A stretch of DNA of 64,000 nucleotides from Escherichia coli (GTDB lineage Bacteria > Pseudomonadota > Gammaproteobacteria > Enterobacterales > Enterobacteriaceae), in the NCBI RefSeq assembly GCF_024298765.1, contig NZ_CP101210.1. The stretch is one strand, 5' to 3'. Of the stretch, positions 1-64,000 are shown piece by piece (the first letter of the stretch is position 1; the number at the start of each line of letters is the position of its first letter). The translations under genes were made by a program, and so were the position numbers. The notes below the pieces were generated by a model. That model searched no databases, was not told the DNA's origin, and saw only the letters and a program-made list of their open reading frames with translations.

Positions 1-188
1 CTGGTTGCATTGTGCTGGAGTTCTACAACTCCGGTAAGCTGCCGCTGGCGCTGCGTCCGGGCATGTTAATTGGTGCGCTGAGCTTTGAGCCGCTTTCCGG
101 CCCGGCGGCGCGACCTTACAACCGCCGTGAAGATGCGAAATATCGCAACCAGCAGGGCGCGGTAGCCAGCCGAATCGATAAAGACTAA
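1..188 (+). CDS. dcd: dCTP deaminase, 3' end only (start lies upstream of window)
   Basis: Frame 3 reads off the 5' edge and ends ...[23 protein letters not shown], stop at 186-188; matches recalled Dcd C-terminus; dcd-asmA synteny. Confidence 0.8.
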
Positions 189-209
189 TTCAGGCCCATT
201 GAGGATACC

Positions 210-2063
210 ATGAGACGATTTCTGACGACGCTGATGATACTCCTGGTCGTGCTGGTGGCCGGGTTATCTGCGTTAGTGTTGCTGGTGAATCCGAATGATT
301 TCCGCGACTATATGGTCAAGCAAGTTGCTGCACGTAGCGGTTATCAATTGCAGCTCGACGGGCCACTGCGTTGGCACGTCTGGCCGCAGCTTAGTATCCT
401 CTCCGGGCGAATGTCTCTCACCGCCCAGGGCGCAAGCCAGCCACTGGTTCGCGCCGACAACATGCGTCTGGACGTGGCGCTTTTACCACTACTGAGTCAT
501 CAACTGAGCGTTAAGCAGGTGATGCTAAAAGGGGCAGTGATCCAACTGACGCCGCAGACGGAAGCGGTGCGCAGTGAAGACGCTCCGGTTGCACCGCGCG
601 ACAATACCTTGCCGGATCTGTCAGACGATCGCGGATGGTCGTTTGATATATCCAGTCTTAAGGTGGCGGACAGCGTGCTGGTGTTCCAGCATGAAGATGA
701 CGAGCAGGTGACAATCCGCAATATCCGCCTGCAAATGGAACAAGATCCCCAACATCGTGGCTCATTTGAGTTCTCCGGGCGGGTTAATCGCGATCAGCGC
801 GATCTCACGATATCCCTTAACGGTACGGTAGATGCTTCTGATTATCCGCATGATTTAACGGCGGCTATTGAACAAATTAACTGGCAGTTGCAGGGTGCAG
901 ATTTACCAAAACAAGGTATTCAGGGGCAGGGGAGTTTCCAGGCCCAGTGGCAGGAGTCACATAAACGCCTTTCATTTAACCAAATCAGCTTGACCGCCAA
1001 TAACAGCACGCTGAGCGGGCAAGCACAGGTCACGCTGACAGAGAAACCTGAATGGCAGCTGAGACTGCAATTCCCGCAACTGAATCTTGACAACCTCATC
1101 CCGCTTAATGAAACAGCGAATGGTGAAAACGGTGCCGCGCAGCAGGGGCAGAGCCAATCAACATTGCCGCGCCCGGTCATTTCTTCGCGTATTGATGAAC
1201 CGGCATATCAGGGACTGCAAGGCTTTACGGCTGATATTTTGTTGCAGGCCAGTAACGTGCGCTGGCGCGGAATGAATTTTACAGATGTTGCCACGCAAAT
1301 GACCAACAAGTCGGGTTTGCTGGAAATTACTCAACTGCAGGGCAAGCTTAACGGTGGACAGGTTTCACTGCCGGGCACGCTGGACGCGACATCAATAAAT
1401 CCGCGGATAAACTTCCAGCCACGGCTGGAAAACGTTGAGATTGGTACCATTCTGAAGGCGTTTAACTATCCGATTTCGTTGACCGGAAAAATGTCACTGG
1501 CTGGTGATTTCTCCGGTGCTGACATAGATGCCGACGCATTCCGCCACAACTGGCAAGGACAGGCACATGTCGAAATGACCGACACGCGCATGGAAGGGAT
1601 GAACTTCCAGCAGATGATTCAGCAAGCGGTAGAGCGTAATGGCGGTGATGTGAAGGCCGCTGAAAACTTTGATAACGTGACGCGGCTTGACCGCTTTACC
1701 ACCGATTTGACGTTGAAGGATGGCGTCGTGACGTTAAACGACATGCAAGGTCAATCGCCTGTGCTGGCGCTGACAGGGGAAGGCATGTTGAATCTGGCAG
1801 ATCAAACCTGCGACACCCAGTTTGATATTCGGGTCGTGGGTGGCTGGAACGGGGAAAGCAAACTGATTGATTTCCTCAAAGAAACGCCAGTACCGCTGCG
1901 GGTTTATGGCAACTGGCAGCAACTCAATTACAGTCTGCAAGTGGATCAGTTACTGCGCAAACATCTACAGGACGAAGCGAAACGTCGCCTGAATGACTGG
2001 GCCGAGCGGAATAAAGATTCCCGCAATGGCAAAGATGTGAAGAAGTTGCTGGAGAAGATGTAG
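210..2063 (+). CDS. asmA: AsmA, outer-membrane assembly protein
   Basis: 617-aa ORF with N-terminal signal/anchor (MRRFLTTLMILLVVLVAGLSALVLLV); length and synteny fit AsmA. Confidence 0.9.
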   Translation: MRRFLTTLMILLVVLVAGLSALVLLVNPNDFRDYMVKQVAARSGYQLQLDGPLRWHVWPQLSILSGRMSLTAQGASQPLVRADNMRLDVALLPLLSHQLSVKQVMLKGAVIQLTPQTEAVRSEDAPVAPRDNTLPDLSDDRGWSFDISSLKVADSVLVFQHEDDEQVTIRNIRLQMEQDPQHRGSFEFSGRVNRDQRDLTISLNGTVDASDYPHDLTAAIEQINWQLQGADLPKQGIQGQGSFQAQWQESHKRLSFNQISLTANNSTLSGQAQVTLTEKPEWQLRLQFPQLNLDNLIPLNETANGENGAAQQGQSQSTLPRPVISSRIDEPAYQGLQGFTADILLQASNVRWRGMNFTDVATQMTNKSGLLEITQLQGKLNGGQVSLPGTLDATSINPRINFQPRLENVEIGTILKAFNYPISLTGKMSLAGDFSGADIDADAFRHNWQGQAHVEMTDTRMEGMNFQQMIQQAVERNGGDVKAAENFDNVTRLDRFTTDLTLKDGVVTLNDMQGQSPVLALTGEGMLNLADQTCDTQFDIRVVGGWNGESKLIDFLKETPVPLRVYGNWQQLNYSLQVDQLLRKHLQDEAKRRLNDWAERNKDSRNGKDVKKLLEKM

Positions 2064-2077
2064 GTTACCAGGTGACC

Positions 2078-2125
2078 TGTCCTGTAGGCCTGATAAGACG
2101 CGTAAAGCGTCGCATCAGGCGTTCG
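2078..2125. repeat. REP (palindromic unit) downstream of asmA
   Basis: GTAGGCCTGATAAGACGCG...CGTCGCATCAGGCG motif typical of enterobacterial REP. Confidence 0.7.
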
Positions 2126-2336
2126 CGGCGGCACCATTATATTCTGAATATGTAAGATCGAAGGCTGTTCCGTTCACTTGATGTTCCTCACTACTATGGA
2201 ACGCTCAAGCCGGTGAACGTGCCAGGGTGGCTCAATCGCCACCACCCTGGCAACCCGGGCTCCCGGCGGTAAATCGCCGCTGGCGCGGTTCCCTCATCTT
2301 ATTCCTTTCGGCTATCGGGTAAAATGACCGATACCA

Positions 2337-3920
2337 TCACACCTCGTACTCCAACTCGCCATCCTTATGCAGCGGAATAATCTGCACCTTCTGCACGCGA
2401 TGGCTTTCCACCTGCAACGTTTTAAGCAAATAATCCCCCACCTGAACTTCTTCGCCAGGTTTTGGAATACGCTGTAAATATTCCATCAACAGCCCGGCAA
2501 TGGTGTGATATTCACGTTTTTCATCCAGCGGCAGCGGCACATATTGCACCAGATCTTCCAGCGGCATATGACCATTCGCCGTCCAGGAACCGTCCGCATT
2601 CTTCTGAATATCATGGCGGGCGTCGATCTCTTCCACTTCGTTCGGTAAGTTACCGGCAATGGTTTCAGTGACGTCACTTAATGTCACAATCCCTTCCACC
2701 GAGCCAAACTCATCCACCACAAAAGCAAAGTGCGTGCGGGCATTACGGAACTGCTCCAGGGCAGGTAACAACGGCAAGGTTTCCGGGAACACCAGCGGCT
2801 GGCGAATCAACACCCGCAGGTTGAGCGGTTCGCCACGCAGTGACTGTTGTAGCAGGTCGATAACGTGAACAACACCGAGCAAATCTTCTGCGTCATCACC
2901 GTCGGTAACCACCAGCCGCGTATGCTGATTTCGCTCCAGCAACTGGCGGATCTCGTCTTCCGGCGCGTTGAGATCGATATGCTCAATATCGTGGCGCGAC
3001 GTCATAATGCTGCTGACAGTACGCTGGTTAAGATTAAGTACCCGCTCAATCATCCGCCGTTCCTGCGGATTAAAGATCTGCTGGTTACCATGATCCACCA
3101 GCATGGACGCGGTTTCGGCGTCCAGTTCCGCATCTTCTTTTTGCCCGCTAAGCAGGCGCATTACCGCTTCGGTAGTCCGCTGGCGTAGCGTCTGGTTAGC
3201 GGAAAGAAAACGTCGCCGGTTAAAGATAGCCAACTGATTGAGCGCCTCGATCATCACCGAGAAACCAATGGCAGCGTACAGGTAGCCTTTCGGAATGACG
3301 AAGCCGAAACCTTCTGCCACCAGGCTAAAGCCAATCATCAACAGGAAGCTTAAGCAGAGAATAACGATGGTCGGGTGACTGTTAACAAATTGCGTTAACG
3401 GCTTGCTGGCCATCAACATCAGGCTGATAGCGATAACCACGGCGGCCATCATGACCAGTAAATGGTCGACCATCCCGACGGCGGTAATCACTGAGTCGAG
3501 TGAGAAGATGGCGTCCAGTACCACAATTTGTGTCACCACCCCCCAGAACTTCGCACCTTTGCGTTGTGTGGGATTATTGCTGTCTTTCCCTTCCAGCCGT
3601 TCGTTCAGCTCCATCGTGGCTTTGAACAACAGGAAGAAACCACCAAACAGCATGATTAAGTCGCGGGCGCTAAAGGTAAACGAGCGGAAGCTGAACAGCG
3701 GTTGCGTCAGGGTGACCAGCCAGGAGATTGACGCCAGCAGTAACAGGCGCATTAACATCGCCAGCAGCAGCCCGGTAACCCGTGCGCGGTCGCGCTGCTT
3801 CGGCGGTAGTTTTTCGGCGAGGATGGCAATAAAGACCAGGTTATCAATGCCGAGGACCAGTTCGATCACAATCAGCGTGATTAACCCGGCCCAGATAGAC
3901 GGATCGGCAATCCATTCCAT
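2337..3920 (-). CDS. yegH: TerC-family inner membrane protein with CBS/CorC domains
   Basis: ORF track gives 549 aa; likely true start is [10 protein letters not shown] (527 aa); hydrophobic N-terminal half then CBS-like C-terminal half. Confidence 0.85.
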
Positions 3921-4361
3921 AGTAAGTACAAAACCTATTCGTTGTATGACAAATGTCACAATTCGATCATGGATAAATCGGGGCAAAAATGCAATGTTGC
4001 AGCACTATTTATCTCATATTATTTGAGGGTAATAACCTCACATTATCCCTGAATTAAAAGTGGTAATAATAAAACATTATTTAAGAAATATCGCATGTGG
4101 AGGCGCAATATTAAATATTGTCAACCTAAAGAAACTCCTAAAAACCATATTGAATGACACTTAATATAATTCTTAAAAATAGCCAATTGCCGAATTGTTA
4201 CCTTGCCTGCTATTCCGTTAGCTGTAACACTTCCTCCTGCATTATTGGAGAGCCAATATTCAATTACCATAATGTCACCTTATATTCGGAAGTTAATTTC
4301 CGCAATAACCCTTTCTCATCAACGATTGTATGCAGAGAGGGTTTGAAAAATTAAGCTAAAT

Positions 4362-4400
4362 CAGTGTATTGGTAGCTAAAAAGCCAGGGGCGGTAGCGTG
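4362..4400 (+). promoter_or_regulatory. JUMPstart element with ops (GGCGGTAGCGTG, 4389-4400) in colanic acid operon leader
   Basis: cagtgtattggtagctaaaaagccaggggcggtagcgtg about 180 bp upstream of wza; ops is the RfaH recruitment site. Confidence 0.85.
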
Positions 4401-4578
4401 TCTGGATGCCTGAAAGACCAGTCTGAATTATTCTGTCAATAGCCTGCGGATGAAATCAATTTTTTTAGGACTGATGCCAGTTAAATTTGTATTCAATTAA
4501 CTGCAAGGTAAATGTGCATGGCGACATTGCTATTAATAGTGCACAGGATAATTACTCTGCCAAAGTGATAAATAAACA

Positions 4579-5718
4579 ATGATGAAATCCAAAATGAAAT
4601 TGATGCCATTATTGGTGTCAGTAACCTTGATAAGCGGTTGCACAGTACTTCCGGGCAGCAATATGTCGACGATGGGCAAAGACGTCATCAAACAGCAGGA
4701 CGCTGATTTCGATCTCGACAAAATGGTGAATGTTTATCCGCTGACCCCGCGCCTGATTGACCAATTACGCCCACGCCCGAATGTAGCGCGCCCCAATATG
4801 ACGCTGGAAAGTGAGATCGCGAATTACCAGTATCGCGTCGGGCCGGGCGACGTTCTGAATGTCACCGTCTGGGATCACCCGGAACTCACCACGCCAGCCG
4901 GTCAGTACCGCAGCTCCAGCGACACCGGCAACTGGGTACAGCCTGACGGCACTATGTTTTACCCGTATATCGGCAAGGTCCACGTAGTCGGGAAAACGCT
5001 CGCTGAAATCCGCAGTGATATTACCGGGCGCTTAGCGACGTACATCGCTGACCCGCAGGTGGATGTTAATATCGCCGCCTTCCGCTCGCAAAAGGCCTAT
5101 ATCTCAGGTCAGGTGAATAAATCCGGTCAACAGGCGATCACCAACGTACCACTGACCATTCTCGACGCCATCAACGCCGCAGGTGGCCTGACCGACACCG
5201 CTGACTGGCGCAACGTGGTGCTAACACACAATGGTCGTGAAGAACGCATTTCTTTGCAGGCGCTGATGCAAAACGGCGACCTCAATCAGAACCGACTGCT
5301 TTACCCCGGCGATATTCTCTACGTGCCGCGTAATGATGATCTGAAAGTGTTTGTGATGGGTGAAGTGAAGAAACAGAGCACCCTGAAAATGGACTTTAGC
5401 GGCATGACCCTGACTGAAGCCCTGGGCAATGCCGAAGGTATCGACATGACCACCTCCAACGCCAGCGGCATCTTTGTCATTCGTCCGCTGAAAGGCGAGG
5501 GCGGGCGTAACGGCAAGATTGCCAATATCTACCAGCTGGATATGTCCGATGCCACGTCGCTGGTGATGGCGACAGAATTCCGCCTGCAACCTTATGACGT
5601 GGTGTATGTCACCACCGCCCCGGTTTCCCGCTGGAACCGTCTGATCAATCAGTTGCTGCCAACTATTAGCGGTGTCCGTTACATGACGGATACAGCCAGC
5701 GACATTCATAACTGGTAA
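4579..5718 (+). CDS. wza: Outer membrane polysaccharide export lipoprotein
   Basis: 379 aa, lipoprotein signal (LISGC); first gene of colanic acid cluster. Confidence 0.95.
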
Positions 5719-5723
5719 TCGTC

Positions 5724-6167
5724 ATGTTTAACAACATCTTAGTTGTCTGTGTCGGCAATATTTGCCGTTCCCCGACGGCGGAACGCTTACTGCAACGTTA
5801 TCACCCGGAGCTGAAAGTGGAGTCCGCTGGACTCGGCGCGCTGGTCGGTAAGGGCGCTGATCCTACCGCTATCAGCGTCGCCGCAGAACATCAACTGTCT
5901 CTGGAAGGTCACTGTGCCCGTCAAATCAGCCGCCGTCTGTGTCGCAACTACGACCTGATTTTGACCATGGAAAAGCGCCATATCGAACGCTTATGCAAGA
6001 TGGCACCCGAGATGCGCGGCAAAGTGATGCTGTTTGGTCACTGGGATAACGAATGTGAAATCCCCGATCCGTATCGCAAAAGCCGGGAAACGTTTGCAGC
6101 GGTGTACACATTACTTGAACGGTCTGCCCGCCAGTGGGCGCAGGCATTGAACGCAGAGCAGGTATAA
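5724..6167 (+). CDS. wzb: Low-molecular-weight protein-tyrosine phosphatase
   Basis: 147 aa, N-terminal CVGNICRSP P-loop motif. Confidence 0.95.
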   Translation: MFNNILVVCVGNICRSPTAERLLQRYHPELKVESAGLGALVGKGADPTAISVAAEHQLSLEGHCARQISRRLCRNYDLILTMEKRHIERLCKMAPEMRGKVMLFGHWDNECEIPDPYRKSRETFAAVYTLLERSARQWAQALNAEQV

Positions 6168-6169
6168 GA

Positions 6170-8332
6170 ATGACAGAAAAAGTAAAACAACATGCCGCTC
6201 CGGTAACGGGCAGTGATGAAATCGATATTGGTCGCCTGGTCGGCACCGTCATTGAAGCGCGCTGGTGGGTGATTGGCATCACCGCTGTATTTGCCCTCTG
6301 TGCCGTGGTTTACACCTTCTTCGCCACGCCGATTTATAGTGCCGACGCACTGGTACAAATCGAGCAAAACAGCGGCAATTCGTTAGTGCAGGATATCGGA
6401 TCGGCGTTAGCCAACAAACCGCCTGCATCGGACGCCGAGATCCAGTTGATTCGTTCGCGTCTGGTGCTTGGTAAAACGGTGGACGATCTCGACCTCGATA
6501 TTGCAGTGAGCAAAAACACGTTCCCGATTTTCGGTGCGGGCTGGGATCGCCTGATGGGACGTCAGAACGAGACGGTGAAAGTGACCACCTTTAACCGCCC
6601 GAAAGAGATGGCGGATCAGGTGTTTACGCTTAATGTGCTGGACGATAAAAACTACACCCTGAGCAGCGACGGCGGCTTTAGCGCCCGTGGGCAAGCGGGC
6701 CAGATGCTGAAAAAAGAAGGCGTCACGCTGATGGTTGAAGCCATTCACGCCCGCCCGGGCAGTGAGTTTACCGTCACCAAATACTCCACGTTGGGGATGA
6801 TCAACCAACTGCAAAACAGCCTGACGGTAACGGAGAACGGCAAAGACGCAGGCGTACTGAGCCTGACTTATACCGGTGAAGATCGCGAACAGATCCGCGA
6901 CATTCTTAACAGCATCGCCCGTAACTATCAGGAACAAAATATTGAGCGCAAATCGGCGGAAGCGTCGAAAAGCCTCGCTTTCCTCGCGCAACAGTTACCG
7001 GAAGTACGTAGCCGCCTCGATGTTGCCGAAAACAAACTGAATGCCTTCCGTCAGGATAAAGATTCTGTTGATCTGCCGCTGGAAGCGAAAGCGGTGCTCG
7101 ATTCGATGGTGAACATCGACGCGCAGTTGAACGAACTGACCTTTAAAGAGGCGGAAATCTCCAAGCTGTACACCAAAGTTCACCCGGCGTACCGCACGCT
7201 GCTGGAGAAACGTCAGGCGCTGGAAGAAGAGAAAGCCAAACTTAACGGTCGCGTAACGGCGATGCCGAAAACCCAGCAGGAGATTGTGCGCCTGACCCGC
7301 GATGTCGAGTCTGGTCAGCAGGTCTATATGCAACTGCTGAATAAAGAGCAGGAGCTGAAAATCACCGAAGCCAGCACCGTCGGCGATGTGCGCATTGTTG
7401 ACCCGGCAATCACCCAGCCTGGCGTGCTGAAACCGAAGAAAGGGCTGATTATCCTCGGCGCGATTATCCTTGGCCTGATGCTTTCTATCGTGGGTGTGCT
7501 GCTGCGCTCGTTGTTTAATCGCGGCATCGAAAGCCCGCAGGTGCTGGAAGAACACGGTATCAGCGTCTATGCCAGCATCCCGCTGTCGGAATGGCAGAAA
7601 GCGCGCGATAGCGTCAAAACCATCAAAGGGATTAAACGCTATAAACAGAGCCAGCTACTGGCGATGGGGAATCCAACCGATCTGGCGATTGAAGCCATCC
7701 GCAGTCTGCGTACCAGTTTGCACTTCGCGATGATGCAGGCACAGAACAATGTGTTGATGATGACCGGGGTTAGCCCGTCAATCGGTAAAACCTTTGTCTG
7801 CGCCAACCTGGCGGCGGTGATCAGCCAGACCAATAAACGGGTGTTGTTGATCGACTGCGATATGCGCAAAGGCTACACCCACGAGCTGCTGGGCACTAAT
7901 AACGTTAATGGCCTGTCGGAAATTCTGATTGGTCAGGGCGATATTACTACCGCTGCTAAACCGACCTCTATTGCCAAATTTGACCTGATCCCGCGCGGTC
8001 AGGTGCCGCCAAATCCTTCTGAACTGTTGATGAGCGAACGCTTTGCCGAACTGGTGAACTGGGCGAGTAAAAACTATGACCTGGTGTTGATTGATACGCC
8101 GCCGATTCTGGCAGTGACCGATGCGGCAATTGTTGGTCGTCATGTCGGAACCACATTAATGGTGGCGCGTTATGCGGTCAACACATTGAAAGAAGTGGAA
8201 ACCAGTCTGAGCCGCTTTGAGCAAAACGGTATTCCGGTGAAAGGGGTGATTCTGAACTCCATCTTCCGCCGCGCCAGCGCGTATCAGGATTATGGCTATT
8301 ACGAATACGAATATAAGTCGGATGCGAAATAA
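6170..8332 (+). CDS. wzc: Tyrosine autokinase / polysaccharide co-polymerase
   Basis: Start taken at MTEKVKQ (720 aa), not the upstream track start 6134; Walker A GVSPSIGKT; Tyr-rich C-terminus YQDYGYYEYEYKSD. Confidence 0.95.
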   Translation: MTEKVKQHAAPVTGSDEIDIGRLVGTVIEARWWVIGITAVFALCAVVYTFFATPIYSADALVQIEQNSGNSLVQDIGSALANKPPASDAEIQLIRSRLVLGKTVDDLDLDIAVSKNTFPIFGAGWDRLMGRQNETVKVTTFNRPKEMADQVFTLNVLDDKNYTLSSDGGFSARGQAGQMLKKEGVTLMVEAIHARPGSEFTVTKYSTLGMINQLQNSLTVTENGKDAGVLSLTYTGEDREQIRDILNSIARNYQEQNIERKSAEASKSLAFLAQQLPEVRSRLDVAENKLNAFRQDKDSVDLPLEAKAVLDSMVNIDAQLNELTFKEAEISKLYTKVHPAYRTLLEKRQALEEEKAKLNGRVTAMPKTQQEIVRLTRDVESGQQVYMQLLNKEQELKITEASTVGDVRIVDPAITQPGVLKPKKGLIILGAIILGLMLSIVGVLLRSLFNRGIESPQVLEEHGISVYASIPLSEWQKARDSVKTIKGIKRYKQSQLLAMGNPTDLAIEAIRSLRTSLHFAMMQAQNNVLMMTGVSPSIGKTFVCANLAAVISQTNKRVLLIDCDMRKGYTHELLGTNNVNGLSEILIGQGDITTAAKPTSIAKFDLIPRGQVPPNPSELLMSERFAELVNWASKNYDLVLIDTPPILAVTDAAIVGRHVGTTLMVARYAVNTLKEVETSLSRFEQNGIPVKGVILNSIFRRASAYQDYGYYEYEYKSDAK

Positions 8333-8356
8333 CGACGCCTGCATTCGCACCGCCCC

Positions 8357-8391
8357 GTAGGCCGGATAAGGCGCTCACGCCGCATCCGGCA
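8357..8391. repeat. REP element downstream of wzc
   Basis: GTAGGCCGGATAAGGCGC...GCCGCATCCGGCA palindromic unit. Confidence 0.7.
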
Positions 8392-8424
8392 AGCAAACCA
8401 GCTCATAAGCCGGGAGAACAACCT

Positions 8425-9264
8425 ATGAAAGACAATCCGCTGATCTCAATCTATATGCCGACCTGGAACCGCCAACAACTGGCGATTCGGGCGATAAAAT
8501 CGGTCTTGCGCCAGGACTACAGCAACTGGGAGATGATCATCGTGGATGATTGCTCCACCTCCTGGGAACAGCTTCAGCAGTACGTCACCGCCCTCAACGA
8601 TCCGCGTATTACCTACATTCACAACGACATTAACAGCGGGGCGTGCGCGGTACGTAACCAGGCGATTATGCTGGCGCAAGGGGAATACATCACCGGGATC
8701 GATGATGATGATGAATGGACGCCCAACCGCCTGAGCGTCTTCCTCGCCCATAAACAGCAACTGGTCACCCACGCCTTTTTGTACGCTAACGACTACGTTT
8801 GTCAGGGCGAAGTCTATTCCCAACCGGCAAGTTTGCCGCTGTATCCCAAATCGCCGTATTCACGCCGCCTGTTCTACAAACGCAATATCATTGGCAATCA
8901 GGTCTTTACCTGGGCGTGGCGTTTCAAAGAGTGTTTGTTCGATACCGAACTGAAAGCGGCACAGGATTACGACATCTTCCTGCGGATGGTGGTGGAGTAT
9001 GGCGAACCGTGGAAAGTGGAAGAAGCGACGCAGATCCTGCATATCAATCACGGTGAAATGCAGATCACCTCGTCACCGAAAAAATTCTCCGGATACTTCC
9101 ACTTTTACCGCAAGCACAAAGACAAATTCGACCGGGCCAGCAAAAAATATCAGCTGTTTACCCTCTACCAGATCCGCAATAAACGTATGACCTGGCGCAC
9201 TTTGCTGACGCTGCTGTCGGTGCGTAACGGCAAACGTCTGGCTGATGGTATTCGGGGGCGCTAA
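8425..9264 (+). CDS. wcaA: Colanic acid glycosyltransferase (GT2)
   Basis: 279 aa; GT2 N-terminal motifs (ISIYMPTWN, IIVDDCS). Confidence 0.9.
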   Translation: MKDNPLISIYMPTWNRQQLAIRAIKSVLRQDYSNWEMIIVDDCSTSWEQLQQYVTALNDPRITYIHNDINSGACAVRNQAIMLAQGEYITGIDDDDEWTPNRLSVFLAHKQQLVTHAFLYANDYVCQGEVYSQPASLPLYPKSPYSRRLFYKRNIIGNQVFTWAWRFKECLFDTELKAAQDYDIFLRMVVEYGEPWKVEEATQILHINHGEMQITSSPKKFSGYFHFYRKHKDKFDRASKKYQLFTLYQIRNKRMTWRTLLTLLSVRNGKRLADGIRGR

Positions 9265-9266
9265 AG

Positions 9267-9755
9267 ATGCTGGAAGATCTGCGCGCCAACAGCTGGAGTT
9301 TACGCCCGTGCTGCATGGTTCTTGCCTATCGCGTTGCTCATTTTTGTTCGGTGTGGCGCAAAAAGAACGTCCTCAACAATCTGTGGGCGGCCCCGCTGCT
9401 GGTGCTGTATCGCATTATCACCGAATGCTTTTTCGGTTATGAAATCCAGGCCGCCGCGACCATTGGCCGCCGCTTTACTATCCATCACGGTTACGCCGTA
9501 GTGATCAATAAAAACGTGGTAGCGGGGGATGATTTCACCATTCGCCACGGCGTCACTATCGGCAATCGTGGTGCCGATAACATGGCATGTCCACACATTG
9601 GCAACGGCGTCGAACTCGGAGCCAACGTCATTATTCTTGGTGATATCACGCTTGGTAACAACGTCACCGTGGGCGCGGGCAGCGTGGTGCTCGACTCTGT
9701 CCCGGACAACGCGCTGGTGGTGGGAGAAAAAGCGCGAGTGAAGGTAATTAAATGA
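9267..9755 (+). CDS. wcaB: Colanic acid acetyltransferase (hexapeptide-repeat)
   Basis: 162 aa; left-handed beta-helix hexapeptide repeats. Confidence 0.9.
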   Translation: MLEDLRANSWSLRPCCMVLAYRVAHFCSVWRKKNVLNNLWAAPLLVLYRIITECFFGYEIQAAATIGRRFTIHHGYAVVINKNVVAGDDFTIRHGVTIGNRGADNMACPHIGNGVELGANVIILGDITLGNNVTVGAGSVVLDSVPDNALVVGEKARVKVIK

Positions 9756-10969
9756 ATATTCTGCAATTTAATGTGCGACTGGCGGAAGGCGGGGCAGCAG
9801 GTGTGGCGTTAGATCTCCACCAGCGTGCGCTGCAACAGGGGCTGGCGTCACATTTTGTCTACGGTTACGGCAAAGGCGGCAAAGAGAGCGTCAGCCATCA
9901 GAACTATCCGCAGGTCATCAAACATACGCCGCGGATGACCGCAATGGCGAATATTGCACTGTTTCGTCTGTTTAATCGCGATCTGTTTGGCAATTTCAAT
10001 GAGTTATATCGCACCATTACTCGCACACCGGGTCCGGTGGTCCTGCATTTTCATGTGCTGCACAGCTACTGGCTAAATCTTAAGAGCGTGGTGCGCTTTT
10101 GCGAAAAGGTGAAAAACCACAAACCGGATGTCACTCTGGTCTGGACGCTGCATGACCACTGGAGCGTTACCGGGCGCTGCGCCTTTACCGACGGTTGTGA
10201 AGGCTGGAAAACGGGCTGCCAGAAATGCCCGACCTTAAATAACTATCCGCCGGTGAAGATTGATCGGGCGCACCAGCTGGTGGCGGGCAAACGCCAGTTA
10301 TTCCGCGAGATGCTGGCGCTGGGCTGTCAGTTTATTTCCCCCAGCCAGCATGTGGCTGACGCTTTCAATAGTCTGTACGGGCCAGGGCGTTGCCGGATTA
10401 TCAATAATGGTATTGATATGGCAACCGAAGCAATTCTGGCGGACTTGCCTCCGGTGCGCGAAACCCAGGGCAAGCCGAAAATCGCGGTGGTGGCGCATGA
10501 TCTGCGTTACGACGGCAAAACTAACCAGCAACTGGTACGCGAGATGATGGCGCTGGGCGACAAAATCGAACTGCATACCTTTGGTAAGTTTTCGCCGTTC
10601 ACCGCTGGCAACGTGGTTAATCACGGCTTTGAAACCGACAAACGTAAGCTGATGAGCGCGCTCAATCAGATGGATGCGCTGGTGTTCAGTTCTCGTGTCG
10701 ATAACTACCCGCTGATTTTGTGTGAGGCGTTATCAATTGGCGTGCCGGTGATTGCCACCCATAGCGACGCGGCGCGTGAAGTGTTGCAAAAATCCGGCGG
10801 TAAAACCGTCAGCGAAGAAGACGTGCTGCAACTGGTCCAGTTAAGCAAACCGGAAATCGCGCAGGCGATATTTGGTACCACGCTGGCTGAGTTCAGCCAA
10901 CGCAGCCGCGCCGCCTACAGTGGACAACAGATGCTGGAGGAGTATGTCAACTTCTATCAGAATCTGTAG
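9752..10969 (+). CDS. wcaC: Colanic acid glycosyltransferase (GT4-like)
   Basis: 405 aa; 4-bp overlap with wcaB; synteny. Confidence 0.9.
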   Translation: MNILQFNVRLAEGGAAGVALDLHQRALQQGLASHFVYGYGKGGKESVSHQNYPQVIKHTPRMTAMANIALFRLFNRDLFGNFNELYRTITRTPGPVVLHFHVLHSYWLNLKSVVRFCEKVKNHKPDVTLVWTLHDHWSVTGRCAFTDGCEGWKTGCQKCPTLNNYPPVKIDRAHQLVAGKRQLFREMLALGCQFISPSQHVADAFNSLYGPGRCRIINNGIDMATEAILADLPPVRETQGKPKIAVVAHDLRYDGKTNQQLVREMMALGDKIELHTFGKFSPFTAGNVVNHGFETDKRKLMSALNQMDALVFSSRVDNYPLILCEALSIGVPVIATHSDAAREVLQKSGGKTVSEEDVLQLVQLSKPEIAQAIFGTTLAEFSQRSRAAYSGQQMLEEYVNFYQNL

Positions 10970-12161
10970 CTACCTGTTGTTGCCGCTGATTTATCTGCTG
11001 GTTAACGTCAAAATCGCCCAGCTTGGCGAAAGTTTCCCCATCACCATCGTCACTTTTTTACCTGTCTTGTTACTGCTGTTTTTAGAACGCATCAGCGTTA
11101 AAAAATTGATGATTGCCTTAGGGATTGGCGCGGGACTCACGGCGTTTAACTATCTGTTTGGTCAGTCGCTGGATGCCAGTAAATACGTCACTTCAACTAT
11201 GCTGTTTGTCTATATTGTGATCATTATTGGCATGGTGTGGAGTATTCGTTTTAAAACAATTTCGCCACACAACCATCGCAAGATATTACGTTTCTTTTAT
11301 CTGGTGGTCGGGCTGGTGGTGGCGCTGGCGGCGGTGGAGATGGCACAAATTATCCTCACCGGTGGCAGCAGTATTATGGAGTCGATTTCGAAATATCTGA
11401 TTTACAGCAACAGCTATGTGCTGAATTTCATTAAATTCGGCGGCAAGCGCACGACAGCACTTTATTTCGAACCGGCATTTTTCGCTCTGGCATTAATCTC
11501 AATTTGGCTCAGCATCAAACAGTTTGGTATCAAAACGCCTAAAACCGATGCTATGATTCTCGCAGGGATAATATTATCCGGATCGTTTTCAGGGGTTATG
11601 ACCTTTATCCTGTTTTATTTGCTGGAGTGGGCATTTCAATATCTGAATAAAGAGGCGATTAAGAAAAAGTTACCGTTAGCATTGATTTCTCTGGCTGTAT
11701 TCCTGGTTGGTGTGGTAATTGCATTTCCTTATATTTCCACCCGTCTGGGCGATTTAGGTACGGAAGGATCGTCATCGTATTATCGTATTGTCGGTCCGCT
11801 GGTGATGGTCGGTTATTCTTTGACCCATATTGACGGTGTAGTCAGATTTGGCTCACTTTATGAATATGTCGCATCATTCGGAATATTTAACGGTGCGGAT
11901 GTCGGAAAAACCATAGACAATGGTTTGTATCTGCTGATTATTTATTTTTCCTGGTTCGCAGTGTTTTTATCGCTGTGGTACATGGGGAAAGTGATAAAAA
12001 TGATGATCAACGCTTTTGGTGATAACCGCAATTTTCGCGTGCAATTATATCTTTTTACTCCGGTGTCGCTGTTTTTTACCGGTTCGATATTTAGCCCGGA
12101 ATATGCATTTTTAATCGTCTGTCCGTTTATTTTGCGAAAAGCGTTAAATATTACGAGGTAA
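10944..12161 (+). CDS. wcaD: Colanic acid polymerase (Wzy-like)
   Basis: Start taken at [10 protein letters not shown] (405 aa), not the longer track ORF from 10872; polytopic membrane protein. Confidence 0.85.
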
Positions 12162-12171
12162 GAATAAGAAC

Positions 12172-12918
12172 ATGTTGCTTAGCATAATCACTGTCGCGTT
12201 TCGTAACCTCGAAGGGATAGTCAAAACACATGCCTCGCTGGCGCATCTGGCGCAGGCGGAAGATATCAGCTTCGAATGGATTGTTGTCGATGGCGGTTCC
12301 AATGACGGCACCCGTGAGTATCTGGAAAATCTCAATGGTATCTATAACCTACGCTTTGTCAGCGAGCCAGATAACGGTATCTACGACGCCATGAACAAAG
12401 GCATTACGATAGCACAAGGCAAGTTCGCGTTGTTTCTCAATTCGGGCGATATTTTTCATCAGGATGCCGCAAATTTTGTCCGTAAGTTAAAAATGCAAAA
12501 AGATAACATGATGATCACCGGCGATGCGCTGCTGGATTTTGGCGACGGGCATAAAATTAAACGTAGCGCCAAACCGGGCTGGTATATTTATCACAGCCTG
12601 CCCGCCAGTCATCAGGCGATATTTTTCCCTGTATCCGGCTTGAAAAAATGGCGTTATGACCTGGAATATAAAGTTTCTTCCGACTACGCGCTGGCAGCCA
12701 AAATGTATAAAGCCGGTTATGCATTTAAAAAACTCAATGGCCTGGTGTCTGAATTTTCCATGGGTGGGGTATCTACCACCAATAATATGGAATTGTGTGC
12801 TGACGCGAAAAAAGTCCAACGACAAATATTACATGTACCTGGCTTTTGGGCTGAATTATCCTGGCATTTACGCCAACGTACTACCTCAAAGACGAAAGCC
12901 TTATATAACAAAGTCTGA
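12172..12918 (+). CDS. wcaE: Colanic acid glycosyltransferase (GT2)
   Basis: 248 aa; GT2 motifs; synteny. Confidence 0.9.
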
Positions 12919-12933
12919 ATATAAGGAGAACCA

Positions 12934-13482
12934 ATGCAAGATTTAAGCGGTTTCTCGGTGCCGAAAGGGTTCCGGGGCGGCAACGCTATTAAAGTGCAAT
13001 TATGGTGGGCAGTACAGGCAACAATATTTGCCTGGTCGCCACAAGTATTGTATCGCTGGCGGGCATTTTTATTACGTTTATTCGGCGCAAAAATAGGAAA
13101 AAACGTAGTTATTCGTCCGTCAGTAAAAATTACCTATCCGTGGAAATTAACCTTAGGTGATTACGCGTGGGTCGGCGATGACGTCAATTTATATACCCTC
13201 GGTGAAATAACCATTGGCGCACATTCGGTGATATCGCAAAAAAGTTATTTATGCACCGGTAGCCACGACCATGCAAGTCAACATTTCACCATTAATGCTA
13301 CGCCTATTGTGATTGGCGAGAAATGCTGGCTGGCAACCGATGTTTTTGTTGCCCCTGGCGTCACGATTGGCGACGGCACCGTCGTGGGTGCACGAAGCAG
13401 TGTTTTTAAAACGCTTCCGGCAAATGTGGTTTGCCGGGGGAATCCCGCAGTGGTGATACGCGAACGCGTTGAAACTGAATAA
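12934..13482 (+). CDS. wcaF: Colanic acid acetyltransferase (hexapeptide-repeat)
   Basis: 182 aa; hexapeptide repeat beta-helix. Confidence 0.9.
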   Translation: MQDLSGFSVPKGFRGGNAIKVQLWWAVQATIFAWSPQVLYRWRAFLLRLFGAKIGKNVVIRPSVKITYPWKLTLGDYAWVGDDVNLYTLGEITIGAHSVISQKSYLCTGSHDHASQHFTINATPIVIGEKCWLATDVFVAPGVTIGDGTVVGARSSVFKTLPANVVCRGNPAVVIRERVETE

Positions 13483-13508
13483 ATTCAAAAAATACAGAGG
13501 AATAAGAC

Positions 13509-14630
13509 ATGTCAAAAGTCGCTCTCATCACCGGTGTAACCGGACAAGACGGTTCTTACCTGGCAGAGTTTCTGCTGGAAAAAGGTTACGAGGTGCATGG
13601 TATTAAGCGTCGTGCATCGTCATTCAACACCGAGCGCGTGGATCACATTTATCAGGATCCGCACACCTGCAACCCGAAATTCCATCTGCATTATGGCGAC
13701 CTGAGTGATACCTCCAACCTGACACGCATTTTGCGTGAAGTGCAGCCGGATGAAGTTTACAACCTGGGCGCAATGAGCCACGTTGCGGTTTCTTTTGAGT
13801 CACCGGAATATACCGCAGACGTCGATGCGATGGGTACGCTGCGCCTGCTCGAGGCGATCCGCTTCCTCGGTCTGGAAAAGAAAACCCGTTTCTATCAGGC
13901 TTCCACCTCTGAACTGTATGGTCTGGTGCAGGAAATTCCGCAGAAAGAAACCACGCCGTTCTACCCACGCTCTCCGTATGCTGTCGCCAAACTGTACGCC
14001 TACTGGATCACCGTTAACTACCGCGAATCCTACGGCATGTACGCCTGTAACGGTATTCTCTTCAACCATGAATCCCCGCGCCGCGGCGAAACCTTCGTTA
14101 CCCGCAAAATCACCCGCGCAATCGCCAATATCGCCCAGGGGCTGGAGTCGTGCCTGTACCTCGGCAATATGGATTCCCTGCGTGACTGGGGCCACGCCAA
14201 AGACTACGTAAAAATGCAGTGGATGATGCTGCAACAGGAACAGCCGGAAGATTTCGTTATCGCGACCGGCGTTCAGTACTCCGTGCGTCAGTTCGTGGAA
14301 ATGGCAGCGGCACAGCTGGGCATCAAACTGCGCTTTGAAGGCACGGGTGTTGAAGAGAAGGGCATTGTGGTTTCCGTCACCGGGCATGACGCGCCGGGCG
14401 TTAAACCGGGTGATGTGATTATCGCCGTTGATCCGCGTTACTTCCGTCCGGCTGAAGTTGAAACGCTGCTCGGCGACCCGACCAAAGCGCACGAAAAACT
14501 GGGCTGGAAACCGGAAATCACCCTCAGAGAGATGGTGTCTGAAATGGTGGCTAATGACCTCGAAGCGGCGAAAAAACACTCTCTGCTGAAATCTCACGGC
14601 TACGACGTGGCGATCGCGCTGGAGTCATAA
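13509..14630 (+). CDS. gmd: GDP-mannose 4,6-dehydratase (colanic acid copy)
   Basis: 373 aa; Rossmann [10 protein letters not shown]; SDR active-site region. Confidence 0.95.
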
Positions 14631-14632
14631 GC

Positions 14633-15598
14633 ATGAGTAAACAACGCATTTTTATCGCTGGCCATCGTGGGATGGTCGGTTCTGCCATCAGGCGGCAGCT
14701 CAAACAGCGCGGTGATGTGGAACTGGTATTACGCACCCGCGACGAGCTGAACCTGCTGGACAGCCGCGCGGTGCATGATTTCTTTGCCAGCGAACGCATT
14801 GACCAGGTCTATCTGGCGGCGGCGAAAGTGGGCGGCATTGTTGCCAACAACACCTATCCGGCGGATTTCATCTACCAGAACATGATGATTGAGAGCAACA
14901 TCATTCACGCCGCGCATCAGAACGACGTGAACAAACTGCTGTTTCTCGGATCGTCCTGTATCTACCCGAAACTGGCAAAACAGCCGATGGCAGAAAGCGA
15001 GTTATTGCAGGGCACGCTGGAGCCGACCAACGAGCCTTACGCCATTGCCAAAATCGCCGGGATCAAACTGTGCGAATCTTACAACCGCCAGTATGGACGC
15101 GATTACCGCTCAGTCATGCCGACCAACCTGTACGGGCCGCACGACAACTTCCACCCGAGTAACTCGCACGTGATCCCTGCATTGCTGCGTCGCTTCCACG
15201 AGGCGACGGCACAGAATGCGCCGGACGTGGTGGTGTGGGGCAGCGGTACACCGATGCGCGAATTTCTGCACGTTGATGATATGGCAGCGGCGAGCATTCA
15301 TGTGATGGAGCTGGCGCACGAAGTCTGGCAGGAGAACACCCGGCCGATGCTGTCGCACATTAACGTCGGCACGGGCGTTGACTGCACTATCCGTGAGCTG
15401 GCGCAAACCATCGCCAAAGTGGTGGGTTACAAAGGTCGGGTGGTTTTTGATGCCAGCAAACCGGATGGTACGCCGCGCAAACTGCTGGATGTGACGCGCC
15501 TGCATCAGCTTGGCTGGTATCACGAAATCTCACTGGAAGCGGGGCTTGCCAGCACTTACCTGTGGTTCCTTGAGAATCAAGACCGCTTTCGGGGGTAA
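14633..15598 (+). CDS. fcl: GDP-L-fucose synthase (colanic acid copy)
   Basis: 321 aa; N-terminal GHRGMVGSA; immediately after gmd. Confidence 0.95.
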
Positions 15599-16080
15599 TG
15601 ATGTTTTTACGTCAGGAAGACTTTGCCACGGTAGTGCGCTCCACCCCGCTTGTCTCCCTCGACTTTATTGTTGAGAACAGTCGCGGCGAGTTTCTGCTTG
15701 GCAAAAGAACCAACCGCCCGGCGCAGGGTTACTGGTTTGTGCCGGGAGGGCGCGTGCAGAAAGACGAAACGCTGGAAGCCGCATTTGAGCGGCTGACGAT
15801 GGCGGAACTGGGGCTGCGTCTGCCGATAACAGCAGGCCAGTTTTACGGTGTCTGGCAGCACTTTTATGACGATAACTTCTCCGGCACGGATTTCACCACT
15901 CACTATGTGGTGCTCGGTTTTCGCTTCAGAGTAGCGGAAGAAGAACTGTTACTGCCGGATGAGCAGCATGACGATTACCGCTGGCTGACGCCGGACGCAC
16001 TGCTCGCCAGTGACAATGTTCACGCTAACAGCCGCGCCTATTTTCTCGCTGAGAAGCGTGCCGGAGTACCCGGATTATGA
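15598..16080 (+). CDS. gmm: GDP-mannose mannosyl hydrolase (Nudix)
   Basis: 160 aa; synteny after fcl. Confidence 0.9.
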
Positions 16081-17300
16081 AAATACTGGTCTACGGCATT
16101 AACTACTCGCCGGAGTTAACCGGCATCGGCAAATACACCGGAGAAATGGTGGAATGGCTGGCGGCGCAAGGTCATGAGGTGCGGGTTATTACCGCACCGC
16201 CTTACTACCCGCAGTGGCAGGTGGGCGAGAACTATTCCGCCTGGCGCTACAAACGAGAAGAGGGGGCCGCCACGGTGTGGCGCTGCCCGCTGTACGTGCC
16301 AAAACAGCCGAGCACCCTGAAACGCCTGTTGCATCTCGGCAGTTTTGCCGTCAGCAGTTTTTTCCCGTTGATGGCGCAACGTCGCTGGAAGCCGGTTCGC
16401 ATTATCGGCGTGGTGCCAACGCTGTTTTGCACGCCGGGAATGCGCCTGCTGGCGAAACTCTCTGGTGCGCGTACCGTGCTGCATATTCAGGATTACGAAG
16501 TGGACGCCATGCTGGGGCTGGGCCTTGCCGGAAAAGGCAAAGGCGGCAAAGTGGCACAGCTGGCAACGGCGTTCGAACGTAGCGGACTGCATAACGTCGA
16601 TAACGTCTCCACGATTTCGCGTTCGATGATGAATAAAGCCATCGAAAAAGGCGTGGCGGCGGAAAACGTCATCTTCTTCCCCAACTGGTCGGAAATCGCC
16701 CGTTTTCAGCATGTTGCAGACACCGATGTTGATGCCCTTCGTAACCAGCTTGGCCTGCCGGATAACAAAAAAATCATTCTTTACTCCGGCAATATTGGTG
16801 AAAAGCAGGGGCTGGAAAACGTTATTGAAGCTGCCGATCGTCTGCGCGATGAACCGCTGATTTTTGCCATTGTCGGGCAGGGCGGCGGCAAAGCGCGGCT
16901 GGAAAAAATGGCGCAGCAGCGTGGACTGCGCAACATGCAATTTTTCCCGCTGCAATCGTATGACGCTTTACCCGCACTGCTGAAGATGGGCGATTGCCAT
17001 CTGGTGGTGCAAAAACGCGGCGCGGCAGATGCCGTATTGCCGTCGAAACTGACCAATATTCTGGCGGTAGGCGGTAACGCGGTGATTACCGCAGAAGCCC
17101 ACACAGAACTGGGACAGCTTTGCGAAACCTTTCCGGGCATTGCGGTTTGCGTGGAACCGGAATCGGTCGAGGCGCTGGTGGCGGGGATCCGTCAGGCGCT
17201 CCTGCTGCCCAAACACAACACGGTGGCACGTGAATATGCCGAACGCACACTCGATAAAGAGAACGTGTTACGTCAATTTATAAATGATATTCGGGGATAA
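16077..17300 (+). CDS. wcaI: Colanic acid glycosyltransferase
   Basis: 407 aa; GT-B type; synteny. Confidence 0.9.
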
Positions 17301-17302
17301 TT

Positions 17303-18739
17303 ATGGCGCAGTCGAAACTCTATCCAGTTGTGATGGCAGGTGGCTCCGGTAGCCGCTTATGGCCGCTTTCCCGCGTACTTTACCCCAAGCAGTTTTTATG
17401 CCTGAAAGGCGATCTCACCATGCTGCAAACCACCATCTGCCGCCTGAACGGCGTGGAGTGCGAAAGCCCGGTGGTGATTTGCAATGAGCAGCACCGCTTT
17501 ATTGTCGCGGAACAGCTGCGTCAACTGAACAAACTCACCGAGAACATTATTCTCGAACCGGCAGGGCGTAACACTGCACCTGCCATTGCACTGGCGGCGC
17601 TGGCGGCAAAACGTCATAGCCCGGAGAGCGACCCGTTAATGCTGGTGCTGGCGGCGGATCATGTGATTGCCGATGAAGACGCGTTCCGTGCCGCCGTGCG
17701 TAATGCCATGCCGTATGCCGAAGCGGGCAAGCTGGTGACCTTCGGCATTGTGCCGGATCTACCTGAAACCGGATATGGCTATATTCGTCGCGGTGAAGTG
17801 TCGGCGGGTGAGCAGGATACGGTGGCCTTTGAAGTGGCGCAGTTTGTCGAAAAACCGAATCTGGAAACCGCCCAGGCCTATGTGGCAAGCGGCGAATATT
17901 ACTGGAACAGCGGCATGTTCCTGTTCCGCGCCGGACGCTATCTCGAAGAACTGAAAAAATATCGCCCGGATATTCTCGACGCCTGTGAACAAGCGATGAG
18001 CGCCGTCGATCCGGATCTCGATTTTATTCGCGTGGATGAAGAAGCGTTTCTGGCCTGCCCGGAAGAGTCGGTGGATTACGCGGTCATGGAACGTACGGCA
18101 GATGCCGTTGTGGTGCCGATGGATGCGGGCTGGAGCGATGTCGGTTCCTGGTCTTCATTATGGGAGATCAGCGCCCACACCGCCGAGGGCAACGTTTGCC
18201 ACGGTGATGTGATTAATCACAAAACTGAAAACAGCTATGTGTACGCCGAATCTGGCCTGGTCACCACCGTCGGGGTGAAAGATCTGGTAGTGGTGCAGAC
18301 CAAAGATGCGGTGCTGATTGCCGACCGTAACGCGGTGCAGGATGTGAAAAAAGTGGTCGAGCAGATCAAAGCCGATGGTCGCCATGAGCATCGGGTGCAT
18401 CGCGAAGTGTATCGTCCGTGGGGCAAATATGACTCTATCGACGCGGGCGACCGCTACCAGGTGAAACGCATCACCGTGAAACCGGGCGAGGGCTTGTCGG
18501 TACAGATGCACCATCACCGCGCGGAACACTGGGTAGTGGTCGCGGGAACGGCAAAAGTCACCATTGATGGTGATATCAAACTGCTTGGTGAAAACGAGTC
18601 CATTTATATTCCGCTGGGGGCGACGCACTGCCTGGAAAACCCGGGGAAAATTCCGCTCGATTTAATTGAAGTGCGCTCCGGCTCTTATCTCGAAGAGGAT
18701 GATGTGGTGCGCTTCGCGGATCGCTACGGACGGGTGTAA
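17303..18739 (+). CDS. cpsB: Mannose-1-phosphate guanylyltransferase (colanic acid copy)
   Basis: 478 aa; N-terminal nucleotidyltransferase [12 protein letters not shown]; C-terminal cupin domain. Confidence 0.95.
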
Positions 18740-18845
<106 letters not shown>

Positions 18846-18931
18846 AATGCGAAACCGAGATGTAAATAACGACAAAAACAAAATTGGCCGTTTCGGTCAG
18901 GGCCAACTATTGCCTGAAAAAGGGTAACGAC

Positions 18932-20302
18932 ATGAAAAAATTAACCTGCTTTAAAGCCTATGATATTCGCGGGAAATTAGGCGAAGAACTGAATGAAGAT
19001 ATCGCCTGGCGCATTGGTCGCGCCTATGGCGAATTTCTCAAACCGAAAACCATTGTGTTAGGCGGTGATGTCCGTCTCACCAGCCAAACCTTAAAACTGG
19101 CGCTGGCAAAAGGTTTACAGGATGCGGGCGTTGACGTGCTGGATATTGGTATGTCCGGCACCGAAGAGATCTATTTCGCCACGTTCCATCTCGGCGTGGA
19201 TGGCGGCATTGAAGTTACCGCCAGCCATAATCCGATGGATTATAACGGCATGAAGCTGGTTCGCGAGGGGGCTCGCCCGATCAGCGGAGATACCGGACTG
19301 CGCGACGTCCAGCGTCTGGCTGAAGCCAACGACTTTCCTCCCGTCGATGAAACCAAACGCGGTCGCTATCAGCAAATCAACCTGCGTGACGCTTACGTTG
19401 ATCACCTGTTCGGTTATATCAATGTCAAAAACCTCACGCCGCTCAAGCTGGTGATTAACTCCGGGAATGGCGCAGCGGGTCCGGTGGTGGACGCCATTGA
19501 AGCCCGCTTTAAAGCCCTTGGCGCACCCGTGGAATTAATCAAAGTGCACAACACGCCGAACGGCAATTTCCCCAACGGTATTCCTAACCCGCTACTGCCG
19601 GAATGCCGCGACGACACCCGCAATGCGGTCATCAAACACGGCGCGGATATGGGCATTGCCTTTGATGGCGATTTTGACCGCTGCTTCCTGTTTGACGAAA
19701 AAGGGCAGTTTATCGAAGGCTACTACATTGTCGGCCTGCTGGCAGAAGCGTTCCTCGAAAAAAATCCCGGCGCGAAGATCATCCACGATCCACGTCTCTC
19801 CTGGAATACCGTTGATGTGGTGACTGCCGCTGGCGGCACGCCGGTGATGTCGAAAACCGGACACGCCTTTATTAAAGAACGTATGCGCAAGGAAGACGCC
19901 ATCTACGGTGGCGAAATGAGCGCCCACCATTACTTCCGTGATTTCGCTTACTGCGACAGCGGCATGATCCCGTGGCTGCTGGTCGCCGAACTGGTGTGCC
20001 TGAAAGATAAAACGCTGGGCGAACTGGTACGCGACCGGATGGCGGCGTTTCCGGCAAGCGGTGAGATCAACAGCAAACTGGCGCAACCCGTTGAGGCGAT
20101 TAACCGCGTGGAACAGCATTTTAGCCGTGAGGCGCTGGCGGTGGATCGCACCGATGGCATCAGCATGACCTTTGCCGACTGGCGCTTTAACCTGCGCACC
20201 TCCAATACCGAACCGGTGGTGCGCCTGAATGTGGAATCGCGCGGTGATGTGCCGCTGATGGAAGCGCGAACGCGAACTCTGCTGACGTTGCTGAACGAGT
20301 AA
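18932..20302 (+). CDS. cpsG: Phosphomannomutase (colanic acid copy)
   Basis: Start taken at [14 protein letters not shown] (456 aa), not the track start 18884; phosphohexomutase fold with TASHNP. Confidence 0.95.
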
Positions 20303-20312
20303 TGTCATTACT

Positions 20313-20417
20313 TTCCCCCTCACCCTGACGCTCTACTGCCTGCGGAGAGAAGTGAGCACGGAACTTTCTTCTCCCCCTCGCCCCTTTGGGGAGAGGGCCG
20401 GGGTGAGGGGCGAGGCG
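20313..20417. repeat. GC-rich imperfect palindromic element between cpsG and wcaJ
   Basis: CCCCCTCACCC (20316-20326) pairs with GGGTGAGGGG (20401-20410); inner CTCCCCCTCGCCCC / GGGGAGAGGG arms. Confidence 0.5.
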
Positions 20418-20437
20418 ACAATAGAACAGGAACAACG

Positions 20438-21832
20438 ATGACAAATCTAAAAAAGCGCGAGCGAGCGAAAACCAATGCATCGTTAATCTCTATGGTGCAA
20501 CGCTTTTCAGATATCACCATCATGTTTGCCGGACTATGGCTGGTTTGCGAAGTCAGCGGACTGTCATTCCTCTACATGCACCTGTTGGTGGCGCTGATTA
20601 CGCTGGTGGTGTTCCAGATGCTGGGCGGCATCACCGATTTTTATCGCTCATGGCGCGGTGTTCGGGCAGCGACAGAATTTGCCCTGTTGCTACAAAACTG
20701 GACCTTAAGCGTGATTTTCAGCGCCGGACTGGTGGCGTTCAACAATGATTTCGACACGCAACTGAAAATCTGGCTGGCGTGGTATGGGCTGACCAGTATC
20801 GGACTGGTGGTTTGCCGTTCATGTATTCGTATTGGGGCGGGCTGGCTGCGTAATCATGGCTATAACAAGCGCATGGTCGCCGTAGCGGGGGATTTAGCCG
20901 CCGGACAAATGCTGATGGAGAGCTTCCGTAATCAGCCGTGGTTAGGGTTTGAAGTGGTGGGGGTTTACCACGACCCGAAACCGGGCGGCGTTTCTAACGA
21001 CTGGGCGGGCAATCTTCAACAGCTGGTCGAGGACGCGAAAGCGGGCAAGATTCATAACGTCTATATCGCGATGCAAATGTGCGACGGCGCGCGAGTGAAA
21101 AAACTGGTCCATCAATTGGCGGACACCACCTGTTCGGTGTTGCTGATCCCCGATGTCTTTACCTTCAACATTCTCCATTCACGTCTTGAAGAGATGAACG
21201 GCGTTCCGGTGGTGCCGCTTTACGACACGCCGCTTTCCGGGGTTAACCGCCTGCTCAAACGTGCGGAAGACATTGTGCTGGCGACGCTTATTCTGCTGCT
21301 GATCTCCCCGGTGCTGTGCTGTATTGCGCTGGCGGTGAAACTCAGTTCACCAGGGCCGGTTATTTTCCGCCAGACTCGCTATGGCATGGATGGCAAACCG
21401 ATCAAAGTGTGGAAGTTCCGTTCGATGAAAGTGATGGAGAACGACAAAGTGGTGACTCAGGCGACGCAGAACGATCCGCGCGTCACCAAAGTGGGGAACT
21501 TTCTGCGCCGCACCTCGCTGGATGAACTGCCGCAGTTTATCAATGTGCTGACCGGGGGGATGTCGATTGTGGGGCCACGTCCGCACGCAGTAGCGCATAA
21601 CGAACAGTATCGCCAGCTCATTGAAGGCTACATGCTGCGCCATAAAGTGAAACCGGGCATTACTGGCTGGGCGCAGATTAACGGCTGGCGCGGCGAAACC
21701 GACACGCTGGAGAAAATGGAAAAACGCGTCGAGTTCGACCTTGAGTACATCCGCGAATGGAGCGTCTGGTTCGATATCAAAATCGTTTTCCTGACGGTGT
21801 TCAAAGGTTTCGTTAACAAAGCGGCATATTGA
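20438..21832 (+). CDS. wcaJ: Undecaprenyl-phosphate glucose-1-phosphate transferase
   Basis: 464 aa; N-terminal TM segments and C-terminal sugar-transferase domain. Confidence 0.9.
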   Translation: MTNLKKRERAKTNASLISMVQRFSDITIMFAGLWLVCEVSGLSFLYMHLLVALITLVVFQMLGGITDFYRSWRGVRAATEFALLLQNWTLSVIFSAGLVAFNNDFDTQLKIWLAWYGLTSIGLVVCRSCIRIGAGWLRNHGYNKRMVAVAGDLAAGQMLMESFRNQPWLGFEVVGVYHDPKPGGVSNDWAGNLQQLVEDAKAGKIHNVYIAMQMCDGARVKKLVHQLADTTCSVLLIPDVFTFNILHSRLEEMNGVPVVPLYDTPLSGVNRLLKRAEDIVLATLILLLISPVLCCIALAVKLSSPGPVIFRQTRYGMDGKPIKVWKFRSMKVMENDKVVTQATQNDPRVTKVGNFLRRTSLDELPQFINVLTGGMSIVGPRPHAVAHNEQYRQLIEGYMLRHKVKPGITGWAQINGWRGETDTLEKMEKRVEFDLEYIREWSVWFDIKIVFLTVFKGFVNKAAY

Positions 21833-21833
21833 T

Positions 21834-23312
21834 ATGAGCTTACGTGAAAAAACCATCAGCGGCGCGAAGTGGTCGGCGATTGCCACGGTGATCATCATCG
21901 GCCTCGGGCTGGTGCAGATGACCGTGCTGGCGCGGATTATCGACAACCACCAGTTCGGCCTGCTGACTGTGTCGCTGGTGATTATCGCGCTGGCAGATAC
22001 GCTTTCTGACTTTGGTATCGCTAACTCGATTATTCAGCGAAAAGAAATCAGTCACCTTGAACTCACCACGTTGTACTGGCTGAACGTCGGGCTGGGGATC
22101 GTGGTGTGCGTGGCGGTGTTTTTGTTGAGTGATCTCATCGGCGACGTGCTGAATAACCCGGACCTGGCACCGTTGATTAAAACATTGTCGCTGGCGTTTG
22201 TGGTGATCCCCCACGGGCAACAGTTCCGCGCGTTGATGCAGAAGGAGCTGGAGTTCAACAAAATCGGCATGATCGAAACCAGCGCGGTACTGGCGGGCTT
22301 CACTTTTACGGTGGTTAGCGCCCATTTCTGGCCGCTGGCGATGACCGCGATCCTCGGTTATCTGGTCAATAGTGCGGTAAGAACGCTGCTGTTTGGCTAC
22401 TTTGGTCGCAAAATTTATCGCCCCGGTCTGCATTTCTCGCTGGCGTCGGTGGCACCGAACTTACGCTTTGGTGCCTGGCTGACGGCGGACAGCATCATCA
22501 ACTATCTCAATACCAACCTTTCAACGCTGGTGCTGGCGCGTATTCTCGGCGCGGGCGTGGCAGGGGGATACAACCTGGCGTACAACGTGGCCGTTGTGCC
22601 ACCGATGAAGCTGAACCCAATCATCACCCGCGTGTTGTTTCCGGCATTCGCCAAAATTCAGGACGATACCGAAAAGCTGCGCGTTAACTTCTACAAGCTG
22701 CTGTCGGTAGTGGGGATTATCAACTTTCCGGCGCTGCTGGGGCTGATGGTGGTGTCGAATAACTTTGTACCGCTGGTCTTTGGTGAGAAGTGGAACAGCA
22801 TTATTCCGGTGCTGCAATTGCTGTGTGTGGTGGGTCTGCTGCGTTCCGTAGGTAACCCGATTGGTTCGCTGCTGATGGCGAAAGCGCGGGTCGATATCAG
22901 CTTTAAATTCAACGTATTCAAAACCTTTCTGTTTATTCCGGCGATTGTTATTGGTGGGCAGATGGCGGGCGCAATTGGCGTCACGCTCGGCTTCCTGTTG
23001 GTACAGATTATCAACACCATTCTGAGTTACTTCGTGATGATTAAACCGGTTCTTGGTTCCAGTTATCGCCAGTACATCCTGAGTTTGTGGCTGCCGTTTT
23101 ATCTCTCGTTGCCGACGCTGGTGGTCAGTTATGCGCTGGGCATTGTGCTGAAAGGGCAACTGGCGCTGGGGATGCTGCTGGCGGTGCAAATAGCCGCGGG
23201 CGTGCTGGCGTTTGTGGTGATGATTGTGCTGTCGCGCCATCCGCTGGTGGTGGAAGTGAAGCGTCAGTTTTGTCGCAGCGAAAAAATGAAAATGCTTTTA
23301 CGGGCGGGGTGA
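21834..23312 (+). CDS. wzxC: Colanic acid repeat-unit flippase
   Basis: 492 aa polytopic membrane protein; synteny. Confidence 0.9.
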   Translation: MSLREKTISGAKWSAIATVIIIGLGLVQMTVLARIIDNHQFGLLTVSLVIIALADTLSDFGIANSIIQRKEISHLELTTLYWLNVGLGIVVCVAVFLLSDLIGDVLNNPDLAPLIKTLSLAFVVIPHGQQFRALMQKELEFNKIGMIETSAVLAGFTFTVVSAHFWPLAMTAILGYLVNSAVRTLLFGYFGRKIYRPGLHFSLASVAPNLRFGAWLTADSIINYLNTNLSTLVLARILGAGVAGGYNLAYNVAVVPPMKLNPIITRVLFPAFAKIQDDTEKLRVNFYKLLSVVGIINFPALLGLMVVSNNFVPLVFGEKWNSIIPVLQLLCVVGLLRSVGNPIGSLLMAKARVDISFKFNVFKTFLFIPAIVIGGQMAGAIGVTLGFLLVQIINTILSYFVMIKPVLGSSYRQYILSLWLPFYLSLPTLVVSYALGIVLKGQLALGMLLAVQIAAGVLAFVVMIVLSRHPLVVEVKRQFCRSEKMKMLLRAG

Positions 23313-23329
23313 GTTGCTGTTTTCGGTTC

Positions 23330-23535
23330 CGACAACGGTTGCCGGATGCGGCGTAAAACGCCTTATCCATCCTACGGTTCCGTGCTCGGGACCTGTAGGC
23401 CTGATAAGACGCGTCAGCGTCGCATCAGGCACTGAATGCCGGATGCGGCGTGAACGCCTTATCCGGCCTACGGTTCTGTGCTCGGGTCTTGTAGGCCTGA
23501 TAAGACGCGTCAGCGTCGCATCAGGCAAAAAGCGG
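23330..23535. repeat. BIME: about four REP palindromic units in alternating orientation, with an internal ~96-bp tandem duplication
   Basis: Alternating GCCGGATGCGGCGT(A/G)AACGCCTTATCC and GGCCTGATAAGACGCGTCAGCGTCGCATCAGGC units; the long track ORF 23314-24867 reads through them artefactually. Confidence 0.8.
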
Positions 23536-23586
23536 CAACGAACAAAACAAACACAGCCCACCTGGCATCAAATTTATGAGGAAAAA

Positions 23587-24867
23587 ATGAAATTACTTAT
23601 TCTGGGCAACCACACTTGCGGCAATCGTGGCGACAGCGCCATCCTGCGCGGCTTACTTGATGCCATCAACATCCTCAATCCACACGCCGAAGTGGACGTG
23701 ATGAGCCGCTATCCGGTCAGTTCTTCCTGGCTGCTCAACCGCCCGGTAATGGGCGATCCGCTGTTCCTGCAAATGAAACAACACAACAGCGCGGCGGGCG
23801 TTGTCGGGCGCGTTAAAAAAGTCCTCCGTCGCCGCTACCAGCATCAGGTATTGCTCTCACGCGTCACCGACACTGGCAAGCTGCGTAATATCGCCATCGC
23901 CCAGGGATTCACCGACTTCGTGCGCCTGCTGTCAGATTACGACGCCATTATTCAGGTCGGCGGATCGTTTTTTGTCGATCTCTACGGCGTGCCGCAGTTT
24001 GAACATGCACTTTGCACGTTTATGGCGAAAAAGCCGCTGTTTATGATTGGTCACAGCGTCGGTCCCTTCCAGGATGAGCAATTTAACCAACTGGCGAACT
24101 ACGTTTTTGGTCACTGCGACGCGCTGATCCTGCGCGAATCGGTCAGCCTTGATCTGATGAAACGCAGCAATATCACTACCGCAAAAGTGGAACATGGCGT
24201 CGATACCGCGTGGCTGGTCGATCACCACACAGAAGAATTCACCGCCAGCTATGCCGTTCAACACTGGCTGGACGTTGCCGCACAACAGAAAACGGTGGCA
24301 ATTACCCTGCGCGAACTGGCACCGTTCGACAAACGTCTCGGCACCACTCAACAAGCGTATGAAAAAGCCTTTGCCGGGGTGGTCAATCGCATTCTCGACG
24401 AAGGCTATCAGGTTATTGCGCTCTCCACCTGTACGGGCATCGACAGCTATAATAAAGACGACCGCATGGTGGCGCTCAATCTTCGCCAGCACATCAGCGA
24501 TCCTGCCCGTTACCACGTGGTGATGGATGAACTCAACGATCTGGAAATGGGCAAAATTCTCGGAGCCTGTCAACTCACCGTCGGTACGCGTCTGCACTCA
24601 GCCATTATCTCGATGAATTTCTCCACTCCGGCAATTGCCATCAACTACGAACATAAATCCGCCGGGATTATGCAGCAGCTGGGGCTGCCAGAGATGGCGA
24701 TCGATATCCGTCATTTATTAGATGGCAGCCTGCAAGCGATGGTTGCGGATACCTTAGGCCAGCTTCCGGCGCTGAACGCACGACTTAGCGAAGCCGTCAG
24801 TCGCGAACGTCAGACGGGAATGCAGATGGTGCAATCTGTGCTTGAGCGCATCGGGGAGGTGAAATGA
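23587..24867 (+). CDS. wcaK: Colanic acid pyruvyl transferase
   Basis: Start taken at MKLLILGNH (426 aa) downstream of the REP cluster; synteny. Confidence 0.9.
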   Translation: MKLLILGNHTCGNRGDSAILRGLLDAINILNPHAEVDVMSRYPVSSSWLLNRPVMGDPLFLQMKQHNSAAGVVGRVKKVLRRRYQHQVLLSRVTDTGKLRNIAIAQGFTDFVRLLSDYDAIIQVGGSFFVDLYGVPQFEHALCTFMAKKPLFMIGHSVGPFQDEQFNQLANYVFGHCDALILRESVSLDLMKRSNITTAKVEHGVDTAWLVDHHTEEFTASYAVQHWLDVAAQQKTVAITLRELAPFDKRLGTTQQAYEKAFAGVVNRILDEGYQVIALSTCTGIDSYNKDDRMVALNLRQHISDPARYHVVMDELNDLEMGKILGACQLTVGTRLHSAIISMNFSTPAIAINYEHKSAGIMQQLGLPEMAIDIRHLLDGSLQAMVADTLGQLPALNARLSEAVSRERQTGMQMVQSVLERIGEVK

Positions 24868-26084
24868 AGGTCGGTTTCTTCTTATTGAAATTTCCGCTGT
24901 CGTCAGAAACCTTCGTTCTTAACCAAATCACTGCGTTTATTGATATGGGCTTTGAAGTGGAGATTGTCGCGTTGCAAAAAGGCGATACAGAGAACACCCA
25001 CGCGGCTTGGACGAAATACAACCTTGCTGCCAGAACCCGCTGGTTACAGGACGAACCTACGGGCAAAGTGGCGAAACTGCGCCACCGCGCCAGCCAGACC
25101 TTACGCGGCATTCATCGTAAAAATACCTGGCAGGCGCTCAACCTCAAACGCTATGGTGCCGAGTCGCGGAACCTGATTTTGTCTGCCATTTGCGGCCAGG
25201 TCGCAACCCCGTTTCATGCCGATGTGTTCATCGCTCATTTTGGACCTGCGGGGGTAACCGCAGCAAAACTACGGGAACTGGGTGTCATTCGCGGCAAAAT
25301 TGCCACCATTTTCCACGGCATTGATATCTCCAGTCGGGAAGTGCTCAACCGCTACACCCCCGAATATCAACAACTGTTTCGCCGTGGCGACCTGATGCTA
25401 CCGATAAGCGATCTGTGGGCCGGAAGGCTGCAAAAAATGGGCTGCCCGAGGGAAAAAATCGCCGTATCGCGTATGGGTGTGGACATGACGCGCTTTAGCC
25501 CGCGTCCGGTGAAAGCGCCTGCAACGCCGCTGGAAATCATTTCCGTCGCACGCTTAACCGAGAAAAAAGGCCTGCATGTGGCGATCGAAGCCTGCCGTCA
25601 GTTGAAAGAGCAGGGTGTGGCATTTCGCTATCGCATCCTCGGCATTGGCCCGTGGGAACGACGCTTGCGCACGCTCATCGAACAATATCAACTGGAAGAT
25701 GTGGTGGAGATGCCGGGCTTTAAACCGAGCCATGAAGTGAAGGCGATGCTCGACGACGCGGATGTCTTCCTCCTGCCATCGGTAACGGGCGCGGACGGTG
25801 ATATGGAAGGTATTCCGGTGGCGCTGATGGAAGCGATGGCGGTCGGCATTCCGGTGGTTTCTACTCTGCATAGCGGAATACCAGAGCTGGTCGAGGCCGA
25901 TAAATCCGGCTGGCTGGTGCCTGAGAACGATGCTCGCGCACTGGCGCAACGACTGGCGGCGTTTAGCCAACTGGACACTGACGAACTGGCTCCGGTTATC
26001 AAACGTGCTCGCGAAAAAGTCGAACACGATTTTAACCAGCAGGTGATCAATCGAGAACTCGCCAGCTTGCTGCAAGCTTTATAG
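24864..26084 (+). CDS. wcaL: Colanic acid glycosyltransferase (GT4)
   Basis: 406 aa; 4-bp overlap with wcaK; GT-B type. Confidence 0.9.
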
Positions 26085-26094
26085 AGGAGAACGC

Positions 26095-27489
26095 ATGCCA
26101 TTTAAAACACTCTCCCGACGCACCTTCCTGACGGCAAGCTCGGCGCTTGCCTTCCTCCATACCCCTTTCGCTCGCGCACTTCCCGCCCGACAAAGCGTTA
26201 ACATTAACGACTACAACCCACACGACTGGATCGCCTCATTTAAACAAGCCTTCAGCGAAGGGCGAACGGTCGTCGTGCCTGCCGGATTGGTTTGTGACAA
26301 TATCAACACCGGCATCTTCATTCCTCCCGGCAAAACGTTACACATCCTTGGAAGCCTGCGCGGCAATGGCAGAGGGCGATTTGTCTTACAGGACGGCAGC
26401 CAGGTGACAGGGGAGGAGGGCGGCAGTATGCATAACATCACCCTGGATGTGCGTGGCTCTGACTGCACCATCAAAGGGCTGACGATGAGCGGCTTTGGTC
26501 CGGTAACGCAGATTTATATCGGCGGCAAAAACAAACGAGTAATGCGTAACCTCTCCATCGATAACCTGACCGTTAGCCACGCTAATTACGCCATCTTACG
26601 CCAGGGATTTCATAACCAGATTATCGGTGCCAACATCACCAACTGTAAATTTAGTGATTTACAGGGCGACGCCATTGAATGGAACGTGGCGATTAACGAC
26701 CGTGATATTTTGATATCTGACCATGTCATCGAGCGCATCAACTGTACCAACGGCAAAATCAACTGGGGTATCGGCATAGGCCTTGCGGGAAGTACCTACG
26801 ATAATAACTACCCGGAAGACCAGGCAGTGAAAAACTTTGTCGTGGCGAATATCACGGGATCGGATTGTCGGCAGTTGATCCATGTTGAAAATGGTAAACA
26901 TTTTGTTATTCGTAATATCAAAGCCCGCAATATCACGCCGGATTTCAGTAAGAAAGCAGGTATTGATAACGCGACGGTCGCTATTTACGGTTGTGACAAT
27001 TTCGTGATTGATAATATTGAAATGATTAATAGCGCCGGAATGTTAATCGGCTATGGGGTAATTAAAGGCACATATCTCTCGATACCGCAAAATTTCCGAG
27101 TGAATAATATTCAACTGGATAATACCCACCTTGCTTACAAATTGCGCGGCATCCAAATCTCTGCCGGGAATGCCGTCTCCTTTGTGGCACTGACTAACAT
27201 TGAGATGAAGCGTGCGTCGCTGGAGTTACACAACAAACCGCAACATCTTTTTATGCGAAATATCAAGGTGATGCAGGAATCCTCAGTTGGACCCGCATTG
27301 AGCATGAACTTTGACATGCGCAAAGACGTTCGCGGCGTATTTATGGCGAAAAAAGAAACACTACTGTCTCTTGCAAATGTTCATGCGGTGAATGAAAAAG
27401 GGCAAAGCTCCGTCGATATCGACAGGATTAATCACCATATTGTTAATGTGGAAAAGATTAACTTTAGATTGCCGGAACGGAGGGAGTAG
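26095..27489 (+). CDS. wcaM: Colanic acid biosynthesis protein WcaM (signal peptide, predicted beta-helix)
   Basis: 464 aa; N-terminal Tat-like signal [13 protein letters not shown]; last gene of the wca cluster. Confidence 0.9.
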
Positions 27490-27646
27490 ATTTGCGACCA
27501 TTCATAAACTTACTGGATATAATGTTCTAAAAGATTATAATCCTCACACTAACTGTTAAAGCTGGGGCTGGGCAGCATTGACTACTCAGGGAAGGTACTC
27601 ATCTTTATCTTGTGTTTCTTACGTAACAACCAGACTAAAGTGATTT

Positions 27647-28642
27647 ATGAACGATAACGTTTTGCTCATAGGAGCTTCCGGATTCGTAGGAACCCGACTA
27701 CTTGAAACGGCAATTGCTGACTTTAATATCAAGAACCTGGACAAACAGCAGAGCCACTTTTATCCAGAAATCACACAGATTGGCGATGTTCGCGATCAAC
27801 AGGCACTCGACCAGGCATTAGTTGGTTTTGACACTGTTGTACTACTGGCAGCGGAACACCGCGATGACGTCAGCCCTACTTCTCTCTATTATGATGTCAA
27901 CGTTCAGGGTACCCGCAATGTGCTGGCGGCCATGGAAAAAAATGGCGTTAAAAATATCATCTTTACCAGTTCCGTTGCTGTTTATGGTTTGAACAAACAT
28001 AACCCTGACGAAAACCATCCACACGACCCTTTCAACCACTACGGCAAAAGTAAGTGGCAGGCAGAGGAAGTGCTGCGTGAATGGTATAACAAAGCACCAA
28101 CAGAACGTTCATTAACCATCATCCGTCCTACCGTTATCTTCGGTGAACGCAACCGCGGTAACGTCTATAACTTGCTGAAACAGATCGCTGGCGGCAAGTT
28201 TATGATGGTGGGCGCAGGGACTAACTATAAGTCCATGGCTTATGTTGGAAACATTGTTGAGTTTATCAAGTACAAACTGAAGAATGTTGCCGCAGGTTAT
28301 GAGGTTTATAACTACGTTGATAAGCCAGACCTGAACATGAACCAGTTGGTTGCTGAAGTTGAACAAAGTCTGAACAAAAAGATCCCTTCTATGCACTTGC
28401 CTTACCCACTAGGAATGCTGGGTGGATATTGCTTTGATATCCTGAGCAAAATTACGGGCAAAAAATACGCTGTCAGCTCTGTGCGCGTGAAAAAGTTCTG
28501 CGCAACTACACAGTTTGACGCAACGAAAGTGCATTCGTCAGGTTTTGTTGCACCGTATACGCTGTCGCAAGGTCTGGATCGAACTCTGCAGTATGAATTC
28601 GTCCATGCCAAAAAAGACGACATAACGTTTGTTTCTGAGTAA
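27647..28642 (+). CDS. gne: NAD-dependent UDP-N-acetylhexosamine 4-epimerase (Gne-like SDR)
   Basis: 331 aa; Rossmann GASGFVGTRL; sits between wcaM and galF where some E. coli lineages carry gne. Confidence 0.8.
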   Translation: MNDNVLLIGASGFVGTRLLETAIADFNIKNLDKQQSHFYPEITQIGDVRDQQALDQALVGFDTVVLLAAEHRDDVSPTSLYYDVNVQGTRNVLAAMEKNGVKNIIFTSSVAVYGLNKHNPDENHPHDPFNHYGKSKWQAEEVLREWYNKAPTERSLTIIRPTVIFGERNRGNVYNLLKQIAGGKFMMVGAGTNYKSMAYVGNIVEFIKYKLKNVAAGYEVYNYVDKPDLNMNQLVAEVEQSLNKKIPSMHLPYPLGMLGGYCFDILSKITGKKYAVSSVRVKKFCATTQFDATKVHSSGFVAPYTLSQGLDRTLQYEFVHAKKDDITFVSE

Positions 28643-28884
28643 TGCAGACGAGTCAGAGAAAAAAGGACTAGGTTGGACTACGATTATTCGGAAAGAGGTA
28701 CTGATTAAATTATCAGTATGTGGATTTCCGAGTAATCCGAGTAACCCAGATGCTGATGGTGTGTAGTGTTATCGTAAGGTTTAAGCAAAGTTATGCGGAA
28801 CTAAGCTTTGGTATATAGCCATAACGTTTGGCTAACCTATGGCAATAATTTACGCACTATCAGCCACTTAGAGGTAGGAAAAGA

Positions 28885-29778
28885 ATGACGAATTTAAAAG
28901 CAGTTATACCGGTAGCAGGTCTTGGGATGCATATGTTGCCTGCCACTAAGGCGATTCCCAAAGAGATGCTACCGATCGTCGACAAGCCAATGATTCAGTA
29001 CATTGTTGACGAGATTGTGGCTGCAGGGATCAAAGAAATCCTCCTGGTAACTCATGCGTCCAAGAACGCGGTCGAAAACCACTTCGACACCTCTTATGAA
29101 TTAGAATCTCTCCTTGAACAGCGCGTGAAGCGTCAGCTGCTGGCGGAAGTGCAGTCCATCTGTCCGCCTGGCGTGACCATTATGAACGTGCGTCAGGGTG
29201 AACCTTTAGGTTTGGGCCACTCCATTTTATGTGCACGACCCGCCATTGGTGACAACCCATTTGTCGTGGTGCTGCCAGACGTTGTGATCGATGACGCCAG
29301 CGCCGACCCGCTGCGCTACAACCTTGCTGCCATGATTGCGCGCTTCAACGAAACGGGCCGCAGCCAGGTGCTGGCAAAACGTATGCCGGGTGACCTCTCT
29401 GAATACTCCGTCATTCAGACCAAAGAACCGCTGGACCGTGAAGGCAAAGTCAGCCGCATTGTTGAATTTATCGAAAAACCGGATCAGCCGCAGACGCTGG
29501 ACTCAGACATCATGGCCGTAGGTCGTTATGTGCTTTCTGCTGATATTTGGCCGGAACTGGAACGTACTCAGCCTGGTGCATGGGGGCGTATTCAGCTTAC
29601 TGATGCTATTGCCGAACTGGCGAAAAAACAGTCCGTTGATGCCATGCTGATGACTGGAGACAGCTACGACTGCGGTAAAAAAATGGGCTATATGCAGGCG
29701 TTTGTGAAGTATGGGCTGCGCAACCTGAAAGAAGGGGCGAAGTTCCGCAAAGGTATTGAGAAGGTGTTAAGTGAATAA
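28885..29778 (+). CDS. galF: UTP-glucose-1-phosphate uridylyltransferase paralogue (GalU-like regulatory subunit)
   Basis: 297 aa; nucleotidyltransferase motif [25 protein letters not shown]. Confidence 0.95.
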
Positions 29779-30011
29779 AAATTGATCATCCATATATGGT
29801 GGATTGAATAAAAATAGAACTGCAGTGAACATTCAAAAGAAAAGATGATTACGTTATAAGAATGTTCCTGTCTTTTATTGAAAGTATTTAATAACAATAA
29901 GTTACAGCATGTATCGCTCGTACATAGATTTTCCTTGTATTTGACTTCGTTTGATTAGACTATTGGAAAATAGTGAAAAGTATTAAATAATTAGTACCTA
30001 TGATTCATTTT

Positions 30012-30050
30012 CAGTGAGTTGGTAACTGTTAAGCCAAGGGCGGTAGCGTG
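30012..30050 (+). promoter_or_regulatory. JUMPstart element with ops (GGCGGTAGCGTG, 30039-30050) in O-antigen operon leader
   Basis: cagtgagttggtaactgttaagccaagggcggtagcgtg; same 39-bp architecture as the wza leader copy. Confidence 0.85.
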
Positions 30051-30085
30051 TGTTTTGATCCTACCCACGTAATATGGACACAGGC

Positions 30086-30841
30086 CTAAGCGAGGTTCTG
30101 GTTTTCAAATTGTTCCGGACTGAGGCCGCCACACCAACTGTGCCGCCGCCACCGATTGTAATCACATTCGATATAATTAAACACCGTTGCCCGCATTATT
30201 TCCCGGCTGATAAAGTGTTCTCCATGGATACATTCCACTTTCAGCGAATGAAAGAAGCTTTCCACGCAGGCATTATCGTAGCAGCAACCTTTTGCGCTCA
30301 TACTTCCACGCAGATTATGCCGCTTCAGTTGCGCCGTCATGCGTGGCGACATTGACCAGCCAATAACGGCACGTGACCACAGGTCAATGACCACTGCCAG
30401 ATACAGCCAGCCTTCATCTGTACGTAAGTACGTGATGTCTCCTGCCCACTTCTGGTTCGGGCCACTGGCGTAAAAATCCTGCTCCAACAGATTTTCTGAC
30501 ACAGGCAGGCCGTGTGCGCGGTAGCTGACCGGGCTGAACTTCCGGGAGGCCTTTGCCCTCAGTCCCTGACGGCGCAGGCTTGCCGCCACGGTTTTTACGT
30601 TAAAGGGGTAACCCTGAGCACGCAGTTCATCCGTCAGGCGTGGGGCACCGTAACGCTGTTTTGACCGGGTAAAAGCCGCGAGGACAACGCTGTCGCAGTG
30701 TTGGCGGAACTGCTGACGCGTGCTTATCCTTGTCCGCCGCTGACACCACGTATACCAGCCGCTGCGGGCCACCCGGAGCACGCGGCACATTGCTTTGATG
30801 CTGAACTCAGCCTGATGTTTTTCAATAAAGACATACTTCAT
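30086..30841 (-). pseudogene. insF: IS3 OrfB transposase catalytic domain, apparently truncated by in-frame internal deletion (251 aa versus recalled 288 aa)
   Basis: [19 protein letters not shown]...; junction PRMTAQL|KRHNLRG at about 30326/30327; recalled intact OrfB has about 37 extra residues here including HTDRGGQY. Confidence 0.7.
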
Positions 30842-31146
30842 TTCAGGCGCTTCGCGAAGTATGTCGCGGCCTTTTGGAGGATAGCCAGCTCTTCATCCCG
30901 TTCTGCCAGCTGGCGTTTGAGACGTGCAATCTCGGTAGACATCTCCAGTTCACGTTCAGAAGACGTCTGCTGATTTTGCTGTTTACTGCGCCAGTTGTAG
31001 AGCTGTGATTCATACAGGCTGAGTTCACGGGCTGCGGCAGTAACACCGATGCGTTCAGCAAGCTTCAGGGCTTCACTGCGAAATTCAGGCGAATGCTGTT
31101 TACGGGGTTTTTTACTGGTTGATACTGTTTTTGTCATGTGAGTCAC
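30838..31146 (-). CDS. insE: IS3 OrfA (transposase N-terminal HTH protein)
   Basis: 102-aa ORF ...[50 protein letters not shown]...; leucine-zipper-like C-terminus. Confidence 0.9.
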
Positions 31147-31237
31147 CTCTGACTGAGAGTTTACTCACTTAGCCGCGTGTCCACTATTGCTGGGTAAGAT
31201 CATTTTTCTCTCAATCCTCATGATAAAGGAGGTTTAT

Positions 31238-32257
31238 ATGGTGATTTTCGTAACAGGCGGTGCAGGATATATTGGATCCCATACCATACTTGAGTTACTT
31301 AATAATGGTCATGATGCCGTTTCGATAGATAATTTTGCCAATTCCTCTATAGAATCATTAAAAAGAGTAGAGCAAATAACTAATAAGAAAATTATTTCTT
31401 ATCAAGGTGATATCCGTGATAAAAATCTACTTGATGAGATTTTTTCAAGACATCATATCGATGCTGTAATTCATTTTGCATCGTTAAAATCTGTAGGTGA
31501 GTCAAAGTTAAAGCCCTTAGAGTATTATTCTAATAATGTTGGTGGAACTTTAGTATTACTTGAATGCATGAAGAGATATAACATTAATAAAATGATATTT
31601 AGCTCTTCTGCTACTGTTTATGGGAATAACAGTATCCCTCCCCATACGGAAGATAGACGAATTGGTGAAACTACAAACCCATATGGGACATCGAAGTTTA
31701 TAATAGAAATGATTTTGAGTGATTATTGTGATAGCGATAATAATAAATCAGTAATTGCACTACGTTATTTTAATCCAATCGGAGCACATAAGTCCGGGAT
31801 GATTGGTGAAAATCCTAACGGGATTCCTAATAATCTGGTTCCTTATATATCTAAAGTTGCACAAAATCAACTTCCTGTATTAAATATTTATGGCAACGAT
31901 TATCCAACTAAAGATGGTACAGGAGTAAGAGACTATATACATGTCTGTGATTTGGCTAAAGGGCATGTTAAAGCATTAGAATATATGTTTTTAAATGATG
32001 TCAATTATGAGGCTTTTAATTTAGGTACTGGTCAAGGTTATTCTGTTTTAGAGATTGTAAAAATGTTTGAGATAGTCACTAAAAAGAGTATACCTTTTGC
32101 TATTTGTAATAGACGTGAGGGGGATGTTGCTGAGTCATGGGCGTCTGCTGATTTGGCACATGAAAAGCTTTCCTGGAAAGCGGAAAAAAAATTGAAAGAA
32201 ATGATCGAAGATGTATGGCGTTGGCAAACAAAAAATCCAAATGGATATAAAAAATAA
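31238..32257 (+). CDS. UDP-hexose 4-epimerase (GalE/Gne family), first O-antigen gene
   Basis: Start at ATG 31238 with AGGAGG RBS (track ORF begins 31187, overlapping the IS end); 339 aa; TGGAGYIGSHT Rossmann, NPYGTSK, YxxxK; AT-rich. Confidence 0.85.
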   Translation: MVIFVTGGAGYIGSHTILELLNNGHDAVSIDNFANSSIESLKRVEQITNKKIISYQGDIRDKNLLDEIFSRHHIDAVIHFASLKSVGESKLKPLEYYSNNVGGTLVLLECMKRYNINKMIFSSSATVYGNNSIPPHTEDRRIGETTNPYGTSKFIIEMILSDYCDSDNNKSVIALRYFNPIGAHKSGMIGENPNGIPNNLVPYISKVAQNQLPVLNIYGNDYPTKDGTGVRDYIHVCDLAKGHVKALEYMFLNDVNYEAFNLGTGQGYSVLEIVKMFEIVTKKSIPFAICNRREGDVAESWASADLAHEKLSWKAEKKLKEMIEDVWRWQTKNPNGYKK

Positions 32258-32275
32258 TTTTTGGAATTTTGATAT

Positions 32276-33292
32276 ATGAAAAATGTTGGTTTTATTGTTA
32301 CAAAATCAGAAATTGGTGGTGCACAAACATGGGTAAATGAAATATCTAACCTTATTAAAGAGGAATGTAATATATTTCTTATTACATCTGAAGAAGGATG
32401 GCTCACACATAAAGATGTCTTTGCTGGAGTTTTTGTCATACCAGGTATTAAAAAATATTTTGACTTCCTTACATTGTTTAAATTGAGAAAAATTTTAAAA
32501 GAAAATAATATTTCAACATTAATAGCAAGTTCTGCTAATGCCGGAGTTTATGCTAGGTTAGTTCGATTACTAGTCGACTTTAAATGTATTTATGTTTCGC
32601 ATGGATGGTCTTGTTTATATAATGGTGGTCGACTAAAATCAATTTTTTGTATTGTGGAGAAATACCTTTCTTTATTAACTGATGTTATATGGTGTGTTTC
32701 CAAAAGTGATGAAAAAAAAGCAATTGAGAAAATTGGTATAAAAGAAACAAAGATAATCACAGTATCGAATTCAGTGCCTCAGATGCCAAGATGTAATAAT
32801 AAACCACTCCAGTATAAAGTTCTGTTTGTTGGTAGGTTAACACACCCTAAGCGCCCCGAATTGTTAGCGAATGTAATATCGAAAAAGCCCCAGTATAGCC
32901 TCCATGTCGTAGGAGGGGGGGAAAGGTTAGAATCATTGAAGAAACAATTCAGTGAATGTGAAAATATTCATTTTATGGGTGAGGTCAATAATTTTTATAA
33001 CTATCATGAGTATGATTTATTTTCACTGATATCCGATAGTGAAGGTTTGCCTATGTCAGGCCTTGAGGCTCACACAGCTGCAATACCACTCCTTTTAAGT
33101 GATGTGGGCGGATGTTTTGAATTAATTGAGGGTAATGGGGTACTTGTGGAAAATACTGAAGACGACATTGGATATAAATTGGATAAAATATTCGATGACT
33201 ATGAAAATTATCGGGAACAGGCAATTCGTGCCTCCGGAAAATTTGTTATCGAGAACTATGCTTCAGCATATAAAAGCATTATTTTAGGTTGA
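32276..33292 (+). CDS. Glycosyltransferase, GT4 family (retaining, GT-B)
   Basis: 338 aa; EX7E-type motif SEGLPMSGLEAHTAAIPLL; AT-rich. Confidence 0.75.
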   Translation: MKNVGFIVTKSEIGGAQTWVNEISNLIKEECNIFLITSEEGWLTHKDVFAGVFVIPGIKKYFDFLTLFKLRKILKENNISTLIASSANAGVYARLVRLLVDFKCIYVSHGWSCLYNGGRLKSIFCIVEKYLSLLTDVIWCVSKSDEKKAIEKIGIKETKIITVSNSVPQMPRCNNKPLQYKVLFVGRLTHPKRPELLANVISKKPQYSLHVVGGGERLESLKKQFSECENIHFMGEVNNFYNYHEYDLFSLISDSEGLPMSGLEAHTAAIPLLLSDVGGCFELIEGNGVLVENTEDDIGYKLDKIFDDYENYREQAIRASGKFVIENYASAYKSIILG

Positions 33293-33318
33293 GTATTTTT
33301 TAGAACAGGAAATGTAAA

Positions 33319-34440
33319 ATGGCTAAAGTCGCTCTCATTACTGGCATAACCGGACAAGACGGTTCTTACCTGGCAGAGTTTCTGCTGGAAAAAGGTTACG
33401 AGGTGCATGGTATTAAGCGTCGTGCATCGTCATTCAACACCGAGCGCGTGGATCACATTTATCAGGATCCGCACACCTGCAACCCGAAATTCCATCTGCA
33501 TTATGGCGACCTGAGTGATACCTCCAACCTGACGCGCATTTTGTGTGAAGTGCAGCCGGATGAAGTGTACAACCTTGGCGCAATGAGTCACGTTGCGGTC
33601 TCTTTTGAGTCACCGGAATATACCGCAGACGTTGATGCGATGGGTACGCTGCGCCTGCTCGAGGCGATCCGCTTCCTCGGTCTGGAAAAGAAAACCCGTT
33701 TCTATCAGGCTTCCACTTCTGAACTGTACGGTCTGGTGCAGGAGATTCCGCAGAAAGAGACCACGCCGTTCTACCCACGCTCTCCGTATGCAGTCGCCAA
33801 ACTGTACGCCTACTGGATCACCGTTAACTACCGCGAATCCTACGGCATGTACGCCTGTAACGGTATTCTCTTTAACCATGAATCCCCGCGCCGCGGCGAA
33901 ACCTTCGTTACCCGCAAAATCACCCGCGCAATCGCCAACATCGCACAGGGGCTGGAGTCGTGCCTGTACCTCGGCAATATGGATTCCCTGCGTGACTGGG
34001 GCCACGCCAAAGACTACGTAAAAATGCAGTGGATGATGCTGCAACAGGAACAGCCGGAAGATTTCGTCATCGCTACCGGCGTTCAGTATTCCGTGCGTCA
34101 GTTCGTGGAAATGGCGGCAGAGCGAGTCGGAATCAAACTGCGTTTTGAAGGCGCAGGTGTAGATGAGAAAGGGATAGTGGTTTCTGTTAATGGTGAGGAT
34201 GCTCCAGCAGTTAAACCTGGAGATGTAATCGTTAAGGTTGACCCGCGTTACTTCCGTCCGGCTGAAGTTGAAACACTGCTCGGCGACCCGACCAAAGCGC
34301 ACGAAAAACTGGGCTGGAAACCGGAAATCACCCTCAGAGAGATGGTGTCTGAAATGGTGGCTAATGACCTCGAAGCGGCGAAAAAACACTCTCTGCTGAA
34401 ATCTCACGGCTACGACGTGGCGATCGCGCTGGAGTCATAA
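33319..34440 (+). CDS. gmd: GDP-mannose 4,6-dehydratase (O-antigen copy)
   Basis: 373 aa; near-identical to colanic acid gmd apart from a divergent patch at about 34110-34255. Confidence 0.95.
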
Positions 34441-34442
34441 GC

Positions 34443-35408
34443 ATGAGTAAACAACGCATTTTTATCGCTGGCCATCGTGGGATGGTCGGTTCTGCCATCA
34501 GGCGGCAGCTCAAACAGCGCGGTGATGTGGAACTGGTATTACGCACCCGCGACGAGCTGAACCTGCTGGACAGCCGCGCGGTGCATGATTTCTTTGCCAG
34601 CGAACGCATTGACCAGGTCTATCTGGCGGCGGCGAAAGTGGGCGGCATTGTTGCCAACAACACCTATCCGGCGGATTTCATCTACCAGAACATGATGATT
34701 GAGAGCAACATCATTCACGCCGCGCATCAGAACGACGTGAACAAACTGCTGTTTCTCGGATCGTCCTGTATCTACCCGAAACTGGCAAAACAGCCGATGG
34801 CAGAAAGCGAGTTATTGCAGGGCACGCTGGAGCCGACCAACGAGCCTTACGCCATTGCCAAAATCGCCGGGATCAAACTGTGCGAATCTTACAACCGCCA
34901 GTATGGACGCGATTACCGCTCAGTCATGCCGACCAACCTGTACGGGCCGCACGACAACTTCCACCCGAGTAACTCGCACGTGATCCCTGCATTGCTGCGT
35001 CGCTTCCACGAGGCGACGGCACAGAATGCGCCGGACGTGGTGGTGTGGGGCAGCGGTACACCGATGCGCGAATTTCTGCACGTTGATGATATGGCAGCGG
35101 CGAGCATTCATGTGATGGAGCTGGCGCACGAAGTCTGGCAGGAGAACACCCGGCCGATGCTGTCGCACATTAACGTCGGCACGGGCGTTGACTGCACTAT
35201 CCGTGAGCTGGCGCAAACCATCGCCAAAGTGGTGGGTTACAAAGGTCGGGTGGTTTTTGATGCCAGCAAACCGGATGGTACGCCGCGCAAACTGCTGGAT
35301 GTGACGCGCCTGCATCAGCTTGGCTGGTATCACGAAATCTCACTGGAAGCGGGGCTTGCCAGCACTTACCTGTGGTTCCTTGAGAATCAAGACCGCTTTC
35401 GGGGGTAA
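34443..35408 (+). CDS. fcl: GDP-L-fucose synthase (O-antigen copy)
   Basis: 321 aa; nucleotide-identical to colanic acid fcl across the whole gene by line-by-line comparison. Confidence 0.95.
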
Positions 35409-35911
35409 TGATGTTTTTACGTCAGGAAGACTTTGCCACGGTAGTGCGCTCCACCCCGCTTGTCTCCCTCGACTTTATTGTTGAGAACAGTCGCGGCGAG
35501 TTTCTGCTTGGCAAAAGAACCAACCGCCCGGCGCAGGGTTACTGGTTTGTGCCGGGAGGGCGCGTGCAGAAAGACGAAACGCTGGAAGCCGCATTTGAGC
35601 GGCTGACGCTTGCGGAACTGGGGTTGCGTCTGCCGATAACAGCAGGCCAGTTTTACGGTGTCTGGCAGCACTTTTATGACGATAACTTCTCCGGCTCGGA
35701 TTTCACCACTCACTATGTGGTGCTCGGTTTTCGCATCAGAGTAGCGGAAGAAAAGCTGTTACTGCCGGATGAGCAGCATGACGATTACCGCTGGCTGACG
35801 CCGGACGCGTTGCTCGCCAGTGACAATGTTCACGCTAACAGCCGAGCTTATTTTAATCATGATCCAAGAGCTGTTATTGGTTTAGATAAAAAGGATGTCA
35901 AAAATGTCTGA
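35408..35911 (+). CDS. gmm: GDP-mannose mannosyl hydrolase (O-antigen copy, divergent C-terminus)
   Basis: 167 aa; first ~145 aa near-identical to colanic gmm, then diverges after ...NSRAYF; 3' end overlaps manC. Confidence 0.85.
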
Positions 35912-37352
35912 TGTACCGTTGATTGCTGTTGTAATGGCTGGTGGTACGGGTAGCCGTCTTTGGCCCCTCTCAAGAGAGCACTATCCGAAGCAATTTCTGC
36001 AATTATCAGGTGAGAATACTTTATTACAGTCAACCTTATTACGACTATCCCCGCTTTCTTGCGAAACTCCATTAGTAATAACAAATGAGCAACATCGCTT
36101 TGTGGTTGCAGAACAATTACGTCAAATTGATCAGTTAAGAGATAATATTATTCTTGAGCCATGTGGAAGAAATACGGCTCCCGCCATAGCTCTTTCAGCA
36201 TTTACAGCTTTGAAGCGTAATGAACAACAGGATCCTATTTTGTTGATTCTCGCAGCTGACCATATTATAAGCAAAGCGGATGTTTTTTGTGACGCTATTC
36301 AAAAATCGAAAACTGTAGCTGAACAGGGGAATATTGTAACCTTTGGGATTATACCTGAATATGCGGAAACAGGTTATGGTTATATAAAAAAAGGAGATCC
36401 TTTTAAAATTTTACCAAATATTACTGATGATAAGTTTTATCATGTCCAACAATTTATTGAAAAACCTAACCATTCGACGGCAGAAGAGTATGTTTCCACA
36501 GGAGAATATCTCTGGAATAGTGGAATGTTTATGTTTAAAGCATCAGTATATTTAGAGGAATTGAAAAAGCACAGGCCTGATATATACGAAATCTGTGAGC
36601 AGACAGCTTCATTATCCTATAACGATCTTGATTTCATACGATTGCCTAAACATATTTTCCAAGATTGTCCGTCGGAATCAATTGATTTTGCGGTTATGGA
36701 AAAAACAAAAAATTGCATTGTTCGTCCAGTAGACATCGGGTGGAGTGATGTAGGCTCTTGGCATTCTTTGTGGGATATTAGTGATAAAACGCAGGATGGA
36801 GATGTCTGTAAAGGTGATATTCTAACTTATAACACTAAAAACAATTATATATATTGTGAATCAGCCCTAGTGGCTGCTGTAGGTGTAGAAGATATAGTTA
36901 TTGTTCAAACAAAAGATGCTATTCTCGTGTCCAAAAAAACTGAGGTTCAGGATGTAAAAAAAATAGTAGAAATGCTTAAGGAACATGAGCGCTCAGAGTA
37001 TATATCGCATCGAGAGGAGTTTCGGCCTTGGGGAAAATTTGATGCGATAGATCAGGGAGAACGATATAAAGTTAAAAAGATAGTTGTGAAACCCGGCGAA
37101 GGACTATCCTTACGAATGCACCATCATCGTTCTGAGCATTGGATTGTTCTTTCCGGCACAGCAAAAGTAACTTTAAACGATAAAACAGTATTGCTTGCTG
37201 CAAATGAATCAATCTACATTCCTCTAGGAGCAACGTATAGTCTTGAAAATCCAGGAATAATCCCTCTGAATCTTATTGAGGTTAGTTCAGGCGATTATTT
37301 AGGTGAGGATGATATTGTACGGCAAAAAGAACGCTACAGAATAGATGACTAA
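35895..37352 (+). CDS. manC: Mannose-1-phosphate guanylyltransferase (O-antigen copy, divergent and AT-rich)
   Basis: 485 aa; [12 protein letters not shown] nucleotidyltransferase motif; clearly diverged from cpsB in protein and composition. Confidence 0.9.
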
Positions 37353-37355
37353 TAT

Positions 37356-38735
37356 ATGAAAAAATTAACCTGCTTTAAAGCCTATGATATTCGCGGGAAA
37401 TTAGGTGAAGAACTGAATGAAGATATCGCCTGGCGCATTGGTCGCGCCTATGGCGAATTTCTCAAACCGAAAACCATTGTGTTAGGCGGTGATGTCCGCC
37501 TCACCAGCGAAACCTTAAAACTGGCGCTGGCAAAAGGTTTGCAGGATGCGGGCGTCGATGTGCTGGATATTGGTATGTCCGGCACCGAAGAGATCTATTT
37601 CGCCACGTTCCATCTCGGCGTGGATGGCGGCATTGAAGTTACCGCCAGTCATAATCCGATGGATTACAACGGCATGAAACTGGTGCGCGAAGGGGCTCGC
37701 CCGATCAGCGGCGATACCGGACTGCGCGATGTCCAGCGTCTGGCAGAAGCCAACGACTTTCCTCCCGTTGATGAAACCAAACGCGGTCGCTATCAGCAAA
37801 TCAACCTGCGTGACGCTTACGTTGATCACCTGTTCGGTTATATCAGTGTCAAAAACCTTACGCCGCTCAAGCTGGTGATTAACTCCGGGAACGGCGCGGC
37901 GGGTCCGGTGGTGGACGCCATTGAAGCCCGCTTTAAAGCCCTCGGCGCACCGGTGGAATTAATCAAAGTACACAACACGCCGGACGGCAATTTCCCCAAC
38001 GGTATTCCTAACCCGTTGCTGCCGGAATGCCGCGACGACACCCGTCATGCGGTCATCAAACACGGCGCGGATATGGGCATTGCCTTTGATGGCGATTTTG
38101 ACCGCTGTTTCCTGTTTGACGAAAAAGGGCAGTTTATCGAGGGCTACTACATTGTCGGCTTGCTGGCACAAGCGTTCCTCGAAAAAAATCCCGGCGCGAA
38201 GATCATCCACGATCCACGTCTCTCCTGGAACACCGTTGATGTGGTGACTGCCGCAGGCGGCACCCCGGTAATGTCGAAAACCGGACACGCCTTTATTAAA
38301 GAACGGATGCGCAAGGAAGACGCCATCTACGGTGGCGAAATGAGCGCCCACCATTACTTCCGTGATTTTGCTTACTGCGACAGCGGCATGATCCCGTGGC
38401 TGCTGGTCGCCGAACTGGTGTGTCTGAAAGGAAAAACGCTGGGCGAACTGGTGCGCGACCGGATGGCAGCATTTCCGGCAAGCGGTGAGATCAACAGCAA
38501 ACTGGCGGACCCCGTTGAGGCGATTAACCGCGTGGAACAGCATTTTAGCCGTGAGGCGCTGGCGGTGGATCGCACCGATGGCATCAGTATGACCTTTGCC
38601 GACTGGCGCTTTAACCTGCGCTCCTCCAACACCGAACCGGTGGTGCGCCTGAATGTGGAATCGCGCGGTAATATAGCATTAATGAATGAACAGGTTGAAT
38701 TTATTACAAAATTTTTAAACGGTGATGGTTTATGA
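37356..38735 (+). CDS. manB: Phosphomannomutase (O-antigen copy)
   Basis: 459 aa; near-identical to cpsG in the stretches compared except the last ~20 codons. Confidence 0.95.
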
Positions 38736-39289
38736 GAATATTAAAAATTATTATAAGTGTATTGTTGTTTATAAAAAAGAAAAGAAAAAAAATACCGGAC
38801 TCAGCAATAATAAACTTAACAAGTCATGTGGATAAACATTCAGTAATTGGAAAGTGTTGTTATATAGGGAAAAATGTATATATAACTAAAAGTATCATTG
38901 GGAATTACACATCTATTGCAAATAATGTCTCAATTGGTCAAGGTGAACATAAGGTTGATGCAGTTAGTACAAGTTCGATGTTCTACGATAATGAATTCGA
39001 AGATTTAACACAAAACGATTGTATTATAGGTAATGATGTGTGGCTCGGTACAGGAGTTACTGTATTACGAGGGGTAAGAATTGGTGATGGTGCTATTATT
39101 GGTGCTAATGCCGTTGTCACAAAAAATATTCCAGATTATTGTATTGCGGTAGGAGTACCTGCGAAAGTAATCAAAAGAAGATTACCAGTAAATGTTACTG
39201 AAAAAATAAAAGAGACTAAATGGTGGAATGATGAATATGAAGTGGCGAAGGATAAAATTATTTGCTTAACAAATGAATTAAAGTTATGA
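38732..39289 (+). CDS. O-acetyltransferase, hexapeptide-repeat (LbH) family
   Basis: 185 aa; repeats such as [31 protein letters not shown]; 4-bp overlap with manB; AT-rich. Confidence 0.75.
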
Positions 39290-40728
39290 ACAAAAAAGAA
39301 ATAATTATCTTGCTTATAGCCAGAATTCTACAGATTCTCATTAGTTTATTCACAATGAGATTGATGACAACGATTTTAAGCAATGAGCAAATGGGGGAGT
39401 ATTATATTTTTTTAGCAATCTATATGTTGGCATCATTGGGTATAATTAATCCAATAGGACAATATGTGAATCGCAACACTTATTTATGGTGGAGAGAGGG
39501 AGTACTAACCCAATATATTGATCGATATATTAATTTTGTTTTGTGTTTTTCGCTTATTTATGTGATTTTGTATGGACTTGGTGAATGTTTGTTTAAAGGA
39601 ATAAATACACCATTTTGGATGTTATTCTGTTATTTATATATAGTATGTTTATCTCTAAACCAATTTCTATTACATACTTTAAATATCTTAAATTTTAAGA
39701 TAGTATTTTCCATTATGACGTTGATGACTTCTGTATTAAGTTTATCAGGGGCATATTTATTTATTGAATATAGCATAGCTAAACAAACTGTTAGTATATA
39801 TTACTGGGTTGCAGGAATCATAATTGGCAATTTTATTTCTTTATGTATATGCGTTGTATATCTGAGATGTAGAAATACGTTCCAAAAATCAATTCCTAAA
39901 TCTATCAATGTAAGCATAAAAGAAGTTTTTAATTTTTGCTGTCCAATTATGATAACAACTTTGTTCATTTGGTTTCAAAGCTCTGGATATCGATTTGCTG
40001 TCGAGCAAATGTTTGGCTTAAAGTTTTTAGGTATACTAGCTGTATGTTTTGCTGTGTCAGGGCAAATAATGTCAGTGATTGAGTCTTTAGTGACACAGAT
40101 ATTTCAACCAACATTATTTAAGCATATGGATAATGTCAAAAATAGAAAGCAACATCTAGATTTTTATATTAATGAAAATATAGCAATTTATGCTAGTGTA
40201 TTATTTTTTTGTACTTTCTTTATGCGCGAAATATTTTTGGTTTTAGTTGACAATAAATATCTTCCTTACTTCTATATAGGTATAATAGCTTTATGGAGTG
40301 AATTTTTTAGGATATCAACCAATACTTTGTCTTTAGTGTTTTTTTGCGAAAAGAAAATGAAGGTGGGAATTTTTCCTTATTTAATTGGCTCATTAAGTCT
40401 GGCTTTTTCGATCGTCTTGTTCAGGTTGTTAAATGTAAATTTGGGTATTTTAATAGCTTTTGCTATTGGGATTGCACAATTGGCCTCCTTTATCGTTTGC
40501 TTAATTACGGTAAAAAAAATCTCTTATTTTAAAATAAATTCCATCTTCTTAATGAAGAGGATAATAATAGTACTACCTTCTGTGTTAATTGCCCATTGCA
40601 TTCCTAAATTTGAAATGATTAATGCTGTCCATTTTATTATCATTTTCGGTGTCGGTTTATTTTACTTAATCTCTTTAGTTACTTCTTTTATGTTTATTAA
40701 ACAACCAGGAGGTGTTTATGGAAGTTAA
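39286..40728 (+). CDS. wzx: O-antigen flippase (Wzx-like polytopic membrane protein)
   Basis: 480 aa, very hydrophobic with about 12 predicted TM segments; position in O-antigen cluster. Confidence 0.7.
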   Translation: MNKKEIIILLIARILQILISLFTMRLMTTILSNEQMGEYYIFLAIYMLASLGIINPIGQYVNRNTYLWWREGVLTQYIDRYINFVLCFSLIYVILYGLGECLFKGINTPFWMLFCYLYIVCLSLNQFLLHTLNILNFKIVFSIMTLMTSVLSLSGAYLFIEYSIAKQTVSIYYWVAGIIIGNFISLCICVVYLRCRNTFQKSIPKSINVSIKEVFNFCCPIMITTLFIWFQSSGYRFAVEQMFGLKFLGILAVCFAVSGQIMSVIESLVTQIFQPTLFKHMDNVKNRKQHLDFYINENIAIYASVLFFCTFFMREIFLVLVDNKYLPYFYIGIIALWSEFFRISTNTLSLVFFCEKKMKVGIFPYLIGSLSLAFSIVLFRLLNVNLGILIAFAIGIAQLASFIVCLITVKKISYFKINSIFLMKRIIIVLPSVLIAHCIPKFEMINAVHFIIIFGVGLFYLISLVTSFMFIKQPGGVYGS

Positions 40729-41569
40729 AATTATTGGGGGACTTGGCAATCAGATGTTTCAGTATGCAACTGCATTTGCTATTGCAAAAAGAACTCATCA
40801 AAATTTGACTGTTGATATATCTGATGCAGTAAAATATAAAACTCATCCATTAAGATTAGTTGAATTATCTTGTAGTTCAGAATTTGTAAAAAAAGCATGG
40901 CCATTTGAAAAATACTTATTTTCCGAAAAAATCCCACATTTCATGAAAAAAGAAATGTTCAGAAAGCATTACGTTGAGAAAAGTTTAGAGTATGATCCAG
41001 ATATTGATACTAAAAGTATAAATAAAAAAATCGTCGGTTATTTTCAAACTGAAAAATATTTTAAGGAATTTAGGCATGAGTTGATAAAGGAATTTCAACC
41101 TAAAACTAAGTTTAATAGTTATCAAAATGAATTGCTTAATTTAATTAAAGAAAATGATACTTGTTCATTGCATATTAGAAGAGGTGATTATGTTTCCAGT
41201 AAAATAGCAAATGAAACTCATGGTACATGTAGTGAAAAATATTTTGAACGTGCCATTGATTATTTGATGAATAAAGGTGTTATTAATAACAAAACCCTTC
41301 TCTTCATTTTTTCTGATGATATAAAGTGGTGCAGGGAAAATATATTTTTTAATAATCAAATATGTTTTGTTCAAGGTGATGCTTATCATGTTGAATTAGA
41401 TATGTTGCTTATGAGTAAATGTAAAAATAATATAATTTCAAATAGTTCTTTCAGTTGGTGGGCTGCTTGGTTAAATGAAAATAAAAATAAAACAGTAATT
41501 GCTCCGAGTAAATGGTTTAAGAAAGATATTAAACATGATATTATTCCCGAATCGTGGGTAAAATTATGA
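40718..41569 (+). CDS. Alpha-1,2-fucosyltransferase (GT11 family)
   Basis: Start at ATG 40718 with AGGAGG RBS; GT11 signature HIRRGDYV; N-terminal GGLGNQMFQYA; co-located with GDP-fucose genes. Confidence 0.8.
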   Translation: MEVKIIGGLGNQMFQYATAFAIAKRTHQNLTVDISDAVKYKTHPLRLVELSCSSEFVKKAWPFEKYLFSEKIPHFMKKEMFRKHYVEKSLEYDPDIDTKSINKKIVGYFQTEKYFKEFRHELIKEFQPKTKFNSYQNELLNLIKENDTCSLHIRRGDYVSSKIANETHGTCSEKYFERAIDYLMNKGVINNKTLLFIFSDDIKWCRENIFFNNQICFVQGDAYHVELDMLLMSKCKNNIISNSSFSWWAAWLNENKNKTVIAPSKWFKKDIKHDIIPESWVKL

Positions 41570-42432
41570 TGGAAGATACAAAAGAATTAATAACAGTAAT
41601 AATGCCTGTTTATAATGCGGAAAAATACATATATGAATCTATAAAAAGTATTTTGGTGCAGTCATATTCTAATTTTGAGTTCATCATTATTAATGATGGC
41701 TCAAAAGATTCTTCTGGAAAAATTATTGAAAACTTTCTCGATGATACGAGGATACGATATATAAATCGTGAAAATAAAGGTTTGGTCTTCACTCTGAATG
41801 AAGCTATTTCGTTATCAAGAGGAAATTATATTGCTCGAATGGATGCTGATGATATTTCACATCCCCTACGATTAGAAAAGCAACTAAATTTTCTACTAGA
41901 AAATCCAGATATAGCCGTAGTTGGGTGTTCTTCTTTTATTATTGACCAAAATTCTAAGGTTATAAATACGCGAAAACCACCTTTGACACCTTTAGTAAAT
42001 AAAGCATTGCTATTTTTTGGCCCAACATTAACTCATCCATCAGTGATGTTTAATAAAATACTACTTGGAGATCAGCTTTACTACAGTGATAAATATCTTC
42101 ATGTTGAAGATTATGACTTGTGGTTGAGGTTAATTAATCAATACAAAATAGCTAATATCAAAGATGTTCTTTTTTACTATCGAATTAATGAGTCAGGTGT
42201 TTCACAGACTAATTTATTTGAACAAAAAATTAATGCTGCTAAAGCATATAGTGAAATTAAATATGATGGTAAGTATAAAGACTTACTGGAAAAGTTAGAA
42301 GTCATACACCTGAGACATGAAATGGAGAAAAGTAAGGTCTTTCAGGCCGTATTATATATATTATTAAAGTATGAACATGATTCATTATTATTTTTAAAAT
42401 TAGGATATATATTACGATGGTTAATAAAATAA
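41554..42432 (+). CDS. Glycosyltransferase, GT2 family
   Basis: 292 aa; VIMPVYNAEKYI...IIINDGSKDSS and ARMDADD (DXD-type) motifs. Confidence 0.8.
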   Translation: MGKIMMEDTKELITVIMPVYNAEKYIYESIKSILVQSYSNFEFIIINDGSKDSSGKIIENFLDDTRIRYINRENKGLVFTLNEAISLSRGNYIARMDADDISHPLRLEKQLNFLLENPDIAVVGCSSFIIDQNSKVINTRKPPLTPLVNKALLFFGPTLTHPSVMFNKILLGDQLYYSDKYLHVEDYDLWLRLINQYKIANIKDVLFYYRINESGVSQTNLFEQKINAAKAYSEIKYDGKYKDLLEKLEVIHLRHEMEKSKVFQAVLYILLKYEHDSLLFLKLGYILRWLIK

Positions 42433-43316
42433 AAATAGCACTAATAAGTACAGAAAAAGCTAATCTTCCTGAAATTGAAGCCTATAAGGAGTATTTTTCG
42501 GAGCCATTTGATGTCTCTGTTGTTAATAAAAATGATGATTTAAGTTGTTATGATGTTTTATGGTACTTTATGGGGTTTAAAGGTAATAAAATAAACTCTA
42601 AACAGTTCTTGATTCATGAGTTTTCCTCAATTTCAGTACCACCATTTCCAAAAATAAAAAACGTTATCAAGAAATTTATTTTGCCTAAACCTAATTTGAG
42701 GGTTTTTTTAAATAAATCAGTGCAACAACAATTCGATTTTAATGATAGAGTTCCTTTTTGTTACCGAGATATGGGCGTCAATTATAAACCAGTAGTTGAA
42801 AGAAATAATAAAAAATATGATATATTATATGTGGGGGCAATTACTGGTAGAAAACTAGATGATGCATTAAATTTGATTTTGTCATATAAATTAGATTGTA
42901 AAATCGCAATTCTTGGTAAAGTGCCAGAAAAGTTCAAAGAAAAATATAAAAATACTGATGTTATATTTCTTGGGCAAGTTCCTTATAATCGGGTAGCCAC
43001 CATTATTGCAGAATCTAACTTGTGTTTAAATTGGATTCCGAATATTTATCCATATAACATGCAGACATCAACAAAATTCTTAGAGTATCTGGCACAAAAT
43101 AAACAAATAATATCGAATAGCTACCCTTGGGTTGACTCTTATTGTCAACAGCATAATATTGACTATATTAATGTCAATGATTCCAATTCTATTCGACAAG
43201 CATTGAACTCAGTCATAATCCAAAAATCAACACATATCCCCCCAAGTTGGCGAGAGGTTATTATGAATAGCGGGATAGAGAATCACATTAAATCATATTT
43301 TGAGGTAACAAAATGA
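42417..43316 (+). CDS. Putative glycosyltransferase (family not recognisable from motifs)
   Basis: 299 aa, AT-rich, 16-bp overlap with upstream GT2 gene; C-terminal region loosely resembles a GT-B C-terminal domain. Confidence 0.5.
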   Translation: MVNKIKIALISTEKANLPEIEAYKEYFSEPFDVSVVNKNDDLSCYDVLWYFMGFKGNKINSKQFLIHEFSSISVPPFPKIKNVIKKFILPKPNLRVFLNKSVQQQFDFNDRVPFCYRDMGVNYKPVVERNNKKYDILYVGAITGRKLDDALNLILSYKLDCKIAILGKVPEKFKEKYKNTDVIFLGQVPYNRVATIIAESNLCLNWIPNIYPYNMQTSTKFLEYLAQNKQIISNSYPWVDSYCQQHNIDYINVNDSNSIRQALNSVIIQKSTHIPPSWREVIMNSGIENHIKSYFEVTK

Positions 43317-44356
43317 TTTCTTACGGAGTGCTATTTCTCTTCTCTTATATCAATGCTGTACTTCAGAAGAGAGTAACCGTAACGTTACTATTTTTTATAA
43401 TGATAATTGTTTCTTTCTTTAAATATAATATTGGATTTGATTGGGGGAATTATCATGAAATTTACCTTCAGCAAGGAGATGGCTTTTTTTTTAATGAACC
43501 CCTATTTTCTCTCTTAATTATTCTTTCCAATAAGGTTGCATTAGAATATAAATATTTTATATCAATGTGCTCATTAATTACACTGATTGTTTATTATTCT
43601 GGTATGCGGTGTTTTGCAAGAGATATAAAAGAGTTAGCTTTAGCATTAACTTATTTTGTTGTCTCTTATTGCTACTTTGAACACTTTAATATTATTCGAC
43701 AAGCTTTAGCAATCGCTTTATTCTTTTATAGTTGGAAATATATTATTGAGACTAACTTTATAATGTATAGCCTCTTTATTTTTTTTGCATCTATGATTCA
43801 TGCGGCGGCGGTTGTATTGCTCCCATTTTACTTTTTCCTTAGAATTGATAATTTTAAACCTGTATATTATGGTATAGTGGTCTTATTTATTATTATTGTT
43901 GTTAGATTCGATATTAACAGCATCCTTTTAAGTTCACTTAATTTATTTAAAAATTTCGATTTTGTAGCCAGGTATTTAGCAAATTCAACAGATTTGGCTG
44001 ACTTTGCATCAAAAAAATCTGATCTTGGATTAAGTAAGATATACCCAGCAATTATATTTGTTTTCTGTTGTTTTTGGGGAGGGATTAGGTTAGAGTCTCG
44101 AAGAGACTATGTTTTTTTTAATGCTGGCTTTATTGCAATAACTTTACTGCTCTTAAGCTATCAGGTTGATATTTTGTTTAGATTTTTCTCTTTTTTTGAG
44201 ACTTCATTTGTCTTGTTGTACTGCATTATTTTTTCTGGTTTTAATAAAAAAAGTAAAATTATACTGCATATGGTTAATTTAATTGTATATACGGTAATGA
44301 CATTTAACATGTTATCAGTAATGGGCTTGATTCCTTATGAATCATACATTTTCTAA
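43313..44356 (+). CDS. wzy: O-antigen polymerase (Wzy-like polytopic membrane protein)
   Basis: 347 aa, highly hydrophobic and Phe/Ile/Leu-rich, very AT-rich; 4-bp overlap with upstream gene. Confidence 0.6.
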   Translation: MISYGVLFLFSYINAVLQKRVTVTLLFFIMIIVSFFKYNIGFDWGNYHEIYLQQGDGFFFNEPLFSLLIILSNKVALEYKYFISMCSLITLIVYYSGMRCFARDIKELALALTYFVVSYCYFEHFNIIRQALAIALFFYSWKYIIETNFIMYSLFIFFASMIHAAAVVLLPFYFFLRIDNFKPVYYGIVVLFIIIVVRFDINSILLSSLNLFKNFDFVARYLANSTDLADFASKKSDLGLSKIYPAIIFVFCCFWGGIRLESRRDYVFFNAGFIAITLLLLSYQVDILFRFFSFFETSFVLLYCIIFSGFNKKSKIILHMVNLIVYTVMTFNMLSVMGLIPYESYIF

Positions 44357-44837
44357 TAAGCTTCCCTCAGTTGTTTGTTGTATAGTAATATTTTAATATC
44401 ATTGCAGTGTGTAATTATTGTCAATAAGCTAATTTCTGTTATTTGCATGATTAATTCAGTTTGCAATGCTTGATGTAAAAAGATAAAGTGCACCCGTTTA
44501 CACAATGTTTATTTTGGCATGTCAAGTATAAGTTCTAAATAATACGTTTGTAATGTTTAGCATGTAAACATAATAGTTAAATAATATTAAACATGCAACA
44601 TGCCATTTGTTATTCTAATAAAACATATGTGTTGTGTGAATTATTTAATGTGGAAAGTGGTTGCGTATTATAAATTGTTCATATTGACGTTTAAGTCTTT
44701 TATAACTCCATGCTTGCATGTTAAAAACATTTCGCTATATATTCGCTATATATTATGGTAGGTGGTTTTTATCTAGGCAGATTTGTCTATTTAACTCTAA
44801 ATCTAAATCGCTTAAGAAAGTATGAGTAGGAGTATTT

Positions 44838-45857
44838 ATGGCTATTCTCGTTACAGGTGGTGCTGGTTATATTGCATCACATACTATACTGAGTTTGATA
44901 GAGCAGGGTAATGAAGTAATTATTATTGATAATTTATCAAATTCATATTATGATTCGTTATTGAAAATAAAAGAGATTACTGGATGTGATTGTCTTTTTT
45001 ATAAAGGAGATATCCTTGACAAAAAACTCTTGCTAAAAATATTTGATGAAAATAATATCACTGCTGTGATGCATTTTGCTGGTGCAAAGTCTGTAAGTGA
45101 ATCTGTTATCAGACCTTTGCAATACTATCGAAATAATGTCTCTGGCACTTTTTCTTTAGTTGAGGCAATGGAGGAGTCTGGTGTAGAAAATTTAATATTT
45201 AGCTCTTCAGCAACTGTCTATGGTGAGCCAAAGATTATTCCTGTGAATGAAAGTTGTGCTATAGGTGGTACTACAAATCCGTATGGAACGTCCAAGTTAT
45301 TTGTAGAGAACTTTTTGCGGGATTATTCTAAGGCATCCCCTAATTTTAAAACTATAGTATTAAGATATTTTAACCCTATCGGTGCTCACTCATCTGGAAA
45401 AATAGGTGAAGATCCTAACGGAATTCCGAATAACTTGATGCCCTTTATATGCCAGGTTGCTATCGGTAAACAAAAAACGCTCAAGATCTACGGAAATGAT
45501 TATCCTACTAAAGATGGTACTGGGATTCGCGATTATATTCATGTTATGGATCTTGCTGAAGGTCATGTTGCTGCATTAAATAATATTAATCAAGGAGCTA
45601 ATTATAGAGTTTACAACCTTGGAACAGGAATTGGATACTCTGTGTTGGAATTATTAGAAGCATTTCAGAAAGTTACAACTCGGAGAGTTCCCTATGTTTT
45701 TACTAAAAGGCGTTCAGGTGATATCGCTGAATGTTGGTCTGATCCTACCAAAGCGTATGAAGAATTAGGATGGAAAGCAAGGCGAGGGTTAGAAGATATG
45801 ATTCGTGATGCATGGAATTGGCAGCAAAAAAATCCAAATGGATTTAAGAAAGTTTAA
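44838..45857 (+). CDS. UDP-hexose 4-epimerase (GalE/Gne family), last O-antigen gene
   Basis: 339 aa; TGGAGYIASHT, NPYGTSK, IYGNDYPTKDGTGIRDYIHV; paralogous to the 31238 gene. Confidence 0.85.
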   Translation: MAILVTGGAGYIASHTILSLIEQGNEVIIIDNLSNSYYDSLLKIKEITGCDCLFYKGDILDKKLLLKIFDENNITAVMHFAGAKSVSESVIRPLQYYRNNVSGTFSLVEAMEESGVENLIFSSSATVYGEPKIIPVNESCAIGGTTNPYGTSKLFVENFLRDYSKASPNFKTIVLRYFNPIGAHSSGKIGEDPNGIPNNLMPFICQVAIGKQKTLKIYGNDYPTKDGTGIRDYIHVMDLAEGHVAALNNINQGANYRVYNLGTGIGYSVLELLEAFQKVTTRRVPYVFTKRRSGDIAECWSDPTKAYEELGWKARRGLEDMIRDAWNWQQKNPNGFKKV

Positions 45858-45963
45858 TAAAAATGAAACGATATATTAAGTGTTAGCTTGTTTAATTAAT
45901 TTAAAGTTAATATTATTTACATTAATATGTAATGAAAGTGATATTCTATGACAGGAGTAAACA

Positions 45964-47370
45964 ATGTCAAAGCAACAGATCGGCGTAGTCGGTATGGCAG
46001 TGATGGGGCGCAACCTTGCGCTCAACATCGAAAGCCGTGGTTATACCGTCTCTATTTTCAACCGTTCCCGTGAAAAGACGGAAGAAGTGATTGCCGAAAA
46101 TCCAGGCAAGAAACTGGTTCCTTACTATACGGTGAAAGAGTTTGTTGAATCTCTGGAAACGCCTCGTCGCATCCTGTTAATGGTGAAAGCAGGTGCAGGC
46201 ACGGATGCTGCTATTGATTCCCTCAAGCCATACCTCGATAAAGGTGACATCATTATTGATGGTGGTAATACCTTCTTCCAGGATACCATTCGTCGTAACC
46301 GTGAGCTTTCTGCCGAAGGTTTTAACTTCATTGGTACCGGTGTCTCCGGTGGTGAAGAAGGCGCGCTGAAAGGTCCTTCCATCATGCCTGGTGGGCAGAA
46401 AGAAGCCTATGAACTGGTTGCACCGATCCTGACCAAAATCGCCGCCGTTGCTGAAGATGGCGAACCGTGCGTTACCTATATTGCTGCCGATGGCGCGGGT
46501 CACTATGTGAAGATGGTTCACAACGGTATTGAATACGGTGATATGCAACTGATTGCTGAAGCCTATTCTCTCCTGAAAGGCGGCCTGAATCTTTCTAACG
46601 AAGAACTGGCACAGACCTTTACCGAGTGGAATAACGGTGAACTGAGCAGCTACCTGATCGACATCACCAAAGACATCTTCACTAAAAAAGATGAAGACGG
46701 TAACTACCTGGTTGATGTGATCCTGGATGAAGCGGCTAACAAAGGTACCGGTAAATGGACCAGCCAGAGCGCGCTGGATCTCGGAGAACCGCTGTCGCTG
46801 ATTACCGAGTCTGTGTTTGCACGTTATATCTCTTCTCTGAAAGATCAGCGTGTTGCAGCGTCTAAAGTTCTCTCTGGTCCGCAAGCGCAGCCTGCTGGCG
46901 ACAAGGCTGAGTTCATCGAAAAAGTTCGTCGTGCTCTGTATCTGGGCAAAATCGTTTCTTACGCCCAAGGCTTCTCTCAGCTGCGTGCTGCGTCTGAAGA
47001 GTACAACTGGGATCTGAACTACGGCGAAATCGCGAAGATTTTCCGTGCTGGCTGCATCATCCGTGCGCAGTTCCTGCAGAAAATCACCGATGCTTATGCC
47101 GAAAATCCGCAGATCGCTAACCTGCTGCTGGCTCCGTACTTCAAGCAAATTGCCGATGACTACCAGCAGGCGCTGCGTGATGTCGTTGCTTATGCAGTAC
47201 AGAACGGTATCCCGGTTCCGACCTTCGCGGCTGCGGTTGCCTATTATGACAGCTACCGCGCCGCAGTTCTGCCTGCAAACCTGATCCAGGCACAGCGTGA
47301 CTATTTCGGTGCGCATACTTATAAGCGCATTGATAAAGAAGGTGTGTTCCATACTGAATGGCTGGATTAA
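45964..47370 (+). CDS. gnd: 6-phosphogluconate dehydrogenase, decarboxylating
   Basis: 468 aa; N-terminal [19 protein letters not shown]-binding motif. Confidence 0.97.
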
Positions 47371-47395
47371 TCTGATTTAACCAACAATAAAATTG

Positions 47396-47429
47396 AGGCC
47401 CGGCGTATATTGCACCGGGCTTTTTTTTG
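47396..47429 (+). terminator. Rho-independent terminator after gnd
   Basis: GC hairpin GCCCGG...CCGGGC followed by a T8 run. Confidence 0.8.
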
Positions 47430-47609
47430 CCAAATATCTTATAGACTAAATTTCACTGCTTAATATTAACTTAATAAATATCAGCTATTCTTATAAAGAA
47501 AATCTGAATTGTTTTTCGTTGCGTTGACCATCTGACAACGTAGCGTTAAAACTTTTAACTCTTATCAGGATGCTAAAAACATCATGATTCACAGTTAAGT
47601 TAATTCTGA

Positions 47610-48785
<1,176 letters not shown>

Positions 48786-48927
48786 CATCCTGTTATCAGG
48801 GCGATTTTCGCCCTGATTGTCTTTTGTTACCTCCGCAATAATTCATTATTTTTATCACTTATCCTATAGCATTCACTAGGATTATCGCTAAACTATGCGG
48901 ACTTGGAAATTTCCGTCAGTTAGGGTA

Positions 48928-49908
48928 ATGATGAGAGTAGAAAATAATAATGTTTCTGGGCAAAACCATGACCCGGAACAGATTGATTTGATTGATTTAC
49001 TAGTGCAGTTGTGGCGTGGCAAGATGACAATCATCATTTCCGTCATTGTGGCTATTGCCCTGGCTATTGGATATTTGGCAGTAGCGAAGGAGAAATGGAC
49101 GTCAACAGCAATTATCACTCAGCCCGACGTGGGGCAAATTGCTGGCTATAACAATGCCATGAATGTTATCTATGGTCAGGCTGCACCGAAAGTATCGGAT
49201 TTACAGGAGACGTTAATTGGTCGCTTCAGTTCTGCATTCTCTGCATTAGCAGAAACGCTGGATAATCAGGAAGAACCAGAAAAACTTACCATCGAACCTT
49301 CTGTTAAGAACCAGCAATTACCATTGACAGTTTCTTATGTTGGGCAAACTGCAGAGGGAACACAAATGAAGTTGGCCCAATACATTCAGCAAGTTGATGA
49401 TAAAGTGAATCAAGAGCTAGAAAAGGATCTCAAGGACAACATTGCTCTGGGACGGAAAAACTTGCAGGACTCTTTAAGAACTCAGGAAGTAGTCGCGCAA
49501 GAGCAGAAAGATCTGCGTATCCTTCAGATTCAGGAAGCGTTGCAGTATGCGAATCAGGCGCAGGTGACAAAGCCACAGGTTCAGCAGACTGAAGATGTGA
49601 CACAAGATACGTTGTTCCTTTTGGGGAGCGAAGCGCTGGAGTCGATGATTAAGCATGAGGCGACCCGTCCGTTGGTGTTCTCACCAAACTACTATCAGAC
49701 TCGTCAAAACCTGCTGGATATCGAAAGCTTAAAAGTTGATGATCTTGATATTCATGCTTACCGTTATGTAATGAAACCGACGTTACCTATTCGTCGCGAT
49801 AGTCCGAAAAAGGCAATCACCTTGATTCTGGCGGTGCTACTGGGCGGCATGGTTGGCGCGGGGATTGTGCTGGGGCGTAATGCTCTGCGTAATTACAACG
49901 CGAAATAA
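48928..49908 (+). CDS. wzzB: O-antigen chain-length regulator (polysaccharide co-polymerase)
   Basis: About 326 aa from MMRVENNN (start ambiguous among 48895, 48928, 48931); TM near both termini. Confidence 0.9.
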   Translation: MMRVENNNVSGQNHDPEQIDLIDLLVQLWRGKMTIIISVIVAIALAIGYLAVAKEKWTSTAIITQPDVGQIAGYNNAMNVIYGQAAPKVSDLQETLIGRFSSAFSALAETLDNQEEPEKLTIEPSVKNQQLPLTVSYVGQTAEGTQMKLAQYIQQVDDKVNQELEKDLKDNIALGRKNLQDSLRTQEVVAQEQKDLRILQIQEALQYANQAQVTKPQVQQTEDVTQDTLFLLGSEALESMIKHEATRPLVFSPNYYQTRQNLLDIESLKVDDLDIHAYRYVMKPTLPIRRDSPKKAITLILAVLLGGMVGAGIVLGRNALRNYNAK

Positions 49909-49927
49909 TCTTTGCAGTTTTAAAGAA

Positions 49928-49998
49928 AACGGGCAGAGTGGTGACACCTTGCCCGTTTTTTTTTGCCGGATGCGACTACAACATCGCATCCGGTCAGT
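49928..49998. terminator. Convergent terminator region between wzzB (+) and hisI (-)
   Basis: Hairpin AACGGGCAG...TTGCCCGTT then T9 on plus strand; second hairpin CCGGATGCGA...TCGCATCCGG adjacent, serving the minus strand. Confidence 0.75.
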
Positions 49999-50005
49999 CC
50001 GCAAC

Positions 50006-50610
50006 TCACTGATGCCGTTTACGCAGGTTCTCAATCACCGTTGTTAAATCCAGATCCTGATCCTGCAACAATACCAGCAGGTGATACATCAAATCAGATG
50101 CCTCGTTAGTTAGTTCAAAGCGGTCATGTACCGTTGCTGCCAGTGCGGTTTCCACCCCTTCTTCGCCCACTTTCTGCGCAATGCGTTTGGTGCCGCTGGC
50201 ATACAGTTTGGCGGTATAGGAAGTTTCCGGGTCGGCAGATTTGCGTGCGGCGAGCAGTTGTTCCAGTTGATACAGGAACAGCCATTGGTGAGCGGTGTCG
50301 CCGAAGCAGCCGCTGGTGCCTTTGTGGCAGGTTGGTCCGATAGGATTCGCCAGTACCAGTAGCGTGTCGTTGTCGCAATCCGGGACAATACTCACTACGT
50401 TGAGGAAATTGCCCGACATTTCGCCTTTGGTCCACAGCCGTTGTTTAGTGCGCGAGAAGAAGGTGACTTTGCCGCTTTCGATGGTTTTGTCTAAAGCTTC
50501 CGGGTTCATATAGCCCAGCATTAGCACTTCGCCGGATACCGCGTGTTGTACAATCACCGGCATAAGTCCGTCGGTTTTTTCCCAGTCCAGTTCGCGACGT
50601 TGTTGTTCTG

Positions 50611-50617
<7 letters not shown>
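50006..50617 (-). CDS. hisI: Bifunctional phosphoribosyl-AMP cyclohydrolase / phosphoribosyl-ATP pyrophosphatase
   Basis: 203 aa; last gene of his operon. Confidence 0.95.
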
Positions 50618-56134
<5,517 letters not shown>

Positions 56135-56139
56135 GGCGA

Positions 56140-57039
56140 TCACTCCATCATCTTCTCAATCGGCAGGACCAGGATTGAACTGGCACCCAGCGCTTTCAGT
56201 TTTTCCATCGTTTCCCAGAACAGGGTTTCGCTACTGACCATGTGCATCGCTACACGCTGTTGGTCACCCGCCAGCGGCAGAATGGTTGGGCGTTCGGCAC
56301 CTGGCAGCAGGGCGATGACTTCATCCAGACGTTCGGTCGGTGCGTGCATCATGATGTATTTTGATTCGCGCGCCTGGATCACACCCTGAATACGGGTCAG
56401 CAGTTTGTCGATCAGTTGCTGTTTGGATTCTTCCATTTCGCCATCGCGCTGGATCAGGCAGGCTTTCGAGCGGTAGATAACTTCGACTTCGCGCAGGCCG
56501 TTTGCTTCCAGCGTGGCACCGGTGGAAACCAGATCGCAAATCGCATCCGCCAGTCCGGCACGCGGGGCGACTTCAACAGAACCGTTCAGTAAGCAGGATT
56601 TAAAAGAGATGCCTTTCTGGTCGAGATAACGCTTGAGCAGGTGAGGATAAGAGGTGGCGATACGTTTACCGTTTAAGGAGAGCGGGCCATCCCAGGCTTC
56701 ATCAACCGGCGTTGCCAGCGAAAGACGGCAGCCGCCGAAATCCAGACGACGCAGGGTAAAGTAGCGTGGATCTTCACCCTGGGCGCGGCGGTTAAGCAGC
56801 TCTTCTTCCAGCACGTTTTCGCCGATAATCCCGAGGTCAACCACGCCGTCCATTACCAGACCGGGAATGTCGTCGTCACGCACGCGCAGAATATCAATCG
56901 GCATGTTTTCTGCCATCGCGATCAGGCGCTGGGTGTGAAGATTGATTTTAATGCCACAGCGCGCCAGCAATTCACGTGAGTCATCACTTAAACGGCCGGA
57001 TTTCTGCATAGCTATGCGTAAACGAGTGTTGTCTGTCAT
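56140..57039 (-). CDS. hisG: ATP phosphoribosyltransferase
   Basis: Start taken at [15 protein letters not shown] (299 aa) within the 312-aa track ORF. Confidence 0.95.
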
Positions 57040-57084
57040 TTTCTTATTCCTCTTTAAACCTGTCTGAACCGTTATCAACCGCGC

Positions 57085-57120
57085 AATAAAAAAGCCCCCG
57101 GAAGGTGATCTTCCGGGGGC
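57085..57120 (-). terminator. his attenuator terminator hairpin
   Basis: GCCCCCGGAAG...CTTCCGGGGGC stem followed on the minus strand by a T-run; lies between hisL and hisG. Confidence 0.85.
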
Positions 57121-57184
57121 TTTCTCATGCGTTCATGTACCACTGGAAGATCTGAATGTCTTCCAGCACACATCGCCTGAAAGA

Positions 57185-57235
57185 CTAGTCAGGATGATGG
57201 TGATGATGGTGGTGTTTAAATTGAACGCGTGTCAT
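57185..57235 (-). CDS. hisL: his operon leader peptide (7 consecutive His codons)
   Basis: Minus-strand ORF ATG ACA CGC GTT CAA TTT AAA CAC CAC CAT CAT CAC CAT CAT CCT GAC TAG = MTRVQFKHHHHHHHPD. Confidence 0.95.
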   Translation of the reverse strand: MTRVQFKHHHHHHHPD

Positions 57236-57484
57236 AAAAGTCTCTGTGAATTTTTATTCAACTGATGTCTTTTAACCTAAACCACTTTCACGTTAGAAAG
57301 CAAGGGCTTTTTTATATATTTTATGGCAATGGATTTGTTTAATGAATGAGCGGGGAAAGGAGGGGGCTAAGAGGACTGTCCTCTAAGCTGACGGCACCAA
57401 AAATAGCGAAGCCTGGATTTTCGTCTCACTGACAATACCTTGATCTACAAACTAATTAATAAATAGTTAATTAACGCCCATCAT

Positions 57485-57502
57485 TGTACAATGAACTGTA
57501 CA
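57485..57502 (+). promoter_or_regulatory. yefM-yoeB operator: two TGTACA core motifs with 12-bp centre spacing
   Basis: cattgTACAatgaacTGTACAaaag immediately upstream of the yefM RBS; matches the recalled YefM/YoeB autoregulatory site architecture. Confidence 0.7.
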
Positions 57503-57517
57503 AAAGAGGAGATTGAC

Positions 57518-57769
57518 ATGCGTACAATTAGCTACAGCGAAGCGCGTCAGAATTTGTCGGCAACAATGATGAAAGCCGTTGAAGATCATGCCCCGATCCT
57601 TATTACTCGTCAGAATGGAGAGGCTTGTGTTCTGATGTCACTCGAAGAATACAACTCGCTGGAAGAGACGGCTTATCTACTGCGCTCCCCCGCTAACGCC
57701 CGGAGATTGATGGACTCAATCGATAGCCTGAAATCAGGCAAAGGAACAGAAAAGGACATTATTGAGTGA
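57518..57769 (+). CDS. yefM: Antitoxin YefM (Phd/YefM family)
   Basis: 83 aa from [13 protein letters not shown]; the track ORF begins 27 bp upstream. Confidence 0.95.
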
Positions 57770-58020
57770 AACTAATCTGGTCTGAGGAATCATGGGATGA
57801 TTATCTGTACTGGCAGGAAACAGATAAGCGAATTGTTAAAAAGATCAATGAACTTATCAAAGATACCCGCAGAACGCCATTTGAATGTAAGGGGAAGCCA
57901 GAACCCCTGAAACATAATTTGTCAGGTTTCTGGTCCCGACGCATTACAGAGGAGCACCGTCTGGTATACGCGGTTACCGACGATTCACTGCTCATTGCAG
58001 CATGTCGTTATCATTATTGA
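57766..58020 (+). CDS. yoeB: Toxin YoeB (ribosome-dependent mRNA interferase, RelE/ParE superfamily)
   Basis: 84 aa; 4-bp overlap with yefM. Confidence 0.95.
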
Positions 58021-58102
58021 ACAGATTCATTCATAGAATGAATTGTCAGTTTTGATACGCTAGCGTAGCCTTATAGATCTAAGGTGTATCAGGAGATAAC
58101 GG

Positions 58103-58927
58103 ATGAAAAAGGTCGCAATTGTCGGGTTAGGGTGGTTAGGCATGCCGCTGGCGATGTCACTTTCAGCGCGAGGCTGGCAAGTCACCGGGAGTAAAACCAC
58201 ACAAGATGGTGTCGAAGCGGCCCGAATGAGTGGCATTGATAGCTATCTGCTTCGCATGGAGCCTGAGTTAGTTTGCGATTCTGACGATCTGGATGCCCTG
58301 ATGGATGTCGATGCGCTGGTCATTACGCTTCCGGCACGTCGTAGCGGCCCCGGCGATGAGTTCTATTTACAAGCGGTACAAGAGTTAGTGGATAGCGCGC
58401 TGGCCCATCGTATTCCCCGCATTATTTTTACCAGCTCAACATCTGTCTATGGCGACGCGCAAGGCACGGTGAAAGAAACTACCCCGCGTAATCCGGTAAC
58501 CAACAGTGGACGAGTATTAGAAGAACTCGAAGACTGGCTGCACAATTTACCCGGTACTTCGGTCGATATTCTGCGTCTTGCGGGGCTGGTCGGACCGGGA
58601 CGTCATCCCGGACGCTTCTTTGCCGGAAAAACCGCGCCTGATGGTGAACATGGTGTTAATTTAGTCCATTTAGAAGATGTTATTGGCGCTATCACTCTGT
58701 TGTTACAGGCACCTAAAGGCGGACACATCTATAATATATGTGCGCCAGCTCACCCTGCGCGTAATGTTTTCTATCCGCAGATGGCCCGTTTACTGGGGCT
58801 GGAGCCTCCGCAGTTCAGAAATAGTCTGGACAGCGGCAAAGGTAAGATTATTGATGGCAGTCGGATTTGTAATGAACTGGGATTTGAATACCAGTATCCC
58901 GATCCGCTGGTAATGCCGCTGGAGTAA
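58103..58927 (+). CDS. yeeZ: NAD(P)-binding Rossmann-fold protein (epimerase/dehydratase-like)
   Basis: 274 aa; N-terminal VAIVGLGWLG. Confidence 0.85.
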   Translation: MKKVAIVGLGWLGMPLAMSLSARGWQVTGSKTTQDGVEAARMSGIDSYLLRMEPELVCDSDDLDALMDVDALVITLPARRSGPGDEFYLQAVQELVDSALAHRIPRIIFTSSTSVYGDAQGTVKETTPRNPVTNSGRVLEELEDWLHNLPGTSVDILRLAGLVGPGRHPGRFFAGKTAPDGEHGVNLVHLEDVIGAITLLLQAPKGGHIYNICAPAHPARNVFYPQMARLLGLEPPQFRNSLDSGKGKIIDGSRICNELGFEYQYPDPLVMPLE

Positions 58928-58972
58928 ACGATCACGCCAGCAGGACGCCGCATGCACTGCAAGGGGGCGTGT

Positions 58973-59902
58973 ATGAAACCACTGCTGGATGTGTTGATGA
59001 TCCTCGATGCCTTAGAAAAAGAAGGCAGTTTTGCGGCGGCGTCGGCCAAACTCTATAAGACGCCGTCCGCTCTGAGTTACACCGTTCACAAGCTGGAAAG
59101 CGACCTTAATATTCAATTGCTTGATCGTAGCGGTCACCGCGCTAAATTCACCCGTACCGGAAAAATGTTATTAGAGAAAGGGCGGGAAGTTCTGCATACC
59201 GTGCGAGAACTGGAAAAGCAGGCGATCAAACTGCATGAAGGCTGGGAAAACGAGCTGGTGATTGGCGTGGACGACACGTTTCCTTTTTCTCTGCTTGCGC
59301 CACTGATTGAAGCTTTTTATCAACATCATAGCGTGACGCGCCTGAAGTTTATCAATGGCGTACTCGGTGGTTCCTGGGATGCCCTGACTCAGGGGCGAGC
59401 GGATATTATTGTTGGCGCGATGCATGAGCCACCATCTTCCAGTGAGTTTGGTTTTTCACGGTTGGGCGATCTGGAACAAGTCTTTGCGGTCGCGCCTCAT
59501 CATCCGTTAGCCCTGGAAGAAGAGCCGTTAAACCGTCGTATTATTAAGCGATATCGGGCGATTGTGGTGGGGGATACTGCGCAGGCAGGCGCTTCTACGG
59601 CCTCACAACTTCTCGACGAACAAGAAGCCATTACCGTTTTCGATTTTAAAACCAAGCTGGAGCTGCAAATTAGCGGCCTCGGCTGCGGCTATTTACCCCG
59701 TTATCTGGCACAACGTTTTCTCGATAGTGGCGCGTTAATCGAGAAGAAAGTGGTCGCCCAAACTCTCTTTGAACCCGTCTGGATTGGCTGGAACGAACAG
59801 ACCGCAGGGCTTGCCAGCGGCTGGTGGCGGGATGAAATTTTAGCAAATAGTGCGATCGCCGGTGTTTATGCAAAATCTGATGACGGAAAATCAGCCATTT
59901 AA
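58973..59902 (+). CDS. yeeY: LysR-family transcriptional regulator
   Basis: Start taken at MKPLLDVL (309 aa); HTH N-terminus plus LysR substrate-binding domain. Confidence 0.85.
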   Translation: MKPLLDVLMILDALEKEGSFAAASAKLYKTPSALSYTVHKLESDLNIQLLDRSGHRAKFTRTGKMLLEKGREVLHTVRELEKQAIKLHEGWENELVIGVDDTFPFSLLAPLIEAFYQHHSVTRLKFINGVLGGSWDALTQGRADIIVGAMHEPPSSSEFGFSRLGDLEQVFAVAPHHPLALEEEPLNRRIIKRYRAIVVGDTAQAGASTASQLLDEQEAITVFDFKTKLELQISGLGCGYLPRYLAQRFLDSGALIEKKVVAQTLFEPVWIGWNEQTAGLASGWWRDEILANSAIAGVYAKSDDGKSAI

Positions 59903-59987
59903 AGAAAAATTATTATGACAAGCCTCTCATTCTCTTGTCATTTCCCCCCCATTTAGGCACAATGCGCCGCTGTCAAAAAATGACTAA

Positions 59988-60020
59988 AAACCGACGTTTC
60001 ATCAGCGTCGGTTATTTTTT
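59988..60020 (+). terminator. Rho-independent terminator after yeeY
   Basis: AACCGACG...CGTCGGTT hairpin followed by ATTTTTT. Confidence 0.7.
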
Positions 60021-60168
60021 GCTTCAAACCAATCATTCATACCAAGAGGCCGGGCTTCGTACCGGATAGATATTTACTAAAAATCGACAGTTGTTGTCGC
60101 TGAGGAATCCAAAAAAATGGGGCAATTTTTTGCTTACGCGACGGTTATCACCGTAAAGGAGAATGACC

Positions 60169-61527
60169 ATGTCGCATAACGTTACTCCAAACACCTCTCG
60201 CGTGGAATTGCGTAAAACGCTTACGTTAGTTCCGGTTGTAATGATGGGTCTTGCCTATATGCAGCCGATGACGCTGTTTGATACTTTTGGTATCGTTTCA
60301 GGCCTCACGGATGGTCATGTGCCGACAGCCTATGCGTTCGCATTGATTGCGATCCTGTTTACGGCTCTGAGCTACGGGAAACTGGTTCGCCGCTATCCTT
60401 CTGCTGGCTCTGCATACACTTACGCCCAGAAATCCATTAGCCCGACTGTCGGCTTTATGGTGGGTTGGTCTTCTCTGCTCGACTATCTGTTCGCGCCGAT
60501 GATCAACATTCTGCTGGCGAAAATCTATTTTGAAGCTCTGGTGCCTTCCATCCCATCGTGGATGTTTGTGGTGGCGCTGGTGGCCTTTATGACCGCCTTT
60601 AACCTGCGTAGTCTGAAATCCGTAGCGAACTTCAACACTGTAATCGTCGTGTTGCAGGTAGTGCTGATCGCGGTGATTCTGGGCATGGTTGTTTATGGCG
60701 TATTTGAAGGTGAAGGCGCTGGTACGCTGGCGAGCACTCGTCCGTTCTGGTCTGGCGATGCGCATGTTATCCCGATGATTACCGGGGCGACAATCCTGTG
60801 CTTCTCCTTTACCGGCTTTGACGGCATCAGCAACCTGTCGGAAGAAACCAAAGATGCAGAGCGCGTGATCCCGCGTGCGATTTTCCTGACCGCGCTGATT
60901 GGCGGCATGATCTTCATCTTTGCAACTTACTTCCTGCAGCTGTACTTCCCGGATATCTCTCGCTTTAAAGATCCGGATGCGTCACAGCCTGAAATCATGC
61001 TGTATGTTGCAGGTAAAGCATTCCAGGTTGGTGCGCTGATCTTCTCCACCATTACCGTACTGGCGTCTGGTATGGCGGCGCACGCAGGCGTTGCGCGACT
61101 GATGTACGTAATGGGTCGTGACGGCGTATTCCCGAAAAGCTTCTTCGGTTATGTTCACCCGAAATGGCGTACTCCGGCAATGAACATCATCCTGGTTGGC
61201 GCGATTGCCCTGCTGGCAATCAACTTCGACCTGGTAATGGCTACGGCGCTGATCAACTTTGGTGCGTTGGTGGCGTTCACCTTCGTTAACCTGTCGGTCA
61301 TCTCGCAGTTCTGGATCCGTGAGAAGCGTAACAAGACGCTGAAAGATCACTTCCAGTATCTGTTCCTGCCGATGTGTGGTGCGCTGACCGTTGGTGCGCT
61401 GTGGGTTAACCTGGAAGAAAGCTCAATGGTTCTGGGTCTGATCTGGGCTGCTATCGGTCTGATTTACCTGGCTTGCGTCACCAAGAGCTTCCGTAACCCG
61501 GTTCCGCAGTACGAAGACGTAGCATAA
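60169..61527 (+). CDS. plaP: Putrescine importer (APC-family amino acid/polyamine permease)
   Basis: Start taken at [10 protein letters not shown] (452 aa); 12-TM APC transporter. Confidence 0.9.
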
Positions 61528-61545
61528 TCATCTTTTCTAATAATC

Positions 61546-61583
61546 AACCGGAGTCGAATGAATATTTGGCTCCGGTTTTTTTA
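61546..61583 (+). terminator. Rho-independent terminator after plaP
   Basis: AACCGGAGTCGAATGAATATTTGGCTCCGGTT hairpin followed by a T-run. Confidence 0.75.
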
Positions 61584-61705
61584 TTCTTTTTTATCGAAAT
61601 CCTCATTAATAACCATTTGTTCTAATTTAGAGAATTTGGTTATTGGTCTGCATTCCACCAGTCATGAATAATTTCCTCATTAACATTCATCTGGTTAATT
61701 AATTT

Positions 61706-62764
61706 ATGTTTTCAATGATATTAAGCGGGCTAATTTGTGGTGCTCTGCTGGGATTTGTCATGCAGCGTGGGCGTTTTTGCCTGACAGGTGGTTTTCGCGA
61801 TATGTATATCGCGAAAAATAATCGCATGTTTTACGCCTTGCTGATTGCAATTTCGGTACAAAGCGTGGGGGTTTTTGCGTTAATTCAGGCGGGCCTACTG
61901 ACTTACGAAGCCGGGGCGTTCCCGTGGCTTGGTACTGTTATAGGTGGGTATCTTTTCGGGCTGGGAATTGTTCTGGCGGGTGGATGTGCCACCGGGACCT
62001 GGTATCGCGCGGGTGAGGGATTGATCGGCAGTTGGATCGCGCTTTTCACTTATATGGTGATGAGTGCGGTGATGCGTTCTCCACACGCCAGTGGTTTAAA
62101 TCAAACCTTGCAGCACTACACTACTGAACATAACTCTATTGCTGATACTTTTAATTTGTCTGTGTGGCCGTTGGTTGCCGTTTTGCTGGTGATAACGCTC
62201 TGGGTGGTGATGAAAGAGTTGAAGAAGCCAAAACTCAAAGTCGCGACCTTACCGCCGCGCCGAGCCGGGATCGCTCATATTCTGTTTGAAAAACGCTGGC
62301 ATCCCTTTGTCACAGCTGTACTCATCGGTTTGATTGCGCTTTTAGCCTGGCCCCTGAGTGAAGCAACCGGACGTATGTTTGGGTTAGGCATCACTTCCCC
62401 AACGGCCAATATTCTGCAATTTCTGGTCGCGGGTGACGTGAAATACATTAACTGGGGCGTTTTCCTGGTGTTAGGGATCTTCGTGGGGTCATTTATTGCC
62501 GCCAAAGCGAGCCGTGAGTTCCGCGTTCGCGCTGCTGATGCACAAACAACATTACGTAGCGGGTTAGGTGGTGTACTGATGGGCTTCGGTGCCAGCATTG
62601 CAGGTGGTTGCTCTATCGGTAATGGACTGGTCATGACTGCAATGATGACCTGGCAGGGCTGGATTGGCCTTGTATTTATGATTCTCGGAGTCTGGACTGC
62701 GTCCTGGCTTGTGTATGTTCGACCGCAGCGTAAGGCGCGACTGGCAACTGCTGCGGCAAATTAA
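61706..62764 (+). CDS. yeeE: YeeE/YedE-family inner membrane transporter (thiosulfate uptake-type)
   Basis: 352 aa; internal duplication with two GGCxxG-type motifs (GGCATGTWYRAGEG and GGCSIGNG). Confidence 0.85.
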   Translation: MFSMILSGLICGALLGFVMQRGRFCLTGGFRDMYIAKNNRMFYALLIAISVQSVGVFALIQAGLLTYEAGAFPWLGTVIGGYLFGLGIVLAGGCATGTWYRAGEGLIGSWIALFTYMVMSAVMRSPHASGLNQTLQHYTTEHNSIADTFNLSVWPLVAVLLVITLWVVMKELKKPKLKVATLPPRRAGIAHILFEKRWHPFVTAVLIGLIALLAWPLSEATGRMFGLGITSPTANILQFLVAGDVKYINWGVFLVLGIFVGSFIAAKASREFRVRAADAQTTLRSGLGGVLMGFGASIAGGCSIGNGLVMTAMMTWQGWIGLVFMILGVWTASWLVYVRPQRKARLATAAAN

Positions 62765-62777
62765 GTAAGGTGTAAAG

Positions 62778-63005
62778 ATGGCGATTAAAAAGCTGGATGT
62801 GGTGACGCAGGTCTGTCCGTTTCCACTCATAGAAGCAAAAGCAGCACTGGCAGAAATGGCCAGCGGCGATGAGTTGGTAATTGAGTTTGATTGCACCCAG
62901 GCAACTGAAGCAATCCCACAGTGGGCGGCAGAAGAAGGACATGCCATCACCGATTATCAGCAGATTGGCGATGCAGCGTGGAGCATCACCGTTCAAAAAG
63001 CCTGA
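62778..63005 (+). CDS. yeeD: TusA-like sulfurtransferase
   Basis: 75 aa; conserved CPFP motif (QVCPFPLIEAK); immediately downstream of yeeE. Confidence 0.9.
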   Translation: MAIKKLDVVTQVCPFPLIEAKAALAEMASGDELVIEFDCTQATEAIPQWAAEEGHAITDYQQIGDAAWSITVQKA

Positions 63006-63016
63006 CTCAACATTGT

Positions 63017-63040
63017 CCTCCGCCGTACCAGCGGCGGAGG
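63017..63040. terminator. Bidirectional terminator hairpin between yeeD (+) and sbcB (-)
   Basis: CCTCCGCCG tacca GCGGCGGAGG perfect inverted repeat between convergent stop codons. Confidence 0.7.
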
Positions 63041-63047
63041 CTTCAAA

Positions 63048-64000
63048 TTAGACGATCTCTTCCGCGTACTGCCAAAGCGCTTTTAACAGCGCCACTTTCT
63101 CTTTGTCATCGGCATACTGTTGTGCCAGCATCTGCAATTCATCAGCGTAGCCCTGCAAAAACTCTGGCGTGAAGACCTGGCGGCGGTGCTCAAGCCAGCG
63201 TTGCTGCTCGGCATAATCCAGCGTCCCCGGGAAGTTGCGCGCCCGATAATTGAACAACAGTTTTTCAATTCGTTTATCAACAAAAGTGATATCCAGTGCC
63301 GGTAAATTACGCGGCTCGGTTTCCAGCACAATTTTCATTGCTGCACGATCGGCGTCACTGAAAAAGCCGTTATAAAGCTGTGCATCCACGTTATCTGAAG
63401 GCGTAAACGGTTCGGCTTCCGCGAATATCGCCACCACTTTTTCACGCACTTGCGGATTTTCACGCAGAATTTTTAGGTTATCGAGGCAATGCTGACGATT
63501 AATTCCCAGTCGGTCGGCATCTTCCGGGCGTAGCGTATTCGCCTGGGCCAGTACCGGACATTTATTGATGTGCACCAGCTTAATCGGAACGGCGGCGTTA
63601 TCGCCAAGATCGGCTTTTGCGGTATATAAACGCTCGCGCAATGTGTCGCTATCCAGCTCCAGTAATGGCGAAATGTCTCCTGCCAAATCCACCATAATTA
63701 CGGCATTGCGATTTTCAGGATGCCACGCCAGCGGTGCCACCCAGCTGGTATTGCCGCGCCATGCCCCAAACATTCCGGAAACGTGAACCAGGGGTTTCAT
63801 CTGCGGAACATCAATCAACGCCATCAGTTTGTGTTTATTACGATGGGTAAAGAGATATTCAAACAGACGTGGCTGACGCGTTTTTACCAGTTTCGCCATC
63901 GCAATAGTGGCGTACACATCAGCCATCGCATCGTGGGCGTTGCTATGTTCAATTCCATTCGCTTTGGTTAAATGCTCAAGGCGAAAGCTCGGTAGACCGT
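63048..64000 (-). CDS. sbcB: Exodeoxyribonuclease I, C-terminal part (N-terminus beyond window end)
   Basis: Minus-strand frame open to the window edge; ...MADVYATIAMAKLVKTRQPRLFEYLF... through ...LKALWQYAEEIV*; the track start 63926 is an internal Met. Confidence 0.85.
   Translation of the reverse strand, partial: GLPSFRLEHLTKANGIEHSNAHDAMADVYATIAMAKLVKTRQPRLFEYLFTHRNKHKLMALIDVPQMKPLVHVSGMFGAWRGNTSWVAPLAWHPENRNAVIMVDLAGDISPLLELDSDTLRERLYTAKADLGDNAAVPIKLVHINKCPVLAQANTLRPEDADRLGINRQHCLDNLKILRENPQVREKVVAIFAEAEPFTPSDNVDAQLYNGFFSDADRAAMKIVLETEPRNLPALDITFVDKRIEKLLFNYRARNFPGTLDYAEQQRWLEHRRQVFTPEFLQGYADELQMLAQQYADDKEKVALLKALWQYAEEIV

Follow-up and report, generated by a model that had tools for sequence, protein, structure and literature searches.

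Exchange with the colanic acid operon, probably in both directions, in the GDP-fucose genes of an AT-rich O128 O-antigen cluster of Escherichia coli

Introduction

Why would an AT-rich O-antigen gene cluster of Escherichia coli contain two high-GC stretches that closely resemble genes of the colanic acid operon upstream of it? Low-GC O-antigen clusters, with less than 40% GC between galF and gnd, have been described for E. coli and Salmonella (Samuel et al. 2004, as cited in PMC5359238), and the locus studied here resembles them in position, JUMPstart leader, GC content of ~0.29-0.35 and rare codons without any essential difference. We analyzed it in a window of 64,000 bp (the whole stretch of DNA under study, from contig NZ_CP101210.1), for which an initial annotation had proposed that the cluster was acquired horizontally from a lower-GC donor and later patched by resident paralogues. 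Our analysis makes it very likely that colanic paralogues overwrote both stretches, gmd-fcl-gmm and manB, within an AT-rich mobile module, and that this exchange has been recurrent and has gone both ways.

Results

By its gene content, the locus is the predicted Wzx/Wzy-dependent O128 O-antigen gene cluster of E. coli, bracketed by galF (28885-29778) and gnd (45964-47370), with the colanic acid operon upstream and ugd, wzz and the his operon (on the minus strand) downstream. It is 99.8% identical to the cluster of O128 strain LHM10-1, and O128 reference strains have identical gene content and order at 99.6-99.8% identity. The products of wzx and wzy are named by RefSeq as O128 family flippase and polymerase, with a Pfam EpsG match in Wzy, and the two genes are 99.7-99.9% identical to those of LHM10-1 and 90-9281 (labelled O128:H27) and 99.2-99.4% identical to those of O128ac strain AW1.7.

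The serogroup-specific set comprises two epimerases, four glycosyltransferases, an acetyltransferase, wzx and wzy, all encoded on the plus strand. It starts with a gne1/galE-type 4-epimerase gene (31238-32257; GC 0.33, GC3 0.23) and a gene for a glycosyltransferase of 338 aa (32276-33292; GC 0.335), which together form a 5' module common to O90/O127 clusters. While gne1 is 99.6% identical to that of O127 strain EcPF16, it is missing from O128ac AW1.7, an example of the commoner O128 variant with a GT4 gene in place of gne-GT; the variant found here occurs in 9 of 5,426 complete genomes. The O128-specific module (38732-44356; GC 0.289) consists of genes for an acetyltransferase (38732-39289), wzx (39286-40728), an annotated alpha-1,2-fucosyltransferase that we take to be WbsJ (40718-41569), a GT2 enzyme (41566-42432), a further glycosyltransferase (42417-43316) and wzy (43313-44356). 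WbsJ is described as the alpha-1,2-fucosyltransferase of O128 (Li et al. 2008, as cited in PMC7685785). Behind wzy, an AT-rich non-coding spacer of 481 bp (44357-44837; GC 0.28) that is conserved across all O128 variants carries an 11-bp tandem duplication specific to this strain (44731-44741), followed by a gne2/galE-type 4-epimerase gene (44838-45857; GC 0.35) as the last gene ahead of gnd.

The JUMPstart leader of the operon lies downstream of galF on the plus strand (30012-30050; Rfam RF01707, 52.5 bits vs a gathering score of 35) and includes the ops element GGCGGTAG at 30039-30046. Between leader and first gene, an IS3 insertion occupies positions 30057-31202 on the minus strand (an IS3 family transposase according to RefSeq; GC ~0.54 and thus native-like) with a TTT 3-bp target duplication. 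It distinguishes this strain from the O128 reference 90-9281, in which, as in O127 strain EcPF16, window positions 30056 and 31203 are directly joined, and is also present in LHM10-1 and CP52E; compared with the copy in LHM10-1, it has a 111-bp in-frame internal deletion (111 gap columns past 30325 in the alignment). By separating the leader from the first gene, the insertion could lower O128 expression.

An unsupervised maximum-likelihood GC segmentation run on 26-50 kb, together with sliding GC and per-gene GC and GC3, confirmed the description of the cluster as AT-rich except for its GDP-fucose segments. The segmentation placed steps at 31195, 33417, 35992, 37427, 38669 and 45972, that is, with offsets of -43, +117, +142, +77, -31 and +72 bp from those that the initial annotation had expected at 31.238, 33.3, 35.85, 37.35, 38.7 and 45.9 kb, and the log-likelihood gain of the largest step was 146 compared to a maximum of 10.4 over 200 base shuffles. 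Low GC at 31195-33416 (0.335), 35992-37426 (0.364) and 38669-45971 (0.295) alternates with high GC at 33417-35991 (0.545) and 37427-38668 (0.564). The low-GC parts total 10.8 kb at GC 0.314 vs 0.514 in the remainder of the window, and their genes differ from the high-GC genes in GC3 (0.19-0.27 vs 0.58-0.70) and, as had been suggested for codon usage, in a CAI-like index with native his/gnd/wca codon usage as reference (0.38-0.45 vs 0.57-0.71). Two details of the earlier description needed adjustment: there is a step near 31238, but low-GC DNA begins at 31203, the end of IS3, and not at the gene start; and the cluster contrasts with its flanks overall, though these are not uniformly high in GC (wcaD-wcaF 0.42-0.475, wcaM 0.476, gnu 0.451, ugd/wzz 0.44-0.45).

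The high-GC exceptions indeed match colanic-like tracts. The first (33319-35853, plus strand; GC 0.55) covers gmd (33319-34440), fcl (34443-35408) and most of gmm (35408-35911) and is 97.0% identical to colanic 13509-16044, part of the resident gmd-fcl-gmm paralogue at 13509-16080 that lies ~20 kb upstream in the same orientation. The second (37356-38672, plus strand; GC 0.55) runs from the ATG of manB to codon 439 and is 96.3% identical to positions 18932-20248 of the resident paralogue cpsG (18932-20302, plus strand), with 49 differences that are spread evenly. O-antigen manB falls within cpsG allelic diversity (44-64 differences to cpsG alleles vs 34-58 among these) and is without the algC RNA motif that precedes cpsG at 18878-18927. 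At 33319, 35853, 37356 and 38672, identity drops from 0.92-1.00 to 0.26-0.56. Between the tracts, manC (35895-37352, plus strand; GC 0.375, GC3 0.27) is not converted and, over 584 bp, matches cpsB at only 64% of nucleotides.

The high-GC genes all encode nucleotide-sugar enzymes and equal native genes in their codon index, as would be expected if selection for expression had codon-optimized the GDP-fucose genes in E. coli with no involvement of the colanic genes. We regard this reading as refuted: convergence cannot give 96-100% nucleotide identity to the colanic paralogues with synonymous sites included, manC as an enzyme gene of the same pathway is not GC-rich, and the GC steps are abrupt and fall within codons.

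Both tracts end inside coding sequences, and the proteins are completed by low-GC relic 3' ends. That of gmm (35854-35911, plus strand; GC 0.31) overlaps the manC start and is 74.5% identical to the Citrobacter werkmanii O-antigen copy, to whose tail it is orthologous, vs 30-41% to colanic copies; the Gmm protein tail resembles the C. werkmanii sequence QNDASHVIGLETKDVKYV, and the C-terminal end of colanic Gmm differs. The relic end of manB (38673-38735, plus strand; GC 0.24) codes for an extended O-antigen-type C-terminus, and the low-GC tails of both genes match tails in syntenic clusters of other genera. One could suppose that the cluster never owned gmd, fcl, gmm and manB and that the colanic genes were duplicated into it during its assembly in E. 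coli with nothing patched, given that the start codons of gmd and manB are precisely where the tracts begin and that tract composition is fully native. This scenario is very improbable and already contradicted by the relic tails, which are orthologous to those of C. werkmanii and Pectobacterium punjabense; moreover, the P. punjabense cluster has kept an unconverted low-GC manB (GC 0.386, GC3 0.283), and at the gmd/fcl junction (34407-34455), O128ac holds an additional AT-rich relic, which O128ab has lost.

The tracts are themselves mosaics. A patch within gmd (34084-34275, plus strand; GC 0.495) has 41 differences per 192 bp to every colanic allele and is common to the O-antigen copies of O128 and O127, and would have escaped overwriting; it is 76.0% identical to both the O-antigen and the colanic gmd of C. 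werkmanii. When O128ab is compared with O128ac, identity is 99.2-99.8% in the specific genes and falls to 94.1-96.6% in gmd, fcl, gmm and manB, and this divergence of 3-6% in the tracts vs less than 1% in the specific genes argues that rewriting is ongoing. A similar event is seen in C. werkmanii: over nt 1-1310, its O-antigen manB matches the resident cpsG at 97.3% before passing into a low-GC tail, but it shares only 81% identity with E. coli cpsG; to judge from these sequences, this species evidently converted its manB with its own cpsG independently and in parallel. Three characteristics of gene conversion are found, namely bounded high-identity tracts, non-random differences and paralogues that are closer than orthologues. 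Patching by resident paralogues, as initially proposed, is therefore strongly supported by relic ends, tract mosaic, excess tract divergence between O128 variants and the Citrobacter parallel.

The specific module is syntenic in three other genera (C. werkmanii, P. punjabense and Acinetobacter ursingii) at only 37-65% amino-acid identity. This, and the presence of the same cluster on different colanic backgrounds (this strain and LHM10-1 are 99.7% identical over 30326-51761 and 97-98% identical, i.e., 2-3% apart, over the colanic operon), bears out horizontal acquisition. The standard reading (Samuel et al. 2004, cited in PMC5359238) would explain the AT-rich part by one recent transfer from a donor species of low GC whose signature has not yet been ameliorated, consistent with the joint depression of GC1, GC2 and GC3 in the low-GC genes and the movement of the cluster between E. 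coli backgrounds. However, no donor lineage with island-like genome composition was found, as amino-acid identity reaches 62% for the best ManC outside E. coli among the matches listed and 56% for the best Wzy. Furthermore, the module has a GC content of 0.26-0.31 in all four genera compared despite flanking genes at 0.38-0.55, lying 12-25 GC points under its flanks in every host examined and still ~12-14 points lower in the Acinetobacter host of ~40% GC. We thus consider a single recent transfer unlikely, and the lower-GC donor is the part of the original interpretation that is not demonstrated. AT-richness instead accompanies the module and has not shifted to host composition, suggesting that low GC is a property of the module and not of a donor. 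Old divergence without such a shift suggests that this composition would be maintained, through selection or because the module keeps circulating in a common gene pool, rather than not yet ameliorated. Like the low-GC manB of P. punjabense, gmd, fcl and gmm of A. ursingii, at a GC content of 0.36-0.42, represent the unconverted state. In C. werkmanii, however, these three genes have an intermediate GC content of 0.47-0.49, so that their ancestors in Enterobacterales may have been less AT-rich than manC.

A block of 1,333 bp (34276-35608, plus strand) spanning the 3' part of gmd, fcl and the 5' part of gmm has zero differences to colanic 14466-15798 and is the sole perfectly identical stretch between the copies; none of 200,000 random placements reached such a length (analytic bound 7e-22). 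Most likely, unless it is an assembly artefact, the block marks the most recent conversion, from the O-antigen copy to the colanic copy, because its allele is otherwise found only in O128 O-antigen clusters: among 4,689 genomes, only 9 have a match of at least 99% to the colanic block of this strain, in each case at O128 O-antigen coordinates, and in colanic context no match exceeds 98.7%. Within the block, the colanic copy has no differences to the strain's own O-antigen copy and 18-32 to other colanic alleles. It carries 35371T, elsewhere seen only in the O-antigen copies of this strain and LHM10-1 (11 copies compared), and 34512A, found in no other strain's copy. The converted tract would measure 34276-35608 at most and 34512-35482 at least, or 34889-35482 without the strain-specific site 34512. 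This direction is a parsimony argument on few sites, one strain-specific and one shared only with LHM10-1.

The artefact that would mimic this pattern is the mis-assignment of O-antigen reads to the colanic copy during assembly or polishing, with no biological back-conversion. These paralogues are a known mapping hazard, as short reads could not be reliably assigned between them in Salmonella (PMC8550085), so that the block identity could be artificial, and of 4,693 genomes with full-length matches in colanic context, no other shows this allele there. Yet the tract ends cleanly at informative sites and is flanked in the colanic operon by alleles of the usual colanic type that differ from those of other strains at 0-3 sites, and the O-antigen copy of this strain carries the colanic-type state 34769T that its sister strains lack, which suggests real exchange. 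The same repeats also recombine in nature, as evident from strain E41, where ~20 kb are missing and a single copy of the gmd-fcl-gmm block is left in the order wcaF, gmd (encoding a colanic-type protein), O128-type fcl and gmm, and manC. We therefore find an artefact doubtful and favor conversion of the colanic copy, which would mean that patching, though directed from colanic to O-antigen genes in older events, was not one-way, with the colanic copy as the apparent recipient of the latest.

Discussion

In the history that we propose, the specific genes and manC would form an AT-rich, horizontally mobile module of GC ~0.26-0.31 in any host, to which gmd, fcl and most of gmm as well as manB up to codon 439 would originally have belonged as low-GC members. 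Homologous recombination in the form of non-reciprocal gene conversion with the colanic paralogues ~20 kb upstream would have overwritten both stretches, each beginning at the start codon and ending where the ancestral sequences were too different to align, leaving short low-GC tails. Older events would have carried colanic sequence into the O-antigen cluster, and the latest in this strain would have moved an O-antigen allele of ~0.6-1.3 kb (3' gmd, fcl, 5' gmm) into the colanic operon. Tract structure and published manB-cpsG recombination (PMC4173774) point to RecA-dependent, mismatch-repair-limited transfer. Against this model stands that the first replacement must have joined sequences only ~65-78% identical, which is inefficient for homologous recombination.

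Replacement or conversion of manB by colanic cpsG is reportedly known from Salmonella, where Jensen and Reeves are said to have described it in 2001. In O157, manB was likewise replaced by the colanic gene, and gene conversion with cpsG has been described (Samuel et al., as cited in PMC3158064). As in these cases, manB of our strain is more than 95% identical to cpsG, lies beside a manC of low GC and varies more between strains than the remaining cluster does; unlike in these cases, gmd-fcl-gmm is also converted, boundaries and relic tails are resolved to single bases, and the direction of one event was apparently from the O-antigen cluster to the colanic operon. Recombination between manB and cpsG at 96% identity has caused deletions in the long-term evolution experiment (PMC4173774), and a deletion of this kind was found in the O14 type strain (PMC7685785). 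Our locus shares the direct-repeat pair that served as substrate there, and E41 represents an analogous deletion between the gmd-fcl copies, but both loci are kept in the window and conversion was non-reciprocal. The pattern is thus ordinary and known in kind, with the twist that the latest copying seems to have been reversed in this strain.

Identity and layout of the locus

The sequence of the window matches E. coli chromosomes. Over 29800-46000, strains LHM10-1 and CP52E share 99.8% identity with it, and seven other genomes, one of them labelled O128:H27, reach 99.6%; the wzx and wzy genes of the matched region belong to the O128 family according to RefSeq annotation. We drew the gene layout from the LHM10-1 annotation and a list of ORFs. 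The colanic operon carries gmd (13509-14630), fcl (14633-15598), gmm (to 16080), cpsB (17303-18739) and cpsG (18932-20302); its non-coding leader appears as a sharp GC dip (0.346) at 4001-4500 and holds a second JUMPstart element (4362-4400; 57 bits) with an ops motif at 4389. Further downstream, gnu (27647-28642), encoding an epimerase that acts on GlcNAc-PP-undecaprenol, is followed by galF (28885-29778), the JUMPstart/ops leader of the O-antigen operon (30012-30050) and an IS3 element on the minus strand (30057-31202). The O-antigen genes are arranged in the order gne1, glycosyltransferase, gmd, fcl, gmm, manC, manB, acetyltransferase, wzx, alpha-1,2-fucosyltransferase, two further glycosyltransferases and wzy, then a spacer of 481 bp (44357-44837) and gne2, with gnd, ugd, wzz and the his operon beyond. 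Rfam additionally places a REP-derived naRNA4 between wzxC and wcaK (23398-23468, minus strand), the His operon leader at 57086-57209 (minus strand) and the sRNA STnc240 at 59948-60022 (plus strand).

The cluster contains two 4-epimerase genes of the galE/gne type (31238-32257 and 44838-45857), with gnu as a third epimerase gene. The gne2-type gene of the O128ac strain AW1.7 is only 65.6% identical to gne1 at the nucleotide level and 99.8% identical to gne2 of the window. The spacer between wzy and gne2 is AT-rich, non-coding and kept across all O128 variants, with several promoter-like hexamer pairs on both strands. We discarded the idea that it is hypervariable: its 97% identity, compared to at least 99.7% in the flanks, is caused by one 11-bp tandem duplication private to our strain (TTCGCTATATA at 44731-44741) and two or three SNPs. 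The IS3 insertion, downstream of the JUMPstart/ops leader and ahead of gne1, is shared with LHM10-1 and CP52E, is absent from seven other O128 genomes and may be polar on O128 expression. Compared to LHM10-1, 111 bp are missing in frame from its transposase gene, and 10 bp overlap where the ends meet; judged against the IS3 transposase sequence, the missing stretch presumably would cover a catalytic (DDE) residue, and its loss may be either genuine or due to faulty assembly. Directly upstream of colanic cpsG lies an algC RNA motif (Rfam, 78 bits; 18878-18927) that has no equivalent at O-antigen manB because homology between the two genes begins at the manB ATG, so that the two copies differ in their 5' regulatory context.

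Stepwise base composition of the O-antigen cluster

Maximum-likelihood GC segmentation, run blind to the coordinates of the initial annotation, divided the cluster into 31195-33416 (GC 0.335), 33417-35991 (0.545), 35992-37426 (0.364), 37427-38668 (0.564) and 38669-45971 (0.295). Each breakpoint falls 31-142 bp from a position at which the initial annotation had claimed a step by eye, and at the strongest step the log-likelihood rises by 146, compared to at most 10.4 in 200 shuffles. Codon usage upholds this division: GC3 is 0.19-0.27 in the low-GC genes versus 0.58-0.70 in the high-GC genes, GC1 and GC2 are likewise depressed in the former, and a codon index built on native his, gnd and wca genes gives 0.38-0.45 versus 0.57-0.71. 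The high-GC exceptions indeed are the colanic-like gmd-fcl-gmm and manB genes, as the GC segments coincide with homology to the colanic paralogues, at 97.0% identity for 33319-35853 (versus colanic 13509-16044) and 96.3% for 37356-38672 (versus colanic 18932-20248); manC and cpsB share only 64% identity over 584 bp.

Two minor corrections are needed. The low-GC DNA begins at 31203, at the end of IS3, rather than at 31238, and the flanks are not uniformly GC-rich: moderately low-GC regions lie at 10900-13500, 26100-28650 and 47600-49900, with wcaD at 0.42, wcaE at 0.45, wcaF at 0.475, wcaM at 0.476, gnu at 0.45, ugd at 0.44 and wzz at 0.45. The same GC values have been reported for these genes in other strains (PMC5359238). 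On both strands of 29700-47500 there is some excess of sigma-70-like hexamer pairs (77 versus 55.9 +/- 7.9 in dinucleotide-preserving shuffles), which would fit spurious promoters arising within genes where the DNA is AT-rich.

Colanic genes have probably overwritten pre-existing low-GC genes

The initial annotation had proposed that the cluster was patched by resident paralogues, and four results favor the overwriting of existing low-GC genes over a plain addition of colanic genes. First, both colanic-like tracts stop inside coding sequence, and low-GC tails then complete the proteins (gmm, 35854-35911, GC 0.31; manB, 38673-38735, GC 0.24). Second, a search with Wzy led to syntenic clusters in Citrobacter werkmanii, Pectobacterium punjabense and Acinetobacter ursingii, three genera that share the order manC-(manB)-acetyltransferase-wzx-GT11 fucosyltransferase-GT2-GT-wzy. 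Third, the gmm and manB tails of the window are orthologous to those of the syntenic clusters: the Gmm tail of C. werkmanii (QNDASHVIGLETKDVKYV) was compared with the 18-residue tail of the window and the 11-residue end of colanic Gmm, and ManB of the window has an extended end of the O-antigen type. Fourth, the manB of P. punjabense is still low-GC (GC 0.386, GC3 0.283), as are gmd, fcl and gmm of A. ursingii (0.36-0.42), and these genes show the unconverted state. A 192-bp patch of gmd (34084-34275) was spared from overwriting; it differs at 41 sites from every colanic allele, is common to the O128 and O127 O-antigen copies and, when compared as a possible relic of the lineage of C. werkmanii O-antigen gmd, is 76.0% identical to both the O-antigen and the colanic copy of C. 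werkmanii.

Conversion is recurrent and extends to Citrobacter

Comparison of the O128ab-type cluster of the window with that of the O128ac strain AW1.7 gives 99.2-99.8% identity for the low-GC specific genes and only 94.1-96.6% for gmd, fcl, gmm and manB. O128ac has kept AT-rich relic sequence where gmd meets fcl, which the cluster of the window has lost. Of 52 differences from the O128:H27 strain 90-9281, 17 lie within 33510-34089. O-antigen manB differs from cpsG alleles at 44-64 of 1,314 sites, and cpsG alleles differ among themselves at 34-58.

The galF-gnd cluster of C. werkmanii GCA_030646215.1 has the gene order of E. coli O128ac (GT4-gmd-fcl-gmm-manC-manB-AcT-wzx-FucT-GT2-GT-wzy), with 49-83% amino acid identity to the window from manC to wzy, and this strain may make an O128-like antigen; the central module is also common to P. 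punjabense and A. ursingii. A Citrobacter youngae locus tried as a stand-in for the colanic operon proved not to be one (manB 73%) and was replaced by the C. werkmanii colanic operon itself, reached by walking upstream. The O-antigen manB of C. werkmanii is 97.3% identical to its own cpsG over nucleotides 1-1310, with a low-GC tail beyond, and only 81% identical to E. coli cpsG. Judged from these alignments, it is an independent conversion whose 3' junction is almost identical to that of E. coli. Its gmd-fcl-gmm genes are not converted (77.8% identity to the colanic copy of the same genome, GC 0.47-0.49). The conversion process is thus recurrent and general and is seen in a second genus, too.

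A recent exchange probably ran from the O-antigen to the colanic copy

Positions 34276-35608 and 14466-15798 are identical over 1,333 bp, a run far above chance: with 71 differences over 2,535 sites, no such run arose in 200,000 random placements. We could not read the direction of this exchange from the density of differences along the colanic operon between our strain and others, since the operon, at 0-24 differences per 500 bp, is too strongly mosaic, and therefore used allele-provenance searches and a site table instead. The colanic block of the window has matches of at least 99% in only nine of 4,689 genomes, all nine inside an O128 O-antigen cluster (99.8%); its top match in colanic context reaches 98.7%, and a query anchored in wcaI found no colanic-context copy above 99.1%. 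Within the block, the colanic copy has all O128-specific states. Among 11 copies compared, its 35371T is shared only by the O-antigen copies of the window and LHM10-1, and its 34512A only by the O-antigen copy of the window. Because the close matches are confined to O128 and the colanic copy carries O128-specific states, the most parsimonious reading would be that the O-antigen copy recently converted the colanic copy, which we consider fairly likely. The identity could possibly be an artefact of assembly or polishing, as read mapping is known to be hazardous for these paralogues (PMC8550085). If conversion is the cause, the tract spans at least 34512-35482 (34889-35482 without the site private to our strain) and at most 34276-35608. 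At site 34769, the O-antigen copy shares T with several colanic alleles, and its nearest O128 relatives carry C. This T may record an exchange that ran the other way inside this tract, or else homoplasy.

Tract ends as module junctions and a deletion in strain E41

The ends of the colanic-like tracts are also where cluster variants part, at 33324 (O128ab/O128ac) and 38662 (O128/O127). O128ac departs from the window cluster upstream of the gmd start, and O90/O127 just past the colanic-like manB, whose tail differs per serogroup. From these junctions, the apparent O128 allele backflow at 14466-15798 and the independent manB junction of Citrobacter, it seems to us an even chance that the tracts, rather than being passive patches, act as recombination handles in both directions, and that new O-antigen clusters across Enterobacterales are shaped by concerted evolution with the colanic operon.

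In E. coli E41 (NZ_CP069707.1; locus positions 8427-13034), recombination between the colanic and O-antigen repeats has had a different outcome, while our strain retains both loci. Its wcaF is directly followed by gmd encoding a colanic-type protein, O128-type fcl and gmm, and manC; ca. 20 kb are gone, covering wcaI to galF as well as gne1 and the first glycosyltransferase gene, and the genome has a single gmd-fcl-gmm block left. This deletion likely arose by crossover between the two gmd-fcl repeats, and E41 probably makes neither colanic acid nor a complete O128 antigen. Its wzzB contains an internal stop.

Mobility of the cluster and the source of its AT-richness

Of the proposed horizontal acquisition from a lower-GC donor, the mobility is supported, and our searches brought up no donor. 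Our strain and LHM10-1 are 99.7% identical over 30326-51761 on colanic operons that differ by 2-3%, and the 5' gne-GT-gmd module is common to an O90/O127 cluster at 99.5-99.7% with manC there only at 83%. A ManC scan of 100,044 species-representative genomes gave at best 62% identity among the matches listed, and the best Wzy match outside E. coli was 56%. The module from the acetyltransferase gene to wzy has a GC of 0.289 in E. coli (flanking genes 0.50-0.55), 0.301 in C. werkmanii (0.51-0.53), 0.307 in P. punjabense (0.45-0.49) and 0.259 in A. ursingii (0.38-0.40), with only 37-65% identity of module proteins across the four hosts. This old divergence without drift toward any host composition suggests that AT-richness is a property of the module itself, which selection or continual circulation in a shared gene pool could have kept; it may alternatively stem from an ancient origin at very low GC.

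Relation to known cases and significance

Low-GC O-antigen clusters and the manB/cpsG replacement are textbook matter (Samuel et al. 2004, as cited in PMC5359238 and PMC3158064), and the latter source attributes to Samuel et al. the same manB replacement in O157. Deletions between manB and cpsG are known from the long-term evolution experiment (PMC4173774) and the O14 type strain (PMC7685785). Our literature search on gmd/fcl gene conversion with colanic acid genes found no paper in the collection it covered. Publication of the O128 cluster itself reportedly dates to around 2003, and that of the Salmonella manB/cpsG case to around 2001. The locus is a member of an already known kind and our additions are modest refinements, i.e., base-level tract limits with relic tails, the gmd-fcl-gmm conversion, the Citrobacter parallel, the coincidence of junctions and, probably, back-conversion into the colanic operon.

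Its chief value is that of a clean, fully mapped example, with the replaced stretches defined to the base, the unconverted state and recurrence that includes another genus. Low GC by itself is no pointer to a specific low-GC donor, and in serogroups that contain fucose or mannose, O-typing, SNP phylogeny and read mapping should not rely on gmd, fcl, gmm or manB. The two repeats, separated by ca. 20 kb, permanently expose both colanic acid and O-antigen genes to loss by deletion, as in E41.

Follow-up and report, generated by a model that had tools for sequence, protein, structure and literature searches.

RESULTS

The window carries gmd-fcl-gmm twice

The 64,000-nucleotide stretch of Escherichia coli DNA analyzed here (the window) contains gmd-fcl-gmm in both the colanic acid cluster and the O-antigen cluster, which raises the question of whether the two copies have exchanged sequence and, if so, which of them was the donor. 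The copies are arranged as a direct repeat:

13509..16044, + strand: CA (colanic acid, wca) copy of gmd-fcl-gmm, upstream member; ORFs gmd 13509-14630, fcl 14633-15598, and gmm 15598/15601-16080 (~445 bp of gmm in the repeat)
33319..35854, + strand: OA (O128ab O-antigen cluster) copy of gmd-fcl-gmm, downstream member; ORFs gmd 33319-34440, fcl 34443-35408, and gmm 35408/35411-35911 (5' part in the repeat)

Gene names were taken from the near-identical annotated records of strains LHM10-1 and BS74R-D. Positions 4685-30335 are collinear with the annotated colanic acid cluster of these two strains and show the order wza-wzb-wzc-wcaA..F-gmd-fcl-gmm-wcaI-cpsB-cpsG-wcaJ-wzxC-wcaKLM. The downstream copy belongs to an O128(ab) cluster, with serogroup-specific wzx/wzy and a position between galF and gnd. 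The CA copy lies in the context of wcaF and wcaI, and the OA copy in that of a glycosyltransferase gene (32276-33292) and manC. Positions 29800-46000 are 99.4-99.8% identical to clusters with an annotated O128 family flippase and polymerase, including that of O128:H27 strain 90-9281; the assignment to O128 rests on wzx/wzy, which bear an O128 family annotation in records that match this interval at 99.6-99.8% identity. The O128ac cluster (AW1.7) differs upstream of gmd.

The two copies lie on the same replicon, 19,810 bp (19.8 kb) apart. Pairwise comparison at this fixed offset gave ungapped homology from the gmd start codons (13509 and 33319) to approximately 16044 and 35854, with 75 mismatches in 2536 bp (97.04% identity) and no indels. 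On either side of the repeats, identity drops to approximately 20 to 30%. The near identity of the paralogues had been noted in an initial annotation of this DNA, and its other observations on the block were confirmed as well: similarity stops inside gmm at 35845-35869 (about 35845 in the annotation), and the OA block is GC rich (0.54-0.55) in an otherwise AT-rich cluster (0.28-0.36). Between the copies, the window retains wcaI to wcaM as well as galF and the 5' genes of the O128 cluster, a noncrossover outcome.

A single perfect tract far exceeds the expected run length

Pairwise alignment, as recommended in the initial annotation, revealed one perfect run of 1333 bp between 13509-16044 and 33319-35854:

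14466..15798, + strand: perfect tract, CA side (proposed recipient); 3'-terminal 165 bp of gmd, fcl in full, and initial 201 bp of gmm
34276..35608, + strand: perfect tract, OA side (proposed donor); only 2 sites off the O128ab OA consensus

The annotation had equated 34275-35605 with 14465-15795. A long perfect tract indeed exists, but the first base of that interval is a G/A mismatch and the 3' end lies 3 bp further. In 200,000 random permutations of the 75 mismatches, the longest run had a mean of 161 bp and a maximum of 465 bp, and the probability of a run of at least 1333 bp is approximately 4e-23 by an analytic bound, which excludes chance as the source of the tract. The longest perfect CA/OA runs measure 206-275 bp in O128ab sequences free of lineage-specific exchange, namely LHM10-1, 504239, and the part of S1-NGR-02-A beyond its own tract. 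The claim that the paralogues exchanged sequence by gene conversion is upheld; the tract is far longer than their overall divergence predicts. Chi sites were also considered as an internal hotspot and discarded: neither block contains one. The nearest, at 17174 and 35937, lie just downstream of each copy, positions that are suggestive and not usable as evidence.

The shared allele is of the O128ab O-antigen type

Comparison with same-serogroup strains, likewise recommended in the annotation, showed that the conversion is lineage specific. The O128ab OA allele of the fcl tract is identical in LHM10-1, CP52E, 504239, and E41, four genomes with different CA backgrounds, and the OA copy of the window is 2 nt away from it; over the whole OA block, the window and LHM10-1 differ at 2 of 2593 sites. 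At 34512 the window OA copy has a private A, which gives Fcl E24K, and at 34769 a private T, which is synonymous; both are also present in the CA copy and absent from every other complete O128ab genome. In this form, the tract is absent from the other O128ab complete genomes examined, in agreement with the annotated recent date.

The CA copy shows a different picture. Its nearest backgrounds are BS74R-D and LR-29-1 (99.6% over 11000-18700), from which the native CA allele was deduced as the closest available relatives rather than the direct ancestor. Relative to BS74R-D, the window has zero mismatches in 13300-14701 and 15673-19084 and 23 mismatches in total, all within 14702-15672. At 22 of these 23 informative sites, the window carries the O128ab OA state. 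The exchange was thus nonreciprocal, in that the CA copy departs from its lineage with donor states while the OA copy stays unchanged. Among the 4689 complete E. coli genomes with a match, only 9 carry the tract allele at an identity of at least 99%; all 9 are O128ab and without exception have the match in their O128 O-antigen cluster (in E41, in a fused copy), and the next best match is 98.7%. The allele was not found at a wcaI-flanked colanic acid locus in any of the 4689. Two CA-like copies of fcl are present in roughly 145 complete genomes.

The initial annotation had read the opposite polarity, with the CA locus as the donor that recently overwrote the OA copy over the 1333-bp tract. In keeping with that reading, the OA block is GC rich and CA-like within an AT-rich cluster, CA-to-OA conversions are known in CP52E, S1-NGR-02-A, E2348/69, and AW1.7 (see below), and T at 14959 is the native CA state in both copies. 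However, a CA donor predicts approximately 22 differences between the OA copy of the window and other O128ab OA copies, of which 2 are observed, and the shared allele is 23 nt from the nearest CA backgrounds. Together with the genome survey, these distances led us to rule out this polarity for the perfect tract; a CA donor is very improbable. Because the shared allele is of the O128ab type and foreign to the CA background in which it now also resides, the recent event ran opposite to the headline claim of the annotation, according to which the O-antigen genes were recently copied from their CA counterparts. An OA copy 2 nt off the O128ab consensus, a CA copy with 22 OA states relative to BS74R-D and LR-29-1, and an allele confined to O128 clusters identify OA as the donor and CA as the recipient.

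Replacement of the CA fcl by DNA from another O128 strain, through horizontal transfer and recombination at the CA locus, would also introduce OA states. The region is a known hotspot of interstrain recombination, and the window and LHM10-1 diverge by 2-3% across the CA cluster, but between the IS3 element and the his operon their identity reaches 99.6%. Against such an import, the CA tract equals the resident OA copy including its private 34512 A and 34769 T, and we regard this origin as extremely improbable.

One or several conversions

Position 14959/34769, with T in the native CA state in both copies, lies only 12 bp from the OA-type site 14947, so that more than one event may have produced the tract. 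This T reflects either a parallel C-to-T change in OA before conversion or a short CA-to-OA patch. An attempt to assign 14702 A and 14959 T to a CA or OA origin gave no assignment. Several successive conversions in both directions could have moved a 5' part of CA origin (14702 A, 14959 T) into OA and a 3' part of OA origin (15079-15672) into CA. The native CA state at 14959 agrees with such a series, as does the variation in mosaics among the draft assemblies L013, L011, and L010 described below. It nevertheless needs a switch between OA and CA within the 12 bp from 14947 to 14959, as well as more events than one OA-to-CA tract after two OA point mutations, which leaves it a possible but rather unlikely course. 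With either course, 22 of the 23 sites moved from OA to CA.

Draft assemblies with Fcl E24K and the possibility of an artifact

A protein look-up showed that the exact Fcl E24K protein is present in other NCBI assemblies. Four E24K drafts of the same lineage, GCA_009868815.1, GCA_009868765.1, GCA_009869355.1, and GCA_036607265.1, contain stand-alone contigs of 1333, 1420, 1453, and 1459 bp, which end exactly at CA/OA diagnostic mismatches (14433 or 14466 on one side; 15798, 15885, or 15924 on the other), as expected of collapsed two-copy repeats. The drafts carry different CA/OA mosaics: L013 is CA type at 14947-15304 and OA type at 15330-15672, L011 is CA type at 14465-14959 and OA type beyond, and L010 has a CA-type island at 15133-15169. 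The look-up returned E24K only on contigs of O-antigen context or repeat length; the converted allele was not found in an unbroken colanic acid context.

These drafts bear on the question of whether the copies were collapsed or homogenized during assembly or polishing, so that the real chromosome differs. Perfectly identical paralogues are a classic signature of such artifacts, short reads cannot be assigned to one locus, as noted for Salmonella O13 (PMC8550085), and the tract is known here from assembled sequence alone. Majority-rule polishing, however, would mix CA and OA states roughly at random, while a 22:1 ratio for one parent is seen, and the tract ends sharply at the first flanking differences. 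Moreover, several independent E24K drafts give the tract as a separate repeat-length contig, expected when the copies are truly identical, and comparable perfect tracts occur in finished genomes, such as 1513 bp in E2348/69. An artifact is, in our view, improbable.

Exchange between the copies recurs in both directions

Exchange between the CA and OA copies is recurrent and proceeds in both directions. Transfers from CA to OA were found in four other strains. In CP52E, compared to LHM10-1, the OA gmd bears CA lineage markers at 13734-13982. In S1-NGR-02-A, compared to 504239, OA positions 15142-15814 equal the strain's own CA copy and include nine markers that are private to its CA allele among the sequences tabulated. 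The 1513-bp perfect tract of E2348/69 is of CA type, and AW1.7 has a 335-bp run with its own CA markers. In E41, a crossover between the copies, placed between 14465 and 14647, produced a 19.8-kb deletion, resulting in the order wcaF-gmd(CA)-fcl(OA)-gmm(OA)-manC and the loss of wcaI to wcaM as well as galF and the first two genes of the O128 cluster.

A second pair of paralogues links the two clusters:

18932..20245, + strand: cpsG (colanic acid phosphomannomutase), partner of manB
37356..38669, + strand: O-antigen manB, CA-like 5' 1314 bp, partner of cpsG (PGAP name CpsG in related records)

This pair has 48 mismatches in 1314 bp (96.3% identity) and a longest perfect run of 92 bp; cpsG and manB show no recent conversion.

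A low-GC patch in gmd suggests an older layer

The O-antigen gmd contains a divergent, lower-GC patch, which the initial annotation had located at 34110-34255 and which measures slightly less:

34116..34242, + strand: divergent low-GC patch of the O-antigen gmd (CA 14306-14432); 39 mismatches in 127 bp

GC content in the patch is 47% in OA versus 57.5% in the CA copy. All nine O128ab genomes that have retained an O-antigen-type gmd share the patch at 100% identity, compared with 99.4% for O90-type clusters and 97.1% for O127; O128ac has a related patch and two further low-GC patches. The annotated reading of the patch as a relic of the native O-antigen gmd is plausible, and it probably survives from an older, non-CA gmd. 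However, ABU 83972-like strains carry it in their colanic acid gmd, and its use as a marker confined to O-antigen gmd was therefore given up. In the ABU 83972 locus, the patch-bearing gmd lies between wcaF and wcaI, the patch is of the O127/O128 type, and the adjoining gmm has O-antigen-type sites. No fucose-type O-antigen gmd is apparent in these genomes, since each gives one gmd match.

Beneath the recent event, an older layer is plausible, in which the GC-rich OA block would derive from E. coli colanic-acid-type sequence and a short low-GC relic would have been left in gmd. The OA fcl allele is about as far from CA fcl alleles as the CA alleles are from one another, which fits this older CA-to-OA origin.

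DISCUSSION

Proposed course of the conversion

The comparisons show over which interval the copies are identical and where this identity ends, which way 22 of 23 informative sites moved, that the tract is lineage specific, and that such exchange recurs both ways in other strains; together, these results point to a recent nonreciprocal exchange. Judging from the sequence comparisons, ectopic gene conversion most probably wrote the O128ab OA allele into the CA copy. The copied segment would take in the last part of gmd, the whole of fcl, and the first part of gmm, with a converted length between a minimum of 726 bp (14947-15672) and a maximum of 1333 bp (14466-15798). Such a conversion would have wiped out 22 CA/OA differences, and the CA-encoded Fcl would have gained the O-antigen residues L233Q, Q237R, and Q310L, with E24K present in both copies. 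The CA copy may have suffered a break or gap, with RecA-mediated strand invasion of one repeat by the other and resolution without crossover, and the event was presumably selectively neutral. Dependence on RecA, modulated by MutS/MutL, would be expected from established knowledge of diverged-repeat recombination and from manB-cpsG recombinants (PMC4173774). As each conversion extends the perfect homology, further conversions and crossover deletions should become likelier.

Relation to known systems

The window shares with duplicated bacterial genes in general the nonreciprocal homogenization of dispersed paralogues, in both directions and with mosaics of hundreds to ~1500 bp. Classic cases of gene conversion are tufA/tufB and the rRNA operons. 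For duplicated genes of bacterial genomes, gene conversion and concerted evolution are reportedly the subject of a 2005 review by Santoyo and Romero, which is among the references of PMC3715488. Unlike in duplicated genes generally, the copies described here serve different polysaccharide pathways, one in the conserved CA operon and one in a horizontally mobile O-antigen cluster; conversion therefore shifts alleles between a core and a mobile locus. No description of gmd-fcl conversion in O128 or O127 was found in the literature searched, and an earlier mention of CA-like gmd/fcl may exist in the O128 cluster paper, the original of which is said to be that of Shao et al. from 2003.

The closest parallels involve manB and cpsG. 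In O157, according to Iguchi et al. 2011 (PMC3158064, citing Samuel et al. 2004), manB underwent gene conversion by cpsG. Both cases concern a GDP-mannose-pathway gene duplicated in adjacent colanic acid and O-antigen clusters, intragenomic conversion is invoked, and the copies are more than 95% identical, with the same pair also present in the window at the identity given above. The O157 conversion is described as a replacement of OA by CA sequence. The window differs from it in the genes involved, gmd-fcl-gmm, in a recent tract that leads from O-antigen to colanic acid, and in a polarity documented by sister-strain comparison. Deletions provide a second parallel: the O14 cluster was deleted via manB recombination in the O14 type strain, according to PMC7685785 (citing Jensen and Reeves 2004), and a long-term evolution experiment yielded seven manB-cpsG recombination deletions at 96% identity (PMC4173774). 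E41 resembles these cases as the crossover outcome of the gmd-fcl-gmm repeats, with a CA gmd fused to an OA fcl, but differs in that the repeat is gmd-fcl rather than manB/cpsG; the window, for its part, retains both copies.

Implications for colanic acid and O-antigen loci

The kind of event is already known from manB/cpsG, to which gmd-fcl-gmm of the O128/O127/O90 cluster family is now added, and its biological weight is modest. With polarity controls, alleles are seen to pass out of the O-antigen cluster, a mobile locus, into the colanic acid operon, a conserved one, and in reverse. For genomic practice, short-read assemblies break or collapse at perfect tracts, as in the 1333-1459-bp contigs of the drafts, and for gmd, fcl, and gmm, SNP and cg/wgMLST calls can be credited to the wrong locus. 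Phylogenies of the CA region are open to distortion by intragenomic transfer. Longer perfect repeats also favor 19.8-kb deletions such as that of E41, which cost a strain half of its colanic acid genes along with the first genes of the O128 cluster.

Because the O128ab fcl allele resides in the CA copy of the window and ABU 83972-like strains carry the low-GC patch in their CA gmd, we tentatively suggest, as a reading with somewhat less than even chances, that two-way flow is routine and that pieces of O-antigen clusters, both present and past, are preserved in the conserved colanic acid operon. If this were true, the CA alleles of gmd, fcl, and gmm could be read as fossils of earlier serogroups, and O-antigen switching would leave heritable scars in a core operon.

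The gmd-fcl-gmm genes of the two polysaccharide clusters share a perfect tract

The window carries gmd-fcl-gmm in both its colanic acid (CA) and O-antigen (OA) clusters, arranged as follows:

About 4.6-27.5 kb, CA cluster, wza to wcaM
3' of the CA cluster, in order: galF, IS3-family element, OA cluster, gnd, ugd, wzz, his operon
30057-31202, strand opposite to the first O128 gene and 5' of it, IS3-family element

The OA cluster is O128ab, with 29800-46000 matching clusters with annotated O128-family wzx and wzy, including that of O128:H27 strain 90-9281, at 99.4-99.8% identity. The CA (13509-16044) and OA (33319-35854) blocks align without gaps, every OA position lying 19,810 bp 3' of its CA counterpart. 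They differ at 75 positions (97.04% identity), and identity falls to background on either flank. The initial annotation reported a long perfect tract here, and one of 1333 bp is indeed present (14466-15798 in CA, 34276-35608 in OA). It had been placed correctly, except that its first base was a G/A mismatch and its true end lies 3 bp further 3'. Random placement of 75 mismatches (200,000 trials) gave perfect runs of at most 465 bp, and the analytic bound for a chance run of the tract's length is approximately 4e-23. Two accompanying observations also hold: OA gmd has a divergent, lower-GC patch at 34116-34242 (39 of 127 sites differing from CA; GC 47% versus 57.5% in the CA copy), and the OA block is GC-rich (0.54-0.55) within an AT-rich cluster (0.28-0.36).

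A second CA/OA pair, cpsG (18932-20245) and the 5' 1314 bp of OA manB (37356-38669), is 96.3% identical with 48 mismatches, and its perfect runs reach no more than 92 bp. The pair corresponds to the known manB/cpsG case, without recent conversion in the window. Between gmm and manB, manC is low in GC and unlike cpsB.

The O-antigen copy as probable donor

The window OA block differs from that of another O128ab genome, LHM10-1, at two positions, 34512 (A/G) and 34769 (T/C). Within LHM10-1, the CA and OA blocks are not homogenized, with 104 mismatches over the 2536-bp block and a longest perfect run of 206 bp. Its OA fcl allele is common to the O128ab genomes CP52E, 504239 and E41, each with another CA background. 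The window CA cluster and that of LHM10-1 differ by 2-3%, but over 11000-18700 the window shares 99.6% identity with BS74R-D, LR-29-1 and four further genomes. Compared to BS74R-D, the window CA sequence has no mismatches in 13300-14701 and 15673-19084 and 23 in 14702-15672. Both window copies are OA-type at 22 of the 23 sites within the tract that separate the BS74R-D CA allele from the O128ab OA consensus. The tract has a match in 4689 complete E. coli genomes, of which only nine reach at least 99% identity (next best, 98.7%). Each of these nine is O128ab, with the matching sequence in the O128 OA cluster in every case (in E41, a fused copy).

Since the OA copy is nearly unchanged relative to LHM10-1, the CA copy is altered relative to BS74R-D, and the allele is restricted to the O128 cluster, the sequences identify OA as the likely donor and CA as the recipient of the recent tract. 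This reverses the direction first proposed, in which CA was the donor; conversion, its recency and the patch as a relic remain plausible. The converted segment measures between 726 bp (14947-15672) and 1333 bp, and the CA-encoded Fcl acquired the OA residues Q233, R237 and L310.

Private variants and the number of events

Both window copies carry 14702 A (Fcl E24K, GAA to AAA at 14702 and 34512), found in none of the compared sequences, and 14959 T, the native CA state, 12 bp from an OA-type site. Two point mutations in the OA copy before conversion could account for both; alternatively, a short CA-to-OA patch may have occurred besides the OA-to-CA conversion.

The exact E24K protein is present in other NCBI assemblies. 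One such contig has OA context, the same IS3 insertion and 2 mismatches in 10.5 kb. In four draft assemblies, E24K fcl lies on stand-alone contigs of 1333, 1420, 1453 and 1459 bp, which end at CA/OA diagnostic sites (14433 or 14466; 15798, 15885, 15924) and differ in their CA/OA mosaics. Read as collapsed two-copy repeats, these contigs would independently support real homogenization in this lineage. Their differing mosaics suggest repeated CA/OA exchange, and the window tract, too, could have arisen in more than one step.

Fcl E24K is absent from all compared complete genomes and occurs in nine contigs of other assemblies. Residue 24 comes after the N-terminal glycine-rich motif, and the substitution is probably neutral in function.

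Exchange in other strains

Tract, marker, site and junction positions in other strains follow window CA numbering. In CP52E, a sister of LHM10-1, OA gmd 13734-13982 bears markers of the CA lineage (13787 A, 13967 G, 13976 A). In S1-NGR-02-A, which is a sister of 504239 and has the same CA copy, the strain's own CA allele replaces OA 15142-15814; among the sequences tabulated, nine of the markers carried over are private to that allele. The O128ac strain AW1.7 has a 335-bp perfect CA/OA run bearing its own CA markers. The reference EPEC strain E2348/69 (O127:H6; NC_011601.1) has a 1513-bp perfect CA/OA tract (14439-15951) between loci that include:

4001-4966, OA fcl
22377-23342, CA fcl

Because the shared allele is of CA type, the direction in E2348/69 is CA to OA. 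In E41 (NZ_CP069707.1, 28253-30845), wcaF is followed by CA-type gmd, OA-type fcl/gmm and manC, a 19.8-kb deletion having taken out wcaI to wcaM, galF and the two 5'-most genes of the O128 cluster. With its junction between 14465 and 14647, this deletion is a crossover between the CA and OA copies of gmd-fcl-gmm.

An older layer and the low-GC patch

Over the fcl tract, CA alleles differ from the O128ab OA allele at 22-32 sites and among themselves at 23-46. In other serogroups, OA gmd/fcl reach just 70-76% identity with the window CA copy. The OA allele being as near to CA alleles as these are mutually, the GC-rich block of the O128/O127/O90 family appears to be of E. coli CA type, in agreement with the CA origin initially proposed, at this older level. 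The low-GC patch is conserved in the OA gmd of O128ab (100%), O90-type (99.4%) and O127 (97.1%) clusters; O128ac has a related patch and two further low-GC ones (gmd 5' end; gmd/fcl junction), a pattern compatible with an older gmd that has been progressively eroded.

The patch is not exclusive to OA clusters, as it occurs in ABU 83972 (NC_017631.1) gmd (3725-4846) between wcaF and fcl-gmm-wcaI, the CA locus. There, the patch departs from O128ab at 3 of 127 sites and from the usual CA type at 36, and OA-type sites occur at 15814-16000 in the neighbouring gmm. This is probably another OA-to-CA footprint, and such CA gmd/gmm genes may represent the remnant of an earlier fucose-type OA cluster. 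At least nine genomes have this patch type, with one gmd match apiece.

Upstream of gmd, O128ac AW1.7 (NZ_CP072539.1, 27930-31660) is unlike O128ab, with one GT4 glycosyltransferase gene in place of the galE-like and glycosyltransferase genes. The AW1.7 gmd has one additional codon and contains three low-GC patches.

Movement of the O128 cluster

The IS3 element sits a few bp 3' of the ops element (30039-30050; JUMPstart/ops, GGCGGTAGCGTG), an insertion shared with LHM10-1 and CP52E. The window element has lost 112 bp internally between CAGTTGCGCC direct repeats, and its transposase is disrupted. Compared with LHM10-1, divergence is 2-3% across the CA region (4685-30335). From a breakpoint at approximately 30326-30335, inside IS3, identity rises to 99.6% over 30326-52761, a stretch that takes in the O128 cluster, gnd, ugd, wzz and part of the his operon. 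The O128 cluster, together with its IS3, has thus been transferred from one chromosomal background to another.

Mechanism and relation to known exchanges

The direct repeats show recurrent non-reciprocal tracts of 0.25-1.5 kb in either direction and one reciprocal deletion. RecA-dependent invasion of one repeat by the other, on the same or the sister chromosome, would yield conversion when resolved without crossover and deletion when resolved with it; mismatch repair would curb, without preventing, exchange at 3-4% divergence. No Chi sites were found inside either block; those just 3' of each on the + strand (17174, 35937) were given no evidential weight.

Recombination between manB and cpsG at the same identity produced seven deletions in the long-term evolution experiment (PMC4173774), which is an experimental precedent. 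As summarized in secondary accounts, CA cpsG converts or replaces OA manB in O157 (PMC3158064, citing Samuel et al. 2004), and the O14 cluster was deleted via manB recombination (PMC7685785, citing Jensen and Reeves 2004). In the literature searched, with the original O128 cluster paper outside the search, no paper on gmd-fcl conversion in O128 or O127 was found. The window case thus joins a known kind of exchange, to which it adds OA-to-CA polarity and recurrence.

Follow-up and report, generated by a model that had tools for sequence, protein, structure and literature searches.

The manB gene of an Escherichia coli O-antigen cluster raises a question: why does it closely resemble cpsG from the colanic acid cluster of the same genome, when the adjacent manC does not resemble its colanic acid counterpart, and did the resident cpsG donate the sequence? 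We analyzed a window of 64,000 nucleotides (unless otherwise stated, coordinates refer to this whole stretch) in which the colanic acid (wca/cps) cluster is followed by galF, the O-antigen cluster, gnd, and ugd. The serogroup-specific part of the O-antigen cluster (38736-45900) matches 22 complete genomes at 99.2% identity or more, and in these genomes wzx and wzy are annotated as belonging to the O128 family; two of these strains are typed, as O128:H27 and O128ac:H12. We also compared the region from eight more O128 genomes and from O86, O157, O111, O7, and O11 genomes. The manB alleles of O128 form two groups, which we call A (the window included) and B. A literature search on O128ab and O128ac returned nothing about the genetics of these clusters, so we did not equate group A with O128ab. 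The features that bear on the origin of manB are as follows.

33319-34440, plus strand: O-antigen gmd, in the GDP-fucose module
34443-35408, plus strand: O-antigen fcl, in the GDP-fucose module
35408-35911, plus strand: O-antigen gmm, in the GDP-fucose module
35895-37352, plus strand: O-antigen manC (GDP-mannose pyrophosphorylase / PMI), low-GC and not colanic-like
37356-38735, plus strand: O-antigen manB, in the GDP-fucose module
37356-38669, plus strand: cpsG-derived tract of manB (codons 1-438), with 96.35% ungapped identity to 18932-20245 and a GC content of ~0.55
38670-38735, plus strand: 3' tail of manB, AT-rich and native (the final 21 codons and the stop), GC 0.25, in frame
18932-20302, plus strand: resident colanic acid cpsG, paralogous to the manB tract but not a recent donor of it
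17303-18739, plus strand: resident colanic acid cpsB, used as the reference for manC

First, manB consists of cpsG sequence superimposed on a native manB, with sharp borders. An earlier note on this DNA had described a match to cpsG over about 1.3 kb with sporadic substitutions, and divergence in only the last ~20 codons. Both parts of this description are accurate: when nucleotides 1-1314 of manB were compared to cpsG, by BLASTN and without gaps, we found 48 mismatches and no gaps, and the break at 38670 sets off the last 22 codons, including the stop. From that position onwards, identity drops to the random level (~26%), and it does so again immediately 5' of the start codon (ATG) at 37356. 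The mismatches are evenly distributed and affect 45 codons, with 37 synonymous and 8 amino acid changes. The two protein differences that the note had picked out are real and lie at residue 51 (SQTLK in CpsG versus SETLK in ManB) and residue 207 (NTPNGNF versus NTPDGNF). The match is high, as claimed, but "near-identical" overstates it: 3.65% divergence is usual between the cpsG genes of unrelated strains.

The product of the chimeric gene matches NF011943 (the CpsG subfamily in NCBIfam) with 1,035 bits, as compared to a cutoff of 801, across residues 1-455 of 459. The intact reading frame, the ratio of synonymous to amino acid changes (37 to 8 codons), and the conservation of the gene in 22 genomes suggest that ManB is an active phosphomannomutase.

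The 66-nt tail is a relic of the original low-GC manB. Its GC content is like that of the downstream genes, and it encodes a ManB-type C terminus that can be aligned to the tails of CpsG and of the O111 and O157 proteins. Its identity to cpsG is ~40%, and the tail of O128 subtype B is the same (100% identity). When we compared the C-terminal 49 amino acids to 5.8 billion proteins, the matches were short fragments only (43-86 amino acids), and the single exact match was a partial protein from E. coli.

We also considered whether a whole cpsG might have been inserted or duplicated into an O-antigen cluster that had no manB of its own. This would fit with the 5' junction, which lies at the ATG or a few bases from it in O128, O86, and O11. 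However, the 3' junction falls within the reading frame, and the 21 AT-rich codons beyond it are homologous to the C terminus of ManB; in O86, manB retains ~245 nt of native 3' sequence. Also, manC and manB are separated by 3 nt, which is the spacing of a native operon pair, and not by the 192-nt spacer between cpsB and cpsG, which is absent from the O-antigen cluster. Insertion of a whole gene is therefore very improbable. A collapsed or cross-assembled repeat is more doubtful still: the presence of repeats is all that speaks for it, the two copies differ at 48 sites, and the chimera appears in 22 independently assembled complete O128 genomes. Convergence of codon usage can be set aside with similar assurance, as identity at synonymous sites cannot arise in that way.

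Second, the adjacent manC is not colanic-like. Its GC content is 0.375 (0.272 at third codon positions), as compared to 0.562 for cpsB, and the two genes are just 58-61% identical in nucleotides and 59% identical in amino acids, which agrees with the note's description of manC as AT-rich and diverged from cpsB. The identity of manB to cpsG (96%) is thus far above that of manC to cpsB (about 60%), and the two are not comparable. ManC matches the equivalog TIGR01479 with 754 bits, and its score is below the cutoff for the CpsB-type family PRK15460. The view of the GDP-fucose module as a mosaic, with a low-GC native manC between colanic-like gmd-fcl-gmm and a colanic-like manB, is also borne out: the GC content alternates between ~0.55 in gmd-fcl-gmm and most of manB and 0.36-0.38 in manC and in everything downstream of manB.

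manC is chimeric as well: two low-GC lineages are joined at ~36060. Its nucleotides 1-165 are 99-100% identical to manC from O86, and the remainder (36061-37352) is 99.6-100% identical to manC from O128ac but 77-87% identical to that from O86. Upstream, the 5' module (galE, a glycosyltransferase gene, and gmd-fcl-gmm) is O86-like (96.5-98.2%). Given this module and the joint in manC, the cluster of O128 group A has the appearance of a recombinant between O86 and O128. An alternative location for the joint, inside the colanic-like segment, was rejected because the O86-like part extends ~165 nt into manC.

Third, we asked whether the resident cpsG was the donor. The earlier note implied that manB was a conversion tract from the resident cpsG, and it expected manB alleles across serogroups to group by resident cpsG and not by serogroup. 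If the resident gene had recently overwritten manB, and if such conversion kept manB similar to the resident cpsG in each host, then high identity and sharp borders would be expected, as we observed. Also, a truly recent conversion did take place next to manB, in gmd-fcl-gmm (see below), and Iguchi et al. 2011 proposed conversion within the genome for the manB of Sakai-type O157 (PMC3158064). The sequence comparisons nevertheless contradict this scenario. Across O128 genomes, manB is no more similar to its own cpsG (mean 96.18%, n = 8) than to the cpsG of other strains (mean 96.12%, n = 64). These values are similar to the mean identity of 96.33% (range 95.4-99.7%) among cpsG alleles from unrelated strains of E. 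coli. Within the window, the longest identical run between manB and cpsG is 92 nt, while 48 randomly placed mismatches give a mean of 118 nt (P = 0.84). The group A alleles of manB are 99.7-99.9% identical across hosts whose cpsG genes differ by 2.3-4.4%, and the best matches to O128 manB outside of O128 (97.3-97.6%) are closer to it than the resident cpsG is. Recent conversion by the resident gene is therefore most unlikely: the manB tract is derived from cpsG, but not from the resident cpsG, and it was not recently converted in the window strain.

Phylogenetic trees give the same picture, although the cpsG panel is small (11 alleles) and neighbor-joining trees of recombining sequences are descriptive only. 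Bootstrap support for grouping manB with its own cpsG was 0-5.3% in all 11 genomes tested and 0% for the pair in the window. Instead, the alleles follow the subtype of the O-antigen cluster: group A and group B each form a clade with 100% support. Grouping by serogroup in the strict sense fails, as the two O128 subtypes are placed apart (0.8% support for a clade of all O128 manB), and a clade of all manB has 0% support.

We then looked for the donor more broadly. The manB tract lies within the cloud of E. coli cpsG alleles, with 95-99% identity to 4,632 genomes. But when we searched 5,426 complete genomes with the full-length manB and with nucleotides 1-1068, for both of the O128 alleles, no cpsG was more than 97.6% identical. 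Because no donor was found, the replacement events in manB can be dated only relatively.

Fourth, O128 is not the only serogroup with this chimera. The same arrangement occurs in O86, O157, O7, and O11, while manB from O111 is native (GC 0.352 and 62% identical to cpsG). The cpsG-like tract ends at nucleotide 1144 in O86, 1314 in O128, ~1332 in O157, and 1333 in both O7 and O11, whose manB genes have a common tail. The 5' junctions also differ slightly: the O157 protein has MKS, and the O7 gene is two codons shorter. Across serogroups, the manB tracts are ~96% alike, but the corresponding manC genes are only 73-83% alike. More broadly, we found ~1,037 extra cpsG-like places in the 4,676 genomes with matches. 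As an aside, in the O111:H8 strain 08-4347 nested IS3, IS30, and IS2 elements interrupt gmd and truncate the colanic acid cluster (12263-15455 of locus L010), and fcl through wcaM are missing, so there is no cpsG in that strain by which its native manB could be converted.

These comparisons bear on whether manB was replaced just once, long ago, and then diverged with no further exchange with cpsG. A single event would fit with manB alleles being deep lineages with no sampled donor, and with the stability of the allele within each subtype. However, groups A and B differ at 47 of 1,314 sites in the cpsG-like tract (3.6%), as compared to 2 of 1,295 sites in the core of manC (36061-37355) and 2 of 620 sites in the tail of manB and the acetyltransferase gene. 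That is, the native flanks have 4 differences in 1,915 nt (0.15-0.3%), which is far fewer than in the tract (Fisher P = 9e-15). All 47 of the differences lie within nucleotides 51-1068, with none between A and B in nucleotides 1069-1314; for 32 of these 47 sites (two thirds), both states segregate in a panel of 9 cpsG alleles. Because the differences are confined in this way and are mostly polymorphisms of cpsG, they point to a replacement nested within existing cpsG-like sequence. The similarity of manB across serogroups with more divergent manC, and the variation in the 3' junction, also argue against a single event, which we consider unlikely.

Instead, exchange with the cpsG pool of the species, and not with the present resident copy, has recurred. 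manB is polyphyletic within cpsG, and the existence of two O128 subtypes whose manB alleles do not group together and are ~3.5-3.6% apart points to repeated older exchange with that pool. In strain BUCT2930, B-type gmm and manC are combined with an A-type manB, with the switch between 36856 and 37481, so the manB tract behaves as a recombination unit of its own.

Overall, we think it highly probable that an old replacement by cpsG was followed by travel with the O-antigen cluster and by occasional re-patching. The O128 cluster would have been low-GC when it entered E. coli and would have contained a manC-manB pair of its own, as is still found in O111. Colanic acid cpsG sequence would then have overwritten codons 1-438 of manB, by recombination between directly oriented paralogues that are ~18 kb apart, and the last 21 native codons would have remained. 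The chimeric gene, which is predicted to encode a full-length phosphomannomutase of the CpsG type, would have moved between strains along with the O-antigen cluster, so that its allele would track the subtype of the cluster and not the host's cpsG. Later exchanges with whichever cpsG alleles were then resident would have re-patched the tract, and at least one of them would have replaced nucleotides ~51-1068 after the O128 subtypes split. We infer this order of events. The route may have been intragenomic conversion; import of a manB/cpsG segment from another strain would fit equally well. None of these steps would require a selective reason.

The first step of this history is hard to explain by ordinary RecA recombination, as a native manB is just 62.4% identical to cpsG, with a longest exact run of 11 nt. 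The corresponding values for manC and cpsB are similar (58-61% identity and runs of 11-14 nt), which rules out homology as the reason why manB was replaced and manC was not. Since native manB is no better a substrate than manC, neither the first capture of cpsG nor the asymmetry between manB and manC is explained by homology alone. Perhaps something favors manB over manC for replacement, and the first capture needs something other than ordinary homologous recombination, but we put this forward tentatively. Why manB was replaced and manC was not is a long-standing question, and the O128 case does not raise a new one beyond it.

Fifth, the window does contain a recent conversion, but it is in gmd-fcl-gmm; the replacement in manB is old. 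The features involved are these.

33319-35854, plus strand: colanic-like O-antigen gmd-fcl-gmm, 97.1% identical to 13509-16044
13509-16044, plus strand: colanic acid gmd-fcl-gmm, the direct-repeat partner
34276-35608, plus strand: perfect run of 1,333 nt shared with colanic 14466-15798, which marks the recent conversion

In both clusters, the perfect run takes in the whole of fcl, together with the adjoining 3' end of gmd and 5' part of gmm, and it is much longer than expected by chance (P < 5e-5 in the run-length test). When compared to the O-antigen copies in other group A genomes, the tract shows 99.8% identity, but with the colanic acid copies in other strains the value is only 97.6-98.3%. 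As it carries the O-antigen allele, the colanic acid copy was most likely the recipient, and the direction of conversion was most likely from the O-antigen cluster to the colanic acid cluster. Just upstream of the run, a 150-nt patch of the O-antigen gmd (34119-34268) is only 68-82% identical to the colanic acid gmd and has a GC content of 0.49 instead of 0.58. The patch is shared with strain 90-9281 (100% identity) and with O86 (96%), and it probably survives from an earlier gmd that was not colanic-like, in a part that the conversions missed.

The direct repeats in gmd-fcl can also lead to deletions: 2 of 22 O128 genomes lack the ~20-kb interval between them. The two deletion loci are the following.

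E41, 26253-30286 of locus L001: deletion locus
OkiPb01675, ~12207-14797 of locus L015, minus strand: deletion locus

In both strains, the gmd that comes after wcaF is colanic or hybrid, and fcl-gmm-manC-manB of the O-antigen cluster directly adjoin this gmd. The deletions remove wcaI through wcaM, galF, and the first O-antigen genes. They arose independently, one in each O128 subtype.

Chimeras like the O128 manB are already known from O157, E. coli B, and O14, and what we add here is incremental: the lack of affinity to the resident cpsG, the nested replacement, the diversity of the junctions, and the chimeric manC. In O157, as in O128, a low-GC manC adjoins a cpsG-like manB, and this has been explained by replacement from the colanic acid cluster or by gene conversion. 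Replacement of the O157 manB by the colanic acid gene was described in Samuel et al. 2004 (J Bacteriol 186:6536), according to Iguchi et al. 2011 (PMC3158064). Iguchi et al. 2011 found that cpsG and manB are >95% identical and attributed the variation in manB to gene conversion (PMC3158064). In O157, manB is the most variable gene of an otherwise conserved O-antigen cluster (PMC3158064), whereas we saw no variation in manB from strain to strain within O128 group A. There are other differences as well. In the O157:H7 genome that we analyzed, manC has a GC content of 0.376 and manB is cpsG-like for nucleotides 1-1332, but its tail and its 3' junction are not those of O128, and codon 3 differs. 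Also, gmd and fcl are native in O157 (~70% identity to the colanic acid genes), while they are colanic-like in O128.

A similar situation is said to exist in another species, Salmonella enterica. Jensen and Reeves reportedly described, in 2001, O-antigen clusters with a colanic-like manB beside a species-specific, low-GC manC, and they reportedly proposed that manB evolves in concert with cpsG through gene conversion with the colanic acid cluster. Both the asymmetry between manB and manC and the mechanism reportedly proposed there are the same as in E. coli.

The deletions in O128 also have precedents. In the long-term evolution experiment (LTEE) with E. coli B, manB and cpsG, which are 96% identical, recombine, and the region was deleted in 10 of 12 populations (PMC4173774). 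A deletion in the O14 type strain was attributed to recombination between manB and cpsG (Jensen & Reeves 2004, as described in a 2019 review of O antigens, PMC7685785). In these cases, as in O128, recombination of the RecA type between directly oriented repeats removes an interval of ~20 kb. The crossovers were between manB and cpsG in E. coli B and O14, but in the gmd-fcl repeat in the two O128 strains.

Our results have some practical implications. O-antigen manB genes are routinely annotated by automated tools as "colanic acid cpsG"; they are useless as serogroup markers and misleading in phylogenies. The direct repeats in cpsG/manB and in gmd-fcl are hot spots for conversion and for ~20-kb deletions, and those deletions abolish the synthesis of both colanic acid and O antigen. 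Also, distinguishing the old, traveling replacement of manB from the recent conversion of gmd-fcl-gmm makes it clear that a colanic-like segment in an O-antigen cluster is not necessarily fresh.

More speculatively, O-antigen clusters might act as a two-way conduit, in which alleles of manB, gmd, and fcl ride along with the cluster, sample the colanic acid alleles of each host, and are written back into colanic acid operons. The colanic acid fcl of the window does carry the O-antigen allele. We view the conduit as a possibility and would not assume it. If it does exist, then transfer of O-antigen clusters would contribute in a major way both to the unusually high polymorphism (~4%) of cpsG and fcl in E. 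coli and to the recurrent 20-kb deletions of colanic acid genes and part of the O-antigen cluster.

Finally, we noticed some other features of these loci. The group A cluster contains two epimerase genes of the galE/gne type, one at each end (31187-32257 and 44838-45857). Subtype B has only the downstream one, and its first glycosyltransferase is different (family 4, 1,122 nt). In the window, an IS3-family element (~30057-31202, with minus-strand open reading frames at 30086-30841 and 30838-31146) lies between galF and the first O-antigen gene. It is inserted ~10 nt 3' of the JUMPStart/ops motif GGCGGTAGCGT (30039-30049), and so it separates the operon's antitermination signal from its genes. 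Strain LHM10-1 has an IS3-family insertion at the same site, and the O128:H27 strain 90-9281 does not. In BUCT2930, wcaM and the gne-like gene are separated by an inserted IS3-family element, and the acetyltransferase gene 3' of manB (9343-9693 of locus L005, minus strand) is 351 nt long and is annotated as hypothetical; this gene is 558 nt elsewhere. And in strain EH08-18-36, the spacer between cpsB and cpsG contains a 240-nt pseudogene fragment of cpsG (10314-10553 of locus L007), 5' of the intact cpsG, which is a partial duplication of the 5' end of that gene.

Follow-up and report, generated by a model that had tools for sequence, protein, structure and literature searches.

A hybrid-form O128 O-antigen cluster of Escherichia coli very probably encodes the alpha-1,2-fucosyltransferase WbsJ

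The ORF at 40718-41569 of the window, by which we mean the whole stretch of 64,000 nucleotides of Escherichia coli DNA that was analysed, is very probably wbsJ, the gene for the GT11 inverting fucosyltransferase of a Wzx/Wzy-dependent O128 O-antigen cluster, present here in a hybrid form. Both wbsJ and the O128 cluster are already known, and the enzyme was characterised years ago.

40718..41569, plus strand: wbsJ, predicted GT11 GDP-L-fucose:beta-galactoside alpha-1,2-fucosyltransferase, 283 aa plus stop (Pfam PF01531)

The ORF was confirmed as a real gene. Its ATG at 40718 has an AGGAGG directly upstream (CCAGGAGGTGTTTATG), and the RefSeq wbsJ start in O128 genomes is this same ATG. A longer version of the ORF, beginning at a GTG at 40712, was also called; this is unlikely to be the true start, and the ATG is probably the correct one. 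The gene is preceded by wzx, which overlaps its start by 11 nt, and followed by wbsK. Both motifs that the preliminary description had read from this ORF were located in the 283-aa product, GGLGNQMFQYA at residues 7-17 (nt 40736-40768) and HIRRGDYV at residues 152-159 (nt 41171-41194). A third motif, SNSSFSWWAAWL, occupies aa 241-252.

The GT11 membership that had been claimed from these motifs was borne out when the HMM check was run. PF01531 (Glyco_transf_11) matches WbsJ over profile positions 34-295 of 298 with 115.5 bits, against a cut-off of 23.9 bits (E 3.7e-33), which is far above chance. More than 7,700 homologs were found at E<=1e-5, and PF01531 was present in 120 of the 120 matches listed. 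The HxRRxD motif (H152-I-R154-R155-G-D157 in WbsJ) is kept in all 38 aligned homologs; residues H152, R154, R155 and D157 are invariant in this alignment, as are the N-terminal GGxGNQ and the C-terminal S-x-x-S-W-W. This motif, common with alpha-1,6-fucosyltransferases, has a part in catalysis and matters for activity, its first Arg being critical (PMC4202792). The AlphaFold model of WbsJ (pLDDT 94.1, pTM 0.92) has AtFUT1, NodZ, FUT8 and POFUT1 as its top Foldseek matches in the PDB (E 3e-08 to 1e-06, probability 1.00), and the predicted fold is that of a GT-B-type fucosyltransferase. Sequence, profile and fold searches of the PDB with WbsJ found no solved GT11 structure, and the NCBIfam profile search returned no model for GT11 (WbsJ), wzx or wzy.

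WbsJ fucosylates beta-galactosides in alpha-1,2 linkage, with GDP-beta-L-fucose as the donor and terminal beta-galactose as the acceptor; it needs no metal and has been used for globo-H synthesis (PMC4202792). NMR of its products showed that the terminal Gal carries the alpha-1,2 fucose (PMC12723683). The protein encoded in the window is 282/283 identical to WP_000453202.1, the WbsJ allele of both the O128:H27 and the O128ac:H12 reference genomes, the sole change being G79E. This residue falls in a variable alignment column and in a lower-confidence surface segment of the AlphaFold model; the E79 allele was found on 112 contigs, compared with 961 for the G79 allele. The WbsJ of E. coli O128:B12, which Li et al. 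(2008, Biochemistry) reportedly characterised, is UniProt Q6XQ53. Going by the allele of the O128 genomes, the WbsJ described here would be identical to that entry bar G79E; it has the same place between wzx and wbsK, the same 283 aa, and an HxRRxD motif starting at H152.

Because WbsJ is a single residue away from the allele of the characterised enzyme, a Fuc-alpha1,2-Gal (H-like) branch in the O-antigen can be considered well supported. An H-type epitope of this kind had been proposed in the preliminary description, and the identification of the gene as wbsJ of O128 agrees with it. The linkage does not follow from GT11 membership by itself, as at least one alpha-1,3-fucosyltransferase lies inside the family (PMC4202792). 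The protein might thus have another specificity, acting as an alpha-1,3-fucosyltransferase like HhFT2 of Helicobacter hepaticus or transferring some other 6-deoxyhexose. We regard this as extremely improbable in view of the near-complete identity to the common O128 allele, whose products are alpha-1,2 by NMR, and of the position of the one substitution. What is more, the cluster makes GDP-fucose and holds no other GDP-deoxyhexose pathway.

The genes around wbsJ are those that had been described before, namely a GDP-fucose pathway, an acetyltransferase, a GT4, a GT2 and a fourth glycosyltransferase, together with wzx (39286-40728) and wzy (43313-44356). All ORFs of the cluster are intact and equal in length to the RefSeq genes. 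Apart from the two genes at the 5' end, which are considered below, the cluster and its flanks contain the following.

27647-28642, plus strand: gnu, GlcNAc-PP-undecaprenol 4-epimerase (ORF; RefSeq name in syntenic genomes)
28885-29778, plus strand: galF (ORF; RefSeq name in syntenic genomes)
33319-34440, plus strand: gmd, GDP-L-fucose supply (ORF, RefSeq name)
34443-35408, plus strand: fcl, GDP-L-fucose supply (ORF, RefSeq name)
35411-35911, plus strand: gmm, GDP-L-fucose supply (ORF, RefSeq name)
35904-37352, plus strand: manC, GDP-L-fucose supply (ORF, RefSeq name)
37356-38735, plus strand: manB, GDP-L-fucose supply (ORF, RefSeq name)
38732..39289, plus strand: putative O-acetyltransferase, 185 aa, left-handed beta-helix, CatB/Vat/WbbJ-like (Pfam Hexapep and NCBIfam)
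39286..40728, plus strand: wzx, O128-family O-unit flippase, 480 aa (Pfam Polysacc_synt_3; the exact protein is named 'O128 family O-antigen flippase')
41566..42432, plus strand: wbsK, GT2 glycosyltransferase, 288 aa (Pfam Glycos_transf_2, E 1.6e-33)
42417..43316, plus strand: wbsL, fourth glycosyltransferase, 299 aa, compact GT-B fold (AlphaFold), divergent from GT4
43313..44356, plus strand: wzy, O128-family O-antigen polymerase of the EpsG family, 347 aa (Pfam EpsG, E 8.8e-40)
44838..45857, plus strand: second galE/gne-like 4-epimerase, at the 3' end of the cluster, 339 aa (NCBIfam GalE, E 1.5e-137)
45964-47370, plus strand: gnd (ORF, RefSeq name)
47619-48785, plus strand: ugd (ORF, RefSeq name)
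48931-49908, plus strand: wzzB, chain-length regulator, intact (ORF, RefSeq name)

The serogroup can be read from the central block. The segment 38732-44356 (acetyltransferase-wzx-GT11-GT2-GT-wzy) matches 22 of 5,426 complete E. coli genomes, each at 99.2% identity or more, and in all 22 PGAP annotates wzx and wzy as 'O128 family'. These genomes include strain 90-9281, labelled O128:H27 in its record, and the O128ac:H12 strain AW1.7. Wzx has one substitution and Wzy two relative to strain 90-9281, a near-identity to O128 reference alleles of the kind on which in-silico O-typing is based. In the published O128:B12 cluster, the Wzy entry (UniProt Q6XQ50) shares 344/347 residues with the Wzy described here, and the name of another entry, Q6XQ55 ('Putative O-acetyltransferase'), is attached to the exact acetyltransferase sequence. 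Proteins of the O128 reference genomes are identical to the published-cluster entries Q6XQ55, Q6XQ61 and Q6XQ50. The sequencing of the E. coli O128 cluster is reportedly due to Shao et al. (2003). Judged by these genes, the strain from which the DNA came belongs genetically to O128, a serogroup that the preliminary description had named along with two others and the one to which wbsJ belongs; wzx and wzy match this fucose-containing serogroup and not one whose O-unit lacks fucose.

The suggestion that the gene content would fit an O127-like cluster is not borne out. It holds only for gne, the GT4 gene and gmd, which are of the O90/O127/O86 type and 98-99.8% identical to the O127 and O90/O127 clusters, but not for the acetyltransferase-to-wzy block, where protein identity is 23-39%. 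If the cluster were O127-like throughout, its GT11 would be of the WbiQ/WbwK type and, as in O127, the fucose would become part of the main chain. The two clusters do have in common a GT11, a GT2, an acetyltransferase of the CatB-like kind and a GDP-fucose pathway. However, identity to the proteins of the O127:H6 strain E2348/69 is 32.5% for Wzx, 22.7% for Wzy, 34.6% for the GT11 (WbiQ), 33.6% for the GT2 (WbiP) and 38.7% for the acetyltransferase, the gene order differs, and wbsL and the 3' gne are additional here. The wzx and wzy genes, named for the O128 family by PGAP, do not match the O90/O127 alleles. A distant blastn search with the wbsJ gene matched the 22 O128 genomes only and no O127, O86 or O90 genome, and the 3' half of the cluster gave no megablast or blastn match to any O127 genome. 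We leave almost no probability to this reading, and an O127-like cluster of the O90/O127/O86 family is refuted for the serogroup-defining genes. The O90/O127 and O86 clusters (WbiQ and WbwK/WbnK as GT11, WbiP as GT2, WbnH/WbiN as GT4) follow the same logic toward Fuc-alpha1,2-Gal-beta1,3-GalNAc, with a GDP-fucose pathway, a GT4 acting on GalNAc-PP-Und, a DxDD GT2 and a GT11, while their wzx and wzy are unrelated to those described here at the serotyping level. In O127, whose unit is a tetrasaccharide, fucose belongs to the main chain (PMC7685785); in O128, with a pentasaccharide unit, it forms a side branch (PMC10304059).

The O128 cluster in the window does not have the full gene content of the published O128:B12 cluster. 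The first glycosyltransferase differs, and the cluster is therefore a variant form of O128. Its 5' end consists of two genes.

31238..32257, plus strand: gne/galE-like UDP-hexose 4-epimerase, first cluster gene, part of an O90/O127-type 5' module, 339 aa (NCBIfam GalE TIGR01179, E 5e-127)
32276..33292, plus strand: GT4 glycosyltransferase, ortholog of WbnH/WbiN (O86/O127), 338 aa (331/338 identical to WbnH, PDB 4XYW)

Nine of the 22 complete O128 genomes, one of them recorded as O128:H27, have the cluster type found here (form 1), 11 have form 2, and two are deletion derivatives without the 5' region. Form 2 is the layout of the published O128:B12 cluster (Q6XQ50-Q6XQ61) and of, for example, strain AW1.7. 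The two forms share 99-100% DNA identity from manC to the 3' gne, in the order manC, manB, acetyltransferase, wzx, wbsJ, wbsK, wbsL, wzy and 3' gne. In form 2 the interval from galF to gmd holds a lone 373-aa GT4 (WbsH, Q6XQ61), whereas the cluster described here has gne, the 338-aa WbnH ortholog, only 25% identical to WbsH, and a gmd of the O90/O127 type. The 338-aa GT4 thus occupies the place of an unrelated protein, WbsH. The WbsH type was seen in the published O128:B12 cluster and in the O128-like cluster of E. albertii, and the type with gne and a WbnH ortholog in the cluster studied here. The E. albertii O128-like cluster (L010, L011) encodes a GT11 88% identical to WbsJ and a WbsL homolog at 89%. 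Its order is GT4, gmd, gmm, manC, manB, acetyltransferase, wzx, GT11, GT2, GT, wzy and gne, with no fcl gene called within the cluster; this is the form-2 layout, with a WbsH-like GT4 (59% to WbsH) right after galF.

The 5' gne product has 98.2% protein identity to the E2348/69 copy, and the gene is absent in form-2 clusters. The 3' gne, about 66% identical to it in DNA, occurs in both O128 forms (annotated in L001 and L004). Over gne-GT4-gmd the cluster is 98.2% identical to O127:H6 E2348/69 and 99.5% identical to the O90/O127 strain KFu022. Sliding identity in gmd is 99.5-99.8% to KFu022 and 86-95% to O128 form 2, while manC shows 99.8-100% to O128 form 2 and 78% to O127, with the recombination junction between O90/O127-like and O128-like sequence near 35.9-36.1 kb. 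The cluster is a hybrid, O128 from manC to the 3' gne and O90/O127-type from gne through gmd. The O90/O127-type segment probably also extends through gmm.

The nature of the first glycosyltransferase may bear on the structure of the O-unit. WbnH, which has been crystallised, is a GalNAc-transferase that forms GalNAc-alpha1,3-GalNAc-PP-Und (PMC4506291), and its proposed substrate-binding residues H109, K192, E256 and E264 are conserved in the 338-aa GT4. With a WbnH ortholog in place of WbsH, the second sugar in the hybrid form would likely be alpha-GalNAc rather than alpha-Gal, and the fucosylated branch would be unchanged. We propose, tentatively and at somewhat less than even confidence, that two types of O128 cluster exist with non-orthologous first glycosyltransferases, and that form 1 arose by homologous recombination with an O90/O127 type in the shared GDP-fucose genes, gaining alpha-GalNAc as the second sugar while keeping the H-like branch; such a difference could underlie the O128 sub-factors (ab versus ac). 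In the full-text literature searched, which did not extend to the primary O128 papers, we found nothing usable on the O128 linkage formula or on the genetics of O128ab/O128ac. Alternatively, the two forms may make the same O-unit, the WbnH-like GT4 adding alpha-1,3-Gal as WbsH presumably does, so that the 5' swap would have no structural effect. Typing or annotation places both forms in O128, and between the O128:H27 and O128ac:H12 strains WbsK is identical and WbsL differs by two residues; downstream glycosyltransferases so nearly identical are most easily explained by a same acceptor. On the other hand, the GT4 closely matches the GalNAc-adding WbnH down to the proposed substrate-binding residues, has little similarity to WbsH, and comes with an extra gne epimerase, as in O86 and O127. 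We consider a common O-unit doubtful.

At the start of the cluster, the leader carries a regulatory element and an insertion sequence.

30012..30050, plus strand: JUMPstart element with ops GGCGGTAG (ops at 30040-30047; Rfam RF01707, 52.5 bits, gathering score 35)
30056..31202, minus strand: IS3 copy, 1147 bp (Pfam HTH_Tnp_1 and rve; orfA 30838-31146, truncated orfB 30086-30841)

JUMPstart/ops lies upstream of the first gene, as in an RfaH/JUMPstart-controlled operon, but the 1147-bp IS3 separates it from gne. The ops sequence recruits RfaH to O-antigen operon transcripts. IS3 begins 5 nt past JUMPstart, ends 35 nt before the gne ATG, and is flanked by a TTT duplication. The same junction was found only in strains LHM10-1 and CP52E, both complete genomes with intact clusters; relative to the LHM10-1 copy, the one described here has a 111-bp in-frame deletion. 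No IS3 is present at JUMPstart in O128:H27, in O127 or in most O128 genomes. The insertion could lower or abolish expression of the operon, in which case the genes would be intact and the O128 antigen, with its Fuc-alpha1,2-Gal epitope, poorly expressed or absent. The placement of IS3 between JUMPstart and gne and its rarity among O128 genomes speak for such a loss, as does its antisense orientation, which leaves it untranslated when read through. An untranslated antisense stretch normally invites Rho-dependent polarity, which RfaH-modified polymerase resists. Since ops lies upstream of IS3, RfaH can still load; moreover, a search of both strands of the IS3 region turned up no terminator-like site, and the downstream genes are all intact. 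The retention of the insertion next to intact clusters in LHM10-1 and CP52E argues against a dead, decaying operon. Loss of expression seems to us unlikely.

The remaining glycosyltransferases and the acetyltransferase allow an assembly pathway to be outlined. The DxDD motif of WbsK, which is 33.6% identical to WbiP of O127, reads DADD (aa 93-96), and for GT2 enzymes bearing this motif, beta1-3 transfer of Gal or Glc onto GalNAc or GlcNAc has been reported (PMC4202792). The motif suggests that WbsK is a beta-1,3-galactosyltransferase making the Gal-beta1,3-GalNAc acceptor for WbsJ. WbsL itself had no match in the Pfam profile search, but Glyco_trans_1_4 was matched by 28 of 33 of its relatives, and its AlphaFold model (pLDDT 90) matched the GT-B enzymes AviGT4, TarM, PimB' and SenB in Foldseek. 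Judging by matching lengths of their longest contigs, relatives of WbsL lie on the same contigs as relatives of WbsJ, and wbsJ, wbsK and wbsL are adjacent in E. albertii. By elimination, WbsL would be the beta-1,4-GalNAc transferase. The acetyltransferase gene is translationally coupled to manB and to wzx (ATGA in both cases), and its protein is identical in both O128 forms; an intact, conserved gene of this kind makes O-acetylation of the O-unit plausible.

We infer every step of the pathway that follows; the linkages are those of the O128 formula reportedly given by Sengupta (1995) and Shao (2003). GalNAc-PP-undecaprenol would come from WecA and Gnu, the latter supplying the GalNAc-PP-Und primer, and the GT4 would add the second sugar in alpha-1,3 linkage. 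WbsL would then add beta-GalNAc, WbsK beta-1,3-Gal, and WbsJ would cap this Gal with Fuc-alpha1,2, giving an H type 4/globo-H-like Fuc-alpha1,2-Gal-beta1,3-GalNAc-beta branch. The hexapeptide acetyltransferase may add O-acetyl groups. Finally, the unit would be flipped by Wzx and polymerised by Wzy, with WzzB setting the chain length. For O128, a tetrasaccharide backbone with one side branch has been described, composed of L-Fuc, D-Gal and D-GalNAc, with GalNAc as the initial sugar (PMC10304059).

WbsJ is now in routine use for the synthesis of H antigens, globo-H and fucosylated milk oligosaccharides. The IS3 copy after ops offers a natural test of how far an insertion is tolerated in RfaH-dependent read-through. 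The hybrid cluster is a clear natural case of O-antigen diversification by recombination in duplicated GDP-fucose genes, although its added value is modest, and wzx/wzy typing calls both forms O128, though one sugar of the repeat unit may not be the same in the two. The source strain should display an H-like Fuc-alpha1,2-Gal-beta1,3-GalNAc branch, which bears on serotyping, on the mimicry of blood groups and on the binding of lectins or norovirus.

The ORF singled out in the preliminary description as a GT11 fucosyltransferase gene is real, and its family membership is borne out. Its position and that of its one divergent codon are as follows.

40718-41569, plus strand: wbsJ ORF, 283 residues
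40952-40954: codon 79 of wbsJ, Glu in the window and Gly in both O128 reference strains and in E. albertii

An AGGAGG ribosome-binding site lies 7 nt 5' of the ATG at 40718, which is also the RefSeq start in O128 genomes. Of the two motifs originally quoted, GGLGNQMFQYA spans residues 7-17 and HIRRGDYV residues 152-159, and the protein matches nearly the full Pfam profile Glyco_transf_11 (E 3.7e-33; gathering score 23.9 bits). More than 7,700 proteins are homologous at E≤1e-5, and all 120 among the matches listed carry PF01531. All 38 sequences of an alignment share H152, R154, R155 and D157, together with GGxGNQ in the N-terminal and SxxSWW in the C-terminal part. The AlphaFold model built from this alignment is confident (pLDDT 94, pTM 0.92), and the solved folds closest to it, AtFUT1, NodZ, FUT8 and POFUT1, all belong to GDP-fucose-dependent enzymes; sequence and profile searches found no solved GT11 structure in the PDB. 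The neighbours listed for the gene were all confirmed: gmd, fcl, gmm, manC, manB, an acetyltransferase (hexapeptide type), wzx, wzy (EpsG type), a GT4, a GT2 and a fourth glycosyltransferase.

The family and the proposed epitope hold; the suggested fit to an O127-like cluster does not. Among 5,426 complete genomes of E. coli, only 22 match the serogroup-specific block 38732-44356, each at an identity of at least 99.2%, and wzx and wzy carry the PGAP name "O128 family" in all 22. Strains 90-9281 (recorded as O128:H27) and AW1.7 (recorded as O128ac:H12) are among them, and a sensitive blastn search of the E. coli genomes with the wbsJ gene gave no match beyond these 22. The acetyltransferase equals UniProt Q6XQ55, an entry from the published O128:B12 cluster, at every residue, and Wzy is identical to Q6XQ50 from the same cluster at 344 of 347 positions. 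In contrast, the counterparts in O127:H6 strain E2348/69 share 32.5% (Wzx), 22.7% (Wzy), 34.6% (WbiQ, the GT11), 33.6% (GT2) and 38.7% (acetyltransferase) protein identity with those of the window, where the genes also stand in a different order. Judged by its serogroup-defining genes, the cluster is thus O128 and not O127-like.

The GT11 protein of O128 is WbsJ, a well-known enzyme. It is an alpha-1,2-fucosyltransferase of beta-galactosides that is active without a divalent metal, requires the HxRRxD motif and has been employed in the synthesis of the globo-H hexasaccharide (PMC4202792); in a 2025 NMR study it placed fucose on terminal Gal in alpha-1,2 linkage (PMC12723683). The O128 unit consists of L-Fuc, D-Gal and D-GalNAc, arranged as a four-sugar backbone that bears a single side branch, and its initial sugar is GalNAc (PMC10304059). 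A single substitution, G79E, separates the window's WbsJ from the allele common to the O128:H27 and O128ac:H12 genomes. Residue 79 is a highly variable column across the GT11 family and falls in a segment of lower confidence in the model; E79 occurs on 112 contigs versus 961 for G79, and strain E41, which also has E79, carries wbsJ DNA 100% identical to that of the window. The Fuc-alpha1,2-Gal epitope is therefore supported by the activity reported for WbsJ, by this near-identity and by the fucosylated branch of the O128 unit. The unit, said to go back to Sengupta (1995) and Shao (2003), reportedly reads ->6)[L-Fuc-a1,2]-Gal-b1,3-GalNAc-b1,4-Gal-a1,3-GalNAc-b1->, in which case the branch would be an H type 4 (globo-H-like) determinant.

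Comparison of window 31203-36100 with AW1.7, KFu022 (O90/O127) and E2348/69 shows that O128 clusters come in two forms. In AW1.7 and ten other complete-genome records (form 2), galF is followed by one 373-aa GT4 that is exactly UniProt Q6XQ61, the published WbsH. The window carries a galE-like gne there, followed by a GT4 of 338 aa, and nine complete genomes are arranged in the same way, the O128:H27 strain and several ETEC strains among them. The 338-aa GT4 is only 25% identical to WbsH of O128:B12, whereas it shares 331 of 338 residues with O86 WbnH (PDB 4XYW), four proposed substrate-binding residues being kept; the product of WbnH is GalNAc-alpha1,3-GalNAc-PP-undecaprenol (PMC4506291). Sliding-window identity reveals a mosaic. 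From 33319 to about 35900, gmd is 99.5-99.8% and fcl and gmm are 96-99% identical to KFu022, with gmd 86-95% identical to form 2; at 36100-37300 the identity is 99.8-100% to form 2 and 78% to O127. This switch shows that the window's form is a recombinant with its junction near the gmm/manC boundary (~35.9-36.1 kb), and the borrowing of the 5' module from an O90/O127-type cluster accounts for the initial O127-like impression. The E. albertii O128-like cluster, unlike the window, has the WbsH-type arrangement, which suggests that this is the older one. At the end of manB (38300-38735 region) the shared GDP-mannose/fucose genes give way to the low-GC serogroup-specific block: over the last ~150 bp of manB G+C falls sharply from about 0.55 to about 0.30, and identity drops to 89% with O127 and rises to 99% with form 2.

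WbsK, the GT2, has DADD at residues 93-96. GT2 enzymes with DxDD, including O127 WbiP, add Gal or Glc in beta-1,3 linkage to GalNAc or GlcNAc (PMC4202792), and WbsK probably forms Gal-b1,3-GalNAc, the acceptor for WbsJ. WbsL (42417-43316) has no match of its own in Pfam or NCBIfam and lacks a clear EX7E motif; Glyco_trans_1_4 is matched by 28 of its 33 relatives, and its model is a confident, compact GT-B fold (pLDDT 90). By elimination, WbsL would add the beta-GalNAc. Because the O128 structure, which we take to contain just one alpha-D linkage, is served by two apparent GT-B/GT4-like enzymes, WbsL may be an inverting GT-B enzyme of an undescribed family. O-acetylation of the unit by the putative acetyltransferase is plausible, since its gene is intact, shows translational coupling with both manB and wzx, encodes the identical protein in the two O128 forms and also occurs in the related E. 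albertii cluster.

Several further observations concern the surroundings of these genes. In the E. albertii cluster (L010/L011, 3426-5196), gmm lies 155 bp after gmd with no fcl called between, and GDP-fucose synthase would need another source, e.g. the colanic acid cluster. In the window, the colanic-acid gmd-fcl-gmm (13509-16044) and the O-antigen copy (33319-35854) form 2.5-kb direct repeats, 97.0% identical, and cpsG and manB are 96.3% identical. The O128 genomes E41 (L008, 4588-10004) and OkiPb01675 (L009, 4590-10004) have lost wcaI through the first O-antigen glycosyltransferase, so that wcaF is directly followed by gmd-fcl-gmm-manC-manB-acetyltransferase-wzx. The repeats are the likely substrate of these deletions, and both strains are predicted to lack colanic acid as well as O128 antigen. 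Separating wzy from the 3' gne is an AT-rich, non-coding stretch of 481 bp (44357-44837) that contains an 11-bp tandem duplication (ttcgctatata x2) at 44731-44752, which probably explains the 11 bp by which the window exceeds O128:H27 over 31203-51000.

Upstream of the operon two elements are found.

30012-30050: JUMPstart/ops element (Rfam RF01707)
30056-31202, minus strand: IS3 copy, 1147 bp, with a TTT target duplication

The IS3 sits 5 nt past the JUMPstart element and 35 nt ahead of the gne ATG (31238). Its junction is common only to strains LHM10-1 and CP52E, and orfB of the window's copy has an additional 111-bp in-frame deletion flanked by 10-bp microhomology (30326-30335). A scan of the IS3 region for terminator-like sites gave none. 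As RfaH can still load 5' of the IS3, read-through into the O-antigen operon is likely; lowered O-antigen expression is possible.

The presence of wbsJ in O128 clusters is established knowledge, to which the recombinant cluster and the IS3 copy add two points of modest weight; the GT4 swap in the hybrid predicts that the second sugar would be alpha-GalNAc in the window's form versus alpha-Gal in form 2.

Follow-up and report, generated by a model that had tools for sequence, protein, structure and literature searches.

A compact GT-B glycosyltransferase of the Escherichia coli O128 O-antigen locus and its probable step in O-unit assembly

The open reading frame at 42417..43316 (+ strand) is a real gene, encodes a sugar-transferring enzyme in the surface-polysaccharide cluster of E. 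coli O128, and is already annotated (RefSeq 'glycosyltransferase', WP_000247459.1). Its 299-aa product is almost certainly a GT-B glycosyltransferase of O-unit assembly and most likely adds the one sugar which is present in O128 and missing in the blood-group-like O antigens O86, O90 and O127. By elimination on the reported O128 structure, we favour a role as UDP-GalNAc:Gal-alpha1,3-GalNAc-PP-Und beta-1,4-N-acetylgalactosaminyltransferase, an assignment that we consider probable. The protein belongs to a discrete family of unusually compact (~300 aa) GT4-like enzymes and would act in O128 O-unit assembly as a cytoplasmic, peripherally membrane-associated enzyme. A sequence-only reading of the same DNA had proposed a candidate serotype-specific glycosyltransferase; this was right and not new, as the gene and its generic function were already annotated and the cluster had been published. 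For genome annotation the result is of little consequence, since the glycosyltransferase label is already in place.

The O128 locus and its compact glycosyltransferase gene

The window, by which we mean the whole stretch of 64,000 nucleotides that was analysed (NZ_CP101210.1), is the E. coli O128 O-antigen locus. It carries gnu (27647-28642) grouped with galF, an IS3-type insertion, gne (31238-32257) and a gene for a canonical GT4 enzyme of 338 aa (32276..33292, +), in which the Pfam N and C domains were both matched. After gmd, fcl, gmm, manC and manB, a module of six genes follows on the + strand. It starts with a hexapeptide (CatB-related) O-acetyltransferase gene (38732..39289) and continues with wzx for the O128-family flippase (39286..40728; Polysacc_synt_3), the gene for the GT11 alpha-1,2-fucosyltransferase WbsJ (40718..41569; PF01531, E 3.7e-33; RefSeq name), a GT2 gene with a DxDD motif (41566..42432; PF00535, E 1.6e-33), the gene under study, and wzy for the O128-family O-antigen polymerase of the EpsG family (43313..44356; PF14897, E 8.8e-40; RefSeq name). 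A second galE, then gnd, ugd and wzz lie 3′ of wzy. The 2003 cluster paper reportedly assigned the names wbsH through wbsL, in map order, to the non-pathway genes; on this naming we take the gene under study to be wbsL, the GT4 gene to be wbsH and the GT2 gene to be wbsK, and we use these names below. In a literature search, the name 'wbsL' and the accessions of the protein returned unrelated acronyms only, and records of cluster members bear generic names; the names 'O128-wbsI' and WbsJ do occur in literature sources.

The placement of the frame on the + strand, its length of 299 codons and the two overlaps described in the sequence-only reading were all reproduced. The gene starts with ATG and comprises 900 bp. 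Its start at 42417 lies 16 bp inside the GT2 frame, which ends at 42432, and its end shares the four bases ATGA with wzy, which starts at 43313. SD-like sequences precede both start codons, AGGA 11 nt upstream of the wbsL ATG and GAGG 8 nt upstream of that of wzy. The gene is also as AT-rich as had been noted, with 29.8% GC against 48.3% for the entire window, and sits within a low-GC block from ~38.5 to 45.5 kb; at this base composition the chance of an open frame of 299 codons is ~3e-12. The encoded protein has no TM segment and a computed pI of 9.1.

Among 5,426 complete E. coli genomes, the coding sequence is annotated with identical coordinates in 22, at identities of at least 99.3%, and in all 22 it adjoins a gene for an 'O128 family O-antigen polymerase'. 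One of these copies (H37) is frameshifted. The 900-bp gene is 100% identical to that of the O128:H27 strain 90-9281 and 99.6% identical to that of O128ac:H12 AW1.7. In these serotyped O128 strains it has the same location between the GT2 gene and wzy, with wzx and wzy of the 'O128 family' on its two sides. When the complete genomes were searched by blastn at higher sensitivity, no diverged copy was detected in any other serogroup, and the hits were confined to the 22 O128 genomes.

Fold, domains and conserved residues

Membership of the GT-B/GT1 clan and the retention of donor-site residues support the reading of WbsL as a glycosyltransferase. In the comparison with GT-B folds, which had been suggested as a check, the protein shows two Rossmann-like beta/alpha/beta domains separated by a cleft, and its C-terminal helix returns to the N-domain. 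Its top structural neighbours are all retaining GT4 enzymes, and the best PDB match of the family profile is WbnH (E 1.2e-4). The Pfam search, likewise proposed as a check, gave a divided answer: the protein alone stayed below the cut-offs, with 16.0 bits for PF13524 (cut-off 25; E 0.012) and 14.6 bits for PF00534 (cut-off 26.4), these matches lying at residues 125-237, whereas at the family level matches to GT1-type C-domains were obtained. When 46 diverse members were scanned individually, PF13692 was matched in 39 (at E<=0.01; best E 1.8e-10), PF00534 in 27, PF13524 in 25 and TuaH in six. The 39 matches to PF13692 point to a kinship with the Pfam GT1-type C-domain clan which is real though divergent. 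Among NCBIfam models, TuaH was hit by the single WbsL sequence at E 0.0017 (17 bits, against a cut-off of 550), and no equivalog matched it or any of the 46 members.

The family is sizeable. A word index gave 123 matches to WbsL, and an exhaustive profile search retrieved 357 representative clusters at E<=1e-30, a number that rises to 683 at E<=1e-10; at E<=1e-3 the 8,823 representatives merge into the general GT1 clan. Nearly all family members are 290-315 aa long and are matched over their full length. The database records of some relatives are labelled 'family 4', and a literature search found no biochemical characterisation of any family member.

Conservation was expressed as column counts over 120 homologues. 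According to DSSP of the predicted model, residues ~1-122 (42417..42782, +) form a reduced Rossmann-like (acceptor) domain of six strands and three helices. P18-E19, G53, H67-E/D68, S73, K81, K85, R95, N99 and Y116-R117-D118-M119-G120 count as its invariants (n = 120), and P18-E19 is located at the start of helix alpha1. WbsL has no Pfam N-domain match, no profile similarity to the GT4 N-domain (Glyco_transf_4) was detected, and hhalign gave no alignment to the N-domain of WbnH, either as a single sequence or as a 28-sequence profile. H67, which is kept in 118 of the 120 homologues, is positioned at a strand end like H109 of WbnH, in N-domains that do not align by sequence or profile. Within this domain the model contains a basic amphipathic helix at residues 78-88 (PKIKNVIKKFI; 42648..42680, +). 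The helix, whose net charge of +4 is also given for residues 77-87, has the highest hydrophobic moment of the protein; K81 is kept in 118/120 homologues and K85 in 120/120. We infer that this helix contacts the membrane or Und-PP.

The C-terminal Rossmann (nucleotide-sugar) domain at residues ~123-275 (42783..43241, +) is supported by the sub-threshold Pfam matches and by hhalign to the WbnH family. The family profile aligns with the 28-sequence WbnH-family profile over residues 131-248 (E 2.5e-6), and with the single WbnH sequence over 62 residues only. The two peptides that had been quoted as GT-B-like were recovered here, KYDILYVGAITGRKLDD at residues 133-149 and TSTKFLEYLAQNKQIIS at residues 217-233. 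Conserved residues of the domain are Y138-x-G140, R145, G186 and N205, the last of which opens the signature N205-x2-P208-(D/N)209-x2-P212-x3-Q216-T-S-T-K220-x2-E223-Y224 (43029..43088, +; n = 120). Q216, T217, S218, T219, K220, E223 and Y224 are each kept in 119-120 of the 120 homologues.

Retaining GT4 enzymes have four substrate-binding residues, which are H109, K192, E256 and E264 in WbnH and H118, K202, E274 and E282 in PimA (PMC4506291). In the hhalign alignment, K192 of WbnH is paired with R145, P259 with P212 and E264 with E223. The position of the phosphate-binding Lys (WbnH K192 / PimA K202) is hence R145 in WbsL, with Arg in 93/120 homologues and Lys in 5/120, and the second Glu of EX7E is present as the invariant E223 (120/120), aligned to WbnH E264 / PimA E282. 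The first Glu (WbnH E256 / PimA E274) is absent: the position eight residues ahead of E223 (M215 in WbsL) is never acidic, being occupied by I, L, M, Q, F or V in all 120 homologues. Moreover, the 'GR' arginine (WbnH R187) is replaced by A141, and relative to WbnH there is a 6-residue insertion, Y213-S218, which bears the invariant Q216-T-S and is followed by T219-K220. Position 209, the nearest candidate, has Asp in 81 homologues and Asn in another 37 of the 120, and WbsL itself has Asn there; this position might stand in for the first EX7E Glu. The motif absences described in the sequence-only reading were borne out by string searches, which returned zero D.D strings across the whole protein and E.{7}E strings only at residues 13, 21, 280 and 288, leaving the canonical C-domain helix without one. 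The lack of a DxD metal-binding motif is compatible with the GT-B superfamily, which does not need it. Judged from these alignments, the signature N205...Y224 takes the place of the GT4 EX7E motif, and WbsL belongs to the GT-B/GT1 clan as a GT4-like protein that nevertheless fails one defining GT4 motif.

Place in the O128 pathway

The O128 unit is a pentasaccharide of L-Fuc, D-Gal and D-GalNAc with a tetrasaccharide backbone and one branch, in which GalNAc is the first sugar (PMC10304059). A literature search for a written-out repeat unit with anomeric configurations returned composition and topology only. According to Sengupta 1995 and Ali 2008, the structure is reportedly ->6)-[alpha-L-Fuc-(1->2)]-beta-D-Gal-(1->3)-beta-D-GalNAc-(1->4)-alpha-D-Gal-(1->3)-beta-D-GalNAc-(1->. 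A pentasaccharide that is begun by WecA/Gnu needs four glycosyltransferases, and by Pfam and RefSeq the cluster has exactly four. WbsJ has been characterised biochemically (PMC4202792, PMC7685785) and is the sole characterised glycosyltransferase of the O128 pathway (PMC7685785). WbsH shares 98% identity with WbnH of E. coli O86 from end to end (PDB 4XYW; phmmer E 2e-225), differs from it by seven substitutions and has all four signature residues, H109, K192, E256 and E264, intact; the same WbnH-type gene is found at an identity of at least 98% in O90/O127-family clusters. WbnH forms GalNAc-alpha1,3-GalNAc and depends on the PP-lipid portion of the acceptor GalNAc-PP-Und (PMC4506291), and WbsH is predicted to be a retaining alpha-1,3 transferase acting on GalNAc-PP-Und. 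The GT2 enzyme WbsK has DADD at residue 93 and shares 35% identity (E 5e-37) with the one GT2 present in the O90/O127-family cluster. DxDD GT2 enzymes, WbiP, WbgO and WbwC among them, all attach Gal or Glc in beta1-3 linkage to GalNAc or GlcNAc (PMC4202792). By inference, WbsK would be a beta-1,3-galactosyltransferase making Gal-beta1,3-GalNAc. With three enzymes assigned in this way, the linkage that the reported structure leaves for WbsL is beta-GalNAc-(1->4)-Gal.

A comparison with the H-antigen-type pathways of O86, O90 and O127 (WbnH - WbnJ/WbiP - WbnK/WbiQ) shows one additional sugar in O128. These pathways and O128 share the WbnH enzyme (98%), the DxDD GT2 (35%) and a GT11 and also have gne, the GDP-Fuc genes and gnu in common. 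Their clusters lack a counterpart of wbsL, the O90/O127-type cluster containing only the trio of WbnH-type GT4, GT2 and GT11, and O128 has one glycosyltransferase and one sugar more. In the proposed pathway, WecA and Gnu would provide GalNAc-PP-Und and the WbnH copy would attach the alpha-1,3-linked second sugar. WbsL would then transfer GalNAc from UDP-GalNAc in beta-1,4 linkage onto Gal-alpha1,3-GalNAc-PP-Und, the DxDD GT2 would add beta-1,3-Gal and WbsJ alpha-1,2-Fuc, after which the unit would be flipped by Wzx and polymerised by Wzy.

The order of the genes in other taxa bears on this scheme. The six-gene module acetyltransferase-wzx-GT11-GT2-wbsL-wzy is found with conserved synteny in Citrobacter, in E. 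albertii and in Acinetobacter. In O-loci of Citrobacter freundii the WbsL orthologue is 56% identical and a WbnH-like GT4 of 342 aa is encoded upstream of gmd. E. albertii EAOg8 has an orthologue of 89% identity, a different proximal GT4 of 364 aa and no fcl, and genes of the colitose type lie after gnd; EAO8 has a main chain similar to that of O128, with colitose as terminal sugar (PMC6927306). The wbsL gene travels in EAOg8 with the main chain and not with the terminal sugar. The capsule locus of Acinetobacter ursingii contains an orthologue of 50% identity, and the block is followed there by genes for a GT4 of 395 aa and an initiating transferase of the Bac_transf type. The family member of Vibrio cholerae, with 39% identity, lies between a GT2 and an EpsG-type Wzy, again followed by a GT4 and a Bac_transf protein; this GT4 is 53% identical to that of Acinetobacter and its EX7E is canonical, whereas the Wzy proteins show no relationship and the GT2s are alike in their N-terminal halves only. 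A member from the Gram-positive Halalkalibacter is encoded in a Wzx-type locus with two canonical GT4s, and natural GT2::WbsL-like fusions occur in two representatives. The order initiating transferase <- GT4 <- (wzy) <- WbsL <- GT2 <- GT11, whose part from wzy to the initiating transferase is that of Acinetobacter and Vibrio, runs opposite to the proposed sequence of reactions, and glycosyltransferase genes are commonly arranged in inverse order of function, as in 39% of E. coli clusters (PMC7685785). Synteny and gene order support WbsL as a main-chain glycosyltransferase whose step falls between those of the proximal GT4 and the GT2.

The fold provides a counterpoint, as it alone would predict an alpha linkage because of the retaining GT4 enzymes that are the closest structural neighbours. 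WbsL could accordingly be read as a conventional retaining GT4-type enzyme for alpha-Gal-(1->3)-GalNAc, with the WbnH copy doing another job or being redundant. Such a role would also accommodate the fact that WbsH is nearly identical to a GalNAc transferase and not to a Gal transferase: O128 is reported with Gal at this position, so that assigning the alpha-Gal step to WbsH assumes a switch or promiscuity of the donor. We nevertheless regard the alpha-Gal role as unlikely for WbsL, since the beta-GalNAc step would be left without an enzyme in a cluster of only four glycosyltransferases, among which WbsH is retaining and PP-lipid-dependent. Furthermore, the loss of the first EX7E Glu is family-wide (n = 120), and every examined locus with a family member has a separate canonical GT4 with an intact EX7E.

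Elimination as such says only that WbsL makes one of the two beta linkages, and the adjacency of WbsL and GT2 as well as their fusions leave the order of action unfixed. The two enzymes could therefore have swapped roles, with WbsL as the inverting beta-1,3-galactosyltransferase responsible for Gal-beta1,3-GalNAc and the GT2 responsible for the beta-GalNAc linkage. This arrangement seems quite unlikely to us given the DxDD motif of the GT2, which marks beta-1,3 transfer of Gal or Glc onto GalNAc or GlcNAc (PMC4202792), its similarity (35%) to the only GT2 of O90/O127, which must make Gal-beta1,3-GalNAc, and the rule of reverse gene order, which puts WbsL ahead of the GT2 in function. A role outside main-chain transfer would be more surprising still, whether as non-catalytic partner or chaperone of Wzy or the GT2, as phosphotransferase or epimerase, or as transferase of a non-stoichiometric substituent. 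The scores of WbsL under the curated Pfam and NCBIfam cut-offs, the repeated adjacency to EpsG-type Wzy, the occurrence of epimerases and TagF-like enzymes among GT-B folds, and the differences in composition and acetylation between O128 strains could all be accommodated by such a role, but the conserved donor-site residues and the count of glycosyltransferases speak against it and make it improbable. We therefore retain the beta-1,4-GalNAc assignment for WbsL as the probable one. Assigning the remaining O128 steps would open the way to enzymatic synthesis of Fuc-alpha1,2-Gal-beta1,3-GalNAc-beta1,4-Gal, a blood-group-H/globo-like epitope, on defined carriers.

Proposed mechanism and relation to known enzymes

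Formation of a beta linkage from a UDP-alpha-sugar implies an inverting, single-displacement mechanism, here on a GT4-like scaffold. In inverting GT-B families such as GT1, GT9 and GT30 the catalytic base is placed at the N-terminus of helix alpha1. In WbsL, the base would be a family-invariant carboxylate of the acceptor domain, the candidates being D118 and E19, with which helix alpha1 begins. R145 and K220 could stabilise the UDP leaving group along with the N-terminal end (T217, S218, T219) of the 219-226 helix, and helix 78-88 together with K81, K85, R95 and R117 might hold the enzyme on the membrane and on its Und-PP acceptor. Loss of the first EX7E Glu and the invariance of E19 fit an inverting reading, as do the precedents of GumK (GT70, 2HY7) and the selenosugar synthase SenB (8FBX/8JJN), two inverting GT-B enzymes with a GT4-like fold; WbsL has no detectable sequence relationship to either of them, and the substrates differ. 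Compared with the retaining GT4 enzymes PimA (2GEJ), PglH/WlaC (6EJI), PglA (8DQD), BshA (6N1X) and WbnH (4XYW), WbsL is ~40-80 residues shorter and has a stripped-down N-domain without sequence similarity to Glyco_transf_4. It also differs from them in lacking the first EX7E Glu, in the insertion with Q-T-S-T-K and in A141 in place of the 'GR' arginine, and in contrast to their alpha linkages it is predicted by elimination to form a beta (inverting) linkage. If this is true, it warns against reading 'retaining' from a GT4-like fold or label, and WbsL, with its 299 aa and neither a metal nor a TM segment, would be a conveniently small scaffold for studies of mechanism switching in GT-B enzymes.

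More tentatively, WbsL-like proteins may constitute a separate inverting mini GT-B family on a GT4-like scaffold, in which EX7E has become (D/N)-x2-P-x3-QTSTK-x2-EY and E19 or D118 serves as base. Such a family could, with the same reservation, comprise ~350-680 representative clusters from Proteobacteria, Firmicutes and Bacteroidota, encoded without exception in polysaccharide loci of the Wzx/Wzy type. If so, it would deserve its own CAZy family or subfamily, and a new beta-1,4-GalNAc transferase would become available with which globo/H-type glycans could be built on lipid-PP acceptors. As a single sequence, WbsL is matched best by the profiles PF13524 (Glyco_trans_1_2) and TuaH, a teichuronic acid biosynthesis protein, although it scores far under the curated cut-offs of both. 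The PF13524 consensus presumably has a basic residue three positions before its conserved Glu, like K220-x-x-E223 of WbsL.

Linkage of WbsL-like and GT2 sequences by fusion or adjacency

Natural fusions of a GT2 domain (N-terminal) to a WbsL-like domain (C-terminal) occur in the glycosyltransferase family to which the 299-aa product of 42417-43316 (plus strand) belongs, namely in its representatives P0190 (630 aa) and P0196 (586 aa). Their domain order matches that of the genes in E. coli and Citrobacter, as well as in Acinetobacter and Vibrio, where a GT2 gene is directly followed by a WbsL-like one. In both the K locus of Acinetobacter ursingii (L005, 11936-13123) and the Vibrio cholerae locus (L009, 11038-12171), a GT4 enzyme adjoins the initiating transferase (Bac_transf). 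These two GT4 enzymes are 53% identical, which suggests that the loci have a proximal disaccharide in common as the acceptor for their WbsL-like enzymes.

Variation of the O128 module among genomes

The module is retained in E. albertii EAOg8 at about 89% protein identity (loci L011/L012; genes of note at 612-1706 and 14879-16965). The proximal GT4 of EAOg8 is a different, 364-aa enzyme and fcl is missing. Colitose-pathway-like genes, an epimerase/reductase and a DegT-type enzyme, lie 3′ of gnd, and the retained GT11 enzyme presumably moves colitose rather than fucose. Two Citrobacter freundii genomes also carry the module (L003, 6283-8296; L004, 1-6301). One has an acetyltransferase shortened to 79 aa and no called wzx, while in the other the module abuts a colanic-acid-type gmd-fcl-gmm-wcaI-manC-manB block and no WbnH-like gene is found within 10 kb of it. 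Both arrangements are signs of recombination or decay of the locus.

Within E. coli, one of the 22 O128-type genomes, that of strain CFIAFB20190167 (NZ_CM143724.1), matches the WbsL-like gene over 898 of 900 bp in a copy annotated as two hypothetical proteins. This copy is apparently frameshifted, and the strain may therefore be O-rough, or else the assembly may be in error.

Donor sugar of the canonical GT4

Only 7 substitutions in 338 aa separate the canonical GT4 of the cluster (32276-33292, plus strand) from the alpha-1,3-GalNAc transferase WbnH of E. coli O86 (98% identity), and the enzyme is common to O90/O127-type strains at identities of at least 98%. Yet alpha-Gal is reported for O128 at the position where a WbnH-type enzyme would place GalNAc. 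According to a 2026 preprint, some O128 strains differ from one another by a Hex/HexNAc replacement. Given this mismatch and these strain differences, the few substitutions may have switched or relaxed the donor specificity, by analogy with the difference between the blood-group A and B transferases.

Borders of the O128-specific region

Two GalE/Gne-type UDP-hexose 4-epimerase paralogues with 55% identity (31238-32257 and 44838-45857, both plus strand) bracket the O128-specific genes. The second, low-GC copy is separated from wzy by a 480-bp non-coding gap (44357-44837). At the 5′ border of the O-antigen cluster, directly 5′ of gne, lies an IS insertion. Here the galF-gne interval is about 1,150 bases longer than in the O128:H27 strain 90-9281, and the extra bases code for an IS3-family transposase fragment (30086-30841, minus strand, within 29779-31237; rve, rve_2, rve_3 and HTH_21 domains).

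Follow-up and report, generated by a model that had tools for sequence, protein, structure and literature searches.

The 481-bp gap that separates the O-antigen polymerase gene wzy from the last epimerase gene in the O-antigen cluster of Escherichia coli O128 appears to be a junction spacer that is non-functional or very weakly constrained, a reading to which we would give roughly two chances in three on the basis of sequence comparison. The window (the whole stretch of 64,000 nucleotides that was analysed) carries this cluster, and the gap sits exactly on a module boundary at the 3' end of wzy. The history proposed here would begin with a core ending in wzy, as is still found beside gnd in Citrobacter werkmanii, which would have gained, in front of gnd, a gene for a GalE/Gne-type epimerase. 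This event would have left a non-coding stretch of a few hundred base pairs at the joint between wzy and the epimerase gene, and the spacer may since have drifted at about the neutral rate, collecting indels by slippage: a difference of about 176 bp between short direct repeats, 6 bp (CTAAAT) in the O128 lineage and 11 bp in one strain. The epimerase gene would be transcribed mainly by read-through from the ops/RfaH operon promoter and would use its own AGGAG site, which is conserved, for translation.

The gap within the O128 cluster

By megablast, the segment 43300-45900 matched 22 complete genomes (identity about 99% or higher), in which the two genes are annotated as 'O128 family O-antigen polymerase' and then 'GalE'. 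The open reading frames of the window agree with the annotated neighbourhood of strain 90-9281, and the gene assignments are consistent with Pfam and NCBIfam. The order is gnu, galF, a first GalE/Gne-like gene, a glycosyltransferase (GT) gene, gmd, fcl, gmm, manC, manB, an acetyltransferase gene, wzx, a GT11 fucosyltransferase gene, a GT2 gene, a further GT gene, wzy, the gap, a second GalE/Gne-like gene, gnd, ugd and wzz (Table 1). A clade-A GalE/Gne-type epimerase is therefore encoded at each end of the O128 core, in addition to gnu upstream of galF, and the two epimerases of the window are 55% identical to each other.

The base composition of the cluster is a mosaic, with 52-59% G+C in gmd-fcl-gmm and manB (33200-35900 and 37400-38700) and 26-38% in manC and the serotype-specific genes. 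Exchange of the GDP-fucose pathway genes with their colanic-acid paralogues is suggested by this pattern; in strain 90-9281, manB bears the annotation 'colanic acid ... CpsG'.

Table 1. Coordinates in the window of the gap, of the features within it and of the genes and elements around it.
Feature	Position	Strand	Evidence or remark
gnu	27647-28642		
galF	28885-29778		upstream of the first GalE/Gne-like gene
ops element GGCGGTAG, the cluster's own copy	30039-30046		upstream of the first O-antigen gene
IS3-family element	30056-31202	-	orfA 30838-31146, orfB 30086-30841
First GalE/Gne-like gene	31238-32257		
wzy, O128 O-antigen polymerase, EpsG family	43313-44356	+	Pfam EpsG E=8.8e-40; RefSeq annotation
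Non-coding spacer, 481 bp	44357-44837		between wzy and second epimerase gene
Middle segment, ~176 bp	44477-44652		absent from E. albertii; flanked by TGATGT (44471-44476) and TAATGT (44646-44651)
Promoter-like match TTGGCA-18-AATAAT	44514-44543	+	one of the two best plus-strand matches (10/12)
Promoter-like match TTAGCA-17-AATAAT	44557-44585	+	the other of the two best plus-strand matches
Remains of 72-codon ORF	44600-44829	+	split into 53-codon (44600-44761) and 24-codon (44755-44829) ORFs; judged spurious
TTGACG hexamer	44684-44689	+	CAGCCG in E. albertii; TTGATG in O128 strain BUCT2930
TTCGCTATATA x2, 11-bp tandem duplication	44731-44752	+	private to the window strain
CTAAAT x2 (+C), 6-bp duplication	44797-44809	+	in all aligned O128 sequences; single-copy in E. 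albertii
AGGAG Shine-Dalgarno	44828-44832	+	5 nt before epimerase ATG; conserved in E. albertii
Second GalE/Gne-type (clade A) 4-epimerase	44838-45857	+	last gene before gnd; NCBIfam galE 458 bits, PRK10675 463 bits
gnd	45964-47370		

The gap is real, the wzy reading frame ending at 44356 and that of the epimerase starting at 44838, and it is an outlier in the cluster, where the remaining junctions between the first epimerase gene and wzy, 12 in number, range from -17 to +26 bp. The tight packing described by the sequence-only reading was borne out, as the nine genes from gmm to wzy overlap or abut with junctions of -17 to +3 bp. So was the lack of any ORF of at least 60 aa in the gap of the window, the longest being 53 aa on the plus strand and 50 aa on the minus strand; the longest stop-free stretch, of 56 codons, equals that of shuffled sequences (53 +/- 13). 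The gap had also been singled out as very AT-rich, and its G+C content is indeed 0.278, but this is not distinctive, because that of wzy is 0.283. The epimerase gene, at 0.35, has a higher G+C content than wzy and the gap before it (0.28). Only short, imperfect inverted repeats were found in the gap, none of them of note.

In all 25 other O128 sequences compared (22 complete genomes and 3 metagenome contigs) the gap measures 470 bp, and the sole length difference in an alignment of eight O128 sequences is the extra copy of TTCGCTATATA carried by the window. The nucleotide diversity (pi) of the gap within O128 is 0.0082 (12 segregating sites), which lies within the range of the flanking third codon positions (0.0099 in wzy, 0.0047 in the GT gene and 0.0023 in the epimerase gene), so that these 12 sites give no sign of purifying selection. 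Among the same strains gnd is much more polymorphic (pi 0.032, with 0.090 at third positions) than the O-antigen genes adjoining it (0.001-0.005). A recombination hot spot is known beside the O-antigen locus, and the polymorphism of gnd fits with it. In another O128 strain, CFIAFB20190167 (L003, 568-2500), wzy is annotated as frameshifted and the preceding glycosyltransferase gene is split into two hypothetical proteins; the strain may therefore be O-rough.

Both short repeats that had been noticed in the gap are present, about 2-3 nt (the 11-bp repeat) and 3 nt (the 6-bp repeat, CTAAATCTAAATC) to the left of where they had first been placed. The 11-bp run (TRF 44731-44754, period 11, 2.2 copies, 100% match) is beyond chance, with P ~0.0007 in 3,000 Markov shuffles. 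As TTCGCTATATA is single-copy in the 22 complete O128 genomes, the 3 metagenome O128 contigs and E. albertii, its second copy points to a very recent slippage event private to the window strain; it could instead be a sequencing or assembly error. The CTAAATCTAAATC repeat is at the level expected by chance from composition alone (P ~0.36 in shuffles), though comparison with E. albertii identifies it as a real 6-bp indel. With one repeat private to a strain and the other specific to the O128 lineage, neither appears to bear any sign of function, and both look like accidents of replication slippage.

Relatives of the gap and of its neighbours

A search for relatives of wzy led to a diverged homologue of the gap, in two contigs (L090 and L091) that carry wzy (86% aa identity), a 294-bp gap, the epimerase gene (94.7% aa identity) and gnd. 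The Gnd, Fcl-like and epimerase proteins of these contigs match Escherichia albertii entries exactly, and the block from wzy to gnd is 87-89% identical to the window. The E. albertii gap can be aligned at both ends, with 73.7% identity over 289 nt, and differs from that of O128 by indels of 2, 5, 6 and about 176 bp. Third codon positions of the flanking O-antigen genes are more alike between the two clusters than the gap is, with 79% identity in wzy, 86% in the GT gene and 86.5% in the epimerase gene; those of gnd are even less alike than the gap (61%). The only well-kept block of the gap alignment beside the epimerase gene is the AGGAG ribosome-binding site. The near-identical hexamers that flank the segment missing from E. 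albertii form the pattern expected of a deletion between short direct repeats; this difference may instead be an insertion in the O128 lineage. On the other hand, about 290 bp of the gap have been kept in two species over a neutral-site divergence of roughly 25%, which could hint at a weak function such as a promoter or a spacing requirement of the epimerase gene.

According to Ooka et al. (2019, PMC6927306), the EAOg8 cluster of E. albertii resembles portions of the O128 and O55 clusters of E. coli. The likeness of the wzy-gap-epimerase-gnd block of L090 and L091 to the O128 block of the window is akin to this relation, and L090 would then correspond to EAOg8. Directly after gnd, in place of ugd, L090 carries a gene of the Fcl family (4713-5636, 307 aa), the product of which falls under the NCBIfam cut-off for GDP-L-fucose synthase. 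This gene may belong to a colitose pathway, in line with the O55-like colitose side chain attributed to EAOg8 in that paper (PMC6927306).

The comparisons cover few lineages, with eight strains of O128 and a single type of E. albertii. An exact-pattern scan of metagenomes for further-diverged copies of the gap returned ordinary O128 E. coli only, so that the comparative power is limited to one diverged lineage.

More distant relatives place the gap on a boundary between gene modules. In C. werkmanii, the order gnu-galF-GT-gmd-fcl-gmm-manC-manB-acetyltransferase-wzx-GT11-GT2-GT-wzy is that of the O128 core, and wzy (56% aa identity) is followed by 151 bp and then by gnd; neither end of the cluster carries a GalE-like gene. 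Pectobacterium punjabense has the same core, with a wzy product of 49% aa identity, and wzy is the last gene of a core common to O128, C. werkmanii and Pectobacterium. Between its wzy and an epimerase gene whose product is 59.5% identical to that of O128, P. punjabense has 1,245 bp of 40% G+C (L095, 7054-8298), which hold a decayed element of the IS630 family with about 69% identity to IS630 over some 570 bp. The nearest epimerases outside O128 are 73-75% identical in amino acid sequence, one of them being from Citrobacter sedlakii according to exact protein matches, and they are encoded by the last gene before gnd wherever the flank is known. In C. sedlakii and another relative the epimerase gene lies 26-30 bp after an upstream gene, and it is only from about 3 nt ahead of the ATG that the DNA of these nearest relatives is homologous to the window.

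Since C. werkmanii, Pectobacterium and the epimerase relatives all differ at this place, the 3' end of wzy is a recurrent module boundary. The sequence-only reading had offered a recombination junction as one of three explanations for the gap, and it is the one favoured by these comparisons, in which related clusters change directly after wzy and the homology of the epimerase genes sets in just before the start codon. The gap is a non-coding interval where related clusters switch gene content, its divergence is near-neutral and its length is not conserved, which together characterise a spacer between modules. The comparison has no outgroup and is thus not polarised: the O128 lineage may have gained the epimerase gene, or Citrobacter may have lost it.

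Probable transcription across the gap and other possible roles

No terminator-like site was found in a scan of the gap, which is poorer in C (11.4%) than in G (16.4%), so that its RNA would be a poor substrate for Rho. The ops element recruits RfaH, which suppresses polarity in such operons. For these reasons the gap is probably crossed by read-through transcription. The ops 8-mer GGCGGTAG occurs four times in the window and not at all in the gap.

The leader of the cluster has itself been altered in the strain that was analysed. An IS3-family element, with ends TGATCC...AAGATCA and a target duplication of 3 bp (TTT), lies 9 nt downstream of the ops copy of the cluster and 35 nt upstream of the ATG of the first O-antigen gene, and therefore comes between the JUMPstart/ops leader and the operon as a whole. 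This junction was found in only 2 of 5,426 complete genomes (LHM10-1 and CP52E) and is absent from strain 90-9281. A canonical IS3 is about 1,258 bp long, with an orfB product of 288 aa; the element of the window, being shorter (about 1,147 bp, with an orfB product of 251 aa), may carry an internal deletion.

Among the alternatives to a spacer with little or no function, the one that survives best is an internal sigma-70 promoter that would make expression of the epimerase gene partly independent of the ops/RfaH-driven operon promoter, a possibility that we consider rather unlikely and that would be compatible with an origin of the gap as a junction. The gap is AT-rich DNA with promoter-like matches on the plus strand, the two best of which are listed in Table 1, and a weaker one (TTGCAT-18-TATATT) overlaps the 11-mer; moreover, a gap is kept in E. 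coli O128 and E. albertii alike, and non-coding DNA ahead of the epimerase gene after wzy recurs in Pectobacterium. Such matches (16-18 nt spacing) are, however, not enriched, with 21 in the gap against 15.3 +/- 4.2 in shuffles, and the two best plus-strand sites both fall inside the segment of about 176 bp that is missing from E. albertii, the gap of which has no plus-strand promoter-like site at the same threshold. A relaxed scan gave only weak co-located matches of 7-8/12 and no strong, positionally conserved -35/-10 pair. The TTGACG hexamer to which attention had been drawn does exist, but the scan found no properly spaced -10 element for it and it is conserved neither in E. albertii nor in strain BUCT2930. 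Furthermore, the promoter-proximal 183 nt of the gap, with 71.6% identity in the E. albertii alignment, are conserved no better than the distal part (75%) or than synonymous sites. The internal promoter put forward by the sequence-only reading is thus neither demonstrated nor refuted, and a weak promoter is conceivable in DNA of 28% G+C. A more specific version, in which a weak internal promoter serves the terminal epimerase gene and slippage indels act as a crude tuner of its expression by changing the spacing of the hexamers, appears improbable; the 11-bp duplication of the window does overlap the TTGCAT-N18-TATATT match. If this version were true, the weak promoter would matter most in the IS3 sublineage, where transcription driven by the operon promoter may be weakened.

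Doubtful to a greater degree is the proposal that the gap is what remains of a decayed gene, for instance a glycosyltransferase gene that preceded the epimerase gene in a donor cluster, or of an insertion sequence. The close upstream neighbour of the nearest epimerase relatives, the decayed IS630 in the equivalent interval of Pectobacterium and the presence of a 72-codon ORF in the 470-bp form of the gap would all agree with such a remnant. Against it, a six-frame Pfam scan of the gap gave no match at E<=10, nor did a word-indexed comparison of the six-frame concatenate with 5.8 billion proteins, and the only match of an exhaustive HMMER search against 1.84 billion representatives (P0129) is the 72-aa ORF of the locus itself. 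The genes upstream of the epimerase relatives (C. sedlakii L088 and L089) bear no similarity to the gap at the DNA level or in translated searches (tblastn). Homology to the gap was lacking from the sequences that flank the epimerase genes of other species at 80 loci; even the nearest species-representative epimerases have no more than 62% identity. A repeat element or IS was rejected, as blastn against the 5,426 complete E. coli genomes matched only the 22 O128 loci, and so was a plasmid or phage origin, with no match in plasmid and phage DNA and no similarity to IS. The idea that the gap is the scar of a lost gene therefore found no support in these searches, which would miss a gene decayed beyond recognition.

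In most O128 strains the 72-codon ORF of the 470-bp form runs from window position 44600 to the ribosome-binding site of the epimerase gene; in the window it is broken, because the 11-bp duplication shifts its frame. It was rejected as a small gene. Its length is within chance (P ~0.10), it has no homologue other than itself in the HMMER search of 1.84 billion representatives, and the seven O128 strains with the 470-bp form differ in it by 4 nonsynonymous and 2 synonymous substitutions. It also carries a nonsense allele in CFIAFB20190167, a frameshift in the window and a lost start codon in E. albertii. Annotators should not call a gene for this ORF in other O128 genomes.

A cis-regulatory RNA, a small RNA or a small protein is very improbable. 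In its favour, a leader could have the length of the gap, and in most O128 strains the ribosome-binding site of the epimerase gene is where the 72-codon ORF stops. It is largely refuted by the lack of conservation, with divergence at or above the synonymous level and frame-breaking indels; there is also no match in Rfam at E<=1, the folding energy equals that of shuffles (z = 0.33) and all ORF tests are negative.

Known systems and significance of the gap

The gap is real but ordinary, and its kind is already known. Liu et al. (FEMS Microbiol Rev 2020, PMC7685785) list non-coding regions among the 'anomalies' of E. coli/Shigella O-antigen clusters, with 14 cases in 178 serogroups, and read anomalies as traces of relatively recent genetic events. 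By analogy with the cases in that review, the O128 gap may be assigned to this recognised class, with which it shares the occurrence of a non-coding stretch inside a tightly packed galF-gnd cluster and, in O128, a position on a boundary where clusters differ. It departs from that description in not being very recent, as it is common to the E. albertii cluster at about 26% divergence. We found no discussion of the wzy-epimerase interval of O128 in the literature that was consulted.

Two other known systems offer partial parallels. IS remnants at the junctions of O-antigen modules occupy the same class of position, bordering a conserved block of genes, as exemplified by the IS630 remnant of P. 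punjabense, which lies exactly between the homologous wzy and epimerase genes, and by the IS3 element of the window; the O128 gap differs from them in having no similarity to IS or plasmids, no notable terminal inverted repeats and no other copy in 5,426 genomes. In the JUMPstart/ops leader, too, an O-antigen transcription unit has a long untranslated stretch that is AT-rich; the O128 gap, by contrast, lacks GGCGGTAG, is internal to the operon and is not conserved.

The overall significance of the gap is small. The 11-bp duplication and the IS3 insertion can be used as strain or sublineage markers. Read as a spacer with little or no function, the only sizeable interruption of the O-antigen operon of O128 would be a neutral seam of modular assembly, and it provides an example of how the 3' boundary of wzy varies between related clusters, with wzy directly followed by gnd in Citrobacter, by a spacer and an epimerase gene in O128 and E. 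albertii, and by an IS630 remnant and an epimerase gene in Pectobacterium.
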